Of a stretch of 64,000 nt of DNA, positions 1 to 64,000 are shown piece by piece; position 1 is the stretch's first letter, and the number at the start of each line of letters is the position of its first letter. The notes under the pieces were generated by a model. The model was given only the letters and a program-made list of their open reading frames with translations, was not told the DNA's origin and made no database searches. The DNA is taken from the NCBI GenBank assembly GCA_965227515.1, contig CBDDFZ010000001.1, forward strand, positions 3,104,001 to 3,168,000. The letters are read 5' to 3'. The DNA is from Alphaproteobacteria bacterium. Its GTDB lineage: Bacteria; Pseudomonadota; Alphaproteobacteria; CALKHQ01. The position numbers were made by a program, and so were the translations under genes.

Positions 1-450
1 CCACTTGTCCGGCTCCAGGTCCTTGTAGTGGGTGAAGAAGTGCTCGATTTGCTCGATGGTGATCGGCGGTAGATCCCGATACGAGGCAATCGCCTCATAA
101 CGACGGGTGAGCTGGCGGCTGGGCACGGCGACCACTTTCTCGTCCGGCCCGGCCTCGTCCTCCATCACCAGCACGCCGATCGGCCGGCAATTGATCAGGC
201 AGCCCGGCACCAAGGGCCGGGTCGAGGCGCACAGCACGTCGATGGGGTCGCCGTCCTCCGACAAAGTGTGCGGCACGAAGCCGTAGTTCCCGGGATAGCG
301 CATCGGCGTGTAGAGGAAGCGGTCGACCACCAGCGCGCCGGACGCCTTGTCCAGCTCGTACTTGATGGGCTCGCCGCCGGTCGGCACCTCGATGATGACA
401 TTGATGTCTTCGGGCGGATTGGTCCCGGTCGCGATTGCGCTGATGTCCAT
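1..450 (-). CDS. ppa: Inorganic pyrophosphatase (3' end beyond window edge)
   Basis: Manual translation from ATG at 450: [23 protein letters not shown]...KYELDK...[22 protein letters not shown]...FFTHYKDLE; family I PPase motifs. Confidence 0.95.
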
Positions 451-570
451 GGCTTCACTGCCTGCTGTTTGCGCTCTGGCGCCGGCGATGGGAAACGACT
501 GGGCTCCCATCGCGGGCGAGCGGGTGGGGTCGGTGTGGCGGCTACCTGCAAGCCCGCCATTAACATGATT

Positions 571-660
571 TGGCGGAGGCGGAGGGATTCGAACCCCCGG
601 TACGCGCAAACGTACAACGGTTTTCAAGACCGCCGCTTTCAACCACTCAGCCACGCCTCC
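571..660 (-). tRNA. tRNA-Ser(TGA)
   Basis: Reverse complement GGAGGCGTGGCTGAGTGGTTGAAAGCGGCGGTCTTGAAAACCG...GGTTCGAATCCCTCCGCCTCCGCCA; anticodon TGA, long variable arm, encoded CCA. Confidence 0.96.
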
Positions 661-925
661 AGCCTAGGAATATCGGCGGCTTAGAGGAACCGGGCAGGGA
701 AGGCAAGGCTGGGCCGCGACTGGGGTCGTAACTGGGACCGCAGCCCTTGCCGCTGCCGCGTCAGCCCCATGGCGCGCCAATGCCGCCGTGGGGGGCGCCG
801 TCTACTCCGACACGGAATCGGCTCCACTTGCGCATCCCTCAAAGAGTTAATGAACCGATCGCGTCCTGGCGTCGTCTTCCTGACCAGAGCGACATCGTGT
901 TGCCCCGAAACAGGAGGCTCTGATT

Positions 926-1363
926 ATGCGAAACATTACTCGAATGACTGCGATTGTGATGGCCGCCGCACTGGCGACTTCGGGTCCCGTTCTGGCCGCC
1001 GACCCACCCGGTTCCACGCCCGCGAGCCCGCCGCGCGATCCCGCTCCGGGAATGCCCGATCTTCTGCCGAACGACAACGCGGGTCCGACCGTTGGCGGCA
1101 TCGACCGCGTGCCGCCGAACCTTCCGCAACCTGGCAACACGCCGGTGCCCGGACTAACCGCGGACAGCCTGATCGATCTCGATCTGATCGGCGCGACCGA
1201 CTTCGTATATGCGCCCGGTTCCTGCTACGGACTGCTGTTTTGCTGCAACGACGCCTGGGTGCAGGGGTGCGAGTGGATTGAGTACACATGCTGGCAGTGG
1301 GGCGGCACGCTGGACTCCCACATGTTGAGCGACGGCAGCACCAGATACGAGTGCAGCTGGTAG
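926..1363 (+). CDS. Secreted hypothetical protein with Pro-rich linker and Cys-rich C-terminus
   Basis: AGGAGG upstream, signal peptide ending VLA-A, host-like codon usage, 6 Cys in last ~50 aa. Confidence 0.75.
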   Translation: MRNITRMTAIVMAAALATSGPVLAADPPGSTPASPPRDPAPGMPDLLPNDNAGPTVGGIDRVPPNLPQPGNTPVPGLTADSLIDLDLIGATDFVYAPGSCYGLLFCCNDAWVQGCEWIEYTCWQWGGTLDSHMLSDGSTRYECSW

Positions 1364-1572
1364 ACGCATCTCGGCTCGGCGCAATTGCCGCGTTCAACCG
1401 CGCGGCCATCCACCCAGGCGCCGAGGCTGCTGTCCGGCCTGAGCGCGTGAATCGCCCGACAAATCGAAAGGCTGACGGCAATTGGGCAGCCCCGCCCACA
1501 TTGCGGTGAGGTCAGTGGAGCGTGGTCCTGGATTGGTCTACGCTGCCGCAGGTTCACCAGCGATTCGAGGTC

Positions 1573-2817
1573 ATGATGGGCATCCACGGCGCCTGCTGGG
1601 TGTTAGCGGTTGGACTGGCTGTTGGCATTTCCGCGTGCGCGCCGCGTCCGGGCCCGGCACCGTTGCCGCCCGAGCCGGCGCAGACGTTCGTCGAACCGCC
1701 GCCGCCACCGGCGCAGCCGACCACGCCGATCCAGCAAACCCCGATATCGTCGACGGCGTTGCCGCCTGCCCCGGGGCAGTCCCAGGGACAGGTGCAGGGG
1801 CAGGCCGACGGCCTGTCGTGGCAATCTCCGGACGGGACGGTCAGTGCCTCGGCGGACGGTGGCGCCTTGCCGCCGGCCCCGCCGGTGCAGAGCGGCGGCG
1901 ATGCCGATTTCCAGGCCTGGCTGGCCGCCAACATCACACCGACCGCGCTGGCGCGCGGCGTCTCGCAACAGACCATCGATGCTGCCTTCGCCGGGCTGTC
2001 GCCGATCCAGGAGGTGATCGACCTCGACCGCAACCAGCCGGAGAGCCGGCTGACGTTCGAGGAATACCTGGCGCGCACCGTCACGCTGGAACGCATCGCC
2101 GAGGGCAAGCGCCTGCTGGTCGAGCATCGGGACACGCTGCAACGGGTCGCTGCGTCCTATGGCGTGCAGCCGCGTTTCATCGTGGCGCTGTGGGGCACGG
2201 AGACCAACTTCGGCGGCTATATGGGCGACACCCCGGTGATCGGCGCGCTGGCCACGCTGGCCTATGACGGCCGGCGTCGCGACTATTTCAGCGGCGAGCT
2301 GGTGAATGCCCTGGTCATCCTGCAGGACGGCCATATCACCCCGCAGGCGATGATCGGGTCGTGGGCCGGCGCCATGGGGCAGTGCCAGTTCATGCCGTCC
2401 TCGTTCCTGCGTTTCGCGGTGGACTTCACCGGCGATGGGCGCAAGGACATCTGGGGCACCGAGCCCGACGTCTTCGCGTCCGCCGCCAACTACCTCAGTG
2501 GCATCGGCTGGAACGACGACTACACCTGGGGCCGCGCCGTGGCGCTGCCGGACGGGTTCAACACCGGCCTTGCCGATGTCGACAGCAGCCGTCCGCTCAG
2601 CGCGTGGCAGGACCTCGGCGTTCGGCTGCCGGACGGCGGCGACCTGCCGTCGGTCGCCATCGATGCCGCGCTGGTGCTGCCGGATGGTGCCGGCGGCCGT
2701 GCCTATCTGGCCTATGACAACTATCAGGTACTGCTGGGCTGGAACCGCTCGACGTATTTTGCTACGTCGATTGGGCTGTTGTCGGACGCGATCGCGGCCG
2801 GGCTGGAGGGCGTATAG
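1573..2817 (+). CDS. mltB: Lytic murein transglycosylase, MltB family lipoprotein
   Basis: Lipobox ISAC; WGTETNFG, GSWAGAMGQCQFMPSS, D.TGDGRKDIW motifs; start may be GTG 1522. Confidence 0.9.
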   Translation: MMGIHGACWVLAVGLAVGISACAPRPGPAPLPPEPAQTFVEPPPPPAQPTTPIQQTPISSTALPPAPGQSQGQVQGQADGLSWQSPDGTVSASADGGALPPAPPVQSGGDADFQAWLAANITPTALARGVSQQTIDAAFAGLSPIQEVIDLDRNQPESRLTFEEYLARTVTLERIAEGKRLLVEHRDTLQRVAASYGVQPRFIVALWGTETNFGGYMGDTPVIGALATLAYDGRRRDYFSGELVNALVILQDGHITPQAMIGSWAGAMGQCQFMPSSFLRFAVDFTGDGRKDIWGTEPDVFASAANYLSGIGWNDDYTWGRAVALPDGFNTGLADVDSSRPLSAWQDLGVRLPDGGDLPSVAIDAALVLPDGAGGRAYLAYDNYQVLLGWNRSTYFATSIGLLSDAIAAGLEGV

Positions 2818-2891
2818 CCGCCAAGCCGCCCGGCACGGGGAGACGCCGCCGTCGGCATGCCAACGAACGACGTGTGGGAATGGAGGTCGAG

Positions 2892-3461
<570 letters not shown>

Positions 3462-3521
3462 GGCGCGAGCCTGAGAGCCGCCGGTCTGAAGTACATTTCG
3501 GCCGGCATTGGGGGTGTTGCG

Positions 3522-4688
3522 ATGCAAAAGCTGATGCGGCGCACCGTCTCTGCGCTGGGGGCAGCGCTGGGCCTGGCGGTTGCCGCGCTGCCGGTCGCCG
3601 GTGTGTGGAGCGGCGAGGCGCGGGCCTTCGAGATGGGCAGCACCGCGCGCGAGGCGATCCTGATCGACCTCACCACCGGCACCGTGTTGATGGAGCAGAA
3701 CGCTGACGAGTTGATGCCGCCGGCTTCGATGAGCAAGCTGATGACCATCTACCTGCTGTTCAAGTATCTGGCCGAGGGCCGCTTGAACATCAACGACCAG
3801 CTTCCGGTGTCGCAGTTCGCCATGGACCGCAACGGCTCCGATATGTTCCTGGAGGCGGGCCAGCGGGTGCGGGTGGACGACCTGATGCGCGGCATCATCG
3901 TGCAGTCGGGCAACGATGCCAGCATCGTGGTGGCGGAGGGTCTTGCCGGCAGCGAGACGGCGTTTGCGGAACTGATGACGCGGGAGGCGCGGGCGCTGGG
4001 CATGGAGCACAGCACGTTCGCCAATTCCACCGGGTGGCCCGATCCCAACCACCGCATGACCGCGCGCGACCTGGCGATCCTCGCCACCCACCTGATCCAG
4101 GATTACCCAGAGCACTACGCAATCTTCAGCGAGCGCGAATTCACCTACAACGACATCACCCAGCCCAACCGCAACCCGTTGCTGTCGCGCAACATCGGTG
4201 CCGATGGCCTTAAGACCGGCCACACAGAAGAGGCGGGCTATGGGCTCGTCGCGTCGGCGGTGCGCGGCAACCGCCGGCTGCTGTTGGTGGTGCACGGCCT
4301 GGGCACCGAACAGCAGCGCGCCGACGAGGCCGCGCGGCTGATCGACTGGGGGTTTTCCGAGTTTGAGCTGCTCGACATGTACGCCGACGGCGACGTGGTG
4401 ACGTCCGCCGAGGTGTGGATGGGCGAAGAGGAGCAGGTGCCCCTGGTGGTGCACGAGGACGCCCGGGTCTCGATCTACCGGCGCGAGATCGACGAGATGC
4501 GGGTGACCGTCAAGCTGGACGGGCCGATCCCGGCGCCTGTGGCGGCCGGCGATCCGGTCGCGCGCCTGGAGATCACGGCGCCGGGGATGGAGCCGCGGGT
4601 CTACACGCTCTATGCCGGCGAGTCCGTGCCGGAGGCCGGATTCCTCGGCCGAATCTGGGCGACGCTGAACTACCTGGTCTTCGGCTGA
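3522..4688 (+). CDS. dacA: D-alanyl-D-alanine carboxypeptidase (PBP5/6)
   Basis: SMSK, SGN and KTG motifs; PBP5 C-terminal domain. Confidence 0.92.
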   Translation: MQKLMRRTVSALGAALGLAVAALPVAGVWSGEARAFEMGSTAREAILIDLTTGTVLMEQNADELMPPASMSKLMTIYLLFKYLAEGRLNINDQLPVSQFAMDRNGSDMFLEAGQRVRVDDLMRGIIVQSGNDASIVVAEGLAGSETAFAELMTREARALGMEHSTFANSTGWPDPNHRMTARDLAILATHLIQDYPEHYAIFSEREFTYNDITQPNRNPLLSRNIGADGLKTGHTEEAGYGLVASAVRGNRRLLLVVHGLGTEQQRADEAARLIDWGFSEFELLDMYADGDVVTSAEVWMGEEEQVPLVVHEDARVSIYRREIDEMRVTVKLDGPIPAPVAAGDPVARLEITAPGMEPRVYTLYAGESVPEAGFLGRIWATLNYLVFG

Positions 4689-4691
4689 CCG

Positions 4692-5366
4692 GTGCAGGCG
4701 GCGACCGCGCGTTTCATCACGTTCGAGGGCGGGGAAGGGGCCGGCAAGTCGACCCAGGTGGTGCGCACCACGGCGTGGCTGCGCGGCCTTGGGGTCGATG
4801 TGGTGCAGACCCGCGAGCCCGGTGGCGCTCCGGGCGCCGAGTTGATCCGTAACCTTCTGGTCCAGGGCGAAGTCGACCGGTGGGAGCCGTGGACCGAGAC
4901 CTTGTTGCACTACGCCGCCCGCAGCGAGCACGTGGCGCGGACCATCAAGCCGGCGCTGGCCGAGGGGCGTTGGGTGGTGTGCGACCGGTTCGCCGATTCC
5001 ACCGCGGCCTATCAGGGTGTCGCCGGCGGCATCGGCCTGGACCGTGTGGACCGGCTACATGAACTGAGTGTGGGCGATTTCGCGCCCGATCTGACCCTGG
5101 TGCTCGACCTGCCGGTTGAGCAGGGGCTGGCGCGCGCCGGGCACCGCGATGGTATTGCGGCTGAGCAGGGCATCGCGGCCGACCGGTATGAGCGGATGGG
5201 CCGCGCCTTCCACGAGAAGGTCAGGGCCGGTCTGCTTGAGATCGCCGCAAACGCGCCGGAGCGGTGCCGCGTCGTCGACGCCGCGCGCGACCCCGATGCC
5301 GTCGGCGCGGACATCCGCCATATCATCGCCGCGCGCTTCGGGCTGGAAGGTGCCGGCGATGGCTGA
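4692..5366 (+). CDS. tmk: Thymidylate kinase
   Basis: FITFEGGEGAGKSTQ, TREPGG, CDRF.DST.AYQG. Confidence 0.96.
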   Translation: MQAATARFITFEGGEGAGKSTQVVRTTAWLRGLGVDVVQTREPGGAPGAELIRNLLVQGEVDRWEPWTETLLHYAARSEHVARTIKPALAEGRWVVCDRFADSTAAYQGVAGGIGLDRVDRLHELSVGDFAPDLTLVLDLPVEQGLARAGHRDGIAAEQGIAADRYERMGRAFHEKVRAGLLEIAANAPERCRVVDAARDPDAVGADIRHIIAARFGLEGAGDG

Positions 5367-6462
5367 GCGCAATGGCAGTTCAGATGGCGCCGTGGAGGTG
5401 CCGACACCCCGTGAGACCGAGAACCTGGTCGGCCACGACGAGGCCGAACGGCGGCTCGCCCAGCTCTGGCAGGCCGGGCGCTGGCCGCACGCGCTGCTGA
5501 TCACCGGCCCGCAAGGCATCGGCAAGGCGACGCTGGCCTACCGGCTGGCACGGGTCATCCTGGGCGGCAAGGTCACCGACGGCAGCGATTGGCAGGTTCC
5601 GGCTGGCGATCCTGTGTTCCGCCGGGTGGCGTCGGGCGGCCACACCGACCTGGTGGTGGTCGAACGCCCGGTCGATGAGAAAACCGGCAAGGTCCGCGCC
5701 GAGATCACCGTCAATGAGGTCCGCAAGGCGGTGCGGTTCGTGCGCCACACCTCGGGAGAGGGCGACTGGCGGGTGGTGATCGTCGACGCGGCCGACGACC
5801 TCAACCGCTCGGCCGCCAATGCGCTGCTGAAGATCCTGGAGGAGCCGCCGCGCCAGGTCGCCATGCTGCTGGTCGCCCATGCGCCGGGGCGGCTGTTGCC
5901 GACCATTCGCTCGCGCTGCCGCAACGTGCCGCTGCAGCCCTTGTCCCCGCCGGATATGGCCCGGGTGCTGGCCGGCAACGGGTCGGGCGACGCGGATACC
6001 AGCGAGGTGCTGGCGCTGGCGGCCGGGCGGCCGGGCAGTGTCGCCAGCATCGCCGCCCATGGCGGGCTCGCGACCTATCGCGACATGATGGGTTTGCTCG
6101 ACCCGTTGCCGCGGCTGGACGTTGCCGGCGTGCTGAAGTTCGCCGACCGGTTCGGCCGCGCCGGCACCGACGATGCGTTCGCCGTGTTCCAGGGGCTGTG
6201 GCTCGACTGGCTGGCCCGCCTGGTCCGCCATGGCGCCAGCGGTAGGGACACAACCACGCCGAGCCCGCGCGAGGCGGACCTCAATCGTCAGCTCGCCGCC
6301 GCAGGCCCGCTTGATCCGTGGCTGGAGGTGTGGGAGAACACGCGCGCCGCGTTCGCCCGCACCGACGGGCTGAATCTGGACCGGCGGCAGACCGTGCTGT
6401 CAATGTTCCAAGCCTGTGCAGAGGCAGCTTCGGGGGCCGCATCGGGGCGCGCCATCAGATAG
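5359..6462 (+). CDS. holB: DNA polymerase III subunit delta'
   Basis: GPQGIGKATLA, AANALLKILEEPP, LLPTIRSRC; follows tmk. Confidence 0.93.
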   Translation: MAERNGSSDGAVEVPTPRETENLVGHDEAERRLAQLWQAGRWPHALLITGPQGIGKATLAYRLARVILGGKVTDGSDWQVPAGDPVFRRVASGGHTDLVVVERPVDEKTGKVRAEITVNEVRKAVRFVRHTSGEGDWRVVIVDAADDLNRSAANALLKILEEPPRQVAMLLVAHAPGRLLPTIRSRCRNVPLQPLSPPDMARVLAGNGSGDADTSEVLALAAGRPGSVASIAAHGGLATYRDMMGLLDPLPRLDVAGVLKFADRFGRAGTDDAFAVFQGLWLDWLARLVRHGASGRDTTTPSPREADLNRQLAAAGPLDPWLEVWENTRAAFARTDGLNLDRRQTVLSMFQACAEAASGAASGRAIR

Positions 6463-6534
6463 CCGACATCGGGGTGCAAACGCGGTCGTTCGTTGCCGCG
6501 CACACACCGCCCCGCCTAGCTGGAGTTCACCGTC

Positions 6535-8097
6535 ATGGCCGATCAGCGGCCTCCGTTCTACATCACGACGCCGATCTACTACGTCAACGACGTGCCCCAC
6601 ATCGGGCACGCCTACACCACGCTTGCCTGCGATGCGATGGCCAGGTTCAAGCGGCTGGACGGCTGTGACGTGATGTTCCTGACCGGCACCGACGAGCACG
6701 GCCAGAAGGTGGAAAAGGCGGCATCGGCGGCCGGTATCGCGCCGCAGGCCTTCACCGACCGGGTGTCCGGCAATTTCCGCGACTTGGCGGCGGCGCTGAA
6801 CGTCAGCAACGACGACTTCATCCGCACCACCGAGGACCGGCACACCGTGGCCTCCCAGGCGATCTGGCAGGCGCTGGAGGCCAACGGCCACATCTATCTG
6901 GGCGCGTATGAGGGCTGGTACGCGGTGCGCGACGAGGCGTTCTACGCCGAGAGCGAGGTCACCGTCGGGCCAGACGGCAAGCGCTATGGCCCCAGCGGCG
7001 CGGAAGTGGAGTGGCTGAAGGAGCCGTCCTACTTCTTCCGGCTGTCCGCGTGGCAGGACAAGCTGTTGGCGTTCTATGAGGAGAACCCGGACTTCATCGC
7101 GCCGGAAAGCCGCCGCAACGAGGTGCTGAGCTTCGTGAAAGGCGGGCTGAAGGATTTGTCGATCTCGCGGGCGAGCTTCTCGTGGGGCGTCCCGGTGCCG
7201 GGCGACGACGATCACGTGATGTATGTGTGGCTGGACGCGCTGACCAACTACATCACCGCGCTTGGCTACCCCGACTGCTCGACCGACAAGTTCACGACGT
7301 TCTGGCCGCACGCCATGCACGTGGTGGGCAAGGACATCCTTCGCTTCCACGCCGTCTACTGGCCGGCGTTCCTGATGGGGGCGGGGGTGGCGCCGCCGCT
7401 GCGGGTGTTCGCCCATGGTTGGTGGACCAACGAGGGCCAGAAGATCTCCAAGAGCGTCGGCAACGTGATCGACCCGCACGCGCTGATCGCCGAGTACGGG
7501 CTGGACCCGGTGCGCTATTTCCTGCTGCGCGAGGTGCCGTTCGGCAATGACGGCGACTTCTCGCGCCGGGCGATGATTTCGCGCCTGAACAATGAGTTGG
7601 CGAACGATCTTGGCAATCTGGCGCAACGGGTTCTGAGCATGATCGCGAAGAACTGCGACGGCGCGGTGCCGCAGCCGGGCGACTTCACCGACGACGACCA
7701 GGCATTGCTTGGCGCGTGCCACGGCCTGCGCGACCGCATGGCGGCGGCGTTCGACGAGCAGGCGCTGCATCGCGGGATCGAGGCGTTGTTCGAAGTGGTG
7801 AGCGAGGCCAACCGCTATGTCGACGCGCAGGCGCCGTGGGCGTTGCGCAAGACCGACCCGGCGCGGATGGCAACGGTGCTCTACGTGCTGGCCGAGGCGA
7901 TCCGCCATATCGGCATACTGGCGCAACCGGTGATGCCGGAGTCCGGCGGCAAGATCCTCGATCTGGTCGCGGTCGGCGAGGGCGCGCGCGACTTCGCGCA
8001 TCTGGGCCCCGGCAGCGCGCTTGCGCCGGGCACGCCGCTGCCGAAGCCGGCGCCCGTGTTCCCGCGCTATGTCGAAGAAGAGGCGGCGACCGCCTGA
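6535..8097 (+). CDS. metG: Methionine--tRNA ligase
   Basis: FYITTPIYY, HIGH, KISKS motifs. Confidence 0.97.
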   Translation: MADQRPPFYITTPIYYVNDVPHIGHAYTTLACDAMARFKRLDGCDVMFLTGTDEHGQKVEKAASAAGIAPQAFTDRVSGNFRDLAAALNVSNDDFIRTTEDRHTVASQAIWQALEANGHIYLGAYEGWYAVRDEAFYAESEVTVGPDGKRYGPSGAEVEWLKEPSYFFRLSAWQDKLLAFYEENPDFIAPESRRNEVLSFVKGGLKDLSISRASFSWGVPVPGDDDHVMYVWLDALTNYITALGYPDCSTDKFTTFWPHAMHVVGKDILRFHAVYWPAFLMGAGVAPPLRVFAHGWWTNEGQKISKSVGNVIDPHALIAEYGLDPVRYFLLREVPFGNDGDFSRRAMISRLNNELANDLGNLAQRVLSMIAKNCDGAVPQPGDFTDDDQALLGACHGLRDRMAAAFDEQALHRGIEALFEVVSEANRYVDAQAPWALRKTDPARMATVLYVLAEAIRHIGILAQPVMPESGGKILDLVAVGEGARDFAHLGPGSALAPGTPLPKPAPVFPRYVEEEAATA

Positions 8098-8101
8098 GCC
8101 G

Positions 8102-8887
8102 ATGCTAATCGACAGTCACTGCCATCTCGACTATTTCGGCGACGAGGCCGACGACGCGGTGGCGCGGGCGCATGCCGCCGGTGTCGACGCCATGCTGACC
8201 ATCTCCACCAAGATGGAGACGTTCCCGACCGTGCGCGCCATTGCCGCGCGCCATGCGTCGGTGGCGTGCTCGGTTGGCGTTCACCCGCATAAGGCGGCGG
8301 AGCATGCCGACCTGGGGACAGCGGCGCTGTGCGAGTTGGCAGAGGACGACAACGTGGTGGGCATCGGCGAGACCGGGCTCGACTATTTCTATGAGCACAG
8401 CCCGCGCGACGCGCAGATCGCCTGTTTTCGCGCGCACATCCAGGCCGCCCAACGCACCGGGCTGCCGCTGATCGTGCACACCCGCGATGCCGACGACGAC
8501 ACCGCGGCGATCCTGGCCGAGCACCTGGACGAGGCGCCGTTCACCGGCGTGATCCATTGCTTCTCCAGCGGTCGCGCGCTGGCGGAGCGCTGCCTGGAAC
8601 TCGGCTTCCACATTTCGATCTCCGGTATCGCGACCTTCAAGCGCGCCGACGACCTGCGCGCCACGGTGCGCGAGGTGGTGCCGATGGACCGGCTGCTGGT
8701 GGAGACCGACGCGCCCTATCTTGCGCCGGTGCCGATGCGCGGCAAGCGCAACGAGCCGGCCTACGTCACCCACACCGCCGCTGTGGTGGCCGACCTGAAA
8801 GATGTGCCGGTTCAGGAGCTTATGGACACGACCTCGCGCAATTTCCTGGCTCTGTTCACACGTGCCGCGTTCGGCGGCACCCGCTGA
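8102..8887 (+). CDS. tatD: TatD family hydrolase
   Basis: DSHCHLD, GVHPH, IGETGLDY, ETDAPYL. Confidence 0.93.
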   Translation: MLIDSHCHLDYFGDEADDAVARAHAAGVDAMLTISTKMETFPTVRAIAARHASVACSVGVHPHKAAEHADLGTAALCELAEDDNVVGIGETGLDYFYEHSPRDAQIACFRAHIQAAQRTGLPLIVHTRDADDDTAAILAEHLDEAPFTGVIHCFSSGRALAERCLELGFHISISGIATFKRADDLRATVREVVPMDRLLVETDAPYLAPVPMRGKRNEPAYVTHTAAVVADLKDVPVQELMDTTSRNFLALFTRAAFGGTR

Positions 8888-8901
8888 CGACAACGGGCGG
8901 C

Positions 8902-9750
8902 ATGACCGACCGCCGCATGCATGTCCGCGTGCTGGGGTGCGGTGGGTCGCAGGGCGTGCCGACCATTCTGGGCAACTGGGGGCGCTGCGACCCCACCGAC
9001 CCGCGCAACCGGCGCCAGCGCACCTCGATCCTGATCGAAGTGGAGGAGGGGCCGCGTATCCTGGTCGACGCCTCGCCCGATCTGCGTGCCCAGTGCCTGG
9101 ACATGGGCGGCCTCGATCATCTGGACGCCATCGTCTTCACCCATGCGCATGCCGATCATTGCCACGGCATCGACGATCTGCGCCCGATCACGCGCCGCCG
9201 CGACGGCCCGCTGCCGATCTATGCCGACCCCAAGACCCTGGAACAGCTTCACAAGCGCTTCGGCTATGGCTTCGTGGAGATTTCCGGGCCGCGGCCATAC
9301 GGCCCTTGGCTGGCGGGCAACGCGTTCGACGGCCCGTTTGAAATAGGCGGCTTGCCGATCATCCCGTTCAAGCAGGTGCATGGCCGTTTCAGGTCGATGG
9401 GTTTTCGTTTCGGGCCAATGGCTTACTCGACAGACCTGAATCTGCTGCCGGAACAGGCGTTCGAGGTGCTGGCTGGCGTTCATACCTGGCTGGTCGACTG
9501 CCAGACCGACCGCCCCCACCCCACACACTCCCATGTCGACCAGACGCTGGCCTGGATCCGCCGGGTGCGCCCGGAGCGCTCCGTGCTGATCCATATGGAC
9601 GAAACCCTGGACTACGCGGCGCTGGACCGGCTGTGCCCGCCCGGTGTGGTGCCGGCACACGACGGCATGGTCTTCGACGTGCCGCTGGACGTTCGCGCGG
9701 TGGACGAAGCGCCCGGTCTCAGCCAAAAAGTGGACGCCGCGCAGGGTTAG
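8902..9750 (+). CDS. MBL-fold metallo-hydrolase (PhnP-like)
   Basis: LGCGGS.GVP, THAHADHCHGIDD; usual neighbour of tatD. Confidence 0.9.
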   Translation: MTDRRMHVRVLGCGGSQGVPTILGNWGRCDPTDPRNRRQRTSILIEVEEGPRILVDASPDLRAQCLDMGGLDHLDAIVFTHAHADHCHGIDDLRPITRRRDGPLPIYADPKTLEQLHKRFGYGFVEISGPRPYGPWLAGNAFDGPFEIGGLPIIPFKQVHGRFRSMGFRFGPMAYSTDLNLLPEQAFEVLAGVHTWLVDCQTDRPHPTHSHVDQTLAWIRRVRPERSVLIHMDETLDYAALDRLCPPGVVPAHDGMVFDVPLDVRAVDEAPGLSQKVDAAQG

Positions 9751-9826
9751 CCCGTTTGCTGCGTATAATCATCCGTGACCCTCCTGCCCGCCCCAACTGA
9801 CCACGCCTAACGATCGGACCTCTCGA

Positions 9827-10537
9827 ATGTTCAAGCTCTTCATGCGCCTGCACGGCTGGATCACCTTCATTCCGCTCTTCATGGGCGCGCTCGGGCTGAT
9901 GGCCAGCACCGGAATATCGGACCGAGAGGCCGCGTTGGACGAGAACGGTGTCACGGTCGATGCGCAGATCATCGGCATGCGTACCTACACCCGGCACTCG
10001 ACCAGCAACAATTCGACCACCACGGTCTACGAAGTCCGGTTCCACTTCCCCGTCCCGGACAGCCCGGACGGCCCGCTGCACTACGAGACCGTCGACGTGT
10101 CGTCCGACTTCTATGAATCGTTGGAAATCAACACGTCCGCGCCGGTGCGATACCTGCCGGAGAACCCGGATATCAACGAGTTTGAACCTGGCGCGCTGAG
10201 CGAGAACTCGACCGCCGCTCTCATCGTCGGCGTCGTATTCGTGCTCTGCTCTCTGGCGGGGGTGGCTTTTGTCCTGCGCAAGGCGATGCGCATGCGCGCG
10301 ATCGGCCGCAATGGCGCGCAGGCGACGGCGACGGTCACCGGCATCGTCAACCATACCAACAATCACAAGCTCAAGTTCACCTACAAGGACCGGGCAGGGG
10401 TTGAGCGGGAAGGGGCCACCATGCCGGGCAGCCTGAAGCGGATTGCCGGGGTGGAAGAGGGCGACACCATCCAGGTGCGCTACAACCCCGACGCGCCCGA
10501 GAAGAACGTCTATTGGGAGCGGGATCTCTGCCTGTGA
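9827..10537 (+). CDS. Membrane protein with two DUF3592-like repeats
   Basis: Two TM segments each followed by a beta-rich unit ending VRYLPENP / VRYNPDAP. Confidence 0.65.
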   Translation: MFKLFMRLHGWITFIPLFMGALGLMASTGISDREAALDENGVTVDAQIIGMRTYTRHSTSNNSTTTVYEVRFHFPVPDSPDGPLHYETVDVSSDFYESLEINTSAPVRYLPENPDINEFEPGALSENSTAALIVGVVFVLCSLAGVAFVLRKAMRMRAIGRNGAQATATVTGIVNHTNNHKLKFTYKDRAGVEREGATMPGSLKRIAGVEEGDTIQVRYNPDAPEKNVYWERDLCL

Positions 10538-10538
10538 T

Positions 10539-11171
10539 TTACGCGCGCTGCATGGCGGCCGTGTAGATACCGGCACCGATCAGCAGGCTGCCACTGCCAC
10601 GGTTCAACCACGCCCAGGCCCGTGACGAGCGGACGAGCGTGCGCAGCCGGTCGACAAGTAGCACCCACAGCAGCACCACCGCCGCCGCCATGCCGACGAA
10701 AGTCGCCTCCAGGATGGCGAACTGCAGCAACACTGGCTCATGCGGTGTCACAAACTGCGGTACGAACGCTATGAAAAATATGATGCTTTTCGGGTTCAAT
10801 GCGGTGACCGCATAGGCGTGCCAGAACATGCGCCGCTGCCGCTTGCGTGTCGCCTCCGGCGCGAGGTCGCTGTCGGCCATTGCTGGCCCGCCGGCGCGCC
10901 ACATCCGCCAGCCGAGCCATACCAGATAGATCGCGCCAGCAATCTTCAGCACCGTGAACGCGGTGGCCGATGCCGCCAGGATCGCACCGGCGCCGGCCAG
11001 CGACGCCGTCATCGCGGTCAGGTCGCCTAGCGCCACGCCGGGCACGGTGCGCCATCCGGTGCGCCGGCCCTGGCCAAGCGCGTAGCTGACCACCAGCAGC
11101 ACCGTCGGCCCCGGAATGGCCAGCACGACGCTGCAGGCAACGACAAAGGCAAGCCAGGTTTCAAACGGCAC
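10539..11171 (-). CDS. LysE/RhtB family translocator
   Basis: IPGPTVLLVV, GA.YL.WLG, ALNPKSIIFF.AF.PQF. Confidence 0.9.
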   Translation of the reverse strand: MPFETWLAFVVACSVVLAIPGPTVLLVVSYALGQGRRTGWRTVPGVALGDLTAMTASLAGAGAILAASATAFTVLKIAGAIYLVWLGWRMWRAGGPAMADSDLAPEATRKRQRRMFWHAYAVTALNPKSIIFFIAFVPQFVTPHEPVLLQFAILEATFVGMAAAVVLLWVLLVDRLRTLVRSSRAWAWLNRGSGSLLIGAGIYTAAMQRA

Positions 11172-11194
11172 GGGCGGTCTCCGGGACGCGAAAT

Positions 11195-11698
11195 CTAGAG
11201 TTTGGCGTCGATGAGTATGAGCAGGGCCTTGATACGGCCGAATTCGCCGTTCAGGTCGGCCCGCGCTTGCATCACAAACGACAGATCGATCTCGGCGGCC
11301 ACATCGTCAGGCAGGTCTATATAGGCGCCGGCGACGCGCACGTCATTCACAAGATCCTGCCACCCATCGCCGCACGCCTGGGCACGCGCCATCGCCGCGC
11401 GGATGCGGTCCGCCTTGTCGTCTGGCGTGGTGCCGCGCGGCATGTCGTCGTGATAGCCATCCAGCATGTCGTAGAACGGCGAGATCACCGCATCGGCGTC
11501 GCTCAGCACTTGGGCCAGATTGACCAGCACGTCCTCGGCTGGCGTCTCGTCGCCGAGCAGGCCGTCAACCTCATCGACATAGGCGCAATAGGCCTCGACG
11601 TTCTTTTCGAAGGCTTCGACCGTTGGCAGGCTTTGCGCCACGGCGAGCGGCGCCGTTGCCAACAGTGTCGTGCAAACCATTGCCGTGAAACGAAACAT
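11195..11698 (-). CDS. Secreted acidic hypothetical protein
   Basis: GGAGG upstream of ATG 11698, signal peptide MFRFTAMV...AVA-Q. Confidence 0.65.
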   Translation of the reverse strand: MFRFTAMVCTTLLATAPLAVAQSLPTVEAFEKNVEAYCAYVDEVDGLLGDETPAEDVLVNLAQVLSDADAVISPFYDMLDGYHDDMPRGTTPDDKADRIRAAMARAQACGDGWQDLVNDVRVAGAYIDLPDDVAAEIDLSFVMQARADLNGEFGRIKALLILIDAKL

Positions 11699-11773
11699 TG
11701 TGCAGCCTCCGGGTCGGCGGTGGTGCAGGCGAGACTCGTCCATTCGTTCGCCCGACGCAACATGTCCGTCCAT

Positions 11774-11801
11774 ATTTTCCATAATATAAATTATGCGATC
11801 T
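11774..11801 (-). other. dif: dif site (XerC arm AGATCGCATAA, core TTTATA, XerD arm TTATGGAAAAT); attL of the integrated element
   Basis: 11-6-11 architecture with CGCATAA/TTATG inner arms; KOPS polarity switches here. Confidence 0.88.
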
Positions 11802-11908
11802 TCGCGCATACGTTTGTTCTCGTTGGCGCGACCCTCGCATAGATCGATGTTCCGGTGCTTCGGGTGGCAATCGCCTAGCTGAAACCGGGACACCAGGGGC
11901 GCGCGGCC

Positions 11909-12535
11909 ATGCGTAGCCCCTTCTACACCCCCGATGATTCATTCGAGGTCGATGTTGAGCCGGATGGCGATTGCGCCCGGCTGATCATCCGCGCAAAGGC
12001 CAGCAGGCTAGAGATCGCGCTCCGCGTGGAATGGCCGGTTTTCGAGGGCGTCCTCGCGAAGTCGCTCCGCTTCATCGATCCGGTTCGGCGTGTCGAAATC
12101 GAGCGCCAGGCGGAAGCCGAACGGCGACTGGCCGAACGCGAAGCACTGTTGGCCGAGCTTCGCGTGGAAGGCCGGAAGTATCTGTTCGAACTGAACGGCC
12201 TTCGCAATTCAGGTGTCAGCGCTTCCGACAGTTGGGATGAAGTTGCCGACCGCCACGGCGTCAATGTGGACCGGGTGCAGGTGGCCGTCAGGCTGCACCA
12301 ACGGGCAATGCGCCTCGCCCGAGACACCCAGATCGTTGAGCTGGTCAACAAGGGGCTGTCCAACGCCGCAGTAGCCAGAGAAGCCGGCGTAACGCCCGCC
12401 ATCGTCTCAGGCGTGCTGCGAAAGGCCCGATCAGATGGCCGCGTTATCGGCACTCGCGTTGTCCCTCCCCCAGCCGAGCCAGATACCGAAGCCGATGACG
12501 ACGTAGCCGCCGCCGTGGGAGGTCGCGATGTTTGA
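11909..12535 (+). CDS. Element protein with C-terminal HTH (paralog of 20875-21447)
   Basis: RDTQIVELVNKGLSNAAVAREAGVTPAIVSGVL HTH; overlaps rep start. Confidence 0.75.
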   Translation: MRSPFYTPDDSFEVDVEPDGDCARLIIRAKASRLEIALRVEWPVFEGVLAKSLRFIDPVRRVEIERQAEAERRLAEREALLAELRVEGRKYLFELNGLRNSGVSASDSWDEVADRHGVNVDRVQVAVRLHQRAMRLARDTQIVELVNKGLSNAAVAREAGVTPAIVSGVLRKARSDGRVIGTRVVPPPAEPDTEADDDVAAAVGGRDV

Positions 12536-14096
12536 CCCCCGCACATCGACGTCGCTCACACAACGCCAGCAAAGCCACGAGACGTTGGAAGCCGGGTCAA
12601 GGGCCGGCTCGGGAGACCGCGCGATAGCGCGGCGGACGGCCCTTGAGGCGGCTGGAAACGGCAAGCCTCTACGGGCGGGTGCGGTGAACGCGGCCGGCGC
12701 ACAGCGCCGGTCCAAGTCCGCCGCACCCCTGCCCGCCGGCGAGGCACGGGGGCGCGGGGGCAAGGCCCCCGCACAGGGCGGCGACAGCCGGCCATCCCTT
12801 GATAGACTCGCAAGTTATCCTTCACCCTCGATAGTCGGCCAACCGGCACACTATGGTGCAGCATCTACCCGGCCGCCCCATCGCGATGACGACAGCCTGC
12901 ATGGCAAGGTTGCCCGCCACCGGCAACGTCGAGCGGCGGCACGCGCCCTGCCCTCTGAGCGGGTTTGCACATGCGGCCAGAACGCAATCGGTCGGTCGGT
13001 CCTGCTGCACAAGCGTGACGGCCAGGCGCATTACTCCGGCGTCGAGACATGCGGATCGGTTTGGCACTGTCCGGTGTGCGCAGCGAAGATCACTGAGGCG
13101 CGGAAGGCCGAAGTCGAGGCCGTGTTGCGTGCGCACCTGGCGGCCGGCGGCCTGGCGCGGATGGCGACGCTGACCATCCCTCACCGTCCGTTCCAGCGCT
13201 GCAAGGATCTGCGCCAGGCCGTGACCAAGGCATGGGGCTGCGTGAAGGCAGGCCAGACATGGCGACGAAACCGGGACCATGTCGGGTGGCTTGGCGATGT
13301 CCGTGCACTGGAGATCACGCACGGCTCCAATGGCTGGCACCCTCACTTGCACGTCCTGATCCTGATTGAACCAGGCGCGACGGATGAGGTGATCGCGGAG
13401 TTCGGTGAATGGCTGTTCGACCGATGGGCGAAGGCCATTTGGAAGCTGGGTTTCGGCGATTGCGCGCGATCTGCATTCACGTTCGAGCCGGTCAGCGACG
13501 AAGGCGCGGCCGAGTACGTTGGCAAGTGGGGCGCGGCCCTTGAACTGACCAAGGGCCACATCAAGCAAGGCCGCGGCGGCCGCACGCCTTGGCAGATATT
13601 GGCCGACCTTGCCGCTTTCAATCGGTACGAGGATCGGCGGCTGTTCCGCGAATACGGGCGATCATTCAAGGGCGCGCGCCAGCTTGTTTGGAGCCAGGCG
13701 TTCAAGCGCCTGGACGGTCGCTCCGAGCCGAGCATACGCGGTCGGTATCTCGCGGACCCCGAACTCGACGACGACGAGCTGGCGGTTGACGATGCGTCGC
13801 CCGACACAGTCGTGGCGATCATCGATCGAGATGTTTTCGAGGAAGTCGCATCCTCCGGCCGGACGGCCGAGCTGTTGTGCGCGCTCGAAAATCACGGGCT
13901 TGCAGGTGTCCTAGACCTGCTCTCCGAACTCGGCGTGGCCTACGACGTTGGCCAGGGCCCGAGTGAGACACGTGGCCAATTCGTGCCGTGGATCACGTGC
14001 AACAGACCACCGGGACCGGACCGACCGCCGAGCTGGCGGCGCCCTCCCCCTTTCCATCAATCACAGGAGACTGGCTATGAATACAAACACCATTGA
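12528..14096 (+). CDS. Rolling-circle replication initiator (HUH, Rep_1/pC194-pIJ101-like)
   Basis: CGSVWHCPVC, motif I ATLTIPH, motif II GWHPHLHVL, motif III AEYVGK; GGAGG upstream. Confidence 0.88.
   Translation: MFDPRTSTSLTQRQQSHETLEAGSRAGSGDRAIARRTALEAAGNGKPLRAGAVNAAGAQRRSKSAAPLPAGEARGRGGKAPAQGGDSRPSLDRLASYPSPSIVGQPAHYGAASTRPPHRDDDSLHGKVARHRQRRAAARALPSERVCTCGQNAIGRSVLLHKRDGQAHYSGVETCGSVWHCPVCAAKITEARKAEVEAVLRAHLAAGGLARMATLTIPHRPFQRCKDLRQAVTKAWGCVKAGQTWRRNRDHVGWLGDVRALEITHGSNGWHPHLHVLILIEPGATDEVIAEFGEWLFDRWAKAIWKLGFGDCARSAFTFEPVSDEGAAEYVGKWGAALELTKGHIKQGRGGRTPWQILADLAAFNRYEDRRLFREYGRSFKGARQLVWSQAFKRLDGRSEPSIRGRYLADPELDDDELAVDDASPDTVVAIIDRDVFEEVASSGRTAELLCALENHGLAGVLDLLSELGVAYDVGQGPSETRGQFVPWITCNRPPGPDRPPSWRRPPPFHQSQETGYEYKHH
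12754..12804 (+). other. Putative double-strand origin (dso)
   Basis: Hairpin GCGGGGGC-AAG-GCCCCCGC followed by CTTGATA (12798-12804), the pC194/phiX174-type nick motif. Confidence 0.55.
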
Positions 14097-14856
14097 TCTC
14101 GAGGGGCTGCCGGCGCGCATGCGGAAGGCCCGCGATGAGGCAGGGCTGACTCGTGAGCGGATGGCCAAGCTCACTGGCATTCCTGCGAAGTCGATTGAAC
14201 GCTATGAGGCTGGTCTGGCCGAACCTCCTGCGAGCCGCCTCAAAGCGTTCTGCGACGCCTGTGATGCGGACCAATTCGAAGTGATGACGGGAGAGCAGCG
14301 GATGCTTCGGGACGATACTGTTGCCAGTTCTGGTGACTACACAGGCAACCCTCCGAGGAACGTCCCGCAGACCATCTCTGAGGCGAATTCGCCCGTATAC
14401 GGGATTAAGGCGCTGCTCAGCGACCTGGATGGCCTGCGCCAATCAAAGTTCATGGATGCTAGCCGTCGCGGCGCCGCCTTGGTTGACGAGTTGCATTTAC
14501 TCATGAACAGGCTGGAGGCAGGAGAATTGATGGCACTCGCCAATGAGCGCGGGATCGATCCTGCGAAGTGTCATGACGAGGACCAACTGTCGTCACTGTT
14601 TCAGGCTGATTTTGACCGAGCGCAACACCAGTGCGCTTCGATCCAGGATCGCATCATTGATACAGCGGTACTCGGAATCGACCTATTCGACTTGCAGGAC
14701 GACGAACTTCGCGATGTCGTGGCAGAAATGGCATCGACCGGTTTGATGGATTTTTGGAGTCGATGGGACTTGTCTGATAGCCGAGTTCATAGAATTGCTC
14801 AGCTCCGCGATCCGTTGAGACGGGCTGCCTATTCGGGTCGAGGACTAGAGCTCTGA
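14077..14856 (+). CDS. XRE-family HTH protein with unknown C-terminal domain
   Basis: RMRKARDEAGLTRERMAKLTGIPAKSIERYEAG; AGGAG upstream. Confidence 0.8.
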   Translation: MNTNTIDLEGLPARMRKARDEAGLTRERMAKLTGIPAKSIERYEAGLAEPPASRLKAFCDACDADQFEVMTGEQRMLRDDTVASSGDYTGNPPRNVPQTISEANSPVYGIKALLSDLDGLRQSKFMDASRRGAALVDELHLLMNRLEAGELMALANERGIDPAKCHDEDQLSSLFQADFDRAQHQCASIQDRIIDTAVLGIDLFDLQDDELRDVVAEMASTGLMDFWSRWDLSDSRVHRIAQLRDPLRRAAYSGRGLEL

Positions 14857-14997
14857 TTTTCACTTGGTTGCCCCAGCCAGGAAGGCCAATGTTGTCAAGA
14901 ACAATCGAGCGATGCCAGGCTATCCGACGCAACAGCAATACCGATGTTCTGAGAATATCACCTAGTTTCATTCGTCTTGCGCTATAGGAGCCAAAAA

Positions 14998-16768
14998 ATG
15001 GTGAAGTCGCTCAACTTGCTGCGAAATGTTGGCAAATTCGACAATGTGACGTCGGGGGCAAGCCTCCCATTTGGCCGCTTGACCGTTGTGTATGCGGAGA
15101 ATGCAAGGGGCAAGACCACTCTGGCTGCGATTCTGCGGTCACTGGCTTCGGGTCACCCTGAGCCTGTTACTGAGCGAACCCGGTTGGGGCAGCCTGATCT
15201 GCCTCACATTGTGGTGGATACCGGCACTGCACCACCTGCCGTCTTTCAGAATGGCAGTTGGAGCCGGACAGCCTCTGAGATTGTCATTTTTGATGACATC
15301 TTCGTCTCGGAGAATGTGCACTCAGGCATACAGGTTGGCGCGGCACAACGGCAGAACCTGCATGAATTGATCGTCGGTGCGCCAGGCATTGCCTTGGCTC
15401 GTGCTGTGCAGGTGGAAGTGGAAAAGGTGGAAGTCCACAACCGGACGCTTCGGCAACGCGAAGCCGCCATTCCCGAGCGAATTCGCGGTGAGCTTTCCGT
15501 TGACGCATTCTGTGCACTTGAAGCCGTCCCAGACATAGATGAACGCATTCAAATAGCCGAGCGCCGGCTAGCCGCCGCCCGGGATGCTAGCAATGTGGCA
15601 GAGATGGGTATCTTTGTGGATGTGAAGCTTCCCAAGATCGATGCTGATGCGCTGCAATCCCTGCTCACGACATCCCTCTCGGAGCTCGAAACTTACGCAT
15701 TAGACCGCGTCCGAGAGCACTTCGAACGTATGGGTTCGAATGCCGAAAATTGGGTGGGCCAAGGCATGGCTCATGCAGATGCGCTGATGGAGCATGGAAA
15801 TTCCGAATGCCCCTTTTGCGCTCAGCCACTGGCGGACTCGCCACTGTTTGCCCACTATCGCGCGTTTTTCGGAGAGGAATACAGAGCTCTGACAGACAGG
15901 ATCGCGACGGCGATTGCAGATTTCCGATCCACCCAAGCTGGTGACGTGCCCGCCGCATTCGAGCGAGGTATCCGCGAAGCGGTTGAGAAACAATCGTTCT
16001 GGAAGGATTTTGCTGAAGTTCCCTCTTTCGAAGTCCCGACGGAGTCGATCGCATTGGTCTGGAAGTCCGCACGTCAAGAGGTTCGGAAATTGTTGGATGC
16101 CAAACGGGCGTCTCCTCTGGAGCCGGTTCATCTTCCCGAAAGCGCAATTCATGCAATCTATGAACACAACCAGAATTGTGATCGAGTCAGCGAATTCTCT
16201 GAAACTCTGACGGACCTAAATTCAACGTTGGAAGTAGTGAAGGAAGACGCCCGTGAGGCAAATATTGCCTCTTTGGTTCGCGATTTAAGTCTGTTGAAAG
16301 TGGCAAAGGTTCGACACGAGTCTGACGTTGATAAATTGTGCAAAGAATATCTTTCCGAGAGGAAAAATAAAGAGACGACAGAGCAACGACGAGAAGCTGC
16401 CAGAGATAAGTTAAACTTGCATCGTCAGGCGGCTTTCCCCGCTTATGGTATTGCGATTAATGATTTTCTTGGCCGGTTCAATGCTAGCTTCCGGCTGGGG
16501 CCAGTTGATGCGGTTAATACTCGAGGGGGATCAGCTGCCAATTATGAACTTCTAATTGATGGGAATGCCGTTCCGTTAACCGGCAAACCCGGGCAACCAA
16601 GTTTTGGTAATACCCTAAGTGCCGGTGATCGAAGTACGTTAGCGCTCGCATTCTTCTTTGCTAGTTTAGAAAGTGACCCTGATCTTTCTAAGAAGGTTAT
16701 TGTCATTGATGACCCAATGACTAGTTTGGACGAACACCGTGTCCTTCACACGCTGCAGGAGATAGATC
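14998..16768 (+). pseudogene. RloC-like (AAA_13) ABC-ATPase, N-terminal part, interrupted by IS
   Basis: Walker A AENARGKTT, zinc hook CPFC, signature LSAGD, Walker B IDDPMTSLD; as interrupted, the frame stops at 16785 inside the TIR. Confidence 0.8.
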
Positions 16769-16829
16769 GGGCATTATATACTTGACTGAACACGACTGAC
16801 TCCCCATCTATGGCTGTAGGAGAACAGCC

Positions 16830-17741
16830 ATGCAACTCACCGATCCCATATTCACCGACGAAGACAAGGCCCGCGCGTACCTTGAGGCGACCCGCTGGCC
16901 CGACCATGTGCATTGCCCGTTCTGCGGCGAGCACGAGACGGTCAAGGCGCTGCCGCCCAAGGGTTCAATGGGCAAGGGCTGGTATCACTGCCGCGCCTGC
17001 CGCAAGAAGTTCACCGTTCGCGTCGGCACCCTGTACGAGCGCTCGCATGTGCCGCTGAACAAGTGGCTGCTGGCGACCTATCTGCTGTGCTCCAGCAAGA
17101 AGGGCATCAGCGCGCACCAGCTTCACCGTACCTTGGGCGTCACCTACAAGACCGCCTGGTTCATGGCGCACCGCATCCGCGAGGGCATGCGCGAGTTCAA
17201 GCCCGGTCCGCTCGGTGGCCAGAACAAGACCGTTGAGGTTGACGAGACCTACGTCGGCGGCAAGGCGAAGAACGCAAAGCGCGGCGCGCCAGTGCCGAAG
17301 AAGGAAGCCGTTGTCTCCCTGCTAGAGCGTGACGGTAAGGTGCGCTCCTACCACCTGCCGGAAGTCAACCGCGCCAATCTGCGCCCGATGATGACCGCTC
17401 AGATTGACCGCAAGTCGTACCTCATGACCGACGACGCGAAGGTCTACAAGTCCATCGGCCGCGAGTATGCCGGGCACGGCTCGGTCAACCACAGCGCCGA
17501 AGAGTACGTGCGCGGCACCTACTGGCACACGAACACCATCGAGGGCTATTTCAGCATCCTCAAGCGCGGCATCACGGGCGTCTATCAGCACGTCAGCCAA
17601 GAGCACCTGAAGCGCTACCTTGGCGAGTTCGACTTCCGCTATAACGAGCGCCACGTTACCGATGGCGAGCGCACCGAAGCCGCCCTCAAAGGCATCGAAG
17701 GCAAGCGCCTAACTTATCGACGGCCTGACGCAAGGGCGTGA
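16830..17741 (+). CDS. IS1595 family transposase
   Basis: CPFC..CRAC zinc ribbon, VEVDETYVGG, LMTDD, HTNTIEGYFSILKR, YL.EFDFRYN. Confidence 0.95.
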   Translation: MQLTDPIFTDEDKARAYLEATRWPDHVHCPFCGEHETVKALPPKGSMGKGWYHCRACRKKFTVRVGTLYERSHVPLNKWLLATYLLCSSKKGISAHQLHRTLGVTYKTAWFMAHRIREGMREFKPGPLGGQNKTVEVDETYVGGKAKNAKRGAPVPKKEAVVSLLERDGKVRSYHLPEVNRANLRPMMTAQIDRKSYLMTDDAKVYKSIGREYAGHGSVNHSAEEYVRGTYWHTNTIEGYFSILKRGITGVYQHVSQEHLKRYLGEFDFRYNERHVTDGERTEAALKGIEGKRLTYRRPDARA

Positions 17742-17876
17742 CGCCACCAAAAGCCTGACATTTCAACAGGTTCTGGCGCGCCTTCTCACCCGGCACATAA
17801 AATAAACTTACTCGCAAACCGTGCAGGTCTAGACTCCCGCACAAGCGTTCCGTAGGCTGTCGAATCGACGGCCAAG

Positions 17877-17963
17877 AAAAAGGGCGAGTGTGCAACCACT
17901 CGCCCCTTGGCCTTCCGCAACGGATCATAGGGCCGTCTGCGGAACGCAGTCCAAATTGGACAC
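17877..17963 (-). ncRNA. Putative ~87-nt antisense sRNA
   Basis: Minus-strand TTGACC-N17-TAGGGT (17998-17970), two hairpins, terminator GGGCGAGTG-GTTGCA-CACTCGCCC-TTTTT. Confidence 0.5.
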
Positions 17964-18038
17964 ACGGAAACCCTAGAGGTTCCGGGACTCTCGGTCAAGA
18001 CGGCTCGCATCCATCCACGTCCCACAGGAGACGAGCCT

Positions 18039-18305
18039 ATGGACTATCAAGTGACCTGCATCCGCCGCGATGGTGCCGATCTGGACCGTCGCATTGATCG
18101 CCTGGGCGGCCCATGGTTCAACCGAACCATCGATGATGTCATCAACGGCATCCAGTACGGCGGAGATCGCTACTGGACATCCGTCAACGGGCTGTCGGTG
18201 TGGGTTGTCGTTGATCAACATCCAACCTCTGGCCGCCTGTATCTGCGGACGGAGCCGGACAGCTACCCGCCGAACAACCTCCTGAGCCTTCCCGAATGCC
18301 CGTAA
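18039..18305 (+). CDS. DUF3892-like protein
   Basis: VTCIRR...YLRTEPD...NNLLSLPECP matches recalled DUF3892 pattern; AGGAG RBS. Confidence 0.75.
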   Translation: MDYQVTCIRRDGADLDRRIDRLGGPWFNRTIDDVINGIQYGGDRYWTSVNGLSVWVVVDQHPTSGRLYLRTEPDSYPPNNLLSLPECP

Positions 18306-18453
18306 CGGTGGCGTAGGGTGATGCATACCCAGCAGGCTCTCGCGCCCATACGAGGGCCTGCTGGGCTGCGTACAATCCCGCGTGCTCGTTTGGATGAGGG
18401 TAAGCGACCAGTCGCGCGTGAATCCGCTCCAACTCCGCTGCGATATGGTCCAT
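18184..18453 (-). CDS. Hypothetical protein overlapping the DUF3892-like gene convergently
   Basis: GAGG RBS; helical N-terminus ELERIHARL...YAAQQALVWA. Confidence 0.5.
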   Translation of the reverse strand: MDHIAAELERIHARLVAYPHPNEHAGLYAAQQALVWAREPAGYASPYATVTGIREGSGGCSAGSCPAPSADTGGQRLDVDQRQPTPTAR

Positions 18454-18459
18454 CGCCCA

Positions 18460-18618
18460 CTACCTCTCAGTCTTGCTTTGCTTCGGTTTGCTTGGCTTCT
18501 TGTCCGTGCGCGGCTTCGGCGGGGTGCTCAAGAAGTGCTGCACCACCCGCTCAAACTTGCCATCTTGGGTCTCGCCTGACCCACGCTCGTCATTGGAGCT
18601 TGTTCCATGCTTTGGCAT
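18460..18618 (-). CDS. Small basic 52-aa protein (not in ORF track)
   Basis: MPKHGTSSNDERGSGETQDGKFERVVQHFLSTPPKPRTDKKPSKPKQSKTER; stop lies 7 nt before the next ATG. Confidence 0.4.
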   Translation of the reverse strand: MPKHGTSSNDERGSGETQDGKFERVVQHFLSTPPKPRTDKKPSKPKQSKTER

Positions 18619-19167
18619 ATGCCCGACCCTGATGATCAACGCATCTTCGAAGAGCTTATCGCCGCCACCGATCGAGCTGCGGCAATCGTGGCCGCCGCAT
18701 TCCTGGATGGATGCTTAACCACCACCATTCGATCATACCTAGTTGACGACGCCAAAGGTAATTTGATCCACAATTTGGTTCGCGAAGGCGGGCCAATTGG
18801 CACGCTCGATACCAAGACCCGGCTAGCGTTTGCCTTGGGTATATTCGGGGCCAGCGGGCTGCACGACTTGAAACTGGTGTGCAAGATCCGGAATCGGTTC
18901 GCCCACCAAACGGGTGTCTACAGCTTTAACATGGACCCGACCAAATCGGATTGCGCCAACCTCAAGGTCATAGACCAGTTTGTTTTCGACGTTCGCGAGA
19001 TGCCGCCAAAGGATGAGCGCCACCCGCTACTCACAATGGGCATCTCGAATCGCGATCAGACTCTCAACAATCCGCGCAGACGATTTATGTCTACGGTTGG
19101 CTTGTTCTCCACAGCCCTATATCACGCCCGCCGCACGTCTATGCCCGAAGCAACTCTGCCATTTTGA
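18607..19167 (+). CDS. MtlR-like (HEPN-fold) protein
   Basis: DRAAAIVAAAFLD, GPIGTL..K..LAFALG, KIRNRFAH (Rx4H). Confidence 0.65.
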   Translation: MLWHMPDPDDQRIFEELIAATDRAAAIVAAAFLDGCLTTTIRSYLVDDAKGNLIHNLVREGGPIGTLDTKTRLAFALGIFGASGLHDLKLVCKIRNRFAHQTGVYSFNMDPTKSDCANLKVIDQFVFDVREMPPKDERHPLLTMGISNRDQTLNNPRRRFMSTVGLFSTALYHARRTSMPEATLPF

Positions 19168-19327
19168 CATAAGACGGCGACGCCTTCGTCATCGCTTCGA
19201 AAATGCGAACAACGCACTTTTCGTCGAATCCATCCCCGCGCCAACCGCCGTCTGGCAACTCGTCGACACCTGCTGCAACCATCTCAGGCGTAACCTGAAT
19301 ACCGGCCTGTCCGGTTTGATCTGGCAT
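19139..19327 (-). CDS. Small hypothetical protein at IS right end
   Basis: IQVTPEMVAAG...VVRIFEAM; starts just inside the right TIR. Confidence 0.45.
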   Translation of the reverse strand: MPDQTGQAGIQVTPEMVAAGVDELPDGGWRGDGFDEKCVVRIFEAMTKASPSYVKMAELLRA

Positions 19328-19359
19328 CTCGATTCCGTTCAGTCAAGTATACAATGCCC

Positions 19360-19891
19360 GATAGATCGGCTGGCCAACAAGGTTGCCGGTGTAGTGATAC
19401 TATCGCACTCGAAACCGTTTCTGCTTGGCGTTTGGGACAAATGCCGACAACTAGAGCGGGCGGCTCTAGAAATTAGGCGTCATACTAATGGCTCCACATT
19501 GGAGTCTTGGAACGTAACAGACGCTATGGTGACGGAACATGATCGGCGCTACGCGGACGTGACGTCATATTTGGTACAGGCCGATCCAGCCCTTGAGCGG
19601 AGAGTAGCGGAGTCACTGCGGCCAATGCTCGAGGCCTTCTGCCGAGTTGCCTATCCCACACACTTTACGCCTGGAACGATGTTGGGACAATTTCAAGCCA
19701 CTTGTCACAGGCTGTGCGGCACCCAAGACGAAGTGATGAGCGCCGCAGACGCTCAGGAGCTCCGACTGATCTTGGACTACGCCAACCGCTTTCACCATGA
19801 CTCAAACGCAGCTTACGCAACTGAGTTGATCAACGATGCGACATTGTCTGATTTCGCGAGTCGGACATGCAATTTTATCAGCCGGCGCTGA
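19360..19891 (+). pseudogene. C-terminal part of the RloC-like gene (H-loop plus HEPN-like domain)
   Basis: Continues the frame after the TSD: IDRLANKVAGVVILSH...LRPMLEAF...YANRFHH. Confidence 0.8.
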
Positions 19892-20004
19892 GTGATTTCG
19901 CGGGCCAGTGCTTCCGCCCGCCATATCTGACGAAATTTCTGATTGACCGATTCCCATTGATTCAAAGAGTATGGCTCAAGAGTTTTTGAGCCGAATGTGA
20001 GTCG

Positions 20005-20685
20005 ATGGGTACAGACAAGAGCCAATTGCACCGTGTCCCGTTGGGCGAGGTACTGCGATCGCATCGCGAAAAAAGCGGCCGTTCGCGTGCCGACGTGGCA
20101 GCGTCAACCGGCATGACCGAAGCAGCGATACAGCGTTATGAGCAAGCCGGGGTTGACGAGGATGGCACATTTCCTTCCTCCCCACGCTTGGCAATGCTTT
20201 GCCTGGAGCTGGATATATCACCCGATCTCGCACTACGCAGTTGTCTTTCCGATATTCAACACGAAAGATATAGAGAGAAAGAGTTTGGTGCTTCCCCATT
20301 TGATCATCCAGCCTTCGAATGGATACTCGATCAGTATGTTGCCTACCTTCGCGACATTGATATTCTAAAGCATACTCTTCGCATTATTATTAGTGAGCTA
20401 GATAACCCTGGCAGCATCGAGCCGGAATTGTTCGAGTGGTTGTTAACGCAGGCTCGTACTATTGCTTCGGTTCACGATGACTTTGTGGGCACGGCATATG
20501 AACGCATAGGAAGAGAACCTCTCGAGATGGACGTGATGGTGCCTGGTGCCCAAGGAGCCCGCGACAAGTCTGGAAAACTGATCGATTGGACCAAATTTGA
20601 CTACGCGAAGATGCGTGCGGCCACACTGGCGGCCGAACGCCGAGCATCAGTTAAAGGGGTTCGTGATCCCGACGCGAAGGCATGA
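20005..20685 (+). CDS. XRE-family HTH protein
   Basis: LGEVLRSHREKSGRSRADVAASTGMTEAAIQRYEQ. Confidence 0.78.
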   Translation: MGTDKSQLHRVPLGEVLRSHREKSGRSRADVAASTGMTEAAIQRYEQAGVDEDGTFPSSPRLAMLCLELDISPDLALRSCLSDIQHERYREKEFGASPFDHPAFEWILDQYVAYLRDIDILKHTLRIIISELDNPGSIEPELFEWLLTQARTIASVHDDFVGTAYERIGREPLEMDVMVPGAQGARDKSGKLIDWTKFDYAKMRAATLAAERRASVKGVRDPDAKA

Positions 20686-20874
20686 GGTCACGGCGAAGAG
20701 CCGAAAGTTGGCTTAACTACGAAGAGGAGAAATACGCCATGAGAATTCGAAGACGGCAAAAGTGGCCAAAAAAATGTGGCCCAGTCCAATTGGACCAGGC
20801 CACGCACTTTGATCTGACGAAACAGAAAGCTGTTGGCGCAGCTTCTCACCAACCGATTTGCATAGGAGGGGCCA

Positions 20875-21447
20875 GTGAGTGAGTTTCGACAAGACCCACC
20901 ATACACCATTCCCGCTGGGCAACCACGCCGAAAAGGGCCGGTTTCATTCACCAAGTTCGGAAACGTTGCGCGACTAAGCTTCGAGTTCGACGCGGCTCAG
21001 TGCGAGTGTCTAACTGACCTGTTGGTGCCCGCGGCCGAGCTTTGCCAAGAAGCGGTCAACGATCACGTGCGCGAGCAGCACGCGCGCTCGGCAGCGCAGC
21101 TAGAGGCCCACGAACGGCACCACAAAGCAATCGGTGAGTTTAGGCGGCTCGGGCTCAGAGCCGCGCGAATCAAACGACGTGAACTGGCCTACGGCCTGAA
21201 GCATCGTGATGCGCTTGCCATTGCCGCCAAACATCTTGAGACGGACGTACCCACCGTCACTCTCGCAGTCGCAATGCACGAGAAGCGTCTCAAGAGCCGC
21301 GTGCAGCGCTTCAAGGATCGAGCGCTTGTCCGGCTTGCGGGACAAGGTCTCTCAAATCGAGAAGTCGCGAAACGTCTAGGTGTGACGCCTTCCTACGCAG
21401 GCAAGCTTGTGCGGATCGCGATTGATCGCGTTGCGACTAAGACCTGA
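20875..21447 (+). CDS. Element protein with C-terminal HTH (paralog of 11909-12535)
   Basis: GLSNREVAKRLGVTPSY; AGGAGG RBS. Confidence 0.75.
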   Translation: MSEFRQDPPYTIPAGQPRRKGPVSFTKFGNVARLSFEFDAAQCECLTDLLVPAAELCQEAVNDHVREQHARSAAQLEAHERHHKAIGEFRRLGLRAARIKRRELAYGLKHRDALAIAAKHLETDVPTVTLAVAMHEKRLKSRVQRFKDRALVRLAGQGLSNREVAKRLGVTPSYAGKLVRIAIDRVATKT

Positions 21448-21554
21448 TGAAGTGTCGCCGCCCAGTCAGACGGATTTTGATTGGGCGGCCCCCTTCCCGG
21501 CTTTTTCCTCTTCTCCAAGAGCGTGTGGTCAGATGAGAACAAACTGCACCGATA

Positions 21555-21582
21555 ACTCACGATACTATAAATTATGCGATCT
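21555..21582 (-). other. Degenerate dif-like attR (intact XerC arm and core, XerD arm GTATCGTGAGT)
   Basis: Shares AGATCGCATAA-TTTATA with dif; XerD arm divergent. Confidence 0.8.
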
Positions 21583-21717
21583 TCGCTGATGCCATTACGC
21601 CGGGTTTTCCGGGCTCTCAGATCGGCGCTCGATGCCTCCCCTGAAGCTGCAACCTTTCAAGAGTCGTCGTAGCGTTCGGGATTGCCAGTGCGCCCCAAGC
21701 GCAGCAGCATATGCGCC

Positions 21718-22425
21718 ATGAACCTGGAACCGCGCCTCGACATCCTGGCCAGCGCGCTTGCCGACCGGTCGCGCTGCCGCATCGTCTGGGCGCTGATGGA
21801 CGGCCGCGCGCACACGGCCAAGGAGCTCGCCTTCCGCGCTGACGCGACGCCGCAGACCGCGAGCTTCCATCTGCAGCACCTGTTGGGCGCCGACGTGATC
21901 GCGTGCCACCGGCAAGGCCGCCACCGTTACTACTTCATCGAGCGCCCTGAGATCGCCGACGCCATCGAGGCGATGGCGCTGGCCGCGCCGGCGGAGCATC
22001 TGAAGGCCCTGCCCCAGCGCGCCGCCGACGAGTTGAGGTTCGCGCGCTCGTGCTGGAACCATCTGGCGGGCCGGCTCGGCGTCGCGTTGGCCGACCGCAT
22101 GACGGCACTTGGCATGTTCACCAGCGACGTTGATGAGCCACGGCCGAGCAGCGCCGGTATGGACAAGCTAGCGGCCATCGGTTTGGACGTGGCCGCCATC
22201 GAGCGTGGGCGGCGGCCGGCGGTCCGCCGTTGCCTGGACTGGACCGAACGCCGGTTTCACCTGGCCGGCAGCGTTGGCGTCATGCTGCTGGAGCATATGC
22301 TGGCGCACGACTGGCTGGTGCGCCGCGATCAGACCCGCGGGCTGATGGTCACGGATCATGGCGAGGTGGCGTTGCGCGACCATTTCGGGCTCGAAATCGC
22401 GGAAATCGGGGGCCGGCCCGACTGA
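21718..22425 (+). CDS. ArsR/SmtB family regulator
   Basis: LADRSR..I..ALMDGRA.TA.ELA, QGRHRYY, ARSCWNHLAG, CLDWTERRFHLAG. Confidence 0.85.
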   Translation: MNLEPRLDILASALADRSRCRIVWALMDGRAHTAKELAFRADATPQTASFHLQHLLGADVIACHRQGRHRYYFIERPEIADAIEAMALAAPAEHLKALPQRAADELRFARSCWNHLAGRLGVALADRMTALGMFTSDVDEPRPSSAGMDKLAAIGLDVAAIERGRRPAVRRCLDWTERRFHLAGSVGVMLLEHMLAHDWLVRRDQTRGLMVTDHGEVALRDHFGLEIAEIGGRPD

Positions 22426-22523
22426 TCGGTATGCCATGGCGGTGACGCCGCATTTGCCGCTTGCCGCGCGCGGGCCGGCTCAGCATGCTGGCCGAACCCC
22501 TTCCTTGCACATGGACCCGGCCG

Positions 22524-23345
22524 ATGCGCGACACGACCGACGGAACCTCTCGCCTGCTGGCGGTTATGGCGCGGCTGCGCGACCCCGATGGCGGCTGTCC
22601 GTGGGACGTGGAGCAGACGTTCGAGACCATCGCGCCCTACACCATCGAGGAAGCCTACGAGGTCGCCGACGCCATCGCGCGCGCCGACATGGACGAACTG
22701 CGCGGCGAGCTGGGCGACCTGCTGTTGCAGGTGGTGTTCCACGCCCGCATGGCCGAGGAAGCCGGCCATTTCGCCTATGACGACGTGGCCCACGCCATCG
22801 CCGACAAGATGATCGACCGCCATCCGCATGTGTTCGGGACGGATGGCGCCGACACGCCCGATGCCGTCAAGCAGACCTGGGAGGCGCGCAAGGCCGAGGA
22901 GCGAGCGGCGAAGGCCTCGAAGGACGGCCGCGTGCCGTCGCTGATGGACGACGTGGCACTCGCCCTGCCCGCCCTGATGCGCGCCGAGAAGCTGCAAAAG
23001 CGCGTGGCGCGGGTCGGTTTCGACTGGGACGAGACCGCGCCGGTATTCGCCAAGGTGCTGGAAGAGCTGGAGGAACTCCGCGCGGTCCACGACGGCGCCG
23101 AGGACGGGGTTGGCGATCCGGATCGGCTGGAGGACGAGGTGGGCGACCTGCTGTTCACCGTCGCCAACCTGGCGCGGCACCTGCGGGTCGACCCGGAAAA
23201 GGCGCTCAGGCGCACCAACGAGAAAGTGGTGCGCCGGTTCCGCTGGATCGAGGACAGCCTGCGCCGCGATGGCCTGACGTTCGATGACGTCGACCTCGCC
23301 GGCCTCGACGCGCGCTGGAACAAGGCGAAGGTTGAGGAGGGTTAG
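22524..23345 (+). CDS. mazG: Nucleoside triphosphate pyrophosphohydrolase
   Basis: GCPWD.EQT, IEEAYEV, ELGDLLLQVVFH, GFDW. Confidence 0.95.
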   Translation: MRDTTDGTSRLLAVMARLRDPDGGCPWDVEQTFETIAPYTIEEAYEVADAIARADMDELRGELGDLLLQVVFHARMAEEAGHFAYDDVAHAIADKMIDRHPHVFGTDGADTPDAVKQTWEARKAEERAAKASKDGRVPSLMDDVALALPALMRAEKLQKRVARVGFDWDETAPVFAKVLEELEELRAVHDGAEDGVGDPDRLEDEVGDLLFTVANLARHLRVDPEKALRRTNEKVVRRFRWIEDSLRRDGLTFDDVDLAGLDARWNKAKVEEG

Positions 23346-23353
23346 GGCACGCA

Positions 23354-23458
23354 CGTCATGATCGGGCTTGTCCCGACCATCCACGTCTTATTGGCCGCCC
23401 AGCAGTTTATTATTGGGCGGCCATCTCGTGGATGCCCGCAACAAGTGCGGGCATGACG
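23354..23458. repeat. REP/RIME-like inverted doublet
   Basis: CGTCATGATCGGGCTTGTCCCGACCATCCACG ... CGTGGATGCCCGCAACAAGTGCGGGCATGACG with a central hairpin, between convergent genes. Confidence 0.75.
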
Positions 23459-23486
23459 AATTTTCTTTTAAGACAACGACTTGGAA

Positions 23487-24356
23487 CTAATCGTTCGCCA
23501 GCAGGTGGATCAGGCTCGACGTGTCCCAGCGGTTGCCGCCACGGGCCTGCACTGCCGCGTAGAACTGGTCGACCAGGGCCGCTACCGGCAGCCGCGCGCC
23601 GTTGCGGTTCGCCTCTTCGAGGCAGATCGCCAGGTCCTTGCGCATCCAGTCGACCGCGAAGCCGAATTCGAATTCGCCCTTCACCATGGTGTGGGCGCGG
23701 TTCTCCATCTGCCAGGACTGCGCGGCGCCCTTGGAGATGACCGCGATCACCTTGTCCATGTCCAGGCCGGCCTTGACGCCGAAGTTCATCGCCTCGGAAA
23801 GGCCCTGCACCAGGCCCGCGATACAGAGCTGGTTGACCATCTTGGTGAGCTGGCCGGAGCCGACCTCGCCCAGCAGGACGCAGGACTTGGCGAAGCAGTC
23901 GATGGCCGGCTTGACCGTGTCAAACGGGCCGCTGTCGCCGCCGACCATGACGGTGAGCTGGCCGTTCTCCGCACCCGCCTGGCCGCCGGAGACCGGGGCG
24001 TCCAGGAAGTCGATGCCCTTGTCCTTGGCGATGGCGTAGAGCTCGCGCGCGACGTCCGCGGACGCGGTCGTGTGGTCGACGAAGATGCCGCCGGTTCCCA
24101 TGCCGGCGAACGCGCCGTCATCGCCCAGCACGACGCTGCGCAGGTCGTCGTCATTGCCGACGCAGCAGAACACGATCTCCTGGCCCTCGGCCGCCTGGCG
24201 CGGGGTCAGTGCGGATTTGCCACCGTGCTCGCCAACCCATTGCTCGGCCTTGGCCGCGGTGCGGTTGTAGACAGTAACGGTGTGGCCCTTGGCCGCCAGA
24301 TGGCCGGCCATCGGATAGCCCATCACGCCCAGCCCCAGAAATGCAACGTTCGCCAT
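23487..24356 (-). CDS. NAD(P)-dependent oxidoreductase (3-hydroxyisobutyrate dehydrogenase family)
   Basis: FLGLGVMG.PMA, DAPVSGG, KMVNQ. Confidence 0.9.
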   Translation of the reverse strand: MANVAFLGLGVMGYPMAGHLAAKGHTVTVYNRTAAKAEQWVGEHGGKSALTPRQAAEGQEIVFCCVGNDDDLRSVVLGDDGAFAGMGTGGIFVDHTTASADVARELYAIAKDKGIDFLDAPVSGGQAGAENGQLTVMVGGDSGPFDTVKPAIDCFAKSCVLLGEVGSGQLTKMVNQLCIAGLVQGLSEAMNFGVKAGLDMDKVIAVISKGAAQSWQMENRAHTMVKGEFEFGFAVDWMRKDLAICLEEANRNGARLPVAALVDQFYAAVQARGGNRWDTSSLIHLLAND

Positions 24357-24423
24357 TGCGCCCTCCTCCAAACTCTCGTCGGTTGATTTTATCTATGACA
24401 ATCAGAGCGTTGTCGCGGTCGGC

Positions 24424-25254
24424 TCACGCAACGCCGAAGTGTGTGGCAACCCGATTCCAGGCCGGTTCGCTGGCGGCCACCAGCATGCCTCTGCCTGGGT
24501 CGACGACGCGGTAGGGTTCGCCTGTGCCGGGACGTGCGTCATGGCCGCCGGATTCGCGGGCCATCAGCACGCCGGCGGCGTGGTCCCATGGCTTCAGCGA
24601 CCGGTAGTACATGAAGTGGCGCTTGCCGGTGCACAGCTCGACATACTCGCGCGCGGCGCAGCGCAACGCCCCGAACTGCTTGAAGGCCTTAGCCTGCGCC
24701 TTGGCGGCCGGACGTGTCTCGGTGGGGAAGTTGTTGAAGGTGGCCTGGCCGACCATCTGCTCGATGGCGCCGGGGTCTGCGGTCGCCATGCGCTCGCCCT
24801 CCAGCCACGCACCGCTGCCCTGCTCCACCGTCGCTGTCTTGTTCTCGACCGGCATGTGGATCCAGCCGGCGCGGGTCTCGCCACCGACCACCAGGGCGAC
24901 GATCAGCGCAAATCCCGTCTCGCCATGGGCGAAATTGAAGGTGCCGTCCACCGGATCCAGCACCCACACCGGGGCATCGTCGCGCAGCCGGTCGATCACG
25001 TCGGCGGAGGCGGCGGTCGCCTCCTCGCCCACCGCGACCGAGCCCGGCATCAGGTCGGTCAGCCGCGCGGTCAGCACCCGCTCGCTCTCCTGGTCGGCGA
25101 CGGTCACCAGGTCCTGCGGGCCGTTCTTCTCCGAGATGTCGCCGTCGGCCAGCTTGCGGAACCGAGACAAGACCTCGGCAACCGCGACCTCGCGCACGAT
25201 CTCGGCCACCCGCCCGACATCCGGATGGGCAGCCAGGTCCGCGATTGCGCTCAT
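24424..25254 (-). CDS. Inositol monophosphatase family protein
   Basis: DLVT.AD, GEE, WVLDPVDGT.NF, PWDHAAG. Confidence 0.9.
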   Translation of the reverse strand: MSAIADLAAHPDVGRVAEIVREVAVAEVLSRFRKLADGDISEKNGPQDLVTVADQESERVLTARLTDLMPGSVAVGEEATAASADVIDRLRDDAPVWVLDPVDGTFNFAHGETGFALIVALVVGGETRAGWIHMPVENKTATVEQGSGAWLEGERMATADPGAIEQMVGQATFNNFPTETRPAAKAQAKAFKQFGALRCAAREYVELCTGKRHFMYYRSLKPWDHAAGVLMARESGGHDARPGTGEPYRVVDPGRGMLVAASEPAWNRVATHFGVA

Positions 25255-26549
25255 GATGCGACGGCCTGCTCGCGCGCCTGGGCGCCGGCATGCACGATGA
25301 TCTGCGCGTCCGGGTGGCGGTGGTGGAAGCGGTCGGCATCGGCGTCTGAGATGCGGACAGTCATGTGAATGGCTTGTCCCTCGGGATGGGTCTCGATCAC
25401 GTTGGCGCGGTCGTGCAGCCACGCGATGGCGGCGCCGTTTTCGGCCGGAATACGGTACGTGGTCAAGCGATGATCGCGTGACATCGCGGTCTCGATCGCC
25501 TTGCCCAGCGCCTCCAGCCCCTCCCCGGTCGCGGCGGACACCAGCACGGCGTCGTCGCGCCGAGCCGCGGCGTTGCCCAGCGCTTCACGGGTCTCGGCAT
25601 CCAGCAGGTCGGCCTTGTTCCAGACCTCGATCATCGGCTTGTCGGCGGCATCCAGGTCGGTCAGCACAGCCGATACATCGGCGGCCTGGGCATCGCTCTC
25701 CGGCGAGGCGATATCGCGGACATGCAGCACAAGGTCGGCCGCCCTCACCTCCTCCAGCGTGGCGCGGAACGCGGCCACCAGTTCGGTCGGCAGGTCGGAG
25801 ATGAAGCCCACGGTGTCGGATGCGATGATGGTCGGGCCCGAGGGCAGCGTGATGCGCCGCATGGTCGGGTCCAGGGTGGCGAACAGCATGTCCGCCGCCT
25901 CGACCGACGCGCCGGTCAGCCGGTTGAACAGCGTCGACTTGCCGGCATTGGTGTACCCGACAAGCGCCACCACCGGGAACGGCACCTTCTCGCGCGCGCT
26001 GCGGTGCAGGCTGCGGGTGCGCCGCACCTGCTCAAGGGCTGCCTTGATGCGGTCGATGCGCTCGTCGATCAGCCGGCGGTCGATCTCGAGCTGGGATTCG
26101 CCGGGACCGCCCATGAAGCCGAAACCGCCGCGCTGCCGCTCCAGGTGGGTCCAGCTCCGCACCAGGCGGGAGCGCTGATAGGTCAGCGCCGCCAGCTCCA
26201 CTTGCAGCCGCCCCTCATGGGTGCGCGCCCGGTCGCCGAAGATCTCCAGGATCAGGCCGGTCCGGTCGATGACCTTGCATTTCCAGGCCCGTTCCAGGTT
26301 GCGCTGCTGCACCGGGCTCAGCGTGCCGTTGACGATCGCCACCGCGATCTCGTGCAGCTTGATGGCGTCGCCCAGCCGCTCCAGCGTGCCCGGCCCGAAC
26401 AGGCTGGACGCGCGCGGGTTGCGCACGTTCACCGCATCGGCCGAGACCACGTCGAGCGATATCGCCTCGGCCAGGCCGACGGCTTCCTCGACCTGGACGT
26501 CGACCGTGCGCGCAGAAACACCGGCCCCACCTGCCCGGGCGGTTAGCAC
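25251..26549 (-). CDS. hflX: GTPase HflX (true start may be upstream, ~26636)
   Basis: GPGESQLE.DRR, GYTNAGKST, DTVGFI, NKAD; downstream of hfq. Confidence 0.95.
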   Translation of the reverse strand: MLTARAGGAGVSARTVDVQVEEAVGLAEAISLDVVSADAVNVRNPRASSLFGPGTLERLGDAIKLHEIAVAIVNGTLSPVQQRNLERAWKCKVIDRTGLILEIFGDRARTHEGRLQVELAALTYQRSRLVRSWTHLERQRGGFGFMGGPGESQLEIDRRLIDERIDRIKAALEQVRRTRSLHRSAREKVPFPVVALVGYTNAGKSTLFNRLTGASVEAADMLFATLDPTMRRITLPSGPTIIASDTVGFISDLPTELVAAFRATLEEVRAADLVLHVRDIASPESDAQAADVSAVLTDLDAADKPMIEVWNKADLLDAETREALGNAAARRDDAVLVSAATGEGLEALGKAIETAMSRDHRLTTYRIPAENGAAIAWLHDRANVIETHPEGQAIHMTVRISDADADRFHHRHPDAQIIVHAGAQAREQAVAS

Positions 26550-26628
26550 CGGGTGGATAACGGCAGCCTGCGTCCTTGCCTTGTCTAGATCGGAACCGGC
26601 GGATGTCGGGCTTCCGCCTTCCTTGGTA

Positions 26629-26880
26629 TCAGCTATCTTGGACTTCCTTTTCCGGCTCGAACAATTGGACGGCCGTTGCCGGCATCACAGTCGAGATCGC
26701 GTGCTTGTAGACGAGCTGCGAATGGCCGTCTCGCCGCAACAGCACGGAGTAGCTGTCGAACCAAGTGATGACGCCCTGCAACTTGACGCCGTTGACCAGG
26801 AACACCGTAACCGGGTTCTTGTTCTTGCGGATGTGATTGAGGAACACATCCTGCACATTTTGATGAGAATCACCAGACAT
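26629..26880 (-). CDS. hfq: RNA chaperone Hfq
   Basis: [28 protein letters not shown]. Confidence 0.97.
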
Positions 26881-26992
26881 TGACGCTGCCTTTCTTGTCT
26901 TTGTGGTCGTTCGGGGCTCGGTGACGAGGCCAAAAGAGCAAAGCCCGTTCACCCGCCAATTTTCTTGCCGACTGTGGCGGCCTTGAGCACGT

Positions 26993-27688
26993 TCAGCTTG
27001 CAAGGACCGTTCCGGCCGCGGTGGCCAATTCCAACAGCGCCGCCACGGATGAGATAGTGGCTGCAGGCGCCAAGTCCAACGGCTGCTCTACGTTCTGCGG
27101 TCCGACCAGGATGCCTGAGCACCCTGCATTCTGCGCACATGCCATGTCGGTCACGGTGTCGCCGACCAGCCATACGGACCGATCCGCTGCACACCCCGTG
27201 TCCTGCAACGCGAGCAGGGCCGGCGCGCCCGAAGGCTTGTCCGCCGCCGCGTCGCCGGCACCGACAATGCTACAGAAATGGCGGTTCCAGGCCAAATGTG
27301 CAACCTCCTGGCGCAACCAATTGCCGTTCTTGTTACTGACCACGGCCATCGGCATGCCGGTGGCCGACAGGCGGAGCAGAACGTCCTCCGCGCCTGCCAG
27401 GACGCGCAGGTGCGAGATGTGCTGGGCATCGAATGTGGTGGAGAAAATGTCGCGGGCCTCGCGCCAGCCGTCGCCGAACATCACCGGGAAGCTGTCGCGC
27501 AGGGAGCGTGTGGCCAGCCGCTTGGTGTCCGCCACCGACAGCACCGGCAGGTCGAAGCGCTGGCGCGCCGCATTCAGGGCGGCGGCGATGCACGACCAGT
27601 TGTCGACCAGGGTGTCGTCCCAATCGAACAGGATCGCGGACGGTCTTGGCAGGTCGGGGGGCGCGGGTGGCGTGGGGCTGCCGGTCAT
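26993..27688 (-). CDS. HAD family hydrolase
   Basis: [20 protein letters not shown]...D. Confidence 0.88.
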
Positions 27689-28557
27689 GTGCGCGCGCCG
27701 AACGGTCCCGCCTCCGCCCCGTCCATCAGTGCGCGGCGGATGGCCCGCGCCAGCGGTCCCGGCGTGCCGTCGCCGATGTCGGCGTCGTCGATGCGCACCA
27801 CCGGCATGACGAAGTTGGAACTGGAGGTCAGCAGCGCCTCGCGGGCGGCCAGCGCCTCGGCGACGGTGAACGCACGCTGCTCCAGGCCCAGGCCCTGCCG
27901 CCTGGCGACCTCGATCACGCCGCGCCGGGTGATACCGTCCAGGATGTCGGGCGCTGCCGGCCTTGTCACCAGCATGCCGTCCGCGGTGACGATCCAGGCA
28001 TTGCTCGACGTGCCCTCGGTCACCGTGCCGTCGTCGCCGACCATCCAGGCCTCGGCCGCGCCGGCGTCGATCGCCTGTTGCCGCGCCAGCACATTGGGCA
28101 GCAGCGAGGTCGTCTTGATGTCGCAGCGCTTCCAACGGAGGTCGGGCGTGGTGACGACCCGCACGCCGGTCACCGTATCGGCGGTCACCGGGCGCGGCTT
28201 GCGCCGGGTGGTCATGACCAGCGCCGGCGCCACCGGCACGTCCGGGAAGCAATGGTCGCGCGGCGCCACCCCGCGCGACACCTGGATGTAGAGCAACCCC
28301 GTGGCCAGCCCGTTGCGGCGGATCAGTTCGCGGGCGATGTGGGCCATCACGCTGCGGGACACCGGCCATTCGATGCGGATTTCGCCCAACGACCGGTCCA
28401 GCCGGTCGAGATGGGGCTCCAGCCCGATCATCTTGCCATCGACCACCGGCACCACCTCGTACACCGCATCGGCGAACTGGTAGCCGCGATCCTCGATATG
28501 GACGGCCGCCGCCGCATGGGCCACGTAGCGGCCGTTGACGTAGGCAAAGCGGGGCAT
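27685..28557 (-). CDS. dat: D-amino acid aminotransferase (class IV)
   Basis: EDRGYQFAD.VYEV, IKTTSLL, TEG.SSN, ILDGITR. Confidence 0.88.
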   Translation of the reverse strand: MPRFAYVNGRYVAHAAAAVHIEDRGYQFADAVYEVVPVVDGKMIGLEPHLDRLDRSLGEIRIEWPVSRSVMAHIARELIRRNGLATGLLYIQVSRGVAPRDHCFPDVPVAPALVMTTRRKPRPVTADTVTGVRVVTTPDLRWKRCDIKTTSLLPNVLARQQAIDAGAAEAWMVGDDGTVTEGTSSNAWIVTADGMLVTRPAAPDILDGITRRGVIEVARRQGLGLEQRAFTVAEALAAREALLTSSSNFVMPVVRIDDADIGDGTPGPLARAIRRALMDGAEAGPFGART

Positions 28558-28571
28558 TTTTCGGGGTGTTC

Positions 28572-29945
28572 CTAAAAATATTCCAGGCGCACGGCGAACA
28601 GCTTCTCCACCTTGCGGGCGGTGCCGGTGGGCGCGAACAGCACCACCTTGTCGTTGGCGCGGAACTGGGTGCCCGGCCGGGCGATGATGATCTCGTCGTC
28701 GCGCAGCACGGCGCCGATGATGACGCCATTCGGGATCTTGGCGTCGCCCAGGGTCTGGCCGACCAGCACGGAGGTCTCCAGCGCCTCGGCCACGATCAGT
28801 TCGCCGAACCCCTCGCGCACCGAATTCACCGACAGGATGCGGCCACGCCGGATGTGCTGCAGGATCGTCGACACCGTGATCGCGCGCGGGCTGACCACGA
28901 CGTCGATGCCCAGGGTCGAAATCAGCGGCGTGTATGTCGACGCGTTGATCAGGGTCACCGCGCGCTCGCAGCCGTAGCGCTTGGCCAGTAGCGAGGCGAG
29001 GATGTTGACCTCGTCGTCGTCGGTCACCGCCACCACGGTCTCGGCGATATCGACATTGGCCTCGTCCAGGATCTCCGGGTCCAGCCCGTCGCCGTTCAGC
29101 ACCCGGATGCGGTGCAGTCGCTGTGCGACCAGTTCGGCCCGGTCGCGGTCCATCTCGATCAGCTTGGCGGAGACGCCGGGGAAGTTCTCCTCCAGGTCCT
29201 CGGCCAGGTTGAGGCCGATATTGCCGCCGCCGATGATGATCATGCGGCGCGCCTCGCGCTCCTCGTGGCCGAATGCCACCAGCGCGCGGGCCACGTGGTC
29301 GGCCTCGGAGAAGAAATAGACCAGGTCGCCCGGCAGCATCTGGTCCTTGCCGGTCGGCACGATGGGCTGGTCGTTGCGGATGATGCCGAACAGGTTGATG
29401 TGCAGGTCGGGGAACAAGGTGGTGAGCTGGCGCAACGGCGTGTTGATGACCGGGCAGTCGTCCAGCAACCGCACGCCGACCGCCCACACCTTGCCGTCGC
29501 ACAGTGGTACCACGTCGAACGCGCCGGCCACATGCAGGCGCCGGCTGATCGCCTTCGCCACCTCGCGCTCCGGCGAGATGATGACGTCGATCGGCATGTT
29601 GTCGCGGCTGAACAGGTGGGCGTGGGTCGGGTGCATGTAGCTCTGGTGCCTGATGCGCGCGATCTTGGTCGGCACGTCGAACAGGCTGTGGGCCACCTGA
29701 CAGGCCACCATGTTCACTTCGTCGGTCTGGGTGACCGCGATCAGCATCTCGCAGTCCGGCGCACCGGCGCGCTCCAGAATGGGCGGATGGGCGGCGTGGC
29801 CGACGATGCCCTGGACGTCGAGCTGGTCGGAGATCTTGGCGACCAGGTCCTCGCGCACGTCGACCACGGTCACGTCATTCTCGGTCGACAGGTAGCGGGC
29901 GATGTTGAAGCCGACCTGGCCGGCGCCGCAGACGATGACTTTCAT
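28572..29945 (-). CDS. trkA: Trk potassium uptake regulatory subunit
   Basis: Two RCK domains, GAGQVG and GGGNIG. Confidence 0.95.
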   Translation of the reverse strand: MKVIVCGAGQVGFNIARYLSTENDVTVVDVREDLVAKISDQLDVQGIVGHAAHPPILERAGAPDCEMLIAVTQTDEVNMVACQVAHSLFDVPTKIARIRHQSYMHPTHAHLFSRDNMPIDVIISPEREVAKAISRRLHVAGAFDVVPLCDGKVWAVGVRLLDDCPVINTPLRQLTTLFPDLHINLFGIIRNDQPIVPTGKDQMLPGDLVYFFSEADHVARALVAFGHEEREARRMIIIGGGNIGLNLAEDLEENFPGVSAKLIEMDRDRAELVAQRLHRIRVLNGDGLDPEILDEANVDIAETVVAVTDDDEVNILASLLAKRYGCERAVTLINASTYTPLISTLGIDVVVSPRAITVSTILQHIRRGRILSVNSVREGFGELIVAEALETSVLVGQTLGDAKIPNGVIIGAVLRDDEIIIARPGTQFRANDKVVLFAPTGTARKVEKLFAVRLEYF

Positions 29946-30002
29946 CGCGGTATCCGACGACCAAAGCGCGGTGCGCTTGGCACAGACCGACTGAGAAGCG
30001 AC

Positions 30003-31403
30003 CTACGCATCCGCCTCGTCCAGCTTGCCGCCGGCCCCGGCGACCCCTAGCGCCTTCAGCTTGCGGTGCAGCGCCGAACGCTCCATGCCCACGAAGGTGG
30101 CGGTGCGAGAGATGTTGCCGCCGAAGCGGTTGACCTGCGCGCTGAGATACTGCCGCTCGAACATCTCGCGGGCGTCGCGTAGCGGCAGCCCCATGATCTC
30201 GCCCGACTGCTCCCAGCGCAGTGCCGGCGGCGTGGCGGCGTTGATATCCGGCGGCAGCATATCGGCGCGGATCGGGTCGCGCGGCCGCCCCGGCGCCATG
30301 ATCAGCAGCCAGTCGACCACGTTGCGGAGCTGGCGCACGTTGCCCGGCCACTCATAGGATTGCAGGGCCGCCATCGCATCCTCGCCGAACTCACGCGGCG
30401 CGGTGCCGGCGGCAGCGGCGGAGGTGGCCATAAAGTGCTGTGCGAGCATCGGAATGTCGTCACGGCGGGCGACCAGCGGCGGCACCGTGATCGGCACCAC
30501 GTTCAGGCGGTAGTACAGGTCCTCGCGCAAATTGCCGCTGGACATCGCGGTGTTGAGGTCGCGGTTCGACGACGCGATCACCCGCACATCCACCTGCACG
30601 CGGATGTTGCCGCCGACCCGCTCGAACGACTGGTCCTGCAGCACCCGCACGATCTTGCCCTGGGTTTCCAGCGGCATGTCGGCGATTTCGTCCAGCAGCA
30701 ATGTGCCGCCATGGGCGCGCTCGAAGGTGCCTATTTTGCGCAGCCCCTCGCCCGCGTCCTCCTCGCCGAACAACTCGGTCTCCAGCCGCTCGGGACTGAG
30801 CGTGGCGCAGTTCAACACCACGAAGGGCCCCGCCGCGCGGCGCGAGCATTGGTGCAGCAGGCGGGCCACCACCTCCTTGCCCGACCCGGGCTGGCCGGTG
30901 ATCAGCACGCGGCTGCCGGTCGGCGCCACCCGCTGGATGGCCTGGCGCAATTGATTGGCATGGTTGGAGTTGCCGATCAGCTCCGGCTCGGCGCCGGCGC
31001 GCATCTTCAGCTCCTCGTTCTCCGCGCGCAGGCGGGCCGCTTCCATGGCGCGCTCGACGATCAGCAGCAGGCGGTCGGTCTTGAACGGCTTCTCGATGAA
31101 GTCGTAGGCACCCTTCTTGATGGCCGCCACCGCGGTCTCAATGGAGCCGTGGCCGGAGATCATCACCACCGGCAGGTTCGGGTGCTCGCGCATGACGACA
31201 TCGAGCAATTGAAGCCCGTCCATCTGGCTGCCCTCCAGCCAGATATCCAGGATCAGCAAGCTCGGTTGGCGGGCACGGATGGCTTGCAGCGCGCTTTCGC
31301 CGTCGCTGGCTTCGCGCGTCTCATAGCCTTCGTCTTCCAGTGTGCCTGCAATCAGCAGGCGAATGTCCGCCTCGTCATCGACGATCAGAATATCGCGGGC
31401 CAT
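30003..31403 (-). CDS. ntrX: Response regulator NtrX
   Basis: Receiver + AAA+ lacking GAFTGA + HTH; downstream of ntrY. Confidence 0.93.
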   Translation of the reverse strand: MARDILIVDDEADIRLLIAGTLEDEGYETREASDGESALQAIRARQPSLLILDIWLEGSQMDGLQLLDVVMREHPNLPVVMISGHGSIETAVAAIKKGAYDFIEKPFKTDRLLLIVERAMEAARLRAENEELKMRAGAEPELIGNSNHANQLRQAIQRVAPTGSRVLITGQPGSGKEVVARLLHQCSRRAAGPFVVLNCATLSPERLETELFGEEDAGEGLRKIGTFERAHGGTLLLDEIADMPLETQGKIVRVLQDQSFERVGGNIRVQVDVRVIASSNRDLNTAMSSGNLREDLYYRLNVVPITVPPLVARRDDIPMLAQHFMATSAAAAGTAPREFGEDAMAALQSYEWPGNVRQLRNVVDWLLIMAPGRPRDPIRADMLPPDINAATPPALRWEQSGEIMGLPLRDAREMFERQYLSAQVNRFGGNISRTATFVGMERSALHRKLKALGVAGAGGKLDEADA

Positions 31404-31611
31404 ACCTCGGGATCGGCCTGTATCTCGGTGTTACGTGGTCAAAGCTGCCTGCGCTCCGATCCCGATGGTCGCGCGGGCCTTCAGGCCAAGGCGCGGCCAC
31501 CCGGAGGTCCGAGCGACGGAATCGGGGGCGACACTAGCATGATATGGAACCGCGTGTGCGCACTGGATTGTCGCGATTGATGTCTGGGGTCGCGGGCCGC
31601 GCAACCGCAGC

Positions 31612-33933
31612 TCAGGCGCCGCCGGCCGCCCGATCCGGATCGTCGGCCTGGCCGTCATTGGCGGCACTTGGCGCGTCTCCGGGCGCAGGCGGCTCGCTTG
31701 CCGGGTCGGCGGCGGATGGCGCGGCAGCCGCGGCGGCCGTCGCCAGGGTCAGGCGCACGTGCGCGCCGCCGCCCGGCCGGTCGCTGAGCGAGATCGCGCC
31801 CTGGTGGTCCTCCATGATCCGTTTGACGATGGCGAGCCCAAGGCCGGTGCCCTTCTCCCGCGTCGTGACATAGGGCTCGGTCAGCCGTTCGCGGTTCTGC
31901 GACGGCAGCCCGCAGCCGTTGTCGGCGATGTCGATGACCACGGTCTCGCCTTCGATATGGGTGGAGATCTCCACTCGGCCCGGCACCTCCGCGGCCTCCC
32001 CGGTTCGCATGTCGATGGCGTTGATCGCGTTTTGCAGCAGGTTGGTCACCGCCTGCCCGATCAATTGCGGATCGCACACTGCGTGCAGCGGCTTGTCCGG
32101 CGGCTCGTAGGCGAAGGTGACCGCCGGGTGCGCGGTCCGCTGCAGCACCACCGACTGGATGCACACGGTGCGGATGTCGACCTTCTTCATGGTCGGTGTC
32201 GGCATCCGGGCGAAGGACGAGAACTCGTCGACCATGCGCCTCAGGTCGTCGACCTGGCGGACGATGGTATCGGTGCACAGCGCGAAGGTCTGCGGGTCGT
32301 CCTCGATCTGGCGTAGGTACTTGCGCTTCAGGCGCTCGGCGGAAAGCTGGATCGGCGTCAGCGGGTTCTTGATCTCATGGGCGATGCGGCGGGCCACGTC
32401 CGCCCAGGCGGCCTTGCGCTGTGCGGCGCCCAGCTCGGTGATGTCGTCGATGGTGACAACGAAGCCGACGATCTCGGTCCCCATCATCTCCGTCGCCACC
32501 CGGATCACCAGGGACCGCGGGCCGCCATCGTGGTCGAGCTGCAAATGCGCCTCGACCACGCGCCCGCGCCGCCGCCGCGCCTTGGCCAGCACGTCCGCCA
32601 TCTCCGGCACCGCATCGGCCAGCCGCGCGCCGCGCAGATCGGCGGCCGACAGGTCCAAGATGTCCTCGGCCGCCTTGTTGGCCAAGTGGACGGCACCGGC
32701 CTTGTCGAGCCCGATAACGCCGGCGGTCACGCCCGAGAGCACGGCCTCGGTGAACCTCCGCCGCCGGTCGATCAACTCGTTGGCGGCGACGAGCTCGTTG
32801 CGCTGCATGGAAAGCTGGTCGGTCATGCGGTTGAACGCGCGGCTCAGCGAGCCCAGCTCGTCGTCGTCGCCATGGTCGGCGACCCGGGCCGACAGGTCGC
32901 CGCTGCGCACCCGCTCGGCAGCACCAATCAGCGCACTGATCGGGCGCACCAGCTTGGTCGCGAAGGCCAGGCCCAGCAGGACGGCGGTGAACAGCAGCAG
33001 CAGCGCCAGCACCACGAAGATGATGGCGAAAGTGATCTGCACGTCCGACATGCGGCCTTCGATGTACTGGTATTCGTTGACGGCCTGCCGGGTCTGCTCG
33101 ATGTGGCGGACGACTTGCGGGTCGACCGCGCGGCCGACGTAGAGATAGGCGTCCTGCAACGCGACCAGCTTGATCAGCGCGCGCACGCGATCCTGCTCGG
33201 TCGTCAGCACCACCACCCCGCCGTCTTCGGCGCGCGCCAGCACATCGGCCGGCAGGTTCGCTGGGTCCAGGTCGCTGCGCTCGGCCAAGTCGACGGTGCT
33301 GAGGAGATTGCCTTCGGTGTCGAAGACGATGGCCTCGGGCAGGCTGCGCATACGGCCCTGGGCGACGACGAACTCGCCGAACCGCTGCGGATCCTCCGCC
33401 GCCAGGGATGCGGCCCGGTTCAGGTCGGTCGCCATCGCCACGACATCGGCACGGATCAGTTGCTGGTGCTCGTGCAGGTAGGCCTCGGCGACCGCCAGCG
33501 AGGTCTGGACCGCGGTGCTGACCCGCTCGGAGAACCACGACTGCATGCCGAACGTGACCAGCAGCATGGAGAAGATGGCAACGACCACGGTCGGTGCGAT
33601 CGCCAGCATGCCGAACCGCGCGACCAGGCGGCTGTGCAGCCGCGACCCCGCCGTCCCGCGGCGCCGCGCGCTCCAGATGTGAACGAGGTTGATGGCGATG
33701 GTGCCGCCCAGCGCCAGCACCACGACCAGGTCGACATTGAGCAGGACGAACACCGCACCCGGCGACGCATCGAACGGCGGCAGGCCGGCGAAAGCCAGAT
33801 AGGTCAGGATGGCGCAGCAGATCGCCAGTATGAACAGGACGAAGGCGGCAACCTTGCTGGTCGCAAGGCGCCCGAGCACGGCAAGGGCCGTGCGCCATCT
33901 GCTGCTGGCCGGAGCCACCGCGTCCGAGGTCAT
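31612..33933 (-). CDS. ntrY: Sensor kinase NtrY
   Basis: TMs, HAMP, PAS, AW.DVARRIAHEIKNPLTPIQL. Confidence 0.93.
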   Translation of the reverse strand: MTSDAVAPASSRWRTALAVLGRLATSKVAAFVLFILAICCAILTYLAFAGLPPFDASPGAVFVLLNVDLVVVLALGGTIAINLVHIWSARRRGTAGSRLHSRLVARFGMLAIAPTVVVAIFSMLLVTFGMQSWFSERVSTAVQTSLAVAEAYLHEHQQLIRADVVAMATDLNRAASLAAEDPQRFGEFVVAQGRMRSLPEAIVFDTEGNLLSTVDLAERSDLDPANLPADVLARAEDGGVVVLTTEQDRVRALIKLVALQDAYLYVGRAVDPQVVRHIEQTRQAVNEYQYIEGRMSDVQITFAIIFVVLALLLLFTAVLLGLAFATKLVRPISALIGAAERVRSGDLSARVADHGDDDELGSLSRAFNRMTDQLSMQRNELVAANELIDRRRRFTEAVLSGVTAGVIGLDKAGAVHLANKAAEDILDLSAADLRGARLADAVPEMADVLAKARRRRGRVVEAHLQLDHDGGPRSLVIRVATEMMGTEIVGFVVTIDDITELGAAQRKAAWADVARRIAHEIKNPLTPIQLSAERLKRKYLRQIEDDPQTFALCTDTIVRQVDDLRRMVDEFSSFARMPTPTMKKVDIRTVCIQSVVLQRTAHPAVTFAYEPPDKPLHAVCDPQLIGQAVTNLLQNAINAIDMRTGEAAEVPGRVEISTHIEGETVVIDIADNGCGLPSQNRERLTEPYVTTREKGTGLGLAIVKRIMEDHQGAISLSDRPGGGAHVRLTLATAAAAAAPSAADPASEPPAPGDAPSAANDGQADDPDRAAGGA

Positions 33934-33985
33934 CGCCTATCCAATTGGCCGCGCCGCGCGGCGCAGACACTGCGGATCAGTTAGC

Positions 33986-35455
33986 TCAGTTTACCTTGCG
34001 GACAACTTCGATGTCCAACTCGCGGATCTTCTTGCGCAATGTGTTGCGGTTGAGGCCGAGCATGCGCGCCGCCTTGATCTGATTGCCCTGGGTAGCGGCC
34101 AGGGTCAGCTCGATCAGCGGGCGCTCGACCTCGCGAACGATGCGGCTGTGCAGGTCGCCCTCGCTGCCGTCGTCGCTGTTGGCGGCCAGCAGTTGCTCGA
34201 CATGGCTTGCCACCGCATCGCCAAGGCTGGGCGGCTCGGCGGCATTGGCGTGCACCACCGGCGCGGTCTGGCTGTCGCTCAACTCGGCCTGGATCGCGTC
34301 AATCCCGATCACCTCGTCCGGATATAGCACCGCCAGGCGCTGGATCAGGTTCTCCAGCTCGCGCACGTTACCCGGCCAGTTGTAGGACCGCAGCCGCGCC
34401 ATTGCGCGCTCGTCGACGGTGCGGGCCGGGGCGCCGTTCATCGCCGCCTTCTCGAAGAAATGGCGCACCAGGGCCGGAATGTCGTCCTTGCGCTCGCGCA
34501 GCGGGGGCAGCCGGATCGGCACCACGTTCAGACGGTAGAACAGGTCCTCGCGGAAGATGCCCTGGCGCACCAATTGGCGCAGATCGCGGTGTGTGGCGGC
34601 GACGATGCGGACGTTGGCCTTGATCGGCTTGCGCCCGCCAACGGTGGTGAACTCGCCCTCCTGCAGCACGCGCAGCAGGCGGGTCTGCGCCTCCAGCGGC
34701 ATGTCGCCGATCTCGTCCAGGAACAGCGTGCCGCCGCGTGCCTGCTCGAAACGGCCGGCATAGCGCTGCGCGGCCCCGGTGAAGGCCCCGCGCTCGTGCC
34801 CGAACAGCTCGCTCTCGATCAGGTCGCGCGCGATCGCCGCCATGTTGATGGCGACGAAGGGCGCGTCGGCGCGCTTGCCGTAGTCGTGCAGCGCGCGGGC
34901 GACCAGCTCCTTGCCGGTGCCGGATTCGCCGGTCAGCATCACCGTCAGGTCCGACCCCATCAGCCGGGCGAGCACGCGATAGATTTCCTGCATCGCGGTC
35001 GAGCGGCCGATCAGCGGCAGCTTGTCCAAATCCTCGTCGCCGGCCCCTGCCGGCATCGGCTCGTCGGTCGTCGGCGCCCGCGGCCCGGGCGCATTCAGCG
35101 CCCTCTCAACGGTGTCCAGCAACTCGTTGAGATCAAAAGGCTTAGGCAGGTATTCGAATGCCCCCTTCTCGGCCGCCCGCACGGCGGTCATCAGGGTCGA
35201 CTGCGCGCTCATCACCAGCACCCTGAGCTTGGGCCGCACCGACCTGATGCGGGGCAACAGGTCGAGCCCATTGCCGTCGGGCATGAACACGTCGGTGATC
35301 ACCAGGTCGCCATCGCCCTGGGCCACCCACTGCCAGAGTTGCGATGCGGCGCCGGTCGACCGCACGTCGTGGCCGAGCTGCGACAGTGCCCGGTTGAGCA
35401 CGGTTCGTATGGCGCGGTCGTCGTCGGCGATCAGAATGGTGGCGGGTTTGGTCAT
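33986..35455 (-). CDS. ntrC: Nitrogen regulation protein NR(I)
   Basis: Receiver, [32 protein letters not shown]. Confidence 0.96.
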
Positions 35456-35459
35456 GTGT

Positions 35460-36587
35460 TCATTCCTGAACGGTGGCAACCGCCTCGCGGTGCGCCGTCG
35501 CGTTGCTTGAGTCCGCGATCGGCAACATCACGCGGAAAACGGTGCCGCGCGACGTCGAGTCGAACTCGATCATCGCGCCGTGGTCCTGCACCACCTTGGC
35601 CACCAGCGCCAGGCCGAGGCCGCTGCCCCGGTTCTTGGTCGAGACGAATGGCTCGAACAGATGCTGGTGCATGTCGTCTGGAATGCCCGGCCCGTTGTCG
35701 CGCACGCTGACCACCATCGGCAGGTTCAGGCGGCTGTCGGTCCCGGGCACCACGACCCTGAGGCCGTGCTGGAACTTGGTCGCCAGGTCGATCTCGCAGA
35801 TCTCTTCCTCGCAGGATTCGACGGCGTTCTTGACCAGGTTCAGGAACAGTTGGACCAGCGCATCGTGGTTGCCGAATGCCGGTGGCAGCGACGGGTCGAA
35901 CGACATGGTGAAGCGTGCGCTGCGGCCGAAGCCGGCGCGCGCGACGTTGCAGACGTGGTTCAGGATGCGGTGGATGTTGACCGGCATCCGATCCAGCGGC
36001 CGCCCCTCCGAGAACGCCTCCATCCGCTCGATCAGCCCGACGATGCGGTCGGTCTCGTCGCAGATCAGCCGGGTGAGCTGACGGTCGCCCTGGCTGGCAC
36101 TGCGCTCCAGCAGTTGTGCCGCGCCACGGATGCCCGACAGCGGGTTCTTGACCTCGTGGGCCATCAGCGCCGCCATCGCCGACACCGACCGGGCGGCGCC
36201 GCGATGGCTGAGCTGACGCTCGACCGCGCGGGTCATGGCATGTTGGTGCAAGGATATGGCAATCTCGCCGTTCATGTCGGAAAGTGGCGTTACTTGGGCC
36301 GCCACCTCGTGCCGTCCGATACGAGGTGACTCCAGCGTCAGCCCGTGGTCTGCAAGGCCGATGCCACTCGAACGCGCCTGGTTGATCAGGGCGAACAGGG
36401 GATTGTCCGAAGGGATGAACTCGCTTAACGGCCGGGTGTGCAGCAAGGCTGCGCCGGCGCACAGAAACTGCTCCGCCGCCATGTTGGCGAACGTCACGCA
36501 GTCTTCCGGATCTATGGTCAGCACCGGGTCCGGCAGAGCATTCAGCAATGCCGTGCCAACCCGGCCATCCGCCTGGATGTTTCCCAC
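35460..36587 (-). CDS. ntrB: Nitrogen regulation sensor kinase NR(II); start approximate
   Basis: [32 protein letters not shown]. Confidence 0.93.
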
Positions 36588-36654
36588 TACGCGCGTCAGA
36601 ACCCGAACTCCCCCACCCGGACCCCGCGTCGCCCCCGCAACCGGGGTCGGCTGC

Positions 36655-36699
36655 TGCCTAAAAACTAGGCAAATTTCCAGATTGCATAATTTATTTGCA
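36655..36699. promoter_or_regulatory. Tandem NtrC-type binding sites
   Basis: TGCCT-N7-AGGCA (36655-36671) and TGCAT-N7-TTGCA (36683-36699) upstream of ntrB. Confidence 0.6.
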
Positions 36700-36779
36700 T
36701 TACAGTCTTTTTGCAAGCGCACAAAATGCGCGGCTGGATTTGTGCAGCGCACCCAAACGCATGTGGATAGCGGCTGGCC

Positions 36780-37985
36780 GTGACCTGCATTGCCCTGATT
36801 GTCGCCGGCGGTCGCGGCAGCCGCGCCGGTGGCGCTTCTCCAAAGCAGTATCAGAGCCTGAACGGCGCGACGGTGCTGGCGCAGACCGTGCGCCGGTTCC
36901 TGGGGCACCCGTCGATCGACGATGTCTGTGTGGTGATCCACCCAGATGACCGGACCGCCTATGACGCTGCGGTGCAGGACCTCGATCTCATGGCGCCGGT
37001 GCTCGGCGGGGCGACGCGCCAGGAGTCCGTGCTCAACGGACTGCGCGCGCTGAAAGGCGCGGCCCCCGACCTGGTGGCGATCCACGATGCGGCACGCCCC
37101 TTCGTGTCCGCCGACACCATCGCTCGCACCGTCGAGGCGGCGCGTCAGCACGGCGGGGCCATTGCCGCGGTGCCGGTGAGCGATACCCTGAAGCGCGGTA
37201 CGTCAGAGGCCGGGATCGCCGGCACCGTTGACCGAGAGGGGCTGTGGCAGGCGCAGACGCCGCAAGTGTTCGGCTTCAAGTCGATTCTGGCGGCGCACGA
37301 GGCCCATGCCGGCGAAGCGCTGACCGACGACGCGGCAGTGGCCGAGCGGGCCGGCATGGCGGTATTCCTGGTCAGCGATGACCGCGACAACTTCAAGATC
37401 ACGACGGCGGCCGACCTTGAACGCGCCCGGCAGGTGGTGGCGCCGGTGACGAAAGCCGGCGGGCCGCCGGTGCCCGATGTCATGCCGGGGGAGACCCGGG
37501 TCGGCAACGGCTTCGACGTGCACGGTTTCGGCCCGGCCGACGGCCAAGGCAGCGTGCGGCTGTGCGGTGTCGACGTCCCCCACGACCGCCCCCTCGCCGG
37601 CCATTCCGACGCCGACGTGGCATTGCATGCGGTGACCGACGCCATCCTCGGCGCGGTCGCGGCCGGCGATATCGGCGCGCACTTTCCGCCCGGCGATGCC
37701 CGGTGGCGCGGCGTTGCCTCGCAGCATTTCGTGATCCACGCCAAGTCGCTGGCGGCGGCCGAGGGCTTCGTGGTGCGCCACGTCGACGTCACCATCATCT
37801 GCGAGCGGCCGAAGGTCGGGCCCCATCGCGCGGCGATGCAGCAGGCGCTGGCGGCGATGCTGGACCTGGCGCCGAGCCGGGTCAGCGTGAAAGCCACGAC
37901 CACCGAGAAGCTTGGCTTTCTGGGCCGGGGAGAAGGCATCGCGGCGATGGCGACAGCCACCCTGGTGGCGACGGCCGACACATGA
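36780..37985 (+). CDS. ispDF: Bifunctional IspD/IspF
   Basis: AGG.GSR...PKQY, HDAARP, QTPQ; G.GFDVH, GHSDADV.LHA, KATTTEKLG. Confidence 0.95.
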   Translation: MTCIALIVAGGRGSRAGGASPKQYQSLNGATVLAQTVRRFLGHPSIDDVCVVIHPDDRTAYDAAVQDLDLMAPVLGGATRQESVLNGLRALKGAAPDLVAIHDAARPFVSADTIARTVEAARQHGGAIAAVPVSDTLKRGTSEAGIAGTVDREGLWQAQTPQVFGFKSILAAHEAHAGEALTDDAAVAERAGMAVFLVSDDRDNFKITTAADLERARQVVAPVTKAGGPPVPDVMPGETRVGNGFDVHGFGPADGQGSVRLCGVDVPHDRPLAGHSDADVALHAVTDAILGAVAAGDIGAHFPPGDARWRGVASQHFVIHAKSLAAAEGFVVRHVDVTIICERPKVGPHRAAMQQALAAMLDLAPSRVSVKATTTEKLGFLGRGEGIAAMATATLVATADT

Positions 37986-37998
37986 GCATGCCGTGCGG

Positions 37999-38475
37999 AT
38001 GAGCCTGCCCACCCTGCTCGCCACCTGGTTCGGCGCCGGCCTGGCACCACGTGCGCCGGGGACCTGGGGGTCGTTGGCGGCGGCTGTCATGGCGTGGCCG
38101 ATCCAGTTTTGGCTCGGCTGGGTCGGGTTGCTGGTGGCCGCGGTGGCGGTGTTCGGTGTCGGCATCTGGGCCGCCGAACGCGATGCCGCGCGGACCGGGC
38201 TGAAGGACGACGGGCGCATCGTCATCGACGAGGTCGCCGGCCAGTGGATCGCGCTTCTGCCCGCCTGCGCCGACTGGCGGCTGTTTGTTCTGGGGTTCGT
38301 GGCCTTCCGCCTGTTCGACATCCTGAAGCCGTGGCCGGTGTCGTGGGCCGACCGGCATGTCAGTGGCGGCCTGGGGGTGATGCTGGACGACGTGCTGGCC
38401 GGCATCTATGCCGCTATCGTGGTCGTCGCTGTTGCCTGGAGTTTCTCGCTATGTCCGTTCTCGACGACGACCTGA
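37999..38475 (+). CDS. pgpA: Phosphatidylglycerophosphatase A
   Basis: APGTWGS, IVIDEVAG, FRLFDILKPWP, GVMLDD. Confidence 0.93.
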   Translation: MSLPTLLATWFGAGLAPRAPGTWGSLAAAVMAWPIQFWLGWVGLLVAAVAVFGVGIWAAERDAARTGLKDDGRIVIDEVAGQWIALLPACADWRLFVLGFVAFRLFDILKPWPVSWADRHVSGGLGVMLDDVLAGIYAAIVVVAVAWSFSLCPFSTTT

Positions 38476-38957
38476 TCGCTGCCGCGACGGCAACGCTGAC
38501 GGCCCTGCGAGGGGCTGCGGCGACACTCGCGACCGCTGAATCCTGCACCGGCGGCCTGATCGCTGGTGCGATGACCGAAATTGCCGGCAGTTCCGATGTC
38601 GTTTGCTGCGGGTTCGTGACCTATTCGAACGCTGCCAAGACCGCGATGCTGGGAGTGCCGGAGGATATGCTGGCGGCACACGGCGCCGTCAGCGAACCGG
38701 TGGCGCGGGCCATGGTGGCGGGCGCCCTGTCGCGTGGCGACGTTGGCATTGCCGTGTCTTGCACCGGCATCGCCGGCCCTGGCGGTGCGACCGACACCAA
38801 GCCGGTCGGCCTGGTCTACATCGGCTGCGGCCGCGCCGGCGGCGTTATCGACGTCGCGGAACACCGCTTCGACGGCGACCGCGCTGCCGTCAGGCGACAG
38901 ACGGTTCTGGCCGCCCTGGCCATGGTGCGGCGCGCGTGCGGCGCAGACGCGCTATAG
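38451..38957 (+). CDS. CinA/PncC family protein
   Basis: TAESCTGG, VTYSN.AK, TGIAGPGG..KPVG. Confidence 0.92.
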   Translation: MSVLDDDLIAAATATLTALRGAAATLATAESCTGGLIAGAMTEIAGSSDVVCCGFVTYSNAAKTAMLGVPEDMLAAHGAVSEPVARAMVAGALSRGDVGIAVSCTGIAGPGGATDTKPVGLVYIGCGRAGGVIDVAEHRFDGDRAAVRRQTVLAALAMVRRACGADAL

Positions 38958-39677
38958 CTCCGGCAATCTGCCATAGGCGGTGACCAGGGCGTGCATCGGA
39001 TGGCCGGCGCGGTCGGCATAGCGCGCGAGCATCGTTTGCCAGTGGCCCGCCACCTCGAACAGATGCGCCGGGTGGTCCAGCGGCCGGTTGGGCAGCGCGC
39101 GCAACAGGTCCACCGCGACATCGGGCGCGAGGCCCGACGTGTCGTCCACCATGCGGTCCACATAGACCGAGCTTTGCTTGTAGAAGGACAGTGCGGCGAG
39201 CAGCAGGCCACAGATCTCTGCCGCCGCCGCTGGCGTGTTGAGGACCAGGTTGATGCGGTCGAAGAGTTGCGTGCGGTTGGCGCTGTCCAGCAGCACGCAG
39301 TAGGCCGCGTCGTCCATGCCGTCACTGGCCCCTGCCCCCTGGATGCGGCGCACGAAGAACAGCACCCGGCTGGGGCGGACCAGCGCCTCCGGCGACAGAG
39401 CCGCCAGAATGCGCTCGCTGGCCTGGTACGGTTGCAGGCTGACCGGGCGGGCCACCGACTGCAGCACCACGCCATGGCGCGCGCCGTCGTCGATCAGCTC
39501 GATGCCGGCGGAACCGAGGGCCGCCTCGATGGCCCTTAGCGTGCTTGTCCTCGGGTCGCCGACCCCGCGCTCGACGTTGTTGAGGGTGGCCAGCGACACA
39601 CCGCTCGCCCGCGCCAGATCGCTCTGCCGCACGTTGAGAAGGCTGCGGGCGGCACGTATTTGACCTGAGGAAATCAT
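38952..39677 (-). CDS. XRE-family HTH protein with unknown C-terminal domain
   Basis: QIRAARSLL...QSDLARASGVS..TLNNVERG. Confidence 0.8.
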   Translation of the reverse strand: MISSGQIRAARSLLNVRQSDLARASGVSLATLNNVERGVGDPRTSTLRAIEAALGSAGIELIDDGARHGVVLQSVARPVSLQPYQASERILAALSPEALVRPSRVLFFVRRIQGAGASDGMDDAAYCVLLDSANRTQLFDRINLVLNTPAAAAEICGLLLAALSFYKQSSVYVDRMVDDTSGLAPDVAVDLLRALPNRPLDHPAHLFEVAGHWQTMLARYADRAGHPMHALVTAYGRLPEL

Positions 39678-39795
39678 TACCAGACCTAATTCGGTGCGGA
39701 TCGCACAATACGATCCGACGTGAATTATGGATTATGCGTAATTATTATGAGAGGCAAGCGCTAAACTAGGCATCAGCACCAATTCGGTGCGTCGG

Positions 39796-40287
39796 TCAGG
39801 CGACCGACGGATCGTGCTTGTCGTGCCCGATCTCGGAGTGCGCGCTCGCCGCGTTGTCGCCGTACAGGTCGTGCGCCCGCTGCTCGAAGGCGCGGACCAT
39901 GCGCTTCACCGCCTCGTTGAACAGCAGGCCGATGATCTTCTGCAGCAGGATGGAGCGGAACTCGAAGTCCACGAAGAAGTCGATGATGCAGGAGCCGTCG
40001 GGCTGCGGCTCGAAAATCCATCTGTTATTCAGATACTTAAATGGCCCTTCTGCATAAGTGACATCAATGCGATGCGGTGGCGACAGCTCAACCTTTGATG
40101 TAAATTTCTCTCGTACTGCTTTGAATCCAATCGCTAAATCGGCAACGATTAGATTATCGGTGCGGCGCCTGATGCGGGCCGCCGTACACCAGGGCAGGAA
40201 CTCCGGATACTTCTCGATCCCGGCCACCAGATCGAACATCTGCTCGGCCGAATAGGGCACGGCGCGGCGATCCGAATGGGTCGGCAT
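39796..40287 (-). CDS. ratA: RatA/Coq10 START-domain protein
   Basis: MFDLVA.IEKYPEFLPWC, GPFKYL.N.W.F, AFE.RA. Confidence 0.9.
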   Translation of the reverse strand: MPTHSDRRAVPYSAEQMFDLVAGIEKYPEFLPWCTAARIRRRTDNLIVADLAIGFKAVREKFTSKVELSPPHRIDVTYAEGPFKYLNNRWIFEPQPDGSCIIDFFVDFEFRSILLQKIIGLLFNEAVKRMVRAFEQRAHDLYGDNAASAHSEIGHDKHDPSVA

Positions 40288-40323
40288 GCTAGGCGGCGGT
40301 CGCTGGTTTTGCGCGCGCGCGAA

Positions 40324-41358
40324 TCACGACAACTCGGTCGCCTCGCCTGCGCCCACGCTCAAATCAAGGGTGTCACGGGTCACCTTGGACAACGCCGCGG
40401 TGCGCGCCGCGCGCAGGCGGACGAAATCGTCGCCGGCGTGGTAGGAACTGCGTGTCAACGGCGACGCGGACACCATCAGGAAACCCTTCACCCGCGCGCG
40501 CTTGCTGTAGGCCTCGAACGTCTCCGGCGTGACGAACCGCTCGACGGCCGCGTGCTTCGGCGTCGGCTGCAGGTACTGGCCGATGGTCAGGAAGTCGATG
40601 TCGGCCGACCGCATGTCATCCATCACCTGGCCGACTTCCTCGTCGGTCTCGCCCAGGCCGACCATCAGGCCGGACTTGGTGAACATGGTCGGGTCCAGTT
40701 CCTTCACCCGGTCGAGCAGGCGCAGCGAGTGGTAGTAGCGCGCGCCGGGCCGCACGGTCGGATAGAGCCGCGGCACCGTCTCCAGATTGTGGTTGAACAC
40801 GTCCGGCTTGGCGTCCACCACCACTTCCAGCGCGCCATCCTTGCGCAGGAAGTCGGGCGTCAGGATCTCGATGGTCGTGGTCGGCGACGCGGCGCGGATC
40901 GAGCGGATCACCTCGGCGAAATGCTTTGCGCCGCCGTCGGCCAGGTCGTCGCGGTCGACCGAGGTGATGACCACGTGCTCCAGGCCCAGCTTGCGCACGC
41001 CCTGCGCCACATTGCGCGGCTCCAGCGCGTCCAGGTGCTCCGGCCGGCCGGTCGCGACATTGCAGAACGCGCAGGCGCGGGTGCAGGTGTCGCCCATGAT
41101 CATCATCGTGGCGTGGCCCTTCGACCAGCACTCGCCGATGTTCGGGCAGGCCGCCTCCTCGCACACGGTGTGCAGGTTGTGCTTGCGCACGATGCCGACC
41201 GTCTCCTGGTAGCCCTGGGACATCGGTGCCTTGACCCGCAGCCATTTCGGCTTCGGGTGCTTGGTCGGGTTGTCCGGTCGATGGGCCTTTTCCGGGTGCC
41301 TGACGGCGGGATCGATCTTGCTGGCCACGGGATCTCTTTCGTTTGCTTGGGGCGCCAA
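40324..41358 (-). CDS. lipA: Lipoyl synthase (start may be 41328)
   Basis: [25 protein letters not shown]. Confidence 0.97.
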
Positions 41359-41359
41359 C

Positions 41360-42757
41360 CTAGACGTGGATCACACGGCCGTAAGCGTCAAGTACGGACT
41401 CGTGCATCATTTCGCTCAGGGTCGGGTGCGGAAACACGGTGTGCATCAATTCGGCCTCGGTGGTTTCCAGGTTCATGGCGACCACATAGCCCTGAATCAG
41501 CTCGGTCACCTCGGCGCCGATCATGTGCGCGCCGAGCAACTGCCCGGTCGCCGCATCGAAGATGGTCTTCACCAGGCCGTCCGGTTCCCCCAGTGCAATC
41601 GCCTTGCCGTTGCCCATGAACGGGAAGCGGCCCACCTTGACCTTGCGCCCGCCTTCCTTGGCCTTGGCTTCGGTCAGGCCGACCGACGCGATCTGCGGGT
41701 TGCAGTACGTGCAGCCGGGGATCTTCGACTTGTCGAGCGGGTGCACGCCCTTGACGCCGGCGATGGCCTCGACGCAGACCACGCCCTCATGCTCGGCCTT
41801 GTGGGCCAGCATCGGCGGCCCGGCGACGTCGCCGATGGCATAGACGCCCTTCACGTTGGTGCGGCCATAGCCGTCGGTGACGATGCTGCCGCGCTCGGTC
41901 TTCACGCCCAGCGCCTCAAGGCCCAGATCCTCGATATTGCCCTGCACGCCGACGGCGGAGATCACCCGATCGACCTTGATCTGCTCGGCCTTGCCGTCCT
42001 TGGTCTCGACCGTCGCGGTGACCGCGTTCGCAGCCTTGTCGAGTTTGGTGACCTTGGCTTCGGTCAGGATGCGCATGCCCTGCTTCTCGAACCGCTTGCG
42101 CGCCATGCCGGCGATCTCCGCGTCCTCGACCGGCAGGATCTGCGGCAGCACCTCGACCACCGTCACCTCGGCGTCGAGGGTGCGGTAGAACGAGGCGAAC
42201 TCGATGCCGATGGCGCCCGAGCCGATGACCAGTATCGACTTCGGCATCGTCTTCGGCACCATCGCCTCGAAGTATGTCCAGACCAGCTTCTTGTCCGGCT
42301 CCAGCCCCGGCAGCACGCGGGGCCGCGCACCGGTCGCGACGACGATGTGAGTGGCCTGGTAGGTGCCCTTGTCCTTGCCGTCGACCGTGACCTTGCCCCC
42401 GCCGGCCAGCTTTGCCGTGCCCTCGATAACGTCGATCTTGTTCTTCTTCATCAGGTAGCCGACACCCGAATTGAGCTGCTTCGACACGCCGCGCGAGCGT
42501 TCCACGACGGCGGCAATGTCGAACGCCGGGTTGTCGGCCTTCAGCCCGAAGTCGGCGGCGTGGCGCATGTGGTGGTAGATCTCGGCCGAGCGCAGCAGCG
42601 CCTTGGTCGGGATGCAGCCCCAGTTGAGGCAGATGCCGCCCAGGTGCGCGCGCTCGACGACAGCCGTCTTCAGGCCGAGCTGGGCCGCGCGGATGGCGGC
42701 GACGTAACCGCCCGGACCGCCGCCGATAACGATCAGATCATAGGATTGGCTGGGCAT
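41360..42757 (-). CDS. lpdA: Dihydrolipoyl dehydrogenase
   Basis: [26 protein letters not shown]. Confidence 0.97.
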
Positions 42758-42796
42758 TGGGCTCCTGAAGATGGGTGAGGGGCGGGTCTTGCGGCC

Positions 42797-43420
42797 TCAT
42801 TCCGTGAAGCCCTGCGCGGCGAGGAAATTGGCGATGTTGCGCGTCTGCTCCAGGCAGGCGTCGCTGGCCTGCGCCAGGTGTCCCGCCATTTCCAGGCCAA
42901 TGCTGATGCTCTCGTGCATCGTGGCCAGCCGGTCGGTCATTGTCGCCATCGCGTCGGCCTGACCGTCGCATGCCCCGCCGCCTTCGCCTTGGTCGGACAG
43001 GGCGTCGACGGCCGCGACATACGGGTTTGCCGCTTGCACAAGATCCTCGGCCAGTGCATCAAGATTGTCGGACAGCGCCGCGAAATCACGGCATAATTCC
43101 GCATTCTCCTGATTGTATTTCAGGATCTGGGATGCCAGATGCTGCCGCTCCGTTTCGTCCTCGGCATCGCGGAAGTCCGCGCCCAATCGCTCGATCTGTG
43201 TTTCGTTGACCGCGCCGTCATCGCCAAGCGCCAGGCTCTCGGAATTGGCCGCCTCGATGGCGGATTCGAATTCTGCCAACTGTGCGGCGAATGCCGCGCC
43301 GTTCGCCGCCGCGTTGTCGAGGGCGGCTCCGCAATCGTCGGCCAGTGCTGGCTGGTGACACACCAGGATCAGCCCAACCGCCCAGCATGCCTTGCCGCGC
43401 ACTGTCTTGCCTTGGCTCAC
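42797..43420 (-). CDS. Secreted acidic helical hypothetical protein
   Basis: Signal peptide ending ALA-D; co-oriented within the pdh operon. Confidence 0.6.
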   Translation of the reverse strand: MSQGKTVRGKACWAVGLILVCHQPALADDCGAALDNAAANGAAFAAQLAEFESAIEAANSESLALGDDGAVNETQIERLGADFRDAEDETERQHLASQILKYNQENAELCRDFAALSDNLDALAEDLVQAANPYVAAVDALSDQGEGGGACDGQADAMATMTDRLATMHESISIGLEMAGHLAQASDACLEQTRNIANFLAAQGFTE

Positions 43421-43435
43421 GTTCCCGGTCGCCGC

Positions 43436-44716
43436 TTACAGCATGATCGTCAGCGGGTCTTCGACGATGGCCTTGAACGCGGCCAGGAACGCCGCACCGA
43501 CCGCGCCGTCGACCACCCGGTGGTCGACCGACAGCGTGCACGACATGACGGTGGCGACCGCCAGCGCGCCGTCCTTCACCACCGGGCGCTGCTCGCCGGC
43601 ACCGACCGCCAGGATCGCACCCTGCGGCGGGTTGATCACGGCCTCGAACTGCTTGATGCCGAACATGCCGAGGTTGGAGATCGAGAACGTGCCGCCCTGG
43701 TATTCCTCCGGCACCAGCTTGCCGTCGCGTGCCTTGGCGGCCAGCGCCTTCATGTCGCCGGAGATGGCGGCCAGCCCCTTGGCGTGCGCGCCGCGGATCA
43801 CCGGGGTGACCAGCCCGCCGTCGATGGCGACCGCGACCGAGATGTCGGCGGAGCGATAGAGCTTGGTGCCCTCCGGCGTCCACGAGGCGTTGGCGGCCGG
43901 CACCTGGATCAGCGCCAGGGCGGCGGCCTTGATGACGAAGTCGTTGACCGAGAGCTTGGTGCCCTGCGCCTCGGCCTTGGCGTTGAGCTGCTTGCGCAGC
44001 GCCAGCAGGGCGTCCAGTTCGCAGTCCACGGTCATGTAGAAGTGCGGCACCGTCTGCTTGGACTCGGTCAGCCGCTGGGCGATGACCTTGCGCATGGAGC
44101 TGTGCGGCACCAGCTCGAAGTCCGGCTCGCCAACAGCCGGCGCAGCGGGCGCGCGTGTGGCAGCCGGCTGCGGCTTGGCAGCCGGGCCACCGGCGACGGC
44201 CGCCTCGATGTCCGCCTTGACGATGCGGCCATGCGGGCCGCTGCCCTGGACGGTGCCGAGGTCGAGGCCGGCCTGCTTCGCCATCCGCCGGGCCAGCGGG
44301 CTGGCGAACACGCGCTCGCCGTTGGCCTTGGGCGCCTCCGGGGCTGGCGCAGCGGCGGAGGCCGGGTCGGCGCCATTGCTCTGGGGCGCGGGTGGCGCCT
44401 CGTCGGTTTTTGGCGCTGCTGGCGGTGGCGCCGCCGCGCCCGTGCCGATGTTGTCGGCGGCGCTGGCGTCCTCGCCCTCCTCCAGGATCACGGCGATCGG
44501 CGTGTTGACGGCGACCTCGTCGGTGCCCTCGGCGATCAGGAGGCGGCCCATGCGGCCCTCGTCGACCGCTTCCACTTCCATGGTCGCCTTGTCGGTCTCG
44601 ATCTCCGCGATCACGTCGCCTGGCGCCACCTCGTCGCCCTCGGCCTTCAGCCAGCGCGCGAGCTTACCCTCGGTCATGGTCGGCGACAGCGCCGGCATCA
44701 GCACGGGGATGGCCAT
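43436..44716 (-). CDS. pdhC: Pyruvate dehydrogenase E2
   Basis: Lipoyl ETDKA, ASPLARR, DHRVVDG. Confidence 0.96.
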   Translation of the reverse strand: MAIPVLMPALSPTMTEGKLARWLKAEGDEVAPGDVIAEIETDKATMEVEAVDEGRMGRLLIAEGTDEVAVNTPIAVILEEGEDASAADNIGTGAAAPPPAAPKTDEAPPAPQSNGADPASAAAPAPEAPKANGERVFASPLARRMAKQAGLDLGTVQGSGPHGRIVKADIEAAVAGGPAAKPQPAATRAPAAPAVGEPDFELVPHSSMRKVIAQRLTESKQTVPHFYMTVDCELDALLALRKQLNAKAEAQGTKLSVNDFVIKAAALALIQVPAANASWTPEGTKLYRSADISVAVAIDGGLVTPVIRGAHAKGLAAISGDMKALAAKARDGKLVPEEYQGGTFSISNLGMFGIKQFEAVINPPQGAILAVGAGEQRPVVKDGALAVATVMSCTLSVDHRVVDGAVGAAFLAAFKAIVEDPLTIML

Positions 44717-44733
44717 GTCTTTCTGGTCCTCGG

Positions 44734-46119
44734 TCAGTCGCGGTAGCAGACGGCTTTCGCCGCCGCCACGATATCCGCGGTTTGCGGCAACGCAAGCGTC
44801 TCCAGGTTGGCGGCATAGGGCAGCGGCACGTCCTTGGCGGTGACACGAGCCACCGGCGCGTCCAGCCAGTCGAAGGCGTGCTCCATCATCTGCGCGGCCA
44901 ATTCGGACCCGATGCCGGCGAACGGCCAGCCCTCCTCCACCGAGACCAGCCGGTTGGTTTTCTGTACCGATGCGACGATGGTCGCGGTGTCGAGCGGGCG
45001 AATCGAGCGCAGGTCGATCACCTCGGCGGCGATCCCCTCGCCCGCCAATGCATCTGCCGCCTCCAGCGCGCGTTCCACCATCAGCGAGAACGCGGTAATG
45101 GTGACGTCGCCGCCGGCGCGCGCCACCCGAGCGCTGCCGATCGGCACAGTCCAGTCCGGGTCGGTCGGCACGTCGTCGAAGCTGCGGCCGTAGAGGATCT
45201 CGTTCTCCAGGAACACCACCGGGTTCGGGTCGCGGATCGCCGACTTCAGCAGTCCCTTGGCGTCCGCCGCGCGCCAGGGTGATACCACCTTCAGGCCCGG
45301 CACGTGGGCGAACCAGCTCTCGAACCCCTGGGAGTGCTGGGCCGCCACCCGCGCCGCCGCGCCATTCGGGCCGCGAAATACGATGGGGCAGCCCATCTGG
45401 CCGCCGGACATGTAGAGCGTCTTGGCGGCGGAGTTGATGATCTGGTCCATCGCCTGTAGCGCGAAGTTGAAGGTCATGAACTCCACGATGGGCCTGAGCC
45501 CGTTGAATGCCGCGCCGACGCCCAAGCCGGTGAAGCCGTGTTCGGTGATCGGGGTGTCGATCACCCGCTTGGCGCCGAACTCGTCCAGCAGCCCCTGGCT
45601 CACCTTGTAGGCGCCCTGGTATTCCGCGACTTCCTCGCCCATCAGGAACACCGTCGGATCGCGGCGCATCTCCTCGGCCATGGCATCGCGCAGGGCCTCG
45701 CGCACCGTCGCGTGCATAGTCTCGCCGGTGTAGTCGCCTTCCGCCGCGACCGGGACGGCAGGTGTTGAGGGGGCCGGAGCTGGCGCTTGCTGTGCTGGCG
45801 CGGTCTCCGGTGGGCCGGCGCCGCCATTCGTGGCAGGCGAGGCAGCGGGCGCACTGTCTATGTCCGCCGCGTCCTCGCCATCGCCCAGGATGACGGCAAT
45901 CGGCGTGTTGACCGCGACTTCCTCGGTGCCCTCGGCCACCAGGATGCGGCCGAGCCGGCCCTCGTCCACCGCCTCGACCTCCATGGTCGCCTTGTCGGTC
46001 TCGATCTCGGCGATGGGGTCGCCGGCGGCAATCGCGTCGCCCTCGGCCTTCAGCCAGCGGGCGAGCTTGCCTTCCGTCATCGTAGGCGACAGGGTCGGCA
46101 TCAGGATTTCTATCGGCAT
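44734..46119 (-). CDS. pdhB: Pyruvate dehydrogenase E1 beta with N-terminal lipoyl domain
   Basis: ETDKA, DTPITE.GF.G, AAQHSQ. Confidence 0.96.
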
Positions 46120-46161
46120 CTCAATCTCTTGCCGCGCAAACTTGACAAACCAATTGCACCG

Positions 46162-47217
46162 TCATGCCTCCACCAGTACGTCGGTGTAGAGCTCCGACGG
46201 ATCCGGTTCCGGGCTGGTCTGCGCGAAGTCGGCGGCGTCGCTGACAATCGCGCGGACCTCCTTGTCCACCGCCTTCAGGCCCTCCTCGTCCAGAATGCCG
46301 CGATTGACGAGCTTCTGCTTCGCGCCCTCGATCGGGTCGCGCTCGGCGCGCATTTTCGCGACCTCCTCCTTGGTGCGGTACTTGGCGGGGTCGGACATCG
46401 AATGGCCGCGGTAGCGGTAGGTCATCATCTCCAGGATGTAGGGCCCCTCGCCGCCGCGCGCGTGTGCCAGCGCGGTCTCCGCGCCGTCGTGCACCGCTTC
46501 CACATCCATGCCGTCGACCTGGGCGCCGGCGATGCCATAGGCCGCCCCGCGCTTGTAGAGGTCCGGCTGGGCCGACGCGCGTGCCACCGACGTGCCCATG
46601 CCGTACTGGTTGTTCTCGATGACGTAGACCACCGGCAGCGACCACAGCGCTGCCATGTTGAAGCTCTCGTAGACCTGGCCCTGGTTCACCGCGCCGTCGC
46701 CCAGATAGACCATGGCGACGCCGCCGTCCTCCTTGTACTTGTGGGCGAACCCCAGGCCGGTGCCGATGGGCACCTGGGCGGCGACGATGCCGTGGCCGCC
46801 GAAGAAGTTCTTCTCGCGGCTGAACATATGCATGGAGCCGCCCTTGCCGCGCGAATAGCCGTCGGCGCGGCCGGTCAACTCGGCCATGACGCCGCGAGAC
46901 TCCATCCCGCAGGCCAGCATATGGCCGTGGTCGCGGTAGCTGGTGACCACGGTGTCGCCGTCCCTCGACGCCGCCTGGATGCCGACGACGACCGCCTCCT
47001 GGCCGATGTAGAGGTGGCAGAAGCCGCCGATCAGGCCCATGCCATACATCTGGCCGGCCCGTTCCTCGAACCGCCGGATCAGCAGCATCTGGCGGTAGGC
47101 GTCGCTCAGCGCCGCGTCGTCCAGAGGCGGCGGCCCGTTCCTGCCGTTGGTCTTGGAGCTTGCGGTCGATTTGGCCGGCTTGGATTTCGCCCTTGTTGGG
47201 CGTTTGGCGGCTGCCAT
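46162..47217 (-). CDS. pdhA: Pyruvate dehydrogenase E1 alpha
   Basis: GFCHLYIGQEA, GDGAVNQGQ, RYRGHSMSDP. Confidence 0.96.
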   Translation of the reverse strand: MAAAKRPTRAKSKPAKSTASSKTNGRNGPPPLDDAALSDAYRQMLLIRRFEERAGQMYGMGLIGGFCHLYIGQEAVVVGIQAASRDGDTVVTSYRDHGHMLACGMESRGVMAELTGRADGYSRGKGGSMHMFSREKNFFGGHGIVAAQVPIGTGLGFAHKYKEDGGVAMVYLGDGAVNQGQVYESFNMAALWSLPVVYVIENNQYGMGTSVARASAQPDLYKRGAAYGIAGAQVDGMDVEAVHDGAETALAHARGGEGPYILEMMTYRYRGHSMSDPAKYRTKEEVAKMRAERDPIEGAKQKLVNRGILDEEGLKAVDKEVRAIVSDAADFAQTSPEPDPSELYTDVLVEA

Positions 47218-47374
47218 GGCGATACGGTCCTCCCCAGGTCCGTGTGGCGGTGGCGTGGGTGGCGGTGCGCCTGGGCGGCGCCGCGATTGTTGGCGCGGAT
47301 TATGACAGGAAGTGCCTGGATGACCAGTCACAGGATGGCATGGCTGCCATTCGCCCAGAGATCCGGTCGCCGCA

Positions 47375-47737
47375 TTACTCTGCGGGGGCACCCTCGCCTT
47401 CGGTGACGTCACCCGAGGTAACTTCTCCGGGCTCGATCATGATCACGACATCGTTGGGCCGGCGCAGGTTCAGGAGCGTGCGCCCGCGTTCTTCCAGGAT
47501 GTCGGGGTCGATCTGCTGGCGCAGCATGTTGACGCGATGTTCCAGTTCCGTGCGCTGGGCGCGGGTCTGGTCCCGCGCCTGCTCGGCCGCCTGCACGTCG
47601 GACTGCAGCTGCCAATAGGCGATCAGGCCGCGTTCGCCGCTGACGGCGTGATAGGCGAAGTAGCTGAGCGCTGCCAGGCCGAACACGGTCGGCAAAATGG
47701 CCTTGGGCCGGGCGCGCAACTCGGAAAACAGCAACAT
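47375..47737 (-). CDS. ftsB: Septum formation initiator (FtsB/DivIC)
   Basis: TM, GERGL, coiled coil, DPDILEE; downstream of eno. Confidence 0.85.
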   Translation of the reverse strand: MLLFSELRARPKAILPTVFGLAALSYFAYHAVSGERGLIAYWQLQSDVQAAEQARDQTRAQRTELEHRVNMLRQQIDPDILEERGRTLLNLRRPNDVVIMIEPGEVTSGDVTEGEGAPAE

Positions 47738-47872
47738 TTCGGAAAAGAATCACCTAAGCCGTTGGCGGTCAACGCCGAATCGGTCCTCCGCCCGCAGTAT
47801 GCGCGTTGCGCTGATGGGCGTGGCAAAAAAGACTCACATTGGCCTGGGGGCCGACACTTCACCCAACCAACC

Positions 47873-48049
47873 CGTCGCCCTCGCCCTTGTGGCGAGGGCC
47901 CATTGACGTGCGGTTCTGCCTGCCCAGACTCTGCTCGCTGTCGCTGCCGTGGTGCGTGTGAAGCGACCGCCCCATCGCTCAGCGCATTTCACATAACTTA
48001 TTGGTCTGTTGGACAAAAATGGATCCTCGAGACAAGCCCGAGGATGACG
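47873..48049. repeat. REP-like inverted doublet with ~115-bp insert
   Basis: CGTCGCCCTCGCCCTTGTGGCGAGGGCCCAT ... ATGGATCCTCGAGACAAGCCCGAGGATGACG; same family as 23354-23458. Confidence 0.65.
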
Positions 48050-48075
48050 AATGAGTGGTTTTGAGGGGCTCGAAA

Positions 48076-49380
<1,305 letters not shown>

Positions 49381-50226
49381 TCAGGTGATGTTTATCGGGT
49401 TGGACTTGGCCTGCCGGTCGAATGCGGTCAGCACATCAAGAAGGCCGGGCAAGTCCTTGAGATGGACCATGTTAGGGCCGTCGGACGGCGCGTTGTCCGG
49501 ATCCTGGTGGGTCTCCATGAACACCGCCGCCACGCCGATGGCGACCGCCGCGCGTGCCAGCACCGGCACGAACTCGCGCTGGCCGCCCGAGGTGGCGCCC
49601 TGCCCGCCCGGCTGCTGCACGGAGTGGGTGGCGTCGAACACGACCGGGCACCCGGTCGCCGCCAGAACCGGCAGCGCGCGCATGTCCGATACCAGGGTGT
49701 TGTAGCCGAAGCTGGCCCCGCGCTCGCACACCATCACGTTCGGGTTGCCGAAGGCGCGGATCTTCTCGACCACGTTCGCCATGTCCCACGGCGCCAGGAA
49801 CTGGCCCTTCTTGACGTTGATGGCGCGCCCGGTTGCGGCGGCGGCTTCCAACAGGTCGGTCTGGCGGCACAGGAAGGCCGGGATCTGCAGCACGTCGACG
49901 GCCTCGGCCACCGGCGCGCATTGCTCGGGCAGGTGCACGTCGGTCAGCACCGGGCAGCCGCGCGCCTCGCGCACTTCCGCGAAGACCGGCAGCGCCGCCT
50001 CCAGCCCCACGCCGCGCGGGCTCGACGCCGAGGTCCGGTTCGCCTTGTCGAACGAGGTCTTGTAGATGAGGTTGATGCCGCGCGGCCGGCAGATTTCCAC
50101 CAGCGCCTGCGACATCTCCAGCGCGTGCTGGCGGCTTTCCATCGCGCACGGCCCGGCGATCAGCGTCAGCGGCGCGTCGTTCGACACCTCGAAATCGCCG
50201 ATCTTCACCGTATGTGCCGCTGCCAT
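49381..50226 (-). CDS. kdsA: KDO8P synthase
   Basis: [26 protein letters not shown]. Confidence 0.97.
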
Positions 50227-50238
50227 CGCCCGAACTCC

Positions 50239-51867
50239 CTAGACCAGCCGCGACTGGTCGATGGCGGCGCGGATGAAGCTGGTGAACAGCGGGTGCGGCT
50301 GGTTCGGGCGCGACTTCAGCTCCGGGTGGAACTGCACGCCGATGAACCATGGGTGGTCGACCAGCTCCACGATCTCCGGCAGTTCGCCATCCGGCGAGTT
50401 GCCGGAAAAGATCATCCCGGCCTCGGCCAACTGGTCGCGATAGTTGAGATTGACCTCATAGCGGTGGCGATGGCGCTCGCTGATCGCCTCGGTGCCATAG
50501 ACCTCGCGCACCTTGCTGCCTTCCGCCAATACCGCCGGATAGGCGCCCAGGCGCATGGTGCCGCCCAGATCGTCGTCCGCCGAACGTTGCTCGACCCGGT
50601 TGTCGCGCACCCATTCGGTCAACAGGCCGATGACCGGATGCTCGCAGGGGCCGAACTCCGATGAGCCGGCGCCTTCGATGCCGGCCAGGTGGCGCGCCAC
50701 CTCGATGACCGCCATGTGCATGCCGAAGCAGATGCCGAAATAGGGCACGCGGTGCTCGCGCGCGAACTGGGCCGCGGCGATCTTGCCCTCGGTGCCGCGC
50801 TCGCCGAAGCCGCCCGGCACCAGGATGCCGTGCACGCCCGACAGTTGCTGGACCGCGTCCTCGCGCTCGAAGACCTCGGAATCGATCCAGTCCATCTGCA
50901 CGCGCACATTGTTGGCGATGCCGCCGTGGGTCAGCGCCTCGCCCAGCGATTTGTAGGCGTCGAGCAGCACCGTGTACTTACCGACGACCGCGATCCGGAC
51001 CTCGCCTTCGGGCGAGGTCGCGCGCTGGCAGATTTCCTTCCACACCGTCAGGTCGACCGGTTTTTCGTCCGGCAGGCGGAAGTGGCGGCAGACCTGGGCG
51101 TCGAAGCCTTCGTCGTGCAGCATCAGCGGGACGCGATAGATGGTGTCGGCGTCCAGCGCCGGGATCACCGCCTCCTCGCGCAGGTTGCAGAACAGCGCGA
51201 TCTTGCGGCGTGCGTCCGGCGGGATCGGCCGGTCGCAGCGGCAGAGCAGGATGGACGGCTGGATGCCGAGGCCAAGCAGCTCCTTCACCGAGTGCTGGGT
51301 CGGCTTGGTCTTCAGCTCGCCGGCGGACGGAATGAACGGCACCAGGGTCAGGTGCGCGAACAGGCTTTGTTCCGGCCCCAATTCGTTGCCGAGCTGGCGG
51401 ATCGCCTCCAGGAACGGCAATCCCTCGATATCGCCCACAGTGCCGCCGACCTCGGCGATCACGAAGTCGCGGTCCTCGACGTCGGCGACGATGAACGCCT
51501 TGATGGCGTCGGTGACGTGCGGGATCACCTGCACGGTCGCGCCCAGATAGTCGCCGCGCCGCTCGCGCGCGATGACCGAGGAATAGATCGAGCCGGTGGT
51601 CACGTTGTCGGCCTTGCGGGTGGCAACCCCGGTGAACCGCTCATAGTGGCCCAGGTCCAGGTCGGTCTCCGCCCCGTCGTCGGTGACGTAGACCTCGCCG
51701 TGCTGATAGGGGCTCATCGTACCCGGGTCGACGTTGAGGTAGGGGTCGAGCTTGCGCAGGCGGACCTTGTAGCCCCGAGCCTGCAGCAGCGCGCCAAGGG
51801 CCGCGGCCGACAGGCCCTTGCCCAGCGAGGAGGCGACGCCGCCGGTGATGAAGATGTAGCGGGTCAT
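50239..51867 (-). CDS. pyrG: CTP synthase
   Basis: [29 protein letters not shown]. Confidence 0.98.
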
Positions 51868-51990
51868 CGAGAGTGTCGAAGGAAGTGTTGCCGGCCGGGC
51901 CAGCGATGTTGGGGCCGGCGCCGGTGGGGCTGGAGGTGGAGGGGCTGGTGGTGGAGTGCCGTCCGGCGGGGGGAAGCCGGCGGCGCCACG

Positions 51991-52353
51991 TTACTCGGCC
52001 TCCGGTTCGCCGCCGCCCGCGTCGCCGTCAAGGGCTGGCAGGTCCGGCAGTTGGTCCAGCGGCTGCTCGTCGCCCGGCTGCTCCAGCGCGGGCAGTTCCG
52101 GCAGTTCGTCCAGCAGGGTGGAGCGCTCGTTCTTGTTCACGATCGCCAGCAGCACGCTATTGGCCATGAAGAATGCGGCCAGGATGGCGGTGGTGCGGGT
52201 CAGCAGGTTGGCCGACGACCGGCTGGTCGCCATGTTGGCATTGCTGCCGCCGCCGCCCAGGCCGCCCATGCCGCCCTCGTTGCGTTGCAGCAGGATAATG
52301 CCGACCAGCCCCAGCGCCAGCAGGATGTGTATGACCAATAGAACCGTACTCAT
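51991..52353 (-). CDS. secG: Preprotein translocase subunit SecG
   Basis: ILLQR.EGG.GGLGG, NLLTRTT.ILA; between tpiA and pyrG. Confidence 0.92.
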   Translation of the reverse strand: MSTVLLVIHILLALGLVGIILLQRNEGGMGGLGGGGSNANMATSRSSANLLTRTTAILAAFFMANSVLLAIVNKNERSTLLDELPELPALEQPGDEQPLDQLPDLPALDGDAGGGEPEAE

Positions 52354-52499
52354 GCGTTCGCACCGCTTTCACGTGTCCGGCGACTCAGATGTCGCCGAAT
52401 GAACAATTCCTATCCTAGGGATGGCGGGTTTCTAGACCGATCGCGCCCACTTTGCCAGCCTGTATTTGTAGCAGTTCGGCACCCGGCTTACGAGACTGC

Positions 52500-53264
<765 letters not shown>

Positions 53265-53519
53265 CTCGCGCCCACCTCGTTCATGTCATGCTCAATACGC
53301 CCAAATCCCAAAGCGCCGGGTTCGGGCAAACCATTGTTGCAGCGACCGGACGCGGTTCCTATGATCCGCCACCCATTCGGTCGGACCATGTGCGTCCCGC
53401 CGCGCTTGTTGCTGGGCGCCGTCTCGCTGGCGCGTCCTTGCAAGTGCAGGTGCATGCACGTGCCGCCGTCCGATGGCAAGAGACAATCGCCGCGTGCGGC
53501 CAACACCGAGCCAATTCCG

Positions 53520-55421
53520 ATGCTGACCCAAATGCGATCCAAATCCACGTCACTGGTGGTGAAGCTGCTGTTCATCCTGCTGATCGCCAGCTTCGCGGTG
53601 TGGGGCATCGGTGACATTCTGCGCCAGAGTTCCGGCGGTGGCCTGATGACCGTGGGCGAGATCGACTACACGATCAATGACATCGACCGGACGTTCCAGG
53701 CCGAGGTGCGGCGCATCTCGCCGAGCCTGACCGTCGACAGCGCGATCCAGCTCGGCCTGCTCGACAGTGCGATCAGCCTGCTCGCCAGCCGGGGTCTGTA
53801 CAGCTCGGCAGCCGCCGACATGGGGCTGGTCGTCGGCGACGAGCGCGTTCAACGATTCCTGGTCGAGAGTTCGCCCTACTCGATCAATGGGCAGTTCGAT
53901 CGTGACATGCTGCTGCAGGACCTGGCCAACCGGGGGCTGAGCGAGCAGGAATACATCGCCACGTTGCGGCGCGACATCGCGCGCCAGGCGCTGCTGGACG
54001 CCATGGTCTCCGGCGCTGAGGTGCCGATGCCGGTGGCCGAGACCCTGGTCCAGTACTACCAGGAGGCGCGCACTATTGCGCTGGCCCGGGTGCCGGTGGA
54101 TTCGGTGCCGGCGCCGGAGGAGATCGACGACGCGGTCCTGGAAGCCTTCTACGAGGAGAACGCGGACGACTACATGGCGCCGGAGTACCGCGAGATCAGC
54201 GCCATCGTGCTCGATCCCGAGTTGATGGCCGCCGGCGTTCCGGTGTCGGAGGAGAAGCTGGCCGAGGAGTACGAGTACCGGCTGCCGGACCTGATCGAGC
54301 CGGAATCCCGCGCCATCAACCAGATGATCTTGAGCGAGGAGATCCTGGCCATCGGGGCCGCCGAGGCGCTGGCCGACGGACAGGCATTCGAAGAGGTGGC
54401 GGCGGAGGTGGCCGGCCAGGAACCGGACACCATTCCGCTCGGCACCTTCACCCGTGACAACTGGATTCTGCCCGAGGCCACGGACGCCGTGTTCGGGCTT
54501 GCGGAAGGCGGCGTGACCGACCCGATCGAAACGCCGTTCGGCTGGCGCATCTTCCAGGCGGCCGAGGTGACGCCGGAATTCACCCCGACCCTGGACGACG
54601 TGCGCGAGGAGCTGTCGTTCGACATCGCGGTGGAAATCGCGGAGGACGAGATCGACCCCCTCGCCGAGACGATCATGGAATCGATCGCCGGTCAGCCGGA
54701 GGACCAGAACAACCACATCGGCCTGGCGGAAACCGCGGAGCTGATCGAGATGCCACTGCTGCAAACCGGCGCGGTCGACATCGACGGCAACGACCCCGAC
54801 GGCAATCCGGTGGAATTTGAGGGCGATCTCGACGCGATGCTGGTGTTCGCCTTCCAGCGCGACACGCCGGAGCCGAGCACGTTGCAGTCGCTGGACAATG
54901 GCGGGCTCTATGTGCTGACCGTCGATACGATCACCGCCCCTGCCCTGCGGCCGTTCGAGGACGTGCGCGATCAGGTGGAGAAGGACTGGATCGCCGCCCA
55001 GCAACTGGCGGGCGCGCGCGCCATTGCCGAGGATGTCGCGGCGCGGGTGCAGGAAGGCCAGACCATGTCGTTCGTCACCGGCGAGCTTGGCCTGGAGGCG
55101 GAAACGGTGCCGGCAGTGCTGCGCACGGGTGGCGGCGCCGAGGGCATTCCCGCATCGCTGCTTGAGGACCTGTTCGCGGCCGGCCTGGGTGAGGCCCTGT
55201 TGGTTGACGACGGGGACAGTGTGCTGGTGGCGCAGGTGACGGCGATCGCCCCGCCGGAGGGCGAGGAGGCGGAAACCGCTGTCAATGCCTTGATGACCGA
55301 ACTCCGGGCGCAACAGGCCGAAGATATCTTCGCGCAATTCGGGGTCGCCCTGCAGGGCCAGTTCCCGGTCGAGGTCCAATATGCGACGATCCGCTCTCTC
55401 TATGAACAGCCGGCACAATAG
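53520..55421 (+). CDS. ppiD: PpiD/SurA-like periplasmic chaperone
   Basis: LLIASFAVWGIGD anchor, rotamase-like PIETPFGW; upstream of trpE. Confidence 0.85.
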   Translation: MLTQMRSKSTSLVVKLLFILLIASFAVWGIGDILRQSSGGGLMTVGEIDYTINDIDRTFQAEVRRISPSLTVDSAIQLGLLDSAISLLASRGLYSSAAADMGLVVGDERVQRFLVESSPYSINGQFDRDMLLQDLANRGLSEQEYIATLRRDIARQALLDAMVSGAEVPMPVAETLVQYYQEARTIALARVPVDSVPAPEEIDDAVLEAFYEENADDYMAPEYREISAIVLDPELMAAGVPVSEEKLAEEYEYRLPDLIEPESRAINQMILSEEILAIGAAEALADGQAFEEVAAEVAGQEPDTIPLGTFTRDNWILPEATDAVFGLAEGGVTDPIETPFGWRIFQAAEVTPEFTPTLDDVREELSFDIAVEIAEDEIDPLAETIMESIAGQPEDQNNHIGLAETAELIEMPLLQTGAVDIDGNDPDGNPVEFEGDLDAMLVFAFQRDTPEPSTLQSLDNGGLYVLTVDTITAPALRPFEDVRDQVEKDWIAAQQLAGARAIAEDVAARVQEGQTMSFVTGELGLEAETVPAVLRTGGGAEGIPASLLEDLFAAGLGEALLVDDGDSVLVAQVTAIAPPEGEEAETAVNALMTELRAQQAEDIFAQFGVALQGQFPVEVQYATIRSLYEQPAQ

Positions 55422-55502
55422 CCGGTCTTTGCGGCGGGCGCGGCGGACGCGGGCGCTGGCAGGTGAACGGGCCTGCATTCCTGACCGTCGTGCGGTGTCG
55501 TC

Positions 55503-57020
55503 ATGATGACGCCGGACGCTGAGGCGTTTTCCAAGGGTTACGCAACCGGCAGTCCGCAGCTTGTCTGGACCCGCTTGGTGGCCGACCTGGAAACGCCGGT
55601 GTCGGCGCTGCTGAAGCTCGCCGACGGACGGCCCAACAGCTTCCTGCTGGAATCGGTGGAGGGCGGCAAGACCCGTGGCCGATACTCCATTCTGGGCCTG
55701 AAGCCCGACGTCGTGTGGCGCTGCAAGGGCAACCGGGCCGAGATCAACCGCGATGCCAGGTTCGCGCCCAACGGCTTCGCCCCCTGCCCTGTCGGCGAGA
55801 AGGATGGCGCGCTTGCCTCTCTGCGGGCTCTGATCGGCGAATCCAAGATCGAGATTCCGAAGGACCTGCCGCCGATGGCCTGCGGCTTGTTCGGCTATCT
55901 GGGCTACGACATGGTCCGGCTGATGGAGCGGCTGCCGGATGACAATCCCGACCCGCTGAATGTTCCCGATGCCATCCTGTTACGTCCGACGATTGTCGCG
56001 ATCTTCGACAATATCGGCGACCTGATCACGCTGGTGACGCCGGTGTGGCCGGCGGACGGCTTGTCGGCCGACCAGGCCTATCGCCTGGCCTGCGAGCGGC
56101 TGCAGGACGCGATCACCGATGTCCGCCGTTCCCTGCCCCACCGGCGCGAGCCGGCCGCGGCCTCCGCCGGGCCGCCGGAACCGGTCTCCAACGTGTCGCG
56201 CGAGACCTACATGCAGATGGTGGAGCGGGCGAAGGAGTACATTCACGCTGGCGACGTGTTCCAGGTGGTGCCGTCGCAGCGCTTCCGGCTGCCGTTCGAG
56301 TTGCCGCCGCTGTCGCTCTACCGCTCGTTGCGGCGGCTCAATCCGTCCCCGTTCCTGGTCTATTTCGACTTCGGCGACCTGGCGATCGTGGGATCGAGCC
56401 CGGAGATCCTGGTTCGGTTGCGCGACGACACCGTCACCATCCGCCCGTTGGCCGGCACCCGCCCGCGCGGCGAAACGCCGGCGGAGGATCGCGCCCACGC
56501 CAACGAGCTGCTCGCCGACCCCAAGGAGCTTGCCGAGCACCTGATGCTGCTCGACCTTGGCCGCAACGACGTCGGCCGGGTGGCGGAGATCGGCAGCGTG
56601 CAGGTGACCGAGCGCAACGTCATCGAGTTCTATTCCCACGTCATGCACATCGTCTCCAACGTCGAGGGCAAGATCCGGCCGGACAAGGATGCGCTCGATG
56701 CGCTGATTGGCGGCTTCCCGGCGGGCACCGTGAGCGGCGCCCCCAAGGTGCGCGCGATGGAAATCATCGACGAACTGGAGCCGGAGCGTCGTGGCATCTA
56801 CGCCGGCGCCGTGGGCTATTTCGGCGCCGATGGCGCGATGGACACCTGCATCGCATTGCGTACGGCGGTGTTGAAGGATGGCGTCATGTACGTGCAGGCC
56901 GGGGGCGGCGTTGTCGCCGACAGCGATCCGGCCGCCGAGTACCAGGAAACCCGCAACAAGGCGCGGGCCCTACTGCGCGCGGCGGAGGATGCTTATGCCG
57001 CCGCAGCGATGGAGCTCTAG
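55503..57020 (+). CDS. trpE: Anthranilate synthase component I
   Basis: LLESVEGG, NPSP, EHLMLLDLGRND, GTVSGAPK. Confidence 0.97.
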   Translation: MMTPDAEAFSKGYATGSPQLVWTRLVADLETPVSALLKLADGRPNSFLLESVEGGKTRGRYSILGLKPDVVWRCKGNRAEINRDARFAPNGFAPCPVGEKDGALASLRALIGESKIEIPKDLPPMACGLFGYLGYDMVRLMERLPDDNPDPLNVPDAILLRPTIVAIFDNIGDLITLVTPVWPADGLSADQAYRLACERLQDAITDVRRSLPHRREPAAASAGPPEPVSNVSRETYMQMVERAKEYIHAGDVFQVVPSQRFRLPFELPPLSLYRSLRRLNPSPFLVYFDFGDLAIVGSSPEILVRLRDDTVTIRPLAGTRPRGETPAEDRAHANELLADPKELAEHLMLLDLGRNDVGRVAEIGSVQVTERNVIEFYSHVMHIVSNVEGKIRPDKDALDALIGGFPAGTVSGAPKVRAMEIIDELEPERRGIYAGAVGYFGADGAMDTCIALRTAVLKDGVMYVQAGGGVVADSDPAAEYQETRNKARALLRAAEDAYAAAAMEL

Positions 57021-57198
57021 GTATCATGCCTAGAAAAGTTCACGCAAAACATCGCCGGCCCGGCGTGGCGCCGATTGCCGCGCAGGTGACCGCCAATTAC
57101 AGACAATCCGTGGCACGACTCGAAAAACGACTCGTGACACGTGGCACACACAACCGGATGCCGACTCGGCGCCAATGTGCGATCCGAGGATCGTAGCC

Positions 57199-57774
57199 AT
57201 GCTGCTGCTGATCGACAACTATGACAGCTTCACCTACAACCTCTTCCACTTCCTGGGAGAGCTGGGGGCCGAGACCGAGGTCGTTCGCAACGACGTGGAG
57301 ACCGTCCCTGCCCTGTTGGACCGCAAGCCGCGCGGCGTGGTGATTTCGCCTGGGCCGTGCGACCCGGATCGGGCCGGCGTTTGCCTGGCGTTGATCGAGG
57401 AACTGGCGAGCGCCGGTGTGCCGACACTGGGTGTATGTCTGGGCCACCAGGCAATCGGCCAGGTCTTTGGCGGCAAGGTGGTGCGGGCGCCGGAGCCGAT
57501 GCATGGCAAGGTCGACCGGGTCACCCACGACCGGACGGGCGTGTTTGCCGGCCTGCCGGACTCGCTATCGGTCACCCGGTATCATTCGCTGATCGTTGAC
57601 CGGCCGTCATTGCCCGAGATATTGGACGTGAACGCCTGGAGCGACGACGGTCTGATCATGGGCGTGCGCCACAAGTCGCTGCCGATCCACGGGGTGCAAT
57701 TCCACCCGGAAAGCATCGCGACCGAGCAAGGGCATGACTTGCTGGCGAATTTCCTGCGCCTGATCGAGGCCTGA
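57199..57774 (+). CDS. trpG: Anthranilate synthase component II
   Basis: [23 protein letters not shown]. Confidence 0.95.
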
Positions 57775-57796
57775 GCGAGGACAGACACGAAGCCCG

Positions 57797-58831
57797 ATGA
57801 CCGACATGGAAATCGACATCAAGGCAGTGCTCGGCCGGATCGCGCTGGGGCAATGCCTTTCGGAAGCGGAGGCTGAAGCCACGTTCAACCTGCTGATGTC
57901 GGGCGATGTGACGCCGTCGCAGATGGGCGGCCTGTTGATGGGCATGCGCGTGCGCGGCGAGACGGTCGACGAAATCGCCGGTGCGGCGCGGGCCATGCGC
58001 GCCAAGGCGCTGTCGGTTTCGGCGCCACCGGGCGCCATCGACACATGCGGCACCGGCGGATCGTCCAAGGACACACATAATGTGTCGACCGCGGCGGCGT
58101 TCGTGGTGGCCGGCTGCGGCGTGACCGTCGCCAAGCACGGCAATGTCGCCCGGTCGTCCAAGTCCGGGTCCGCCGATGTGCTGGCGCGCCTGGGCGTCAA
58201 CCTCGAGCCGGATCTGGCGAAGTTCGAGACTTGCCTCAACGATGCTGGCATCGCGTTCATGTTCGCGCAGCGCCACCACGGCGCGATGCGCAATGTCGGC
58301 CCGACCCGCGTTGAGCTCGGCACGGCCACGATCTTCAATCTGCTTGGGCCGTTGGCCAACCCGGCCGGTATCAAGCGCCAGTTGATGGGGGTGTATGCCG
58401 CCCGCTGGGTGCGTCCGATTGCAGAGGTGCTGGCGCGGTTGGGCAGCGAGCGCGCCTGGGTGGTCCATGGCAGCGATGGCATGGACGAGTTGACCACGAC
58501 CGGTCCTTCGCTTGTCGCCGCGGTTGAGAATGGCGAGACCAAGGAGTTCGAGGTCGACCCGCAGGCGCTTGGGCTGGCCCGCGCCAGCGAAGCCGACCTT
58601 ATTGGTGGCGAGGCGGAGGGGAACGCTGCGGCCATTCGCCAACTGCTCGACGGTGCGGCAGGGCCGTTGCGCGACATCGTCACCCTCAATGCCGGGGCTG
58701 CCCTGGTGGTCGCCGGTATGGCGCGCGAGCTTGCCGAAGGCATTGCCATGGCCGGCAAGTCCATCGACGACGGCCGGGCCAGCAAGTCGCTGGAGCGGCT
58801 GGTTGCCCTGACCAACGGCCGCGGCAACTGA
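57797..58831 (+). CDS. trpD: Anthranilate phosphoribosyltransferase
   Basis: DTCGTGG, KHGN, GSADVL, FNLLGPL.NP. Confidence 0.96.
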   Translation: MTDMEIDIKAVLGRIALGQCLSEAEAEATFNLLMSGDVTPSQMGGLLMGMRVRGETVDEIAGAARAMRAKALSVSAPPGAIDTCGTGGSSKDTHNVSTAAAFVVAGCGVTVAKHGNVARSSKSGSADVLARLGVNLEPDLAKFETCLNDAGIAFMFAQRHHGAMRNVGPTRVELGTATIFNLLGPLANPAGIKRQLMGVYAARWVRPIAEVLARLGSERAWVVHGSDGMDELTTTGPSLVAAVENGETKEFEVDPQALGLARASEADLIGGEAEGNAAAIRQLLDGAAGPLRDIVTLNAGAALVVAGMARELAEGIAMAGKSIDDGRASKSLERLVALTNGRGN

Positions 58832-58834
58832 CGC

Positions 58835-59650
58835 ATGGCCATGGGATCCGTTCTCGACAAGATCGTTGACGACAAGCGAGCGCATGTGGCCGCGCGCAAG
58901 GCGGCGGCAGCTTTGTCCGACGTCGAGGCGGCGGCCAGGGCCGCCGCACGCCCGCGCGGCTTTGCCGACGCATTGGCCGTAGCGTCGCGCGACGGCTATG
59001 GCCTGATATGCGAGATCAAGAAGGCATCGCCGTCGAAGGGGCTGATCCGCGCCGACTTCGATCCATCGACGCTGGCCCGCGCTTATCATGAGGGGGGCGC
59101 GACCTGCCTGTCTGTGCTGACGGATGAGCCATACTTCCAGGGCCGCGACGCGTATCTGACGGCCGCACGCCAGGCCGTCCCCCTGCCCGTCCTGCGCAAG
59201 GACTTCATGATCGACACCTACCAGGTGGCCGAAGCGCGCGCCCTTGGCGCCGATTGCATCCTGATCATCATGGCGGCATTGGACGATGCGACCGCGGCCG
59301 ATCTCGCCGCCGCGGCAGGCGATTGGGGCATGGACGTGCTGGTCGAGGTTCACGACGCGCCGGAGTTGGACCGCGCCCTGCGGCTCGATTCGCGCCTGAT
59401 CGGCGTCAACAACCGCAATCTCAAGACCCTGGCCGTCGATCTGGCGACGACCGAAGCATTGGCGCCCAATGTCCCCAGCGACCGCATTCTGGTCTGCGAA
59501 AGCGGGCTCGGCGCGCCTGCCGATCTGGCACGCATGGAACGCGTCGGCGCACGATGCTTCCTGATCGGGGAGTCGCTGATGCGCCAACCCGACGTGACGG
59601 CGGCGACGCGGGCGCTGTTGACGCCGGCCAAGGCGGCAGTCGCCTCATGA
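58835..59650 (+). CDS. trpC: Indole-3-glycerol phosphate synthase
   Basis: [22 protein letters not shown]. Confidence 0.96.
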
Positions 59651-60126
59651 GCTCGGGGCTGACCCATGTCGACGGGTCAGGCAAGGCGCGGATGGTGGAC
59701 GTCTCGGCCAAGGCCGCGACCGAGCGGGTGGCGATTGCCGCCGGGTCCGTGACCATGCAGCCCGAGACCCTGGCCTTGATCAGCGAGGGCGCCATCGGCA
59801 AGGGCGACGTGCTGGCCGCCGCGCGCATCGGCGGCATCATGGCGGCAAAACGCACGGCCGAACTGATCCCTCTCTGCCACCCTCTAGGCCTCTCGTCGGC
59901 TGAAGTCGACATCATGCCTAATCCGGACACGTCCTCGCTCGACATCCGGGCCACCGCGCGCGTTGTCGGCCAGACCGGCGTCGAGATGGAGGCGATGACC
60001 GCAGTCTCTGTCGCGGCACTCACCATTTACGACATGTGCAAGGCGGTCGACCGCGGCATGCGCATCGAGGCGATCCGCCTGGTGCACAAGTCCGGCGGCA
60101 AGTCGGGCACCTACGACGCTCCATGA
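59647..60126 (+). CDS. moaC: Cyclic pyranopterin monophosphate synthase
   Basis: MVDVSAK, LIPLCHP, TGVEMEA, KSGGKSG. Confidence 0.96.
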
Positions 60127-61334
60127 TCTCGGTCGCCGAGGCCCGTGCCAGGCTGCTGGAGGGCATGCACCAACTGCCGGCCGAGCAGGTCGGGATCGCC
60201 AATGCGGCCTTTCGGGTGCTCGCCGAGGACGTGGCGGCCCGCGTGACCAAGCCACCGCGGCATATGTCGGCGATGGACGGTTATGCCGTCAGTGCCGCCG
60301 ATGTGTCATCCGCGCCGGTGACCTTGCGGCAAGTCGGCGCTGTGCCCGCCGGGCAATCCTACGACCGCCAGCTCGGGCCCGGCGAGACGGTGCGCATCTT
60401 CACCGGCGCCCCCCTGCCCGATGGCGCGGACAGCATCGTTATCCAGGAGGATGTCGATGCAAGCGGCGACGACATCCATATCGCCGAGGCGGTGCCCAAG
60501 GGAAAATACGTTCGTGCAGCCGGGCTCGACTTCGCCGAAGGCGACGTTGGCGTCGCGGCCGGCACGTGGCTGACGGCCAGGCACATCGCGCTTGCCGCCG
60601 CCATGAACAGGGCGTGGCTGTCGGTGGTGCGGCGGCCACGGGTGGCGATCCTTGCCACCGGCGACGAGATCGTCAATCCGGGCGATCCGGTTGGCGCCAA
60701 CCAGATCGTGAGTTCGAACGCACTGGGGCTGGCGGCTCTGATGCGCGGGGCCGGTGCCGATCCGATCGATCTTGGCATCGCGCCCGACGAGACAGATGTG
60801 CTGCAACGGATGGCAGCCGGTGCCGCCGGCGCCGACATGCTGGTCACGACCGGTGGCGCGTCGGTGGGCGATCATGACCTGGTGGCCTCGGCATTGGGGG
60901 AAATCGGCCTCAAGATCGAGTTCTGGAAGATCGCCATGCGGCCCGGCAAGCCGCTGATGTTCGGCGCGCTGAATGGCACGCCGGTGGTCGGGCTGCCGGG
61001 CAATCCGGTTTCCAGTCTGGTGTGCGCGATGATCTTTCTGGTGCCGATGCTGCGGAAGATGCTGGGCCTCGACGCCGACCATCTAGGTGCACGCAAGGCG
61101 GTTCTGGCGGCTCCCTTGGCGGCGAACGACCGGCGCGAGGACTATCTGCGAACCCGGCTCGCCGAGGATGGCACTGGTGTGTTGCGTGCGTCGCCGTTTT
61201 CGAACCAGGACAGCTCACTGCTGTCGCCATTGGCGGCGGCCGACGGACTGTTGGTGCGACCGCCGCATGCGCCGGCCCTTGCCGCCGGCGACACGGTGAA
61301 TGTGTTGCCGTTTGCCGCGCTCCACACCTCATAG
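60123..61334 (+). CDS. moeA: Molybdopterin molybdotransferase
   Basis: [26 protein letters not shown]. Confidence 0.95.
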
Positions 61335-61383
61335 TTGCGAAGGTACGGGTATCGTTCTGCAAAATTGGCTTGACCGGTAATTG

Positions 61384-61398
61384 GAACTTCCATAGAAC
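61384..61398 (+). promoter_or_regulatory. Alphaproteobacterial SOS box
   Basis: GAAC-TTCCATA-GAAC upstream of lexA; weaker GTTG-N7-GTTC at 61406-61420. Confidence 0.8.
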
Positions 61399-61483
61399 AT
61401 TTTTCGTTGGGTGTTTGTTCCGATTCTGGTGAGAACGCCCCATGACGAATTCACTTCAACCCTACCGGATTGCGAGAACGGAT

Positions 61484-62200
61484 ATGTTGACACGAAAACA
61501 GCACGAGCTTCTTCTGTTCGTAAACGAGCGGATCAAGGCGGACGGTGTATCGCCCTCGTTCGACGAAATGAAGGAAGCGCTCGGCCTGCGCTCAAAGTCC
61601 GGCATTCATCGGTTGATTACCGGGCTTGAAGAACGCGGCTTCATCAAGCGGCTGCCGCACCGGGCGCGTGCTCTGGAAGTGTTACGGTTGCCGGACGATG
61701 CCGCCGTCGACCGCAGCGAGCGGCGGCGCAAGGGGCGACCCTTCGCGCCCAATGTGATCGAAGGCAACTTCCCGGCCGACAGCCGGCCGCGAAGTGCGCG
61801 CGCGGTGGAAACGACCGGAGCACAGGCGATCCCGCTTTATGGGCGGATCGCGGCCGGCATGCCGATCGAGGCGCTGCGGGACCATAGCGTGACCGTCGAC
61901 GTCCCTACGGCCGTCCTGGGTCGCGGTGAATACTATGCCTTGGAAGTCGCTGGTGACTCGATGGTCGACGCCGGGATTCTGGACGGCGACACCGTCATCA
62001 TCGAACGGCGCGATGCCGCCGAGAACGGCGACATCGTCGTGGCGCTGGTCGACGAACAGGAAGTGACGCTGAAGCGCATTCGGCGCCGCAAGGACTCCAT
62101 CGCCCTCGAACCGGCGAACAAGTCGTACGAAACCCGCATATTCGGACCGGACCGGGTCAAGGTGCAGGGGCGCCTGACCGCACTGTTGCGCCGGTACTGA
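61484..62200 (+). CDS. lexA: SOS repressor LexA
   Basis: [32 protein letters not shown]. Confidence 0.97.
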
Positions 62201-62232
62201 GCGGCGGGCGCGCGGTCCAGCCCCGGTCCGAT

Positions 62233-64000
62233 TCAACGGTTGGTCACCGTCCACGGTCGGTCGCCGCGTGCGGCACGGGTGGTCAGCACTTCGGGCTGGC
62301 CGTCCCGCCACCACACGAGGTGGGTGCCTTCGCGGGCGAGGTCGAAACGGTCGATTACCAATGTGGGACCGCGGCACGGCCAGCGCATCGGCACGGTTGT
62401 GATGACGATATCGGCGCGCGCGCAGTCGTCCGGATGGCTGTCGGCGGACCAGGAGAATGCGACCAGCGGCGGACCCCGGGATACACATCCCCAGGCATCG
62501 CAGGCAAGATCGCCGGACCGGTCAGGGGTCTCCATGGGTTCGACATCTGTTGGCGCCGACCACGCCGGAACATCGCGCTGCCCATTGGCCCGCGCCCACA
62601 TCTCAGCCATGAACGCCTCGTCGGTCGTGGTTGAGAACAGCAGTCGGCCATCGGGTGGGCGGAGTGCGAACAGGCGGGCATTACCGGCGGCATAGATGTC
62701 CGGCGGCGTGGTTGCCGACGCGATCGCCAGACCGCCGGCGATCGCCGCGCCACCCAGCAGGCGCCAACGGCTGCGCCACAGGCATAGCCACAGCCCGCCG
62801 GCCGCGATCAGCGCCATTGCCGACGGCGGCATCGCCGGCAGCAGCACCACGGCCTGCGGCCAACTCGCGATGAGGCGCGCGACCGTGAGCAGCAGATCCA
62901 CACCCCAACCGGCGAGCATGAGTGGCAGGTCTTCCAGCCCAAGCGGCACAAGGATGGCGCCAATGGCCAGGAACGGCATGATCCAGAACGCGGTCAGCGG
63001 AACCGCAATCAGGTTGGCGAGCAACCCGTACACGGCAAACCGGTCGAAGTGAAAGATCGCAAACGGCGCGGTGGCGAGGGTTGCGACGATGGTGCTGACG
63101 GCGGTTGCGCCGATATAGGCGCCGATCCTGGTAGCCACGCTCGGCGCTTCGGGCCACAGGCGTGGCCGGGTCCGCAGCCACTCGAACGCCGCCACCAATG
63201 CGGTGACCGCCGCGAACGAAAGCTGGAAACTTGGGCCGAGGACGCTTTCAGGGGACAGGACCAGAACGGCCAAGGCGGCGGCGGCGACCAGGCGCAGGCT
63301 CAAGGGGCTGCGCCCGAGCATGATGGCGCCGAACGCCAGAGCGGCCATCAGGAACGCGCGTTGCGTCGGCACGGTGGCGCCCGCGATCAACATGTAGCCC
63401 AGGCCGACGACGATGGCGGCGGCTGCCGCCCATGACTTGATCGGGCGTCGCAGGGCAAGCGGCTCGATTGCTGCGAACATCGCGCGGGCCAGGAAGAAAG
63501 CGAAGCCTGCGACAATGCCGATGTGCAGTCCGGAGATCGCCAGCAAGTGCGCAAGCCCGCTGTCGCGCATGGCGGCGACCACATCCTCGCCAATGGCGCC
63601 CCGCTGGCCGGTCACCAGCGCCGCCGCGACCGCGCCGGTCTCCTCGGGCAGTGCCGCTCGTATGGCTTCGGTGAGACCGAGGCGCGTCTGCTGCAATGCG
63701 GCAAGGGGGTCGCTGTCGTCGGTCGCCTGAACGTCCGGCCGCCCCAGGGTGAAACCGACGGCCCCGATACCGTCAAAGAATGCCGCGCGTTGGAAGTCGT
63801 ACCCACCCGGCAGGGCCGGCGGTGGCGGGGGGCGCAAGACCGCGCGGCCCTCGATGACATCGCCGATGCTAATGCCGCTGGCATCGGCCACATGCACCCG
63901 CACCCGCCGCGGTGTGGACTCGGCCCGCCAGTCGTCGATGGTGACGTGTTCCAGAACCAGTCGTGCCGCCGTGCCGCCGCGCGGCTCCACGCGCGTCACT
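62233..64000 (-). CDS. comEC: ComEC/Rec2 competence protein (5' end outside window)
   Basis: GLAHLLAISGLH, PTQRAFLM, SFQLSFAA. Confidence 0.92.
   Translation of the reverse strand, partial: VTRVEPRGGTAARLVLEHVTIDDWRAESTPRRVRVHVADASGISIGDVIEGRAVLRPPPPPALPGGYDFQRAAFFDGIGAVGFTLGRPDVQATDDSDPLAALQQTRLGLTEAIRAALPEETGAVAAALVTGQRGAIGEDVVAAMRDSGLAHLLAISGLHIGIVAGFAFFLARAMFAAIEPLALRRPIKSWAAAAAIVVGLGYMLIAGATVPTQRAFLMAALAFGAIMLGRSPLSLRLVAAAALAVLVLSPESVLGPSFQLSFAAVTALVAAFEWLRTRPRLWPEAPSVATRIGAYIGATAVSTIVATLATAPFAIFHFDRFAVYGLLANLIAVPLTAFWIMPFLAIGAILVPLGLEDLPLMLAGWGVDLLLTVARLIASWPQAVVLLPAMPPSAMALIAAGGLWLCLWRSRWRLLGGAAIAGGLAIASATTPPDIYAAGNARLFALRPPDGRLLFSTTTDEAFMAEMWARANGQRDVPAWSAPTDVEPMETPDRSGDLACDAWGCVSRGPPLVAFSWSADSHPDDCARADIVITTVPMRWPCRGPTLVIDRFDLAREGTHLVWWRDGQPEVLTTRAARGDRPWTVTNR

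What the first reader, a model, noticed from the sequence alone, without database searches (positions are those of the whole stretch)
11774..21586. Integrase-less rolling-circle element at dif in an alphaproteobacterium (TLC-like IMEX with defence cargo)
Seen: a 21-bp direct repeat bounds ~9.8 kb. The left copy is a full dif; the right copy keeps the XerC arm and core but has a degenerate XerD arm (GTATCGTGAGT vs TTATGGAAAAT). Inside are an HUH Rep, four HTH genes and an RloC-like gene, with no recombinase, capsid, Zot or relaxase. Known: Vibrio TLC and the gonococcal island use host XerCD with an att site lacking a proper XerD arm, and TLC needs XafT. Inference: this is a satellite- or plasmid-like IMEX family that delivers anti-phage genes to dif. 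I do not recall such elements being characterised in this lineage.
Basis: partly seen in the sequence, partly recalled or inferred. Interest (0 to 1): 0.88.

Follow-up and report, generated by a model that had tools for sequence, protein, structure and literature searches.

The report
Integrase-less rolling-circle element at dif
A small plasmid-like mobile element with no integrase of its own sits in the chromosome's dimer-resolution site (dif), apparently inserted by the host's XerC/XerD enzymes, and sibling elements alternate between this route and a conventional integrase.

Summary
A 21-bp exact repeat (11785-11805 and 21566-21586) bounds a low-GC 9.8-kb insert. The left copy is the chromosome's true dif: KOPS polarity flips within 1.4 kb of it, and three same-family genomes have one dif between the same flanking genes. 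The right copy keeps the core and XerC arm but has a degenerate XerD arm.

The insert has an intact Rep_1/HUH gene with a conserved CTTGATA origin motif, four HTH genes, and no integrase or capsid gene. Its "RloC-like" cargo is a PDC-S06/AAA_13 candidate defence gene.

The element belongs to a clade of small capsid-less elements. All 8 int-type siblings (6 beside a tRNA gene or tRNA-like repeat, 2 at another site) carry an integrase as their last gene. The 7 dif-borne siblings have none and carry a second HTH paralogue (orf190) there instead. Their Rep clade lies among PM2/Jorvik-like double-jelly-roll prophages that also sit at dif.

Verdict: a real Xer-exploiting element (IMEX) with TLC/GGI-like site geometry but no XafT. 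It is a new variant of a known kind. Xer dependence, excision and the role of orf190 are inferred, not shown.

The parts
11774..11801 (+). Intact chromosomal dif (attL): XerD arm 11774-11784, core 11785-11790, XerC arm 11791-11801
   Evidence: KOPS cumulative skew peaks at C1:3114406, and the site is at C1:3115774. The same site lies between the same flanks in L017-L019.
21555..21582 (+). Hybrid site (attR): degenerate XerD arm 21555-21565, core 21566-21571, XerC arm 21572-21582. The 21-bp direct repeat runs 21566-21586.
   Evidence: It has 5 mismatches to the 28-bp dif, all in the XerD arm.
11909..12535 (+). orf1, a 208-aa protein with a C-terminal HTH; paralogue of orf190
   Evidence: Weak HTH_28/HTH_23 hits. 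A local family HMM joins it with orf190 and with the first gene of all sibling elements.
12528..14096 (+). Rep_1 (HUH) rolling-circle initiator. HUH motif at residues 271-275 and catalytic Tyr at residue 330 of the 522-aa ORF. The N-terminal ~90 residues are not conserved.
   Evidence: PF01446 at 34.7 bits; phrog_11698 at 263 bits; 306 homologues; invariant H271, P272, H273, H275, Y330 and K333 in 24 sequences.
12796..12804 (+). CCCTTGATA, candidate double-strand-origin nick motif, lying inside the 5' part of the Rep ORF
   Evidence: Shared by 10 of 11 small elements at a syntenic place on the Rep strand. CTTGATA is given as the Rep_1 dso nicking site in PMC10378824 (one passage).
13948..14856 (+). 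XRE1, an XRE-family HTH regulator with a conserved ~200-aa C-terminal part. Homologues align from residue ~44, so the true start is probably near 14077.
   Evidence: HTH_31 at 45.8 bits. Weak RstR-family hit of 29 bits against a cut-off of 80. Present in all small elements.
14977..16770 (+). N-terminal part of the cargo gene: AAA_13 / PADLOC PDC-S06 candidate defence ATPase, cut by the IS
   Evidence: AAA_13 at 107 bits. PDLC04895 at 167 bits, covering model positions 1-613 of 784. The frame reads ..E I D R into the IS.
16769..19359 (+). IS1595-family element (2,591 bp) with ~23-bp terminal inverted repeats. The 8-bp target duplication GATAGATC is at 16761-16768 and 19360-19367. Transposase at 16830-17741 (+). 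Passenger ORFs at 17973-18326 (-) and 18607-19167 (+, MtlR-like).
   Evidence: Inverted repeat I1. DDE_Tnp_IS1595 at 118 bits plus Zn_ribbon_IS1595; NF033547 at 196 bits. Sequences read.
19361..19891 (+). C-terminal part of the same cargo gene. It resumes I D R L A N K... in frame after the duplication.
   Evidence: PDLC04895 model positions 613-708. Frame worked out. The two halves were not joined.
20005..20685 (+). XRE2, second XRE-family HTH regulator
   Evidence: HTH_31 at 34.5 bits. Conserved in all small elements.
20682..20882 (+). orf66, a small ORF with no relatives among the loci
   Evidence: No Pfam or PHROG hit. 1 hit, itself, in the local search.
20875..21447 (+). orf190, the terminal HTH gene next to the degenerate XerD arm. 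It occupies the position of the integrase in int-type siblings and is the candidate Xer accessory factor (inferred).
   Evidence: 7 of 7 dif-type small elements. AF2 model with pLDDT 89.9: beta-hairpin, 66-residue helix, helical HTH domain. No DUF3653.
8557..9750 (+). Chromosomal flank on the XerD-arm side: MBL-fold (Lactamase_B_2) gene, syntenic with dif in many Alphaproteobacteria
22461..23345 (+). Chromosomal flank on the XerC-arm side: mazG, syntenic with dif in many Alphaproteobacteria

Best explanation
Window 11774-21586 is an integrated copy of a capsid-less, integrase-less rolling-circle (Rep_1/HUH) element. It lies on the XerC-arm side of the chromosome's true dif.

Integration. The element's inferred attachment site is a degenerate XerD arm, the host's 6-bp core and the host's XerC arm. 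The host XerC/XerD recombinases would therefore have crossed it with dif, which makes it an IMEX with TLC-phi/GGI-type site geometry. The result is an intact dif on the left and a hybrid site on the right.

Backbone (about 4.9 kb): orf1 (HTH), Rep with a CTTGATA origin, XRE1, a cargo slot, XRE2, orf66 and orf190 (HTH). The slot holds a PDC-S06/AAA_13 candidate defence gene that an IS1595-family element later split.

Mobility. After Xer-mediated excision the circle would replicate by Rep nicking at CTTGATA.

Siblings. In int-type siblings the last gene is a tyrosine integrase. In dif-borne siblings a second copy of the HTH gene (orf190) takes that place. I infer that orf190 helps Xer act on the poor XerD arm, as a functional analogue of XafT.

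Shown:
- the location at the true dif;
- the site anatomy;
- the empty site in relatives;
- the intact Rep and its conserved origin motif;
- the absence of any integrase or capsid gene;
- the family-wide alternation between integrase and dif;
- the IS disruption of the cargo.

Inferred:
- Xer dependence;
- reversibility of integration;
- the order of strand exchange;
- the role of orf190;
- the defence function of the cargo.
For: 1. The left copy is the true dif.
- GGGNAGGG cumulative skew peaks 1.4 kb from it. There are 16 + and 2 - motifs in the 116 kb to its left, and 37 of 37 - motifs in the 134 kb to its right.
- Apart from one site with a GC-rich core at C1:3255830, it is the only CATAA-N6-TTATG palindrome in the 5.5-Mb genome.
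- XerD (331 bits), XerC (307 bits) and an FtsK gamma domain (95 bits) are all present in the genome.

2. It is an insertion.
- 3 of 3 same-family genomes have one dif between the same MBL-fold and mazG genes, with 112-876 bp on each side.
- The same two genes bracket the dif or the element in named Alphaproteobacteria (L020, L027, L028, L038, L041).
- GC drops inside the insert.

3. It has no integrase of its own.
- None was found among 10 ORFs scanned with Pfam and NCBIfam.
- The XerD and XerC models find no tyrosine recombinase in the element.
- A local integrase HMM found none in window 9000-24500.

4. The replicon looks intact.
- HUH and Tyr residues are invariant.
- CCCTTGATA is shared by 10 of 11 small elements.

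5. The Rep family is linked to dif.
- A perfect dif-type palindrome lies within 10 kb of Rep in 20 of 80 genome loci (19 of them dif-like), which total 1.13 Mb. About 0.4 would be expected at the window genome's frequency.
- 15 loci passed a strict test for a full dif paired with a half-degenerate copy bracketing Rep.

6. There is a natural control.
- 8 of 8 int-type small elements carry an integrase as their last gene. Four were confirmed by Pfam. All 8 hit a local HMM, but 5 of them were used to build it.
- Six of the eight lie beside a tRNA gene or a tRNA-like repeat: aragorn found a tRNA gene in 5 of the 7 scanned (L023, L024, L025, L026, L039), and L146 has a tRNA-like 46-bp repeat with no tRNA gene called.
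- L021 and L022 have a 32-bp non-dif repeat with no tRNA gene found.
- 0 of 7 dif-type small elements have an integrase, and 7 of 7 have the extra orf190-type gene in its place.
- These 15 elements are not independent. L021/L022, L023/L026 and L027/L028 are near-identical pairs in the Rep tree, so the eight int-type and seven dif-type members stand for fewer independent lineages.

7. The attP structure is seen in relatives.
- The circular contig L099 has a single degenerate-XerD-arm / core / XerC-arm site next to its orf190-type gene.
- L147 shows element-end | site | element-start, plus an attR, in one contig.

8. Internal KOPS motifs point to the intact dif.
- 5 to 0 in the window.
- 64 to 3 over 18 dif-borne elements. 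The strand relative to Rep flips between small and large elements.

9. Public contigs bridge both junctions of the integrated form (X4). Three small 100%-identical contigs from a second study bridge the right junction.
Against: - No experiment or read evidence here shows Xer dependence, excision or a free circle of this particular element.
- The three genomes with the empty site belong to another genus. No same-species empty allele was available.
- No XafT/DUF3653 was found: none at E <= 0.01-0.05 in single proteins and none among the 25 most frequent of 103 families hit by the 26 orf190-family members. The geometry therefore lacks its known cofactor.
- The orf190 family also occurs, as orf1, in integrase-bearing siblings. 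The family as such is not specific to Xer use.
- The orf190 model has no significant structural match in BFVD (0 hits at E <= 0.001) and no phage match.
- The KOPS strand bias also appears in int-type small elements (7 to 0 on the same strand). Within the small clade, shared ancestry could explain it.
- The Rep_1 Pfam score is marginal.
- The cargo gene is broken, and PDC-S06 is only a candidate defence family.
Confidence: 0.85

Rival explanations
1. The element is a satellite of PM2/Jorvik-like double-jelly-roll (DJR) phages. It keeps the replication and lysogeny modules and relies on a helper phage's capsid for transfer, as TLC-phi and RS1 do with filamentous phages. This refines the best explanation rather than excluding it.
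For: - The small-element Rep clade (10 rows, SH-aLRT 97) lies inside a 36-row alphaproteobacterial clade (SH-aLRT 95) that holds 14 elements encoding a DJR capsid protein.
- The orf190-type gene is also the terminal gene next to dif in those prophages.
- The small elements have no capsid gene: 0 hits in the window or in L020-L029.
Against: - No DJR capsid gene was found anywhere in the window's genome (Pfam P2_N search, whose control rang nowhere; local HMM over six frames).
- None lies within 10 kb of the small elements.
- No packaging signal or capsid-redirecting gene was identified.
- IMG/VR viral contigs hold no member of the small clade (best 39% identity).
- Small RCR plasmids with related Reps are common: 161 plasmid records, 158 of them non-mobilizable.
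Confidence: 0.2
2. The region is a decayed remnant of a dif-type DJR prophage that lost its structural genes by deletion, and is no longer a functional mobile element.
For: - It shares Rep and the terminal HTH gene with capsid-bearing prophages at dif.
- The cargo is already broken by an IS.
Against: - 15 small elements from several families keep the same compact gene order, with full-length backbone ORFs, and form one supported Rep clade. Random decay would not produce this.
- Rep catalytic residues and the origin motif are intact.
- The 21-bp repeat is perfect.
Confidence: 0.07
3. Integration follows the CTX-phi route. The single-stranded rolling-circle intermediate folds into a hairpin attP, XerC alone exchanges one strand pair, and integration is irreversible.
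For: - Rep_1 elements make single-stranded intermediates (general knowledge of the family).
- A short hairpin (6-bp stem) overlaps the XerC arm at 11792-11810.
Against: - The double-stranded junctions in L099 and L147 already carry a contiguous degenerate-arm / core / XerC-arm site.
- The core is identical in both copies, so a complete two-step exchange is possible.
- No pair of inverted dif-like sites was found: the 17-nt XerD-arm-plus-core pattern has 1 match in the window.
Confidence: 0.08
4. The repeat is not the product of Xer recombination. The DNA arrived through a since-lost integrase, Rep-mediated or IS-mediated insertion, or a local duplication that happens to include half of dif.
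For: - A DDE transposase and an HUH nuclease are both present in the region.
Against: - The IS has its own inverted repeats and 8-bp duplication inside the cargo gene, so it does not explain the outer boundaries.
- The crossover lies exactly within core plus XerC arm at the true dif.
- The same architecture recurs in at least 15 other loci.
- Siblings with an integrase sit at non-dif sites, mostly tRNA genes, not at dif.
Confidence: 0.03

Closest known systems
TLC-phi satellite of Vibrio cholerae (IMEX; PMC6744903 and PMC9226527, passages read)
   Same: - No integrase.
- Sits at dif.
- Its attP has a good XerC arm, a core matching dif and a XerD arm that binds XerD poorly.
- Small and capsid-less.
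- Replicates by a rolling-circle initiator (this last point is recalled for TLC).
   Different: - No XafT/DUF3653 was detected here.
- Rep is of the Rep_1/pC194 type.
[quoted passage not shown]
- No filamentous-phage genes are present.
- The kinship is with DJR prophages, not inoviruses.
Gonococcal genetic island (GGI), as described in PMC6744903 and PMC9226527 (passages)
   Same: [quoted passage not shown]
- Lacks XafT. Those authors suggest it may use a Xer activation factor from another superfamily.
- FtsK is proposed to strip XerD from the poor site and so prevent excision.
   Different: - As I recall, the GGI is a large island encoding a type IV secretion system. The present element is about 5 kb of backbone with a Rep_1 replicon.
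- No secretion or relaxase genes are present.
dif-type versus int-type DJR prophages and CTX-I inoviruses of Vibrio (PMC12715192, passages)
   Same: - The same alternation between an integrase module and a dif-like attP with regulator genes as the terminal gene pair.
- A hypervariable cargo region carrying defence genes.
- Tandem IMEX arrays.
   Different: - Those are capsid-bearing phages of Vibrio whose terminal genes are P16/RstR and P15/XafT.
- Here there is no capsid gene, and the terminal genes are two paralogous C-terminal-HTH proteins with no detectable similarity to XafT.
- The hosts are Alphaproteobacteria.
Phage Jorvik and Jorvik-like prophages of Alphaproteobacteria (PMC10589892, passages)
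   Same: - Alphaproteobacterial hosts.
- No integrase.
- attP and attB resemble dif, and XerCD use is proposed.
- An HTH gene lies next to attP and is tied to the lysis-lysogeny decision.
   Different: - Jorvik is an ~8.9-kb membrane-containing DJR virus with a different replicase type, according to that paper.
- A tblastn search of deposited phages with the window's Rep found only filamentous or unclassified phages at 31-37% identity.
- The present element has no structural genes.
pC194/pUB110-type small rolling-circle plasmids (Rep_1)
   Same: - A Rep_1 HUH initiator and the CTTGATA nick motif.
- Related Reps at 29-39% identity in the listed hits, on 161 plasmid records, 158 of them non-mobilizable.
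   Different: - Those plasmids are free replicons. This element is chromosomally integrated at dif and carries a lysogeny-like regulator set.

Membership tests
IMEX (integrative mobile element exploiting Xer) | Integrated at the host chromosome's dif site | tested here: met
   KOPS polarity flips at the site. The site is a unique dif-type palindrome. MBL-dif-mazG synteny is seen in relatives and in named genomes.
IMEX (integrative mobile element exploiting Xer) | Bounded by dif and a dif-like site that share the crossover region | tested here: met
   A 21-bp exact repeat covers the core and the XerC arm.
IMEX (integrative mobile element exploiting Xer) | No element-encoded site-specific recombinase | tested here: met
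   Only an IS1595 DDE transposase is present, belonging to a secondary insertion.
IMEX (integrative mobile element exploiting Xer) | Integration and excision depend on host XerC/XerD | not testable with these tools
   The host has XerC, XerD and an FtsK gamma domain. Dependence needs genetics or biochemistry.
TLC-phi-type IMEX | attP with a canonical XerC arm, a core identical to dif and a non-canonical XerD arm | tested here: met
   5 of 11 XerD-arm positions differ. The core and XerC arm are identical.
TLC-phi-type IMEX | Encodes XafT (DUF3653), the XerD activation factor | tested here: not met
   No DUF3653 hit in any element protein. None among the 25 most frequent Pfam families for the 26 orf190-family members.
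TLC-phi-type IMEX | First strand exchange by XerD, independent of FtsK | not testable with these tools
   Needs in vitro recombination.
Rep_1 (pC194-type) rolling-circle replicon | PF01446 domain with HUH motif and catalytic Tyr | tested here: met
   34.7 bits against a cut-off of 33.2. phrog_11698 at 263 bits. Invariant HPHxH and Y330.
Rep_1 (pC194-type) rolling-circle replicon | Double-strand origin with the CTTGATA nick site | tested here: met
   CCCTTGATA at 12796-12804, conserved in 10 of 11 small elements. The motif's identity comes from PMC10378824. Nicking itself was not tested.
dif-type PM2/Jorvik-like DJR prophage | [quoted passage not shown] | tested here: not met
   A local HMM built from 14 capsid ORFs finds none in the window or in L020-L029 and none in the whole genome. 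The Pfam P2_N search of the genome was negative, but its control rang nowhere.
dif-type PM2/Jorvik-like DJR prophage | Terminal gene pair P16/RstR and P15/XafT flanking attP | tested here: inconclusive
   The terminal genes are HTH proteins (orf1, orf190). XRE1 has only a weak RstR-family hit of 29 bits against a cut-off of 80. No similarity to XafT was detected.
   The two halves cover model positions 1-613 and 613-708 of 784, but the IS separates them. The PrrC hit is marginal (E = 4e-4). Anticodon-nuclease identity is not shown.
IS1595 family | DDE_Tnp_IS1595 transposase with N-terminal zinc ribbon, terminal inverted repeats and an 8-bp target duplication | tested here: met

The most novel reading that the evidence does not exclude
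The orf190-type HTH paralogue takes the place of the integrase in every dif-borne small element, and is the terminal gene next to dif in the related capsid-bearing prophages. The novel reading is that it is a new class of Xer recombination cofactor unrelated to XafT/DUF3653, and that it lets XerCD use an attachment site with only one good arm. The same Rep family includes sites with a degenerate XerD arm and others with a degenerate XerC arm, a geometry I have not seen described. On this reading the small elements would also be the first satellites of double-jelly-roll (Vinavirales-type) phages.
Probability: 0.25. Interest if true: 0.85.

Novelty: new variant of a known kind. Interest (0 to 1): 0.65.

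Why it matters
IMEXs are best understood in Vibrio, Neisseria and Xanthomonas. [quoted passage not shown]

What this finding adds:
- **A new IMEX lineage.** It is a family of capsid-less rolling-circle elements in Rhodospirillales-type Alphaproteobacteria that use dif without XafT.
- **A concrete candidate cofactor.** Close relatives differ mainly in their last gene, either an integrase (with a non-dif target, mostly a tRNA gene) or a second HTH gene (with dif as target). That points to one testable candidate for a new Xer cofactor.
- **Adaptation to dif.** The elements carry FtsK-orienting (KOPS) motifs aimed at the intact dif. This suggests selection to keep chromosome dimer resolution working.
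- **A cargo slot.** A one-gene variable slot can carry abortive-infection or candidate defence genes.
- **A plasmid-virus link.** The Rep relationship ties small RCR plasmids, these integrative elements and PM2/Jorvik-like viruses together, which bears on how plasmids and DJR viruses exchange modules.

Tried and rejected
1. **Read-level test for the circle junction or the empty site.** The look-up of sequencing runs returned only Logan contigs. These were X4, which holds the whole stretch and may be the source sample, and X1-X3, with small shares. Read laying showed no joint linking 21582 to 11785 and none skipping the element. Contigs drop rare variants, so this says nothing about excision.

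2. **Complex prediction of host XerD (residues 28-335) with orf190 (alignment A2).** It returned no verdict (score 0.15 against a mark of 0.32; controls were not run). This counts neither for nor against binding.

3. **Structural search for a XafT/P15-like fold in orf190.** BFVD Foldseek gave 0 hits at E <= 0.001, only generic HTH similarities. The PDB was not searched.

4. **tblastn of orf190 against 50,697 phage records.** No match at E <= 0.01.

5. **IMG/VR scan for free circular small elements.** It returned 45 loci, all at 39% Rep identity or less, and none from the small clade.

6. **Search for a remnant site on the XerD side of dif**, where about 2 kb is absent from relatives. The 17-nt XerD-arm-plus-core pattern has only the dif itself at up to 3 mismatches.

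7. **Promoter and terminator scan of the element.** Counts were at or below shuffled expectation, so it was not used.

8. **A dif on the second replicon, C2.** No 28-mer within 8 mismatches of the C1 dif was found. Not pursued.

9. **Literature.**
- Searches found no paper describing capsid-less Rep_1 elements at dif in Alphaproteobacteria, and none describing an attP with a degenerate XerC arm. This covers only the held library.
- The 'Charybdis' preprint is unrelated: no Rep, and likely archaeal hosts.
- PMC9865509 reports no dif motif in its microviruses.
- Supplements were closed. Three could list related alphaproteobacterial elements and could not be seen: SI Fig. S5 of PMC6744903, Table S4 and Data S6 of PMC10589892, and the Supplementary Data of PMC12715192.

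11. **Correction.** A recount gives 20 of 80.

Full report
**1.

- Left site, 11774-11801: ATTTTCCATAA|TATAAA|TTATGCGATCT.
- Right site, 21555-21582: ACTCACGATAC|TATAAA|TTATGCGATCT.
- The exact shared stretch is 21 bp (11785-11805 and 21566-21586). At up to 3 mismatches it occurs twice in the 64-kb window and never in 100 shuffles.
- The right copy differs from the 28-bp left site at 5 positions, all in the XerD arm.
- GC is 0.50-0.61 between 14 and 21 kb, against mostly 0.64-0.71 around it.

**2. The left copy is the real dif**

The window is C1:3104001-3168000 of a two-replicon genome of 4.07 and 1.45 Mb.
- The FtsK-orienting word GGGNAGGG has its cumulative strand-skew maximum at C1:3114406, which is 1.4 kb from the site at C1:3115774.
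- In the 116 kb to the left there are 16 forward and 2 reverse words. In the 134 kb to the right, 37 of 37 are reverse.
- The genome encodes XerD (331 bits, over the cut-off), a XerC-type recombinase (307 bits) and an FtsK with a gamma domain (95 bits).
- Cumulative GC skew peaks more broadly, near 3.25 Mb.

**3. It is an insertion**

Among 40 related genomes searched, the three of the same family belong to another genus. No genome of the same genus was available.
- Each of the three has a single dif of the same sequence type, between the same MBL-fold gene and mazG.
- In them, 133-530 bp lies on the MBL side and 112-876 bp on the mazG side.
- The same two genes bracket the dif, or an element at dif, in named Alphaproteobacteria from several families. 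In L020, L027, L028, L038 and L041 both flanks are seen in one locus with the element between them.
- This synteny independently identifies those sites as chromosomal dif loci.

**4. Anatomy of the insert**

All backbone genes are on the + strand.
- orf1 (11909-12535): a C-terminal HTH protein.
- Rep (12528-14096): Rep_1.
- XRE1 (13948-14856).
- A cargo gene, described below.
- XRE2 (20005-20685).
- orf66 (20682-20882).
- orf190 (20875-21447): a C-terminal HTH protein.

Rep scores just over the Pfam cut-off (34.7 vs 33.2 bits), but several results support it:
- It matches phrog_11698 at 263 bits.
- It has 306 homologues, and the 120 listed all carry PF01446.
- In a 24-sequence alignment it keeps the invariant HPHxH motif, Y330 and K333.

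A 9-mer, CCCTTGATA, lies at 12796-12804. It is shared by 10 of 11 small sibling elements at the same place on the Rep strand. The only other word this widely conserved encodes the GWHP of the HUH motif. CTTGATA is the nicking site that Rep_1 proteins recognise in the double-strand origin (PMC10378824, one passage). The motif overlaps a conserved N-terminal Rep peptide, so part of its conservation may be due to coding.

**5. The cargo and the IS**

- The 602-aa ORF at 14977 matches AAA_13 (107 bits).
- It also matches the PADLOC candidate family PDC-S06, covering positions 1-613 of a 784-position model (167 bits).
- It runs into a 2,591-bp IS1595-family element (16769-19359). That element has terminal inverted repeats, a transposase with a zinc ribbon, two passenger ORFs, and an 8-bp target duplication, GATAGATC.
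- The reading frame resumes after the duplication and covers model positions 613-708.
- The cargo is therefore a broken candidate defence gene.
- 'RloC-like' holds at the level of the AAA_13 family only. The PrrC hit is marginal.

**6. No integrase and no capsid**

- None of the 10 ORFs scanned hits an integrase, capsid, Zot or relaxase family.
- The XerD and XerC models find four and three tyrosine-recombinase places in the genome, respectively, and none is in the element.
- A local integrase HMM finds none in window 9000-24500.
- A local HMM for the PM2-type coat protein finds nothing in the window or anywhere in the genome.

**7. The Rep family is tied to dif**

The genome-contig scan found 174 relatives and kept the best 80 as loci, totalling 1.13 Mb.
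- 20 of the 80 have a perfect CATAA-N6-TTATG palindrome within 10 kb of Rep, and 19 of those have dif-like arms.
- At the window genome's frequency (2 per 5.5 Mb), about 0.4 would be expected.
- A strict search over 160 loci allowed at most 2 mismatches in 17 nt. It found 15 loci with a full dif and a half-degenerate copy bracketing Rep. L020, L035, L037 and L048 showed shorter shared stretches of 13-18 bp, and L048 also passed the strict test.

**8. A clade of small elements with a natural control**

The closest Reps (46-58% identity) belong to compact elements with a backbone of 4.2-6.6 kb. They share the order orf1-type HTH, Rep, XRE1, slot, XRE2, last gene.

- **Eight int-type members: L021-L026, L039 and L146.**
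  - L023, L024, L025, L026 and L039 each have a tRNA gene at the right end. That is 5 of the 7 scanned with aragorn.
  - L146 has a 46-bp repeat that looks like a tRNA 3' end, but no tRNA gene was called.
  - L021 and L022 have a 32-bp non-dif repeat and no tRNA gene.
  - All eight end in a tyrosine integrase. Four were confirmed by Pfam. All eight hit a local HMM, five of them by construction.
- **Seven dif-type members: the window, L020, L027, L028, L147, L148 and L149.**
  - They sit at dif or carry the hybrid site.
  - None has an integrase.
  - All seven have a second copy of the HTH gene, the orf190 type, exactly where the integrase would be.
- **Rep tree** (52 rows, quick search).
  - The 10 small elements included form a clade with SH-aLRT 97.
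  - The dif- and int-types are interleaved within it.
  - The window's nearest rows are L020 (dif-type) and L024 (int-type).
  - L039, counted among the eight int-type members, lies outside that clade. It groups with L035 and L040 (SH-aLRT 100).
  - L146-L149 were fetched after the tree was built, so they were not included.
  - The integration module has therefore been exchanged more than once.
- **Non-independence.** Some members are near-identical pairs: L021/L022, L023/L026 and L027/L028. The eight and seven members therefore represent fewer independent lineages.

**9. Kinship with double-jelly-roll prophages**

- The small clade lies inside a 36-row alphaproteobacterial clade (SH-aLRT 95). 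That clade holds 14 elements of about 10-12 kb encoding a PM2-type coat protein.
  - The coat protein is supported by P2_N and P2_C in L030.
  - A local HMM hits 15 loci at E < 1e-15.
  - There is 27-32% identity to annotated DJR capsid proteins of Vibrio phages.
- Their terminal gene next to dif is of the orf190 type.
- The literature already describes dif-type and int-type DJR prophages in Vibrio, whose terminal genes are P16/RstR and P15/XafT and which carry hypervariable defence regions (PMC12715192, passages).
- It also describes the alphaproteobacterial phage Jorvik. Jorvik lacks an integrase and has dif-like attP and attB (PMC10589892, passages).
- PM2's early region was long ago noted to resemble a plasmid maintenance region (PMC1950889, passages).
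- Other Rep_1 relatives, at 29-39% identity in the listed hits, are on 161 plasmid records (158 non-mobilizable) and 15 phage records, mostly filamentous.

**10. The attachment site seen directly in relatives**

- L099 is a circular contig (127-bp terminal overlap, about 11.1 kb) with a capsid gene. It carries one site, made of a degenerate XerD arm, an AT-rich core and a XerC arm, next to its orf190-type gene.
- L147 is a small-clade member with 52% Rep identity. Its contig begins with 78 nt of element-end sequence, then the site, then the element start. About 6.1 kb later the same element end and site lead into other DNA. This is an element-to-element junction (circle or tandem) and an attR in one assembly.

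**11. KOPS polarity**

| Group | Toward the intact dif | Away |
|---|---|---|
| Window's element | 5 | 0 |
| Six small dif-type elements (including the window) | 19 | 0 |
| Eight larger elements with a degenerate XerD arm | 28 | 2 |
| Four elements with a degenerate XerC arm | 17 | 1 |

- The density in the window's element is about 8 times the genome average.
- Rep points away from the intact dif in the small elements and toward it in the large ones. The polarity therefore follows dif and not gene orientation.
- Two caveats apply. The int-type small elements show 7 to 0 on the same strand as their dif-type kin. Some elements are close relatives (L027/L028 and L045/L048).

**12. How it most likely works**

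- The circular form pairs its site with dif, and host XerCD exchange strands within the shared core.
- The product is an intact dif (chromosomal XerD arm plus element XerC arm) and a hybrid site with a poor XerD arm.
- In the GGI model, such a hybrid site is protected from FtsK-driven excision (PMC9226527, passage).
- Because XerD should bind the element's arm poorly, a helper is expected. XafT is absent, and orf190 is the best candidate by position and distribution.
- The orf190 model is confident (pLDDT 89.9; beta-hairpin, long helix, HTH domain), but it has no informative structural or sequence relatives.
- After excision, Rep would nick at CTTGATA and replicate the circle.
- Every step in this section is inferred.

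**13. The cargo slot**

The XRE1-XRE2 gap varies between elements.
- Empty in L020, L027 and L028.
- One reverse-strand gene in L147 and in L149, both unknown.
- DUF5677 in L148.
- AbiTii in the int-type L023 (161 bits).
- The PDC-S06 gene in the window.

Defence cargo is therefore occasional, not a defining trait of the family.

**14. Novelty and limits**

- IMEXs, TLC/GGI site geometry, dif-type DJR prophages and Jorvik are all known.
- I did not find the following described in five searches of the held library:
  - a capsid-less Rep_1 clade at dif in Alphaproteobacteria;
  - the replacement of the integrase by an HTH paralogue;
  - KOPS polarity inside IMEXs;
  - an attP with a degenerate XerC arm.
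- No excision, circle or Xer dependence was shown for this element. Public data gave only contigs of the integrated form.

Noticed in passing
L030 (7856 / 18698), L031 (7751 / 17931), L038 (8165 / 19294), L073 (8062 / 18998): Four ~10-11-kb elements of the same Rep family have the opposite site geometry. The copy next to the MBL-side flank keeps the XerD arm and core but has a degenerate XerC arm, so the element lies on the XerD side of the intact dif. I have not seen an IMEX attP with a degenerate XerC arm described.
   Followed up: partly
window 16769-19359: A 2,591-bp IS1595-family element with an 8-bp target duplication carries two passenger ORFs: an MtlR-like protein (18607-19167, also phrog_22031) and an unknown 117-aa ORF (17973-18326, minus strand). 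The only relative in the genome is a partial 66%-identical transposase stretch on C2.
   Followed up: partly
L021-L026, L039, L146: The closest Rep relatives are 5.1-6.6-kb elements carrying a tyrosine integrase. They sit at tRNA-Ala, tRNA-Val or tRNA-Met genes (L023-L026, L039), at a tRNA-like 46-bp repeat with no tRNA gene called (L146), or, in Terasakiella (L021, L022), at a 32-bp non-tRNA repeat.
   Followed up: yes
window 12463, 12727, 12946, 14042, 21491; loci: FtsK-orienting words inside dif-borne elements point toward the intact dif: 64 to 3 over 18 elements. The strand relative to Rep differs between small and large elements.
   Followed up: partly
window 8557-9750 and 22461-23345; L017-L020, L027, L028, L038, L041 and others: An MBL-fold gene and mazG flank dif across several alphaproteobacterial families. 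This conserved dif neighbourhood could be used to find dif and IMEXs in this group.
   Followed up: partly
window 9750-11770: About 2 kb on the XerD side of dif is absent from the three same-family genomes. It holds an unknown 285-aa ORF, a LysE-type exporter and a probable secreted protein, all on the minus strand. No remnant dif-like site was found there.
   Followed up: partly
G000 C2:582512-583402 and C2:566452-566634: XerD and FtsK are both encoded on the 1.45-Mb second replicon, which has no site within 8 mismatches of the C1 dif. How C2 dimers are resolved is open.
   Followed up: no
L020 13514-16506: In the Kiloniellaceae locus, about 3 kb lies between the element's hybrid site and mazG. 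It may be a further or older insert. It was not examined.
   Followed up: no
L023 12163-13053 (-), L148 2886-3782 (-): The XRE1-XRE2 slot of sibling elements holds an AbiTii abortive-infection gene (161 bits) in L023 and a DUF5677 gene in L148. L147 and L149 hold unknown reverse-strand genes there.
   Followed up: partly
window 11792-11810: The XerC arm and the first bases of the element form a short hairpin, with a 6-bp stem and a 7-nt loop. Its significance is unknown.
   Followed up: no
G000 C1: Cumulative GC skew peaks near 3.25 Mb, about 135 kb from dif. It also does not return to zero over the contig, whereas KOPS skew pinpoints dif.
   Followed up: no
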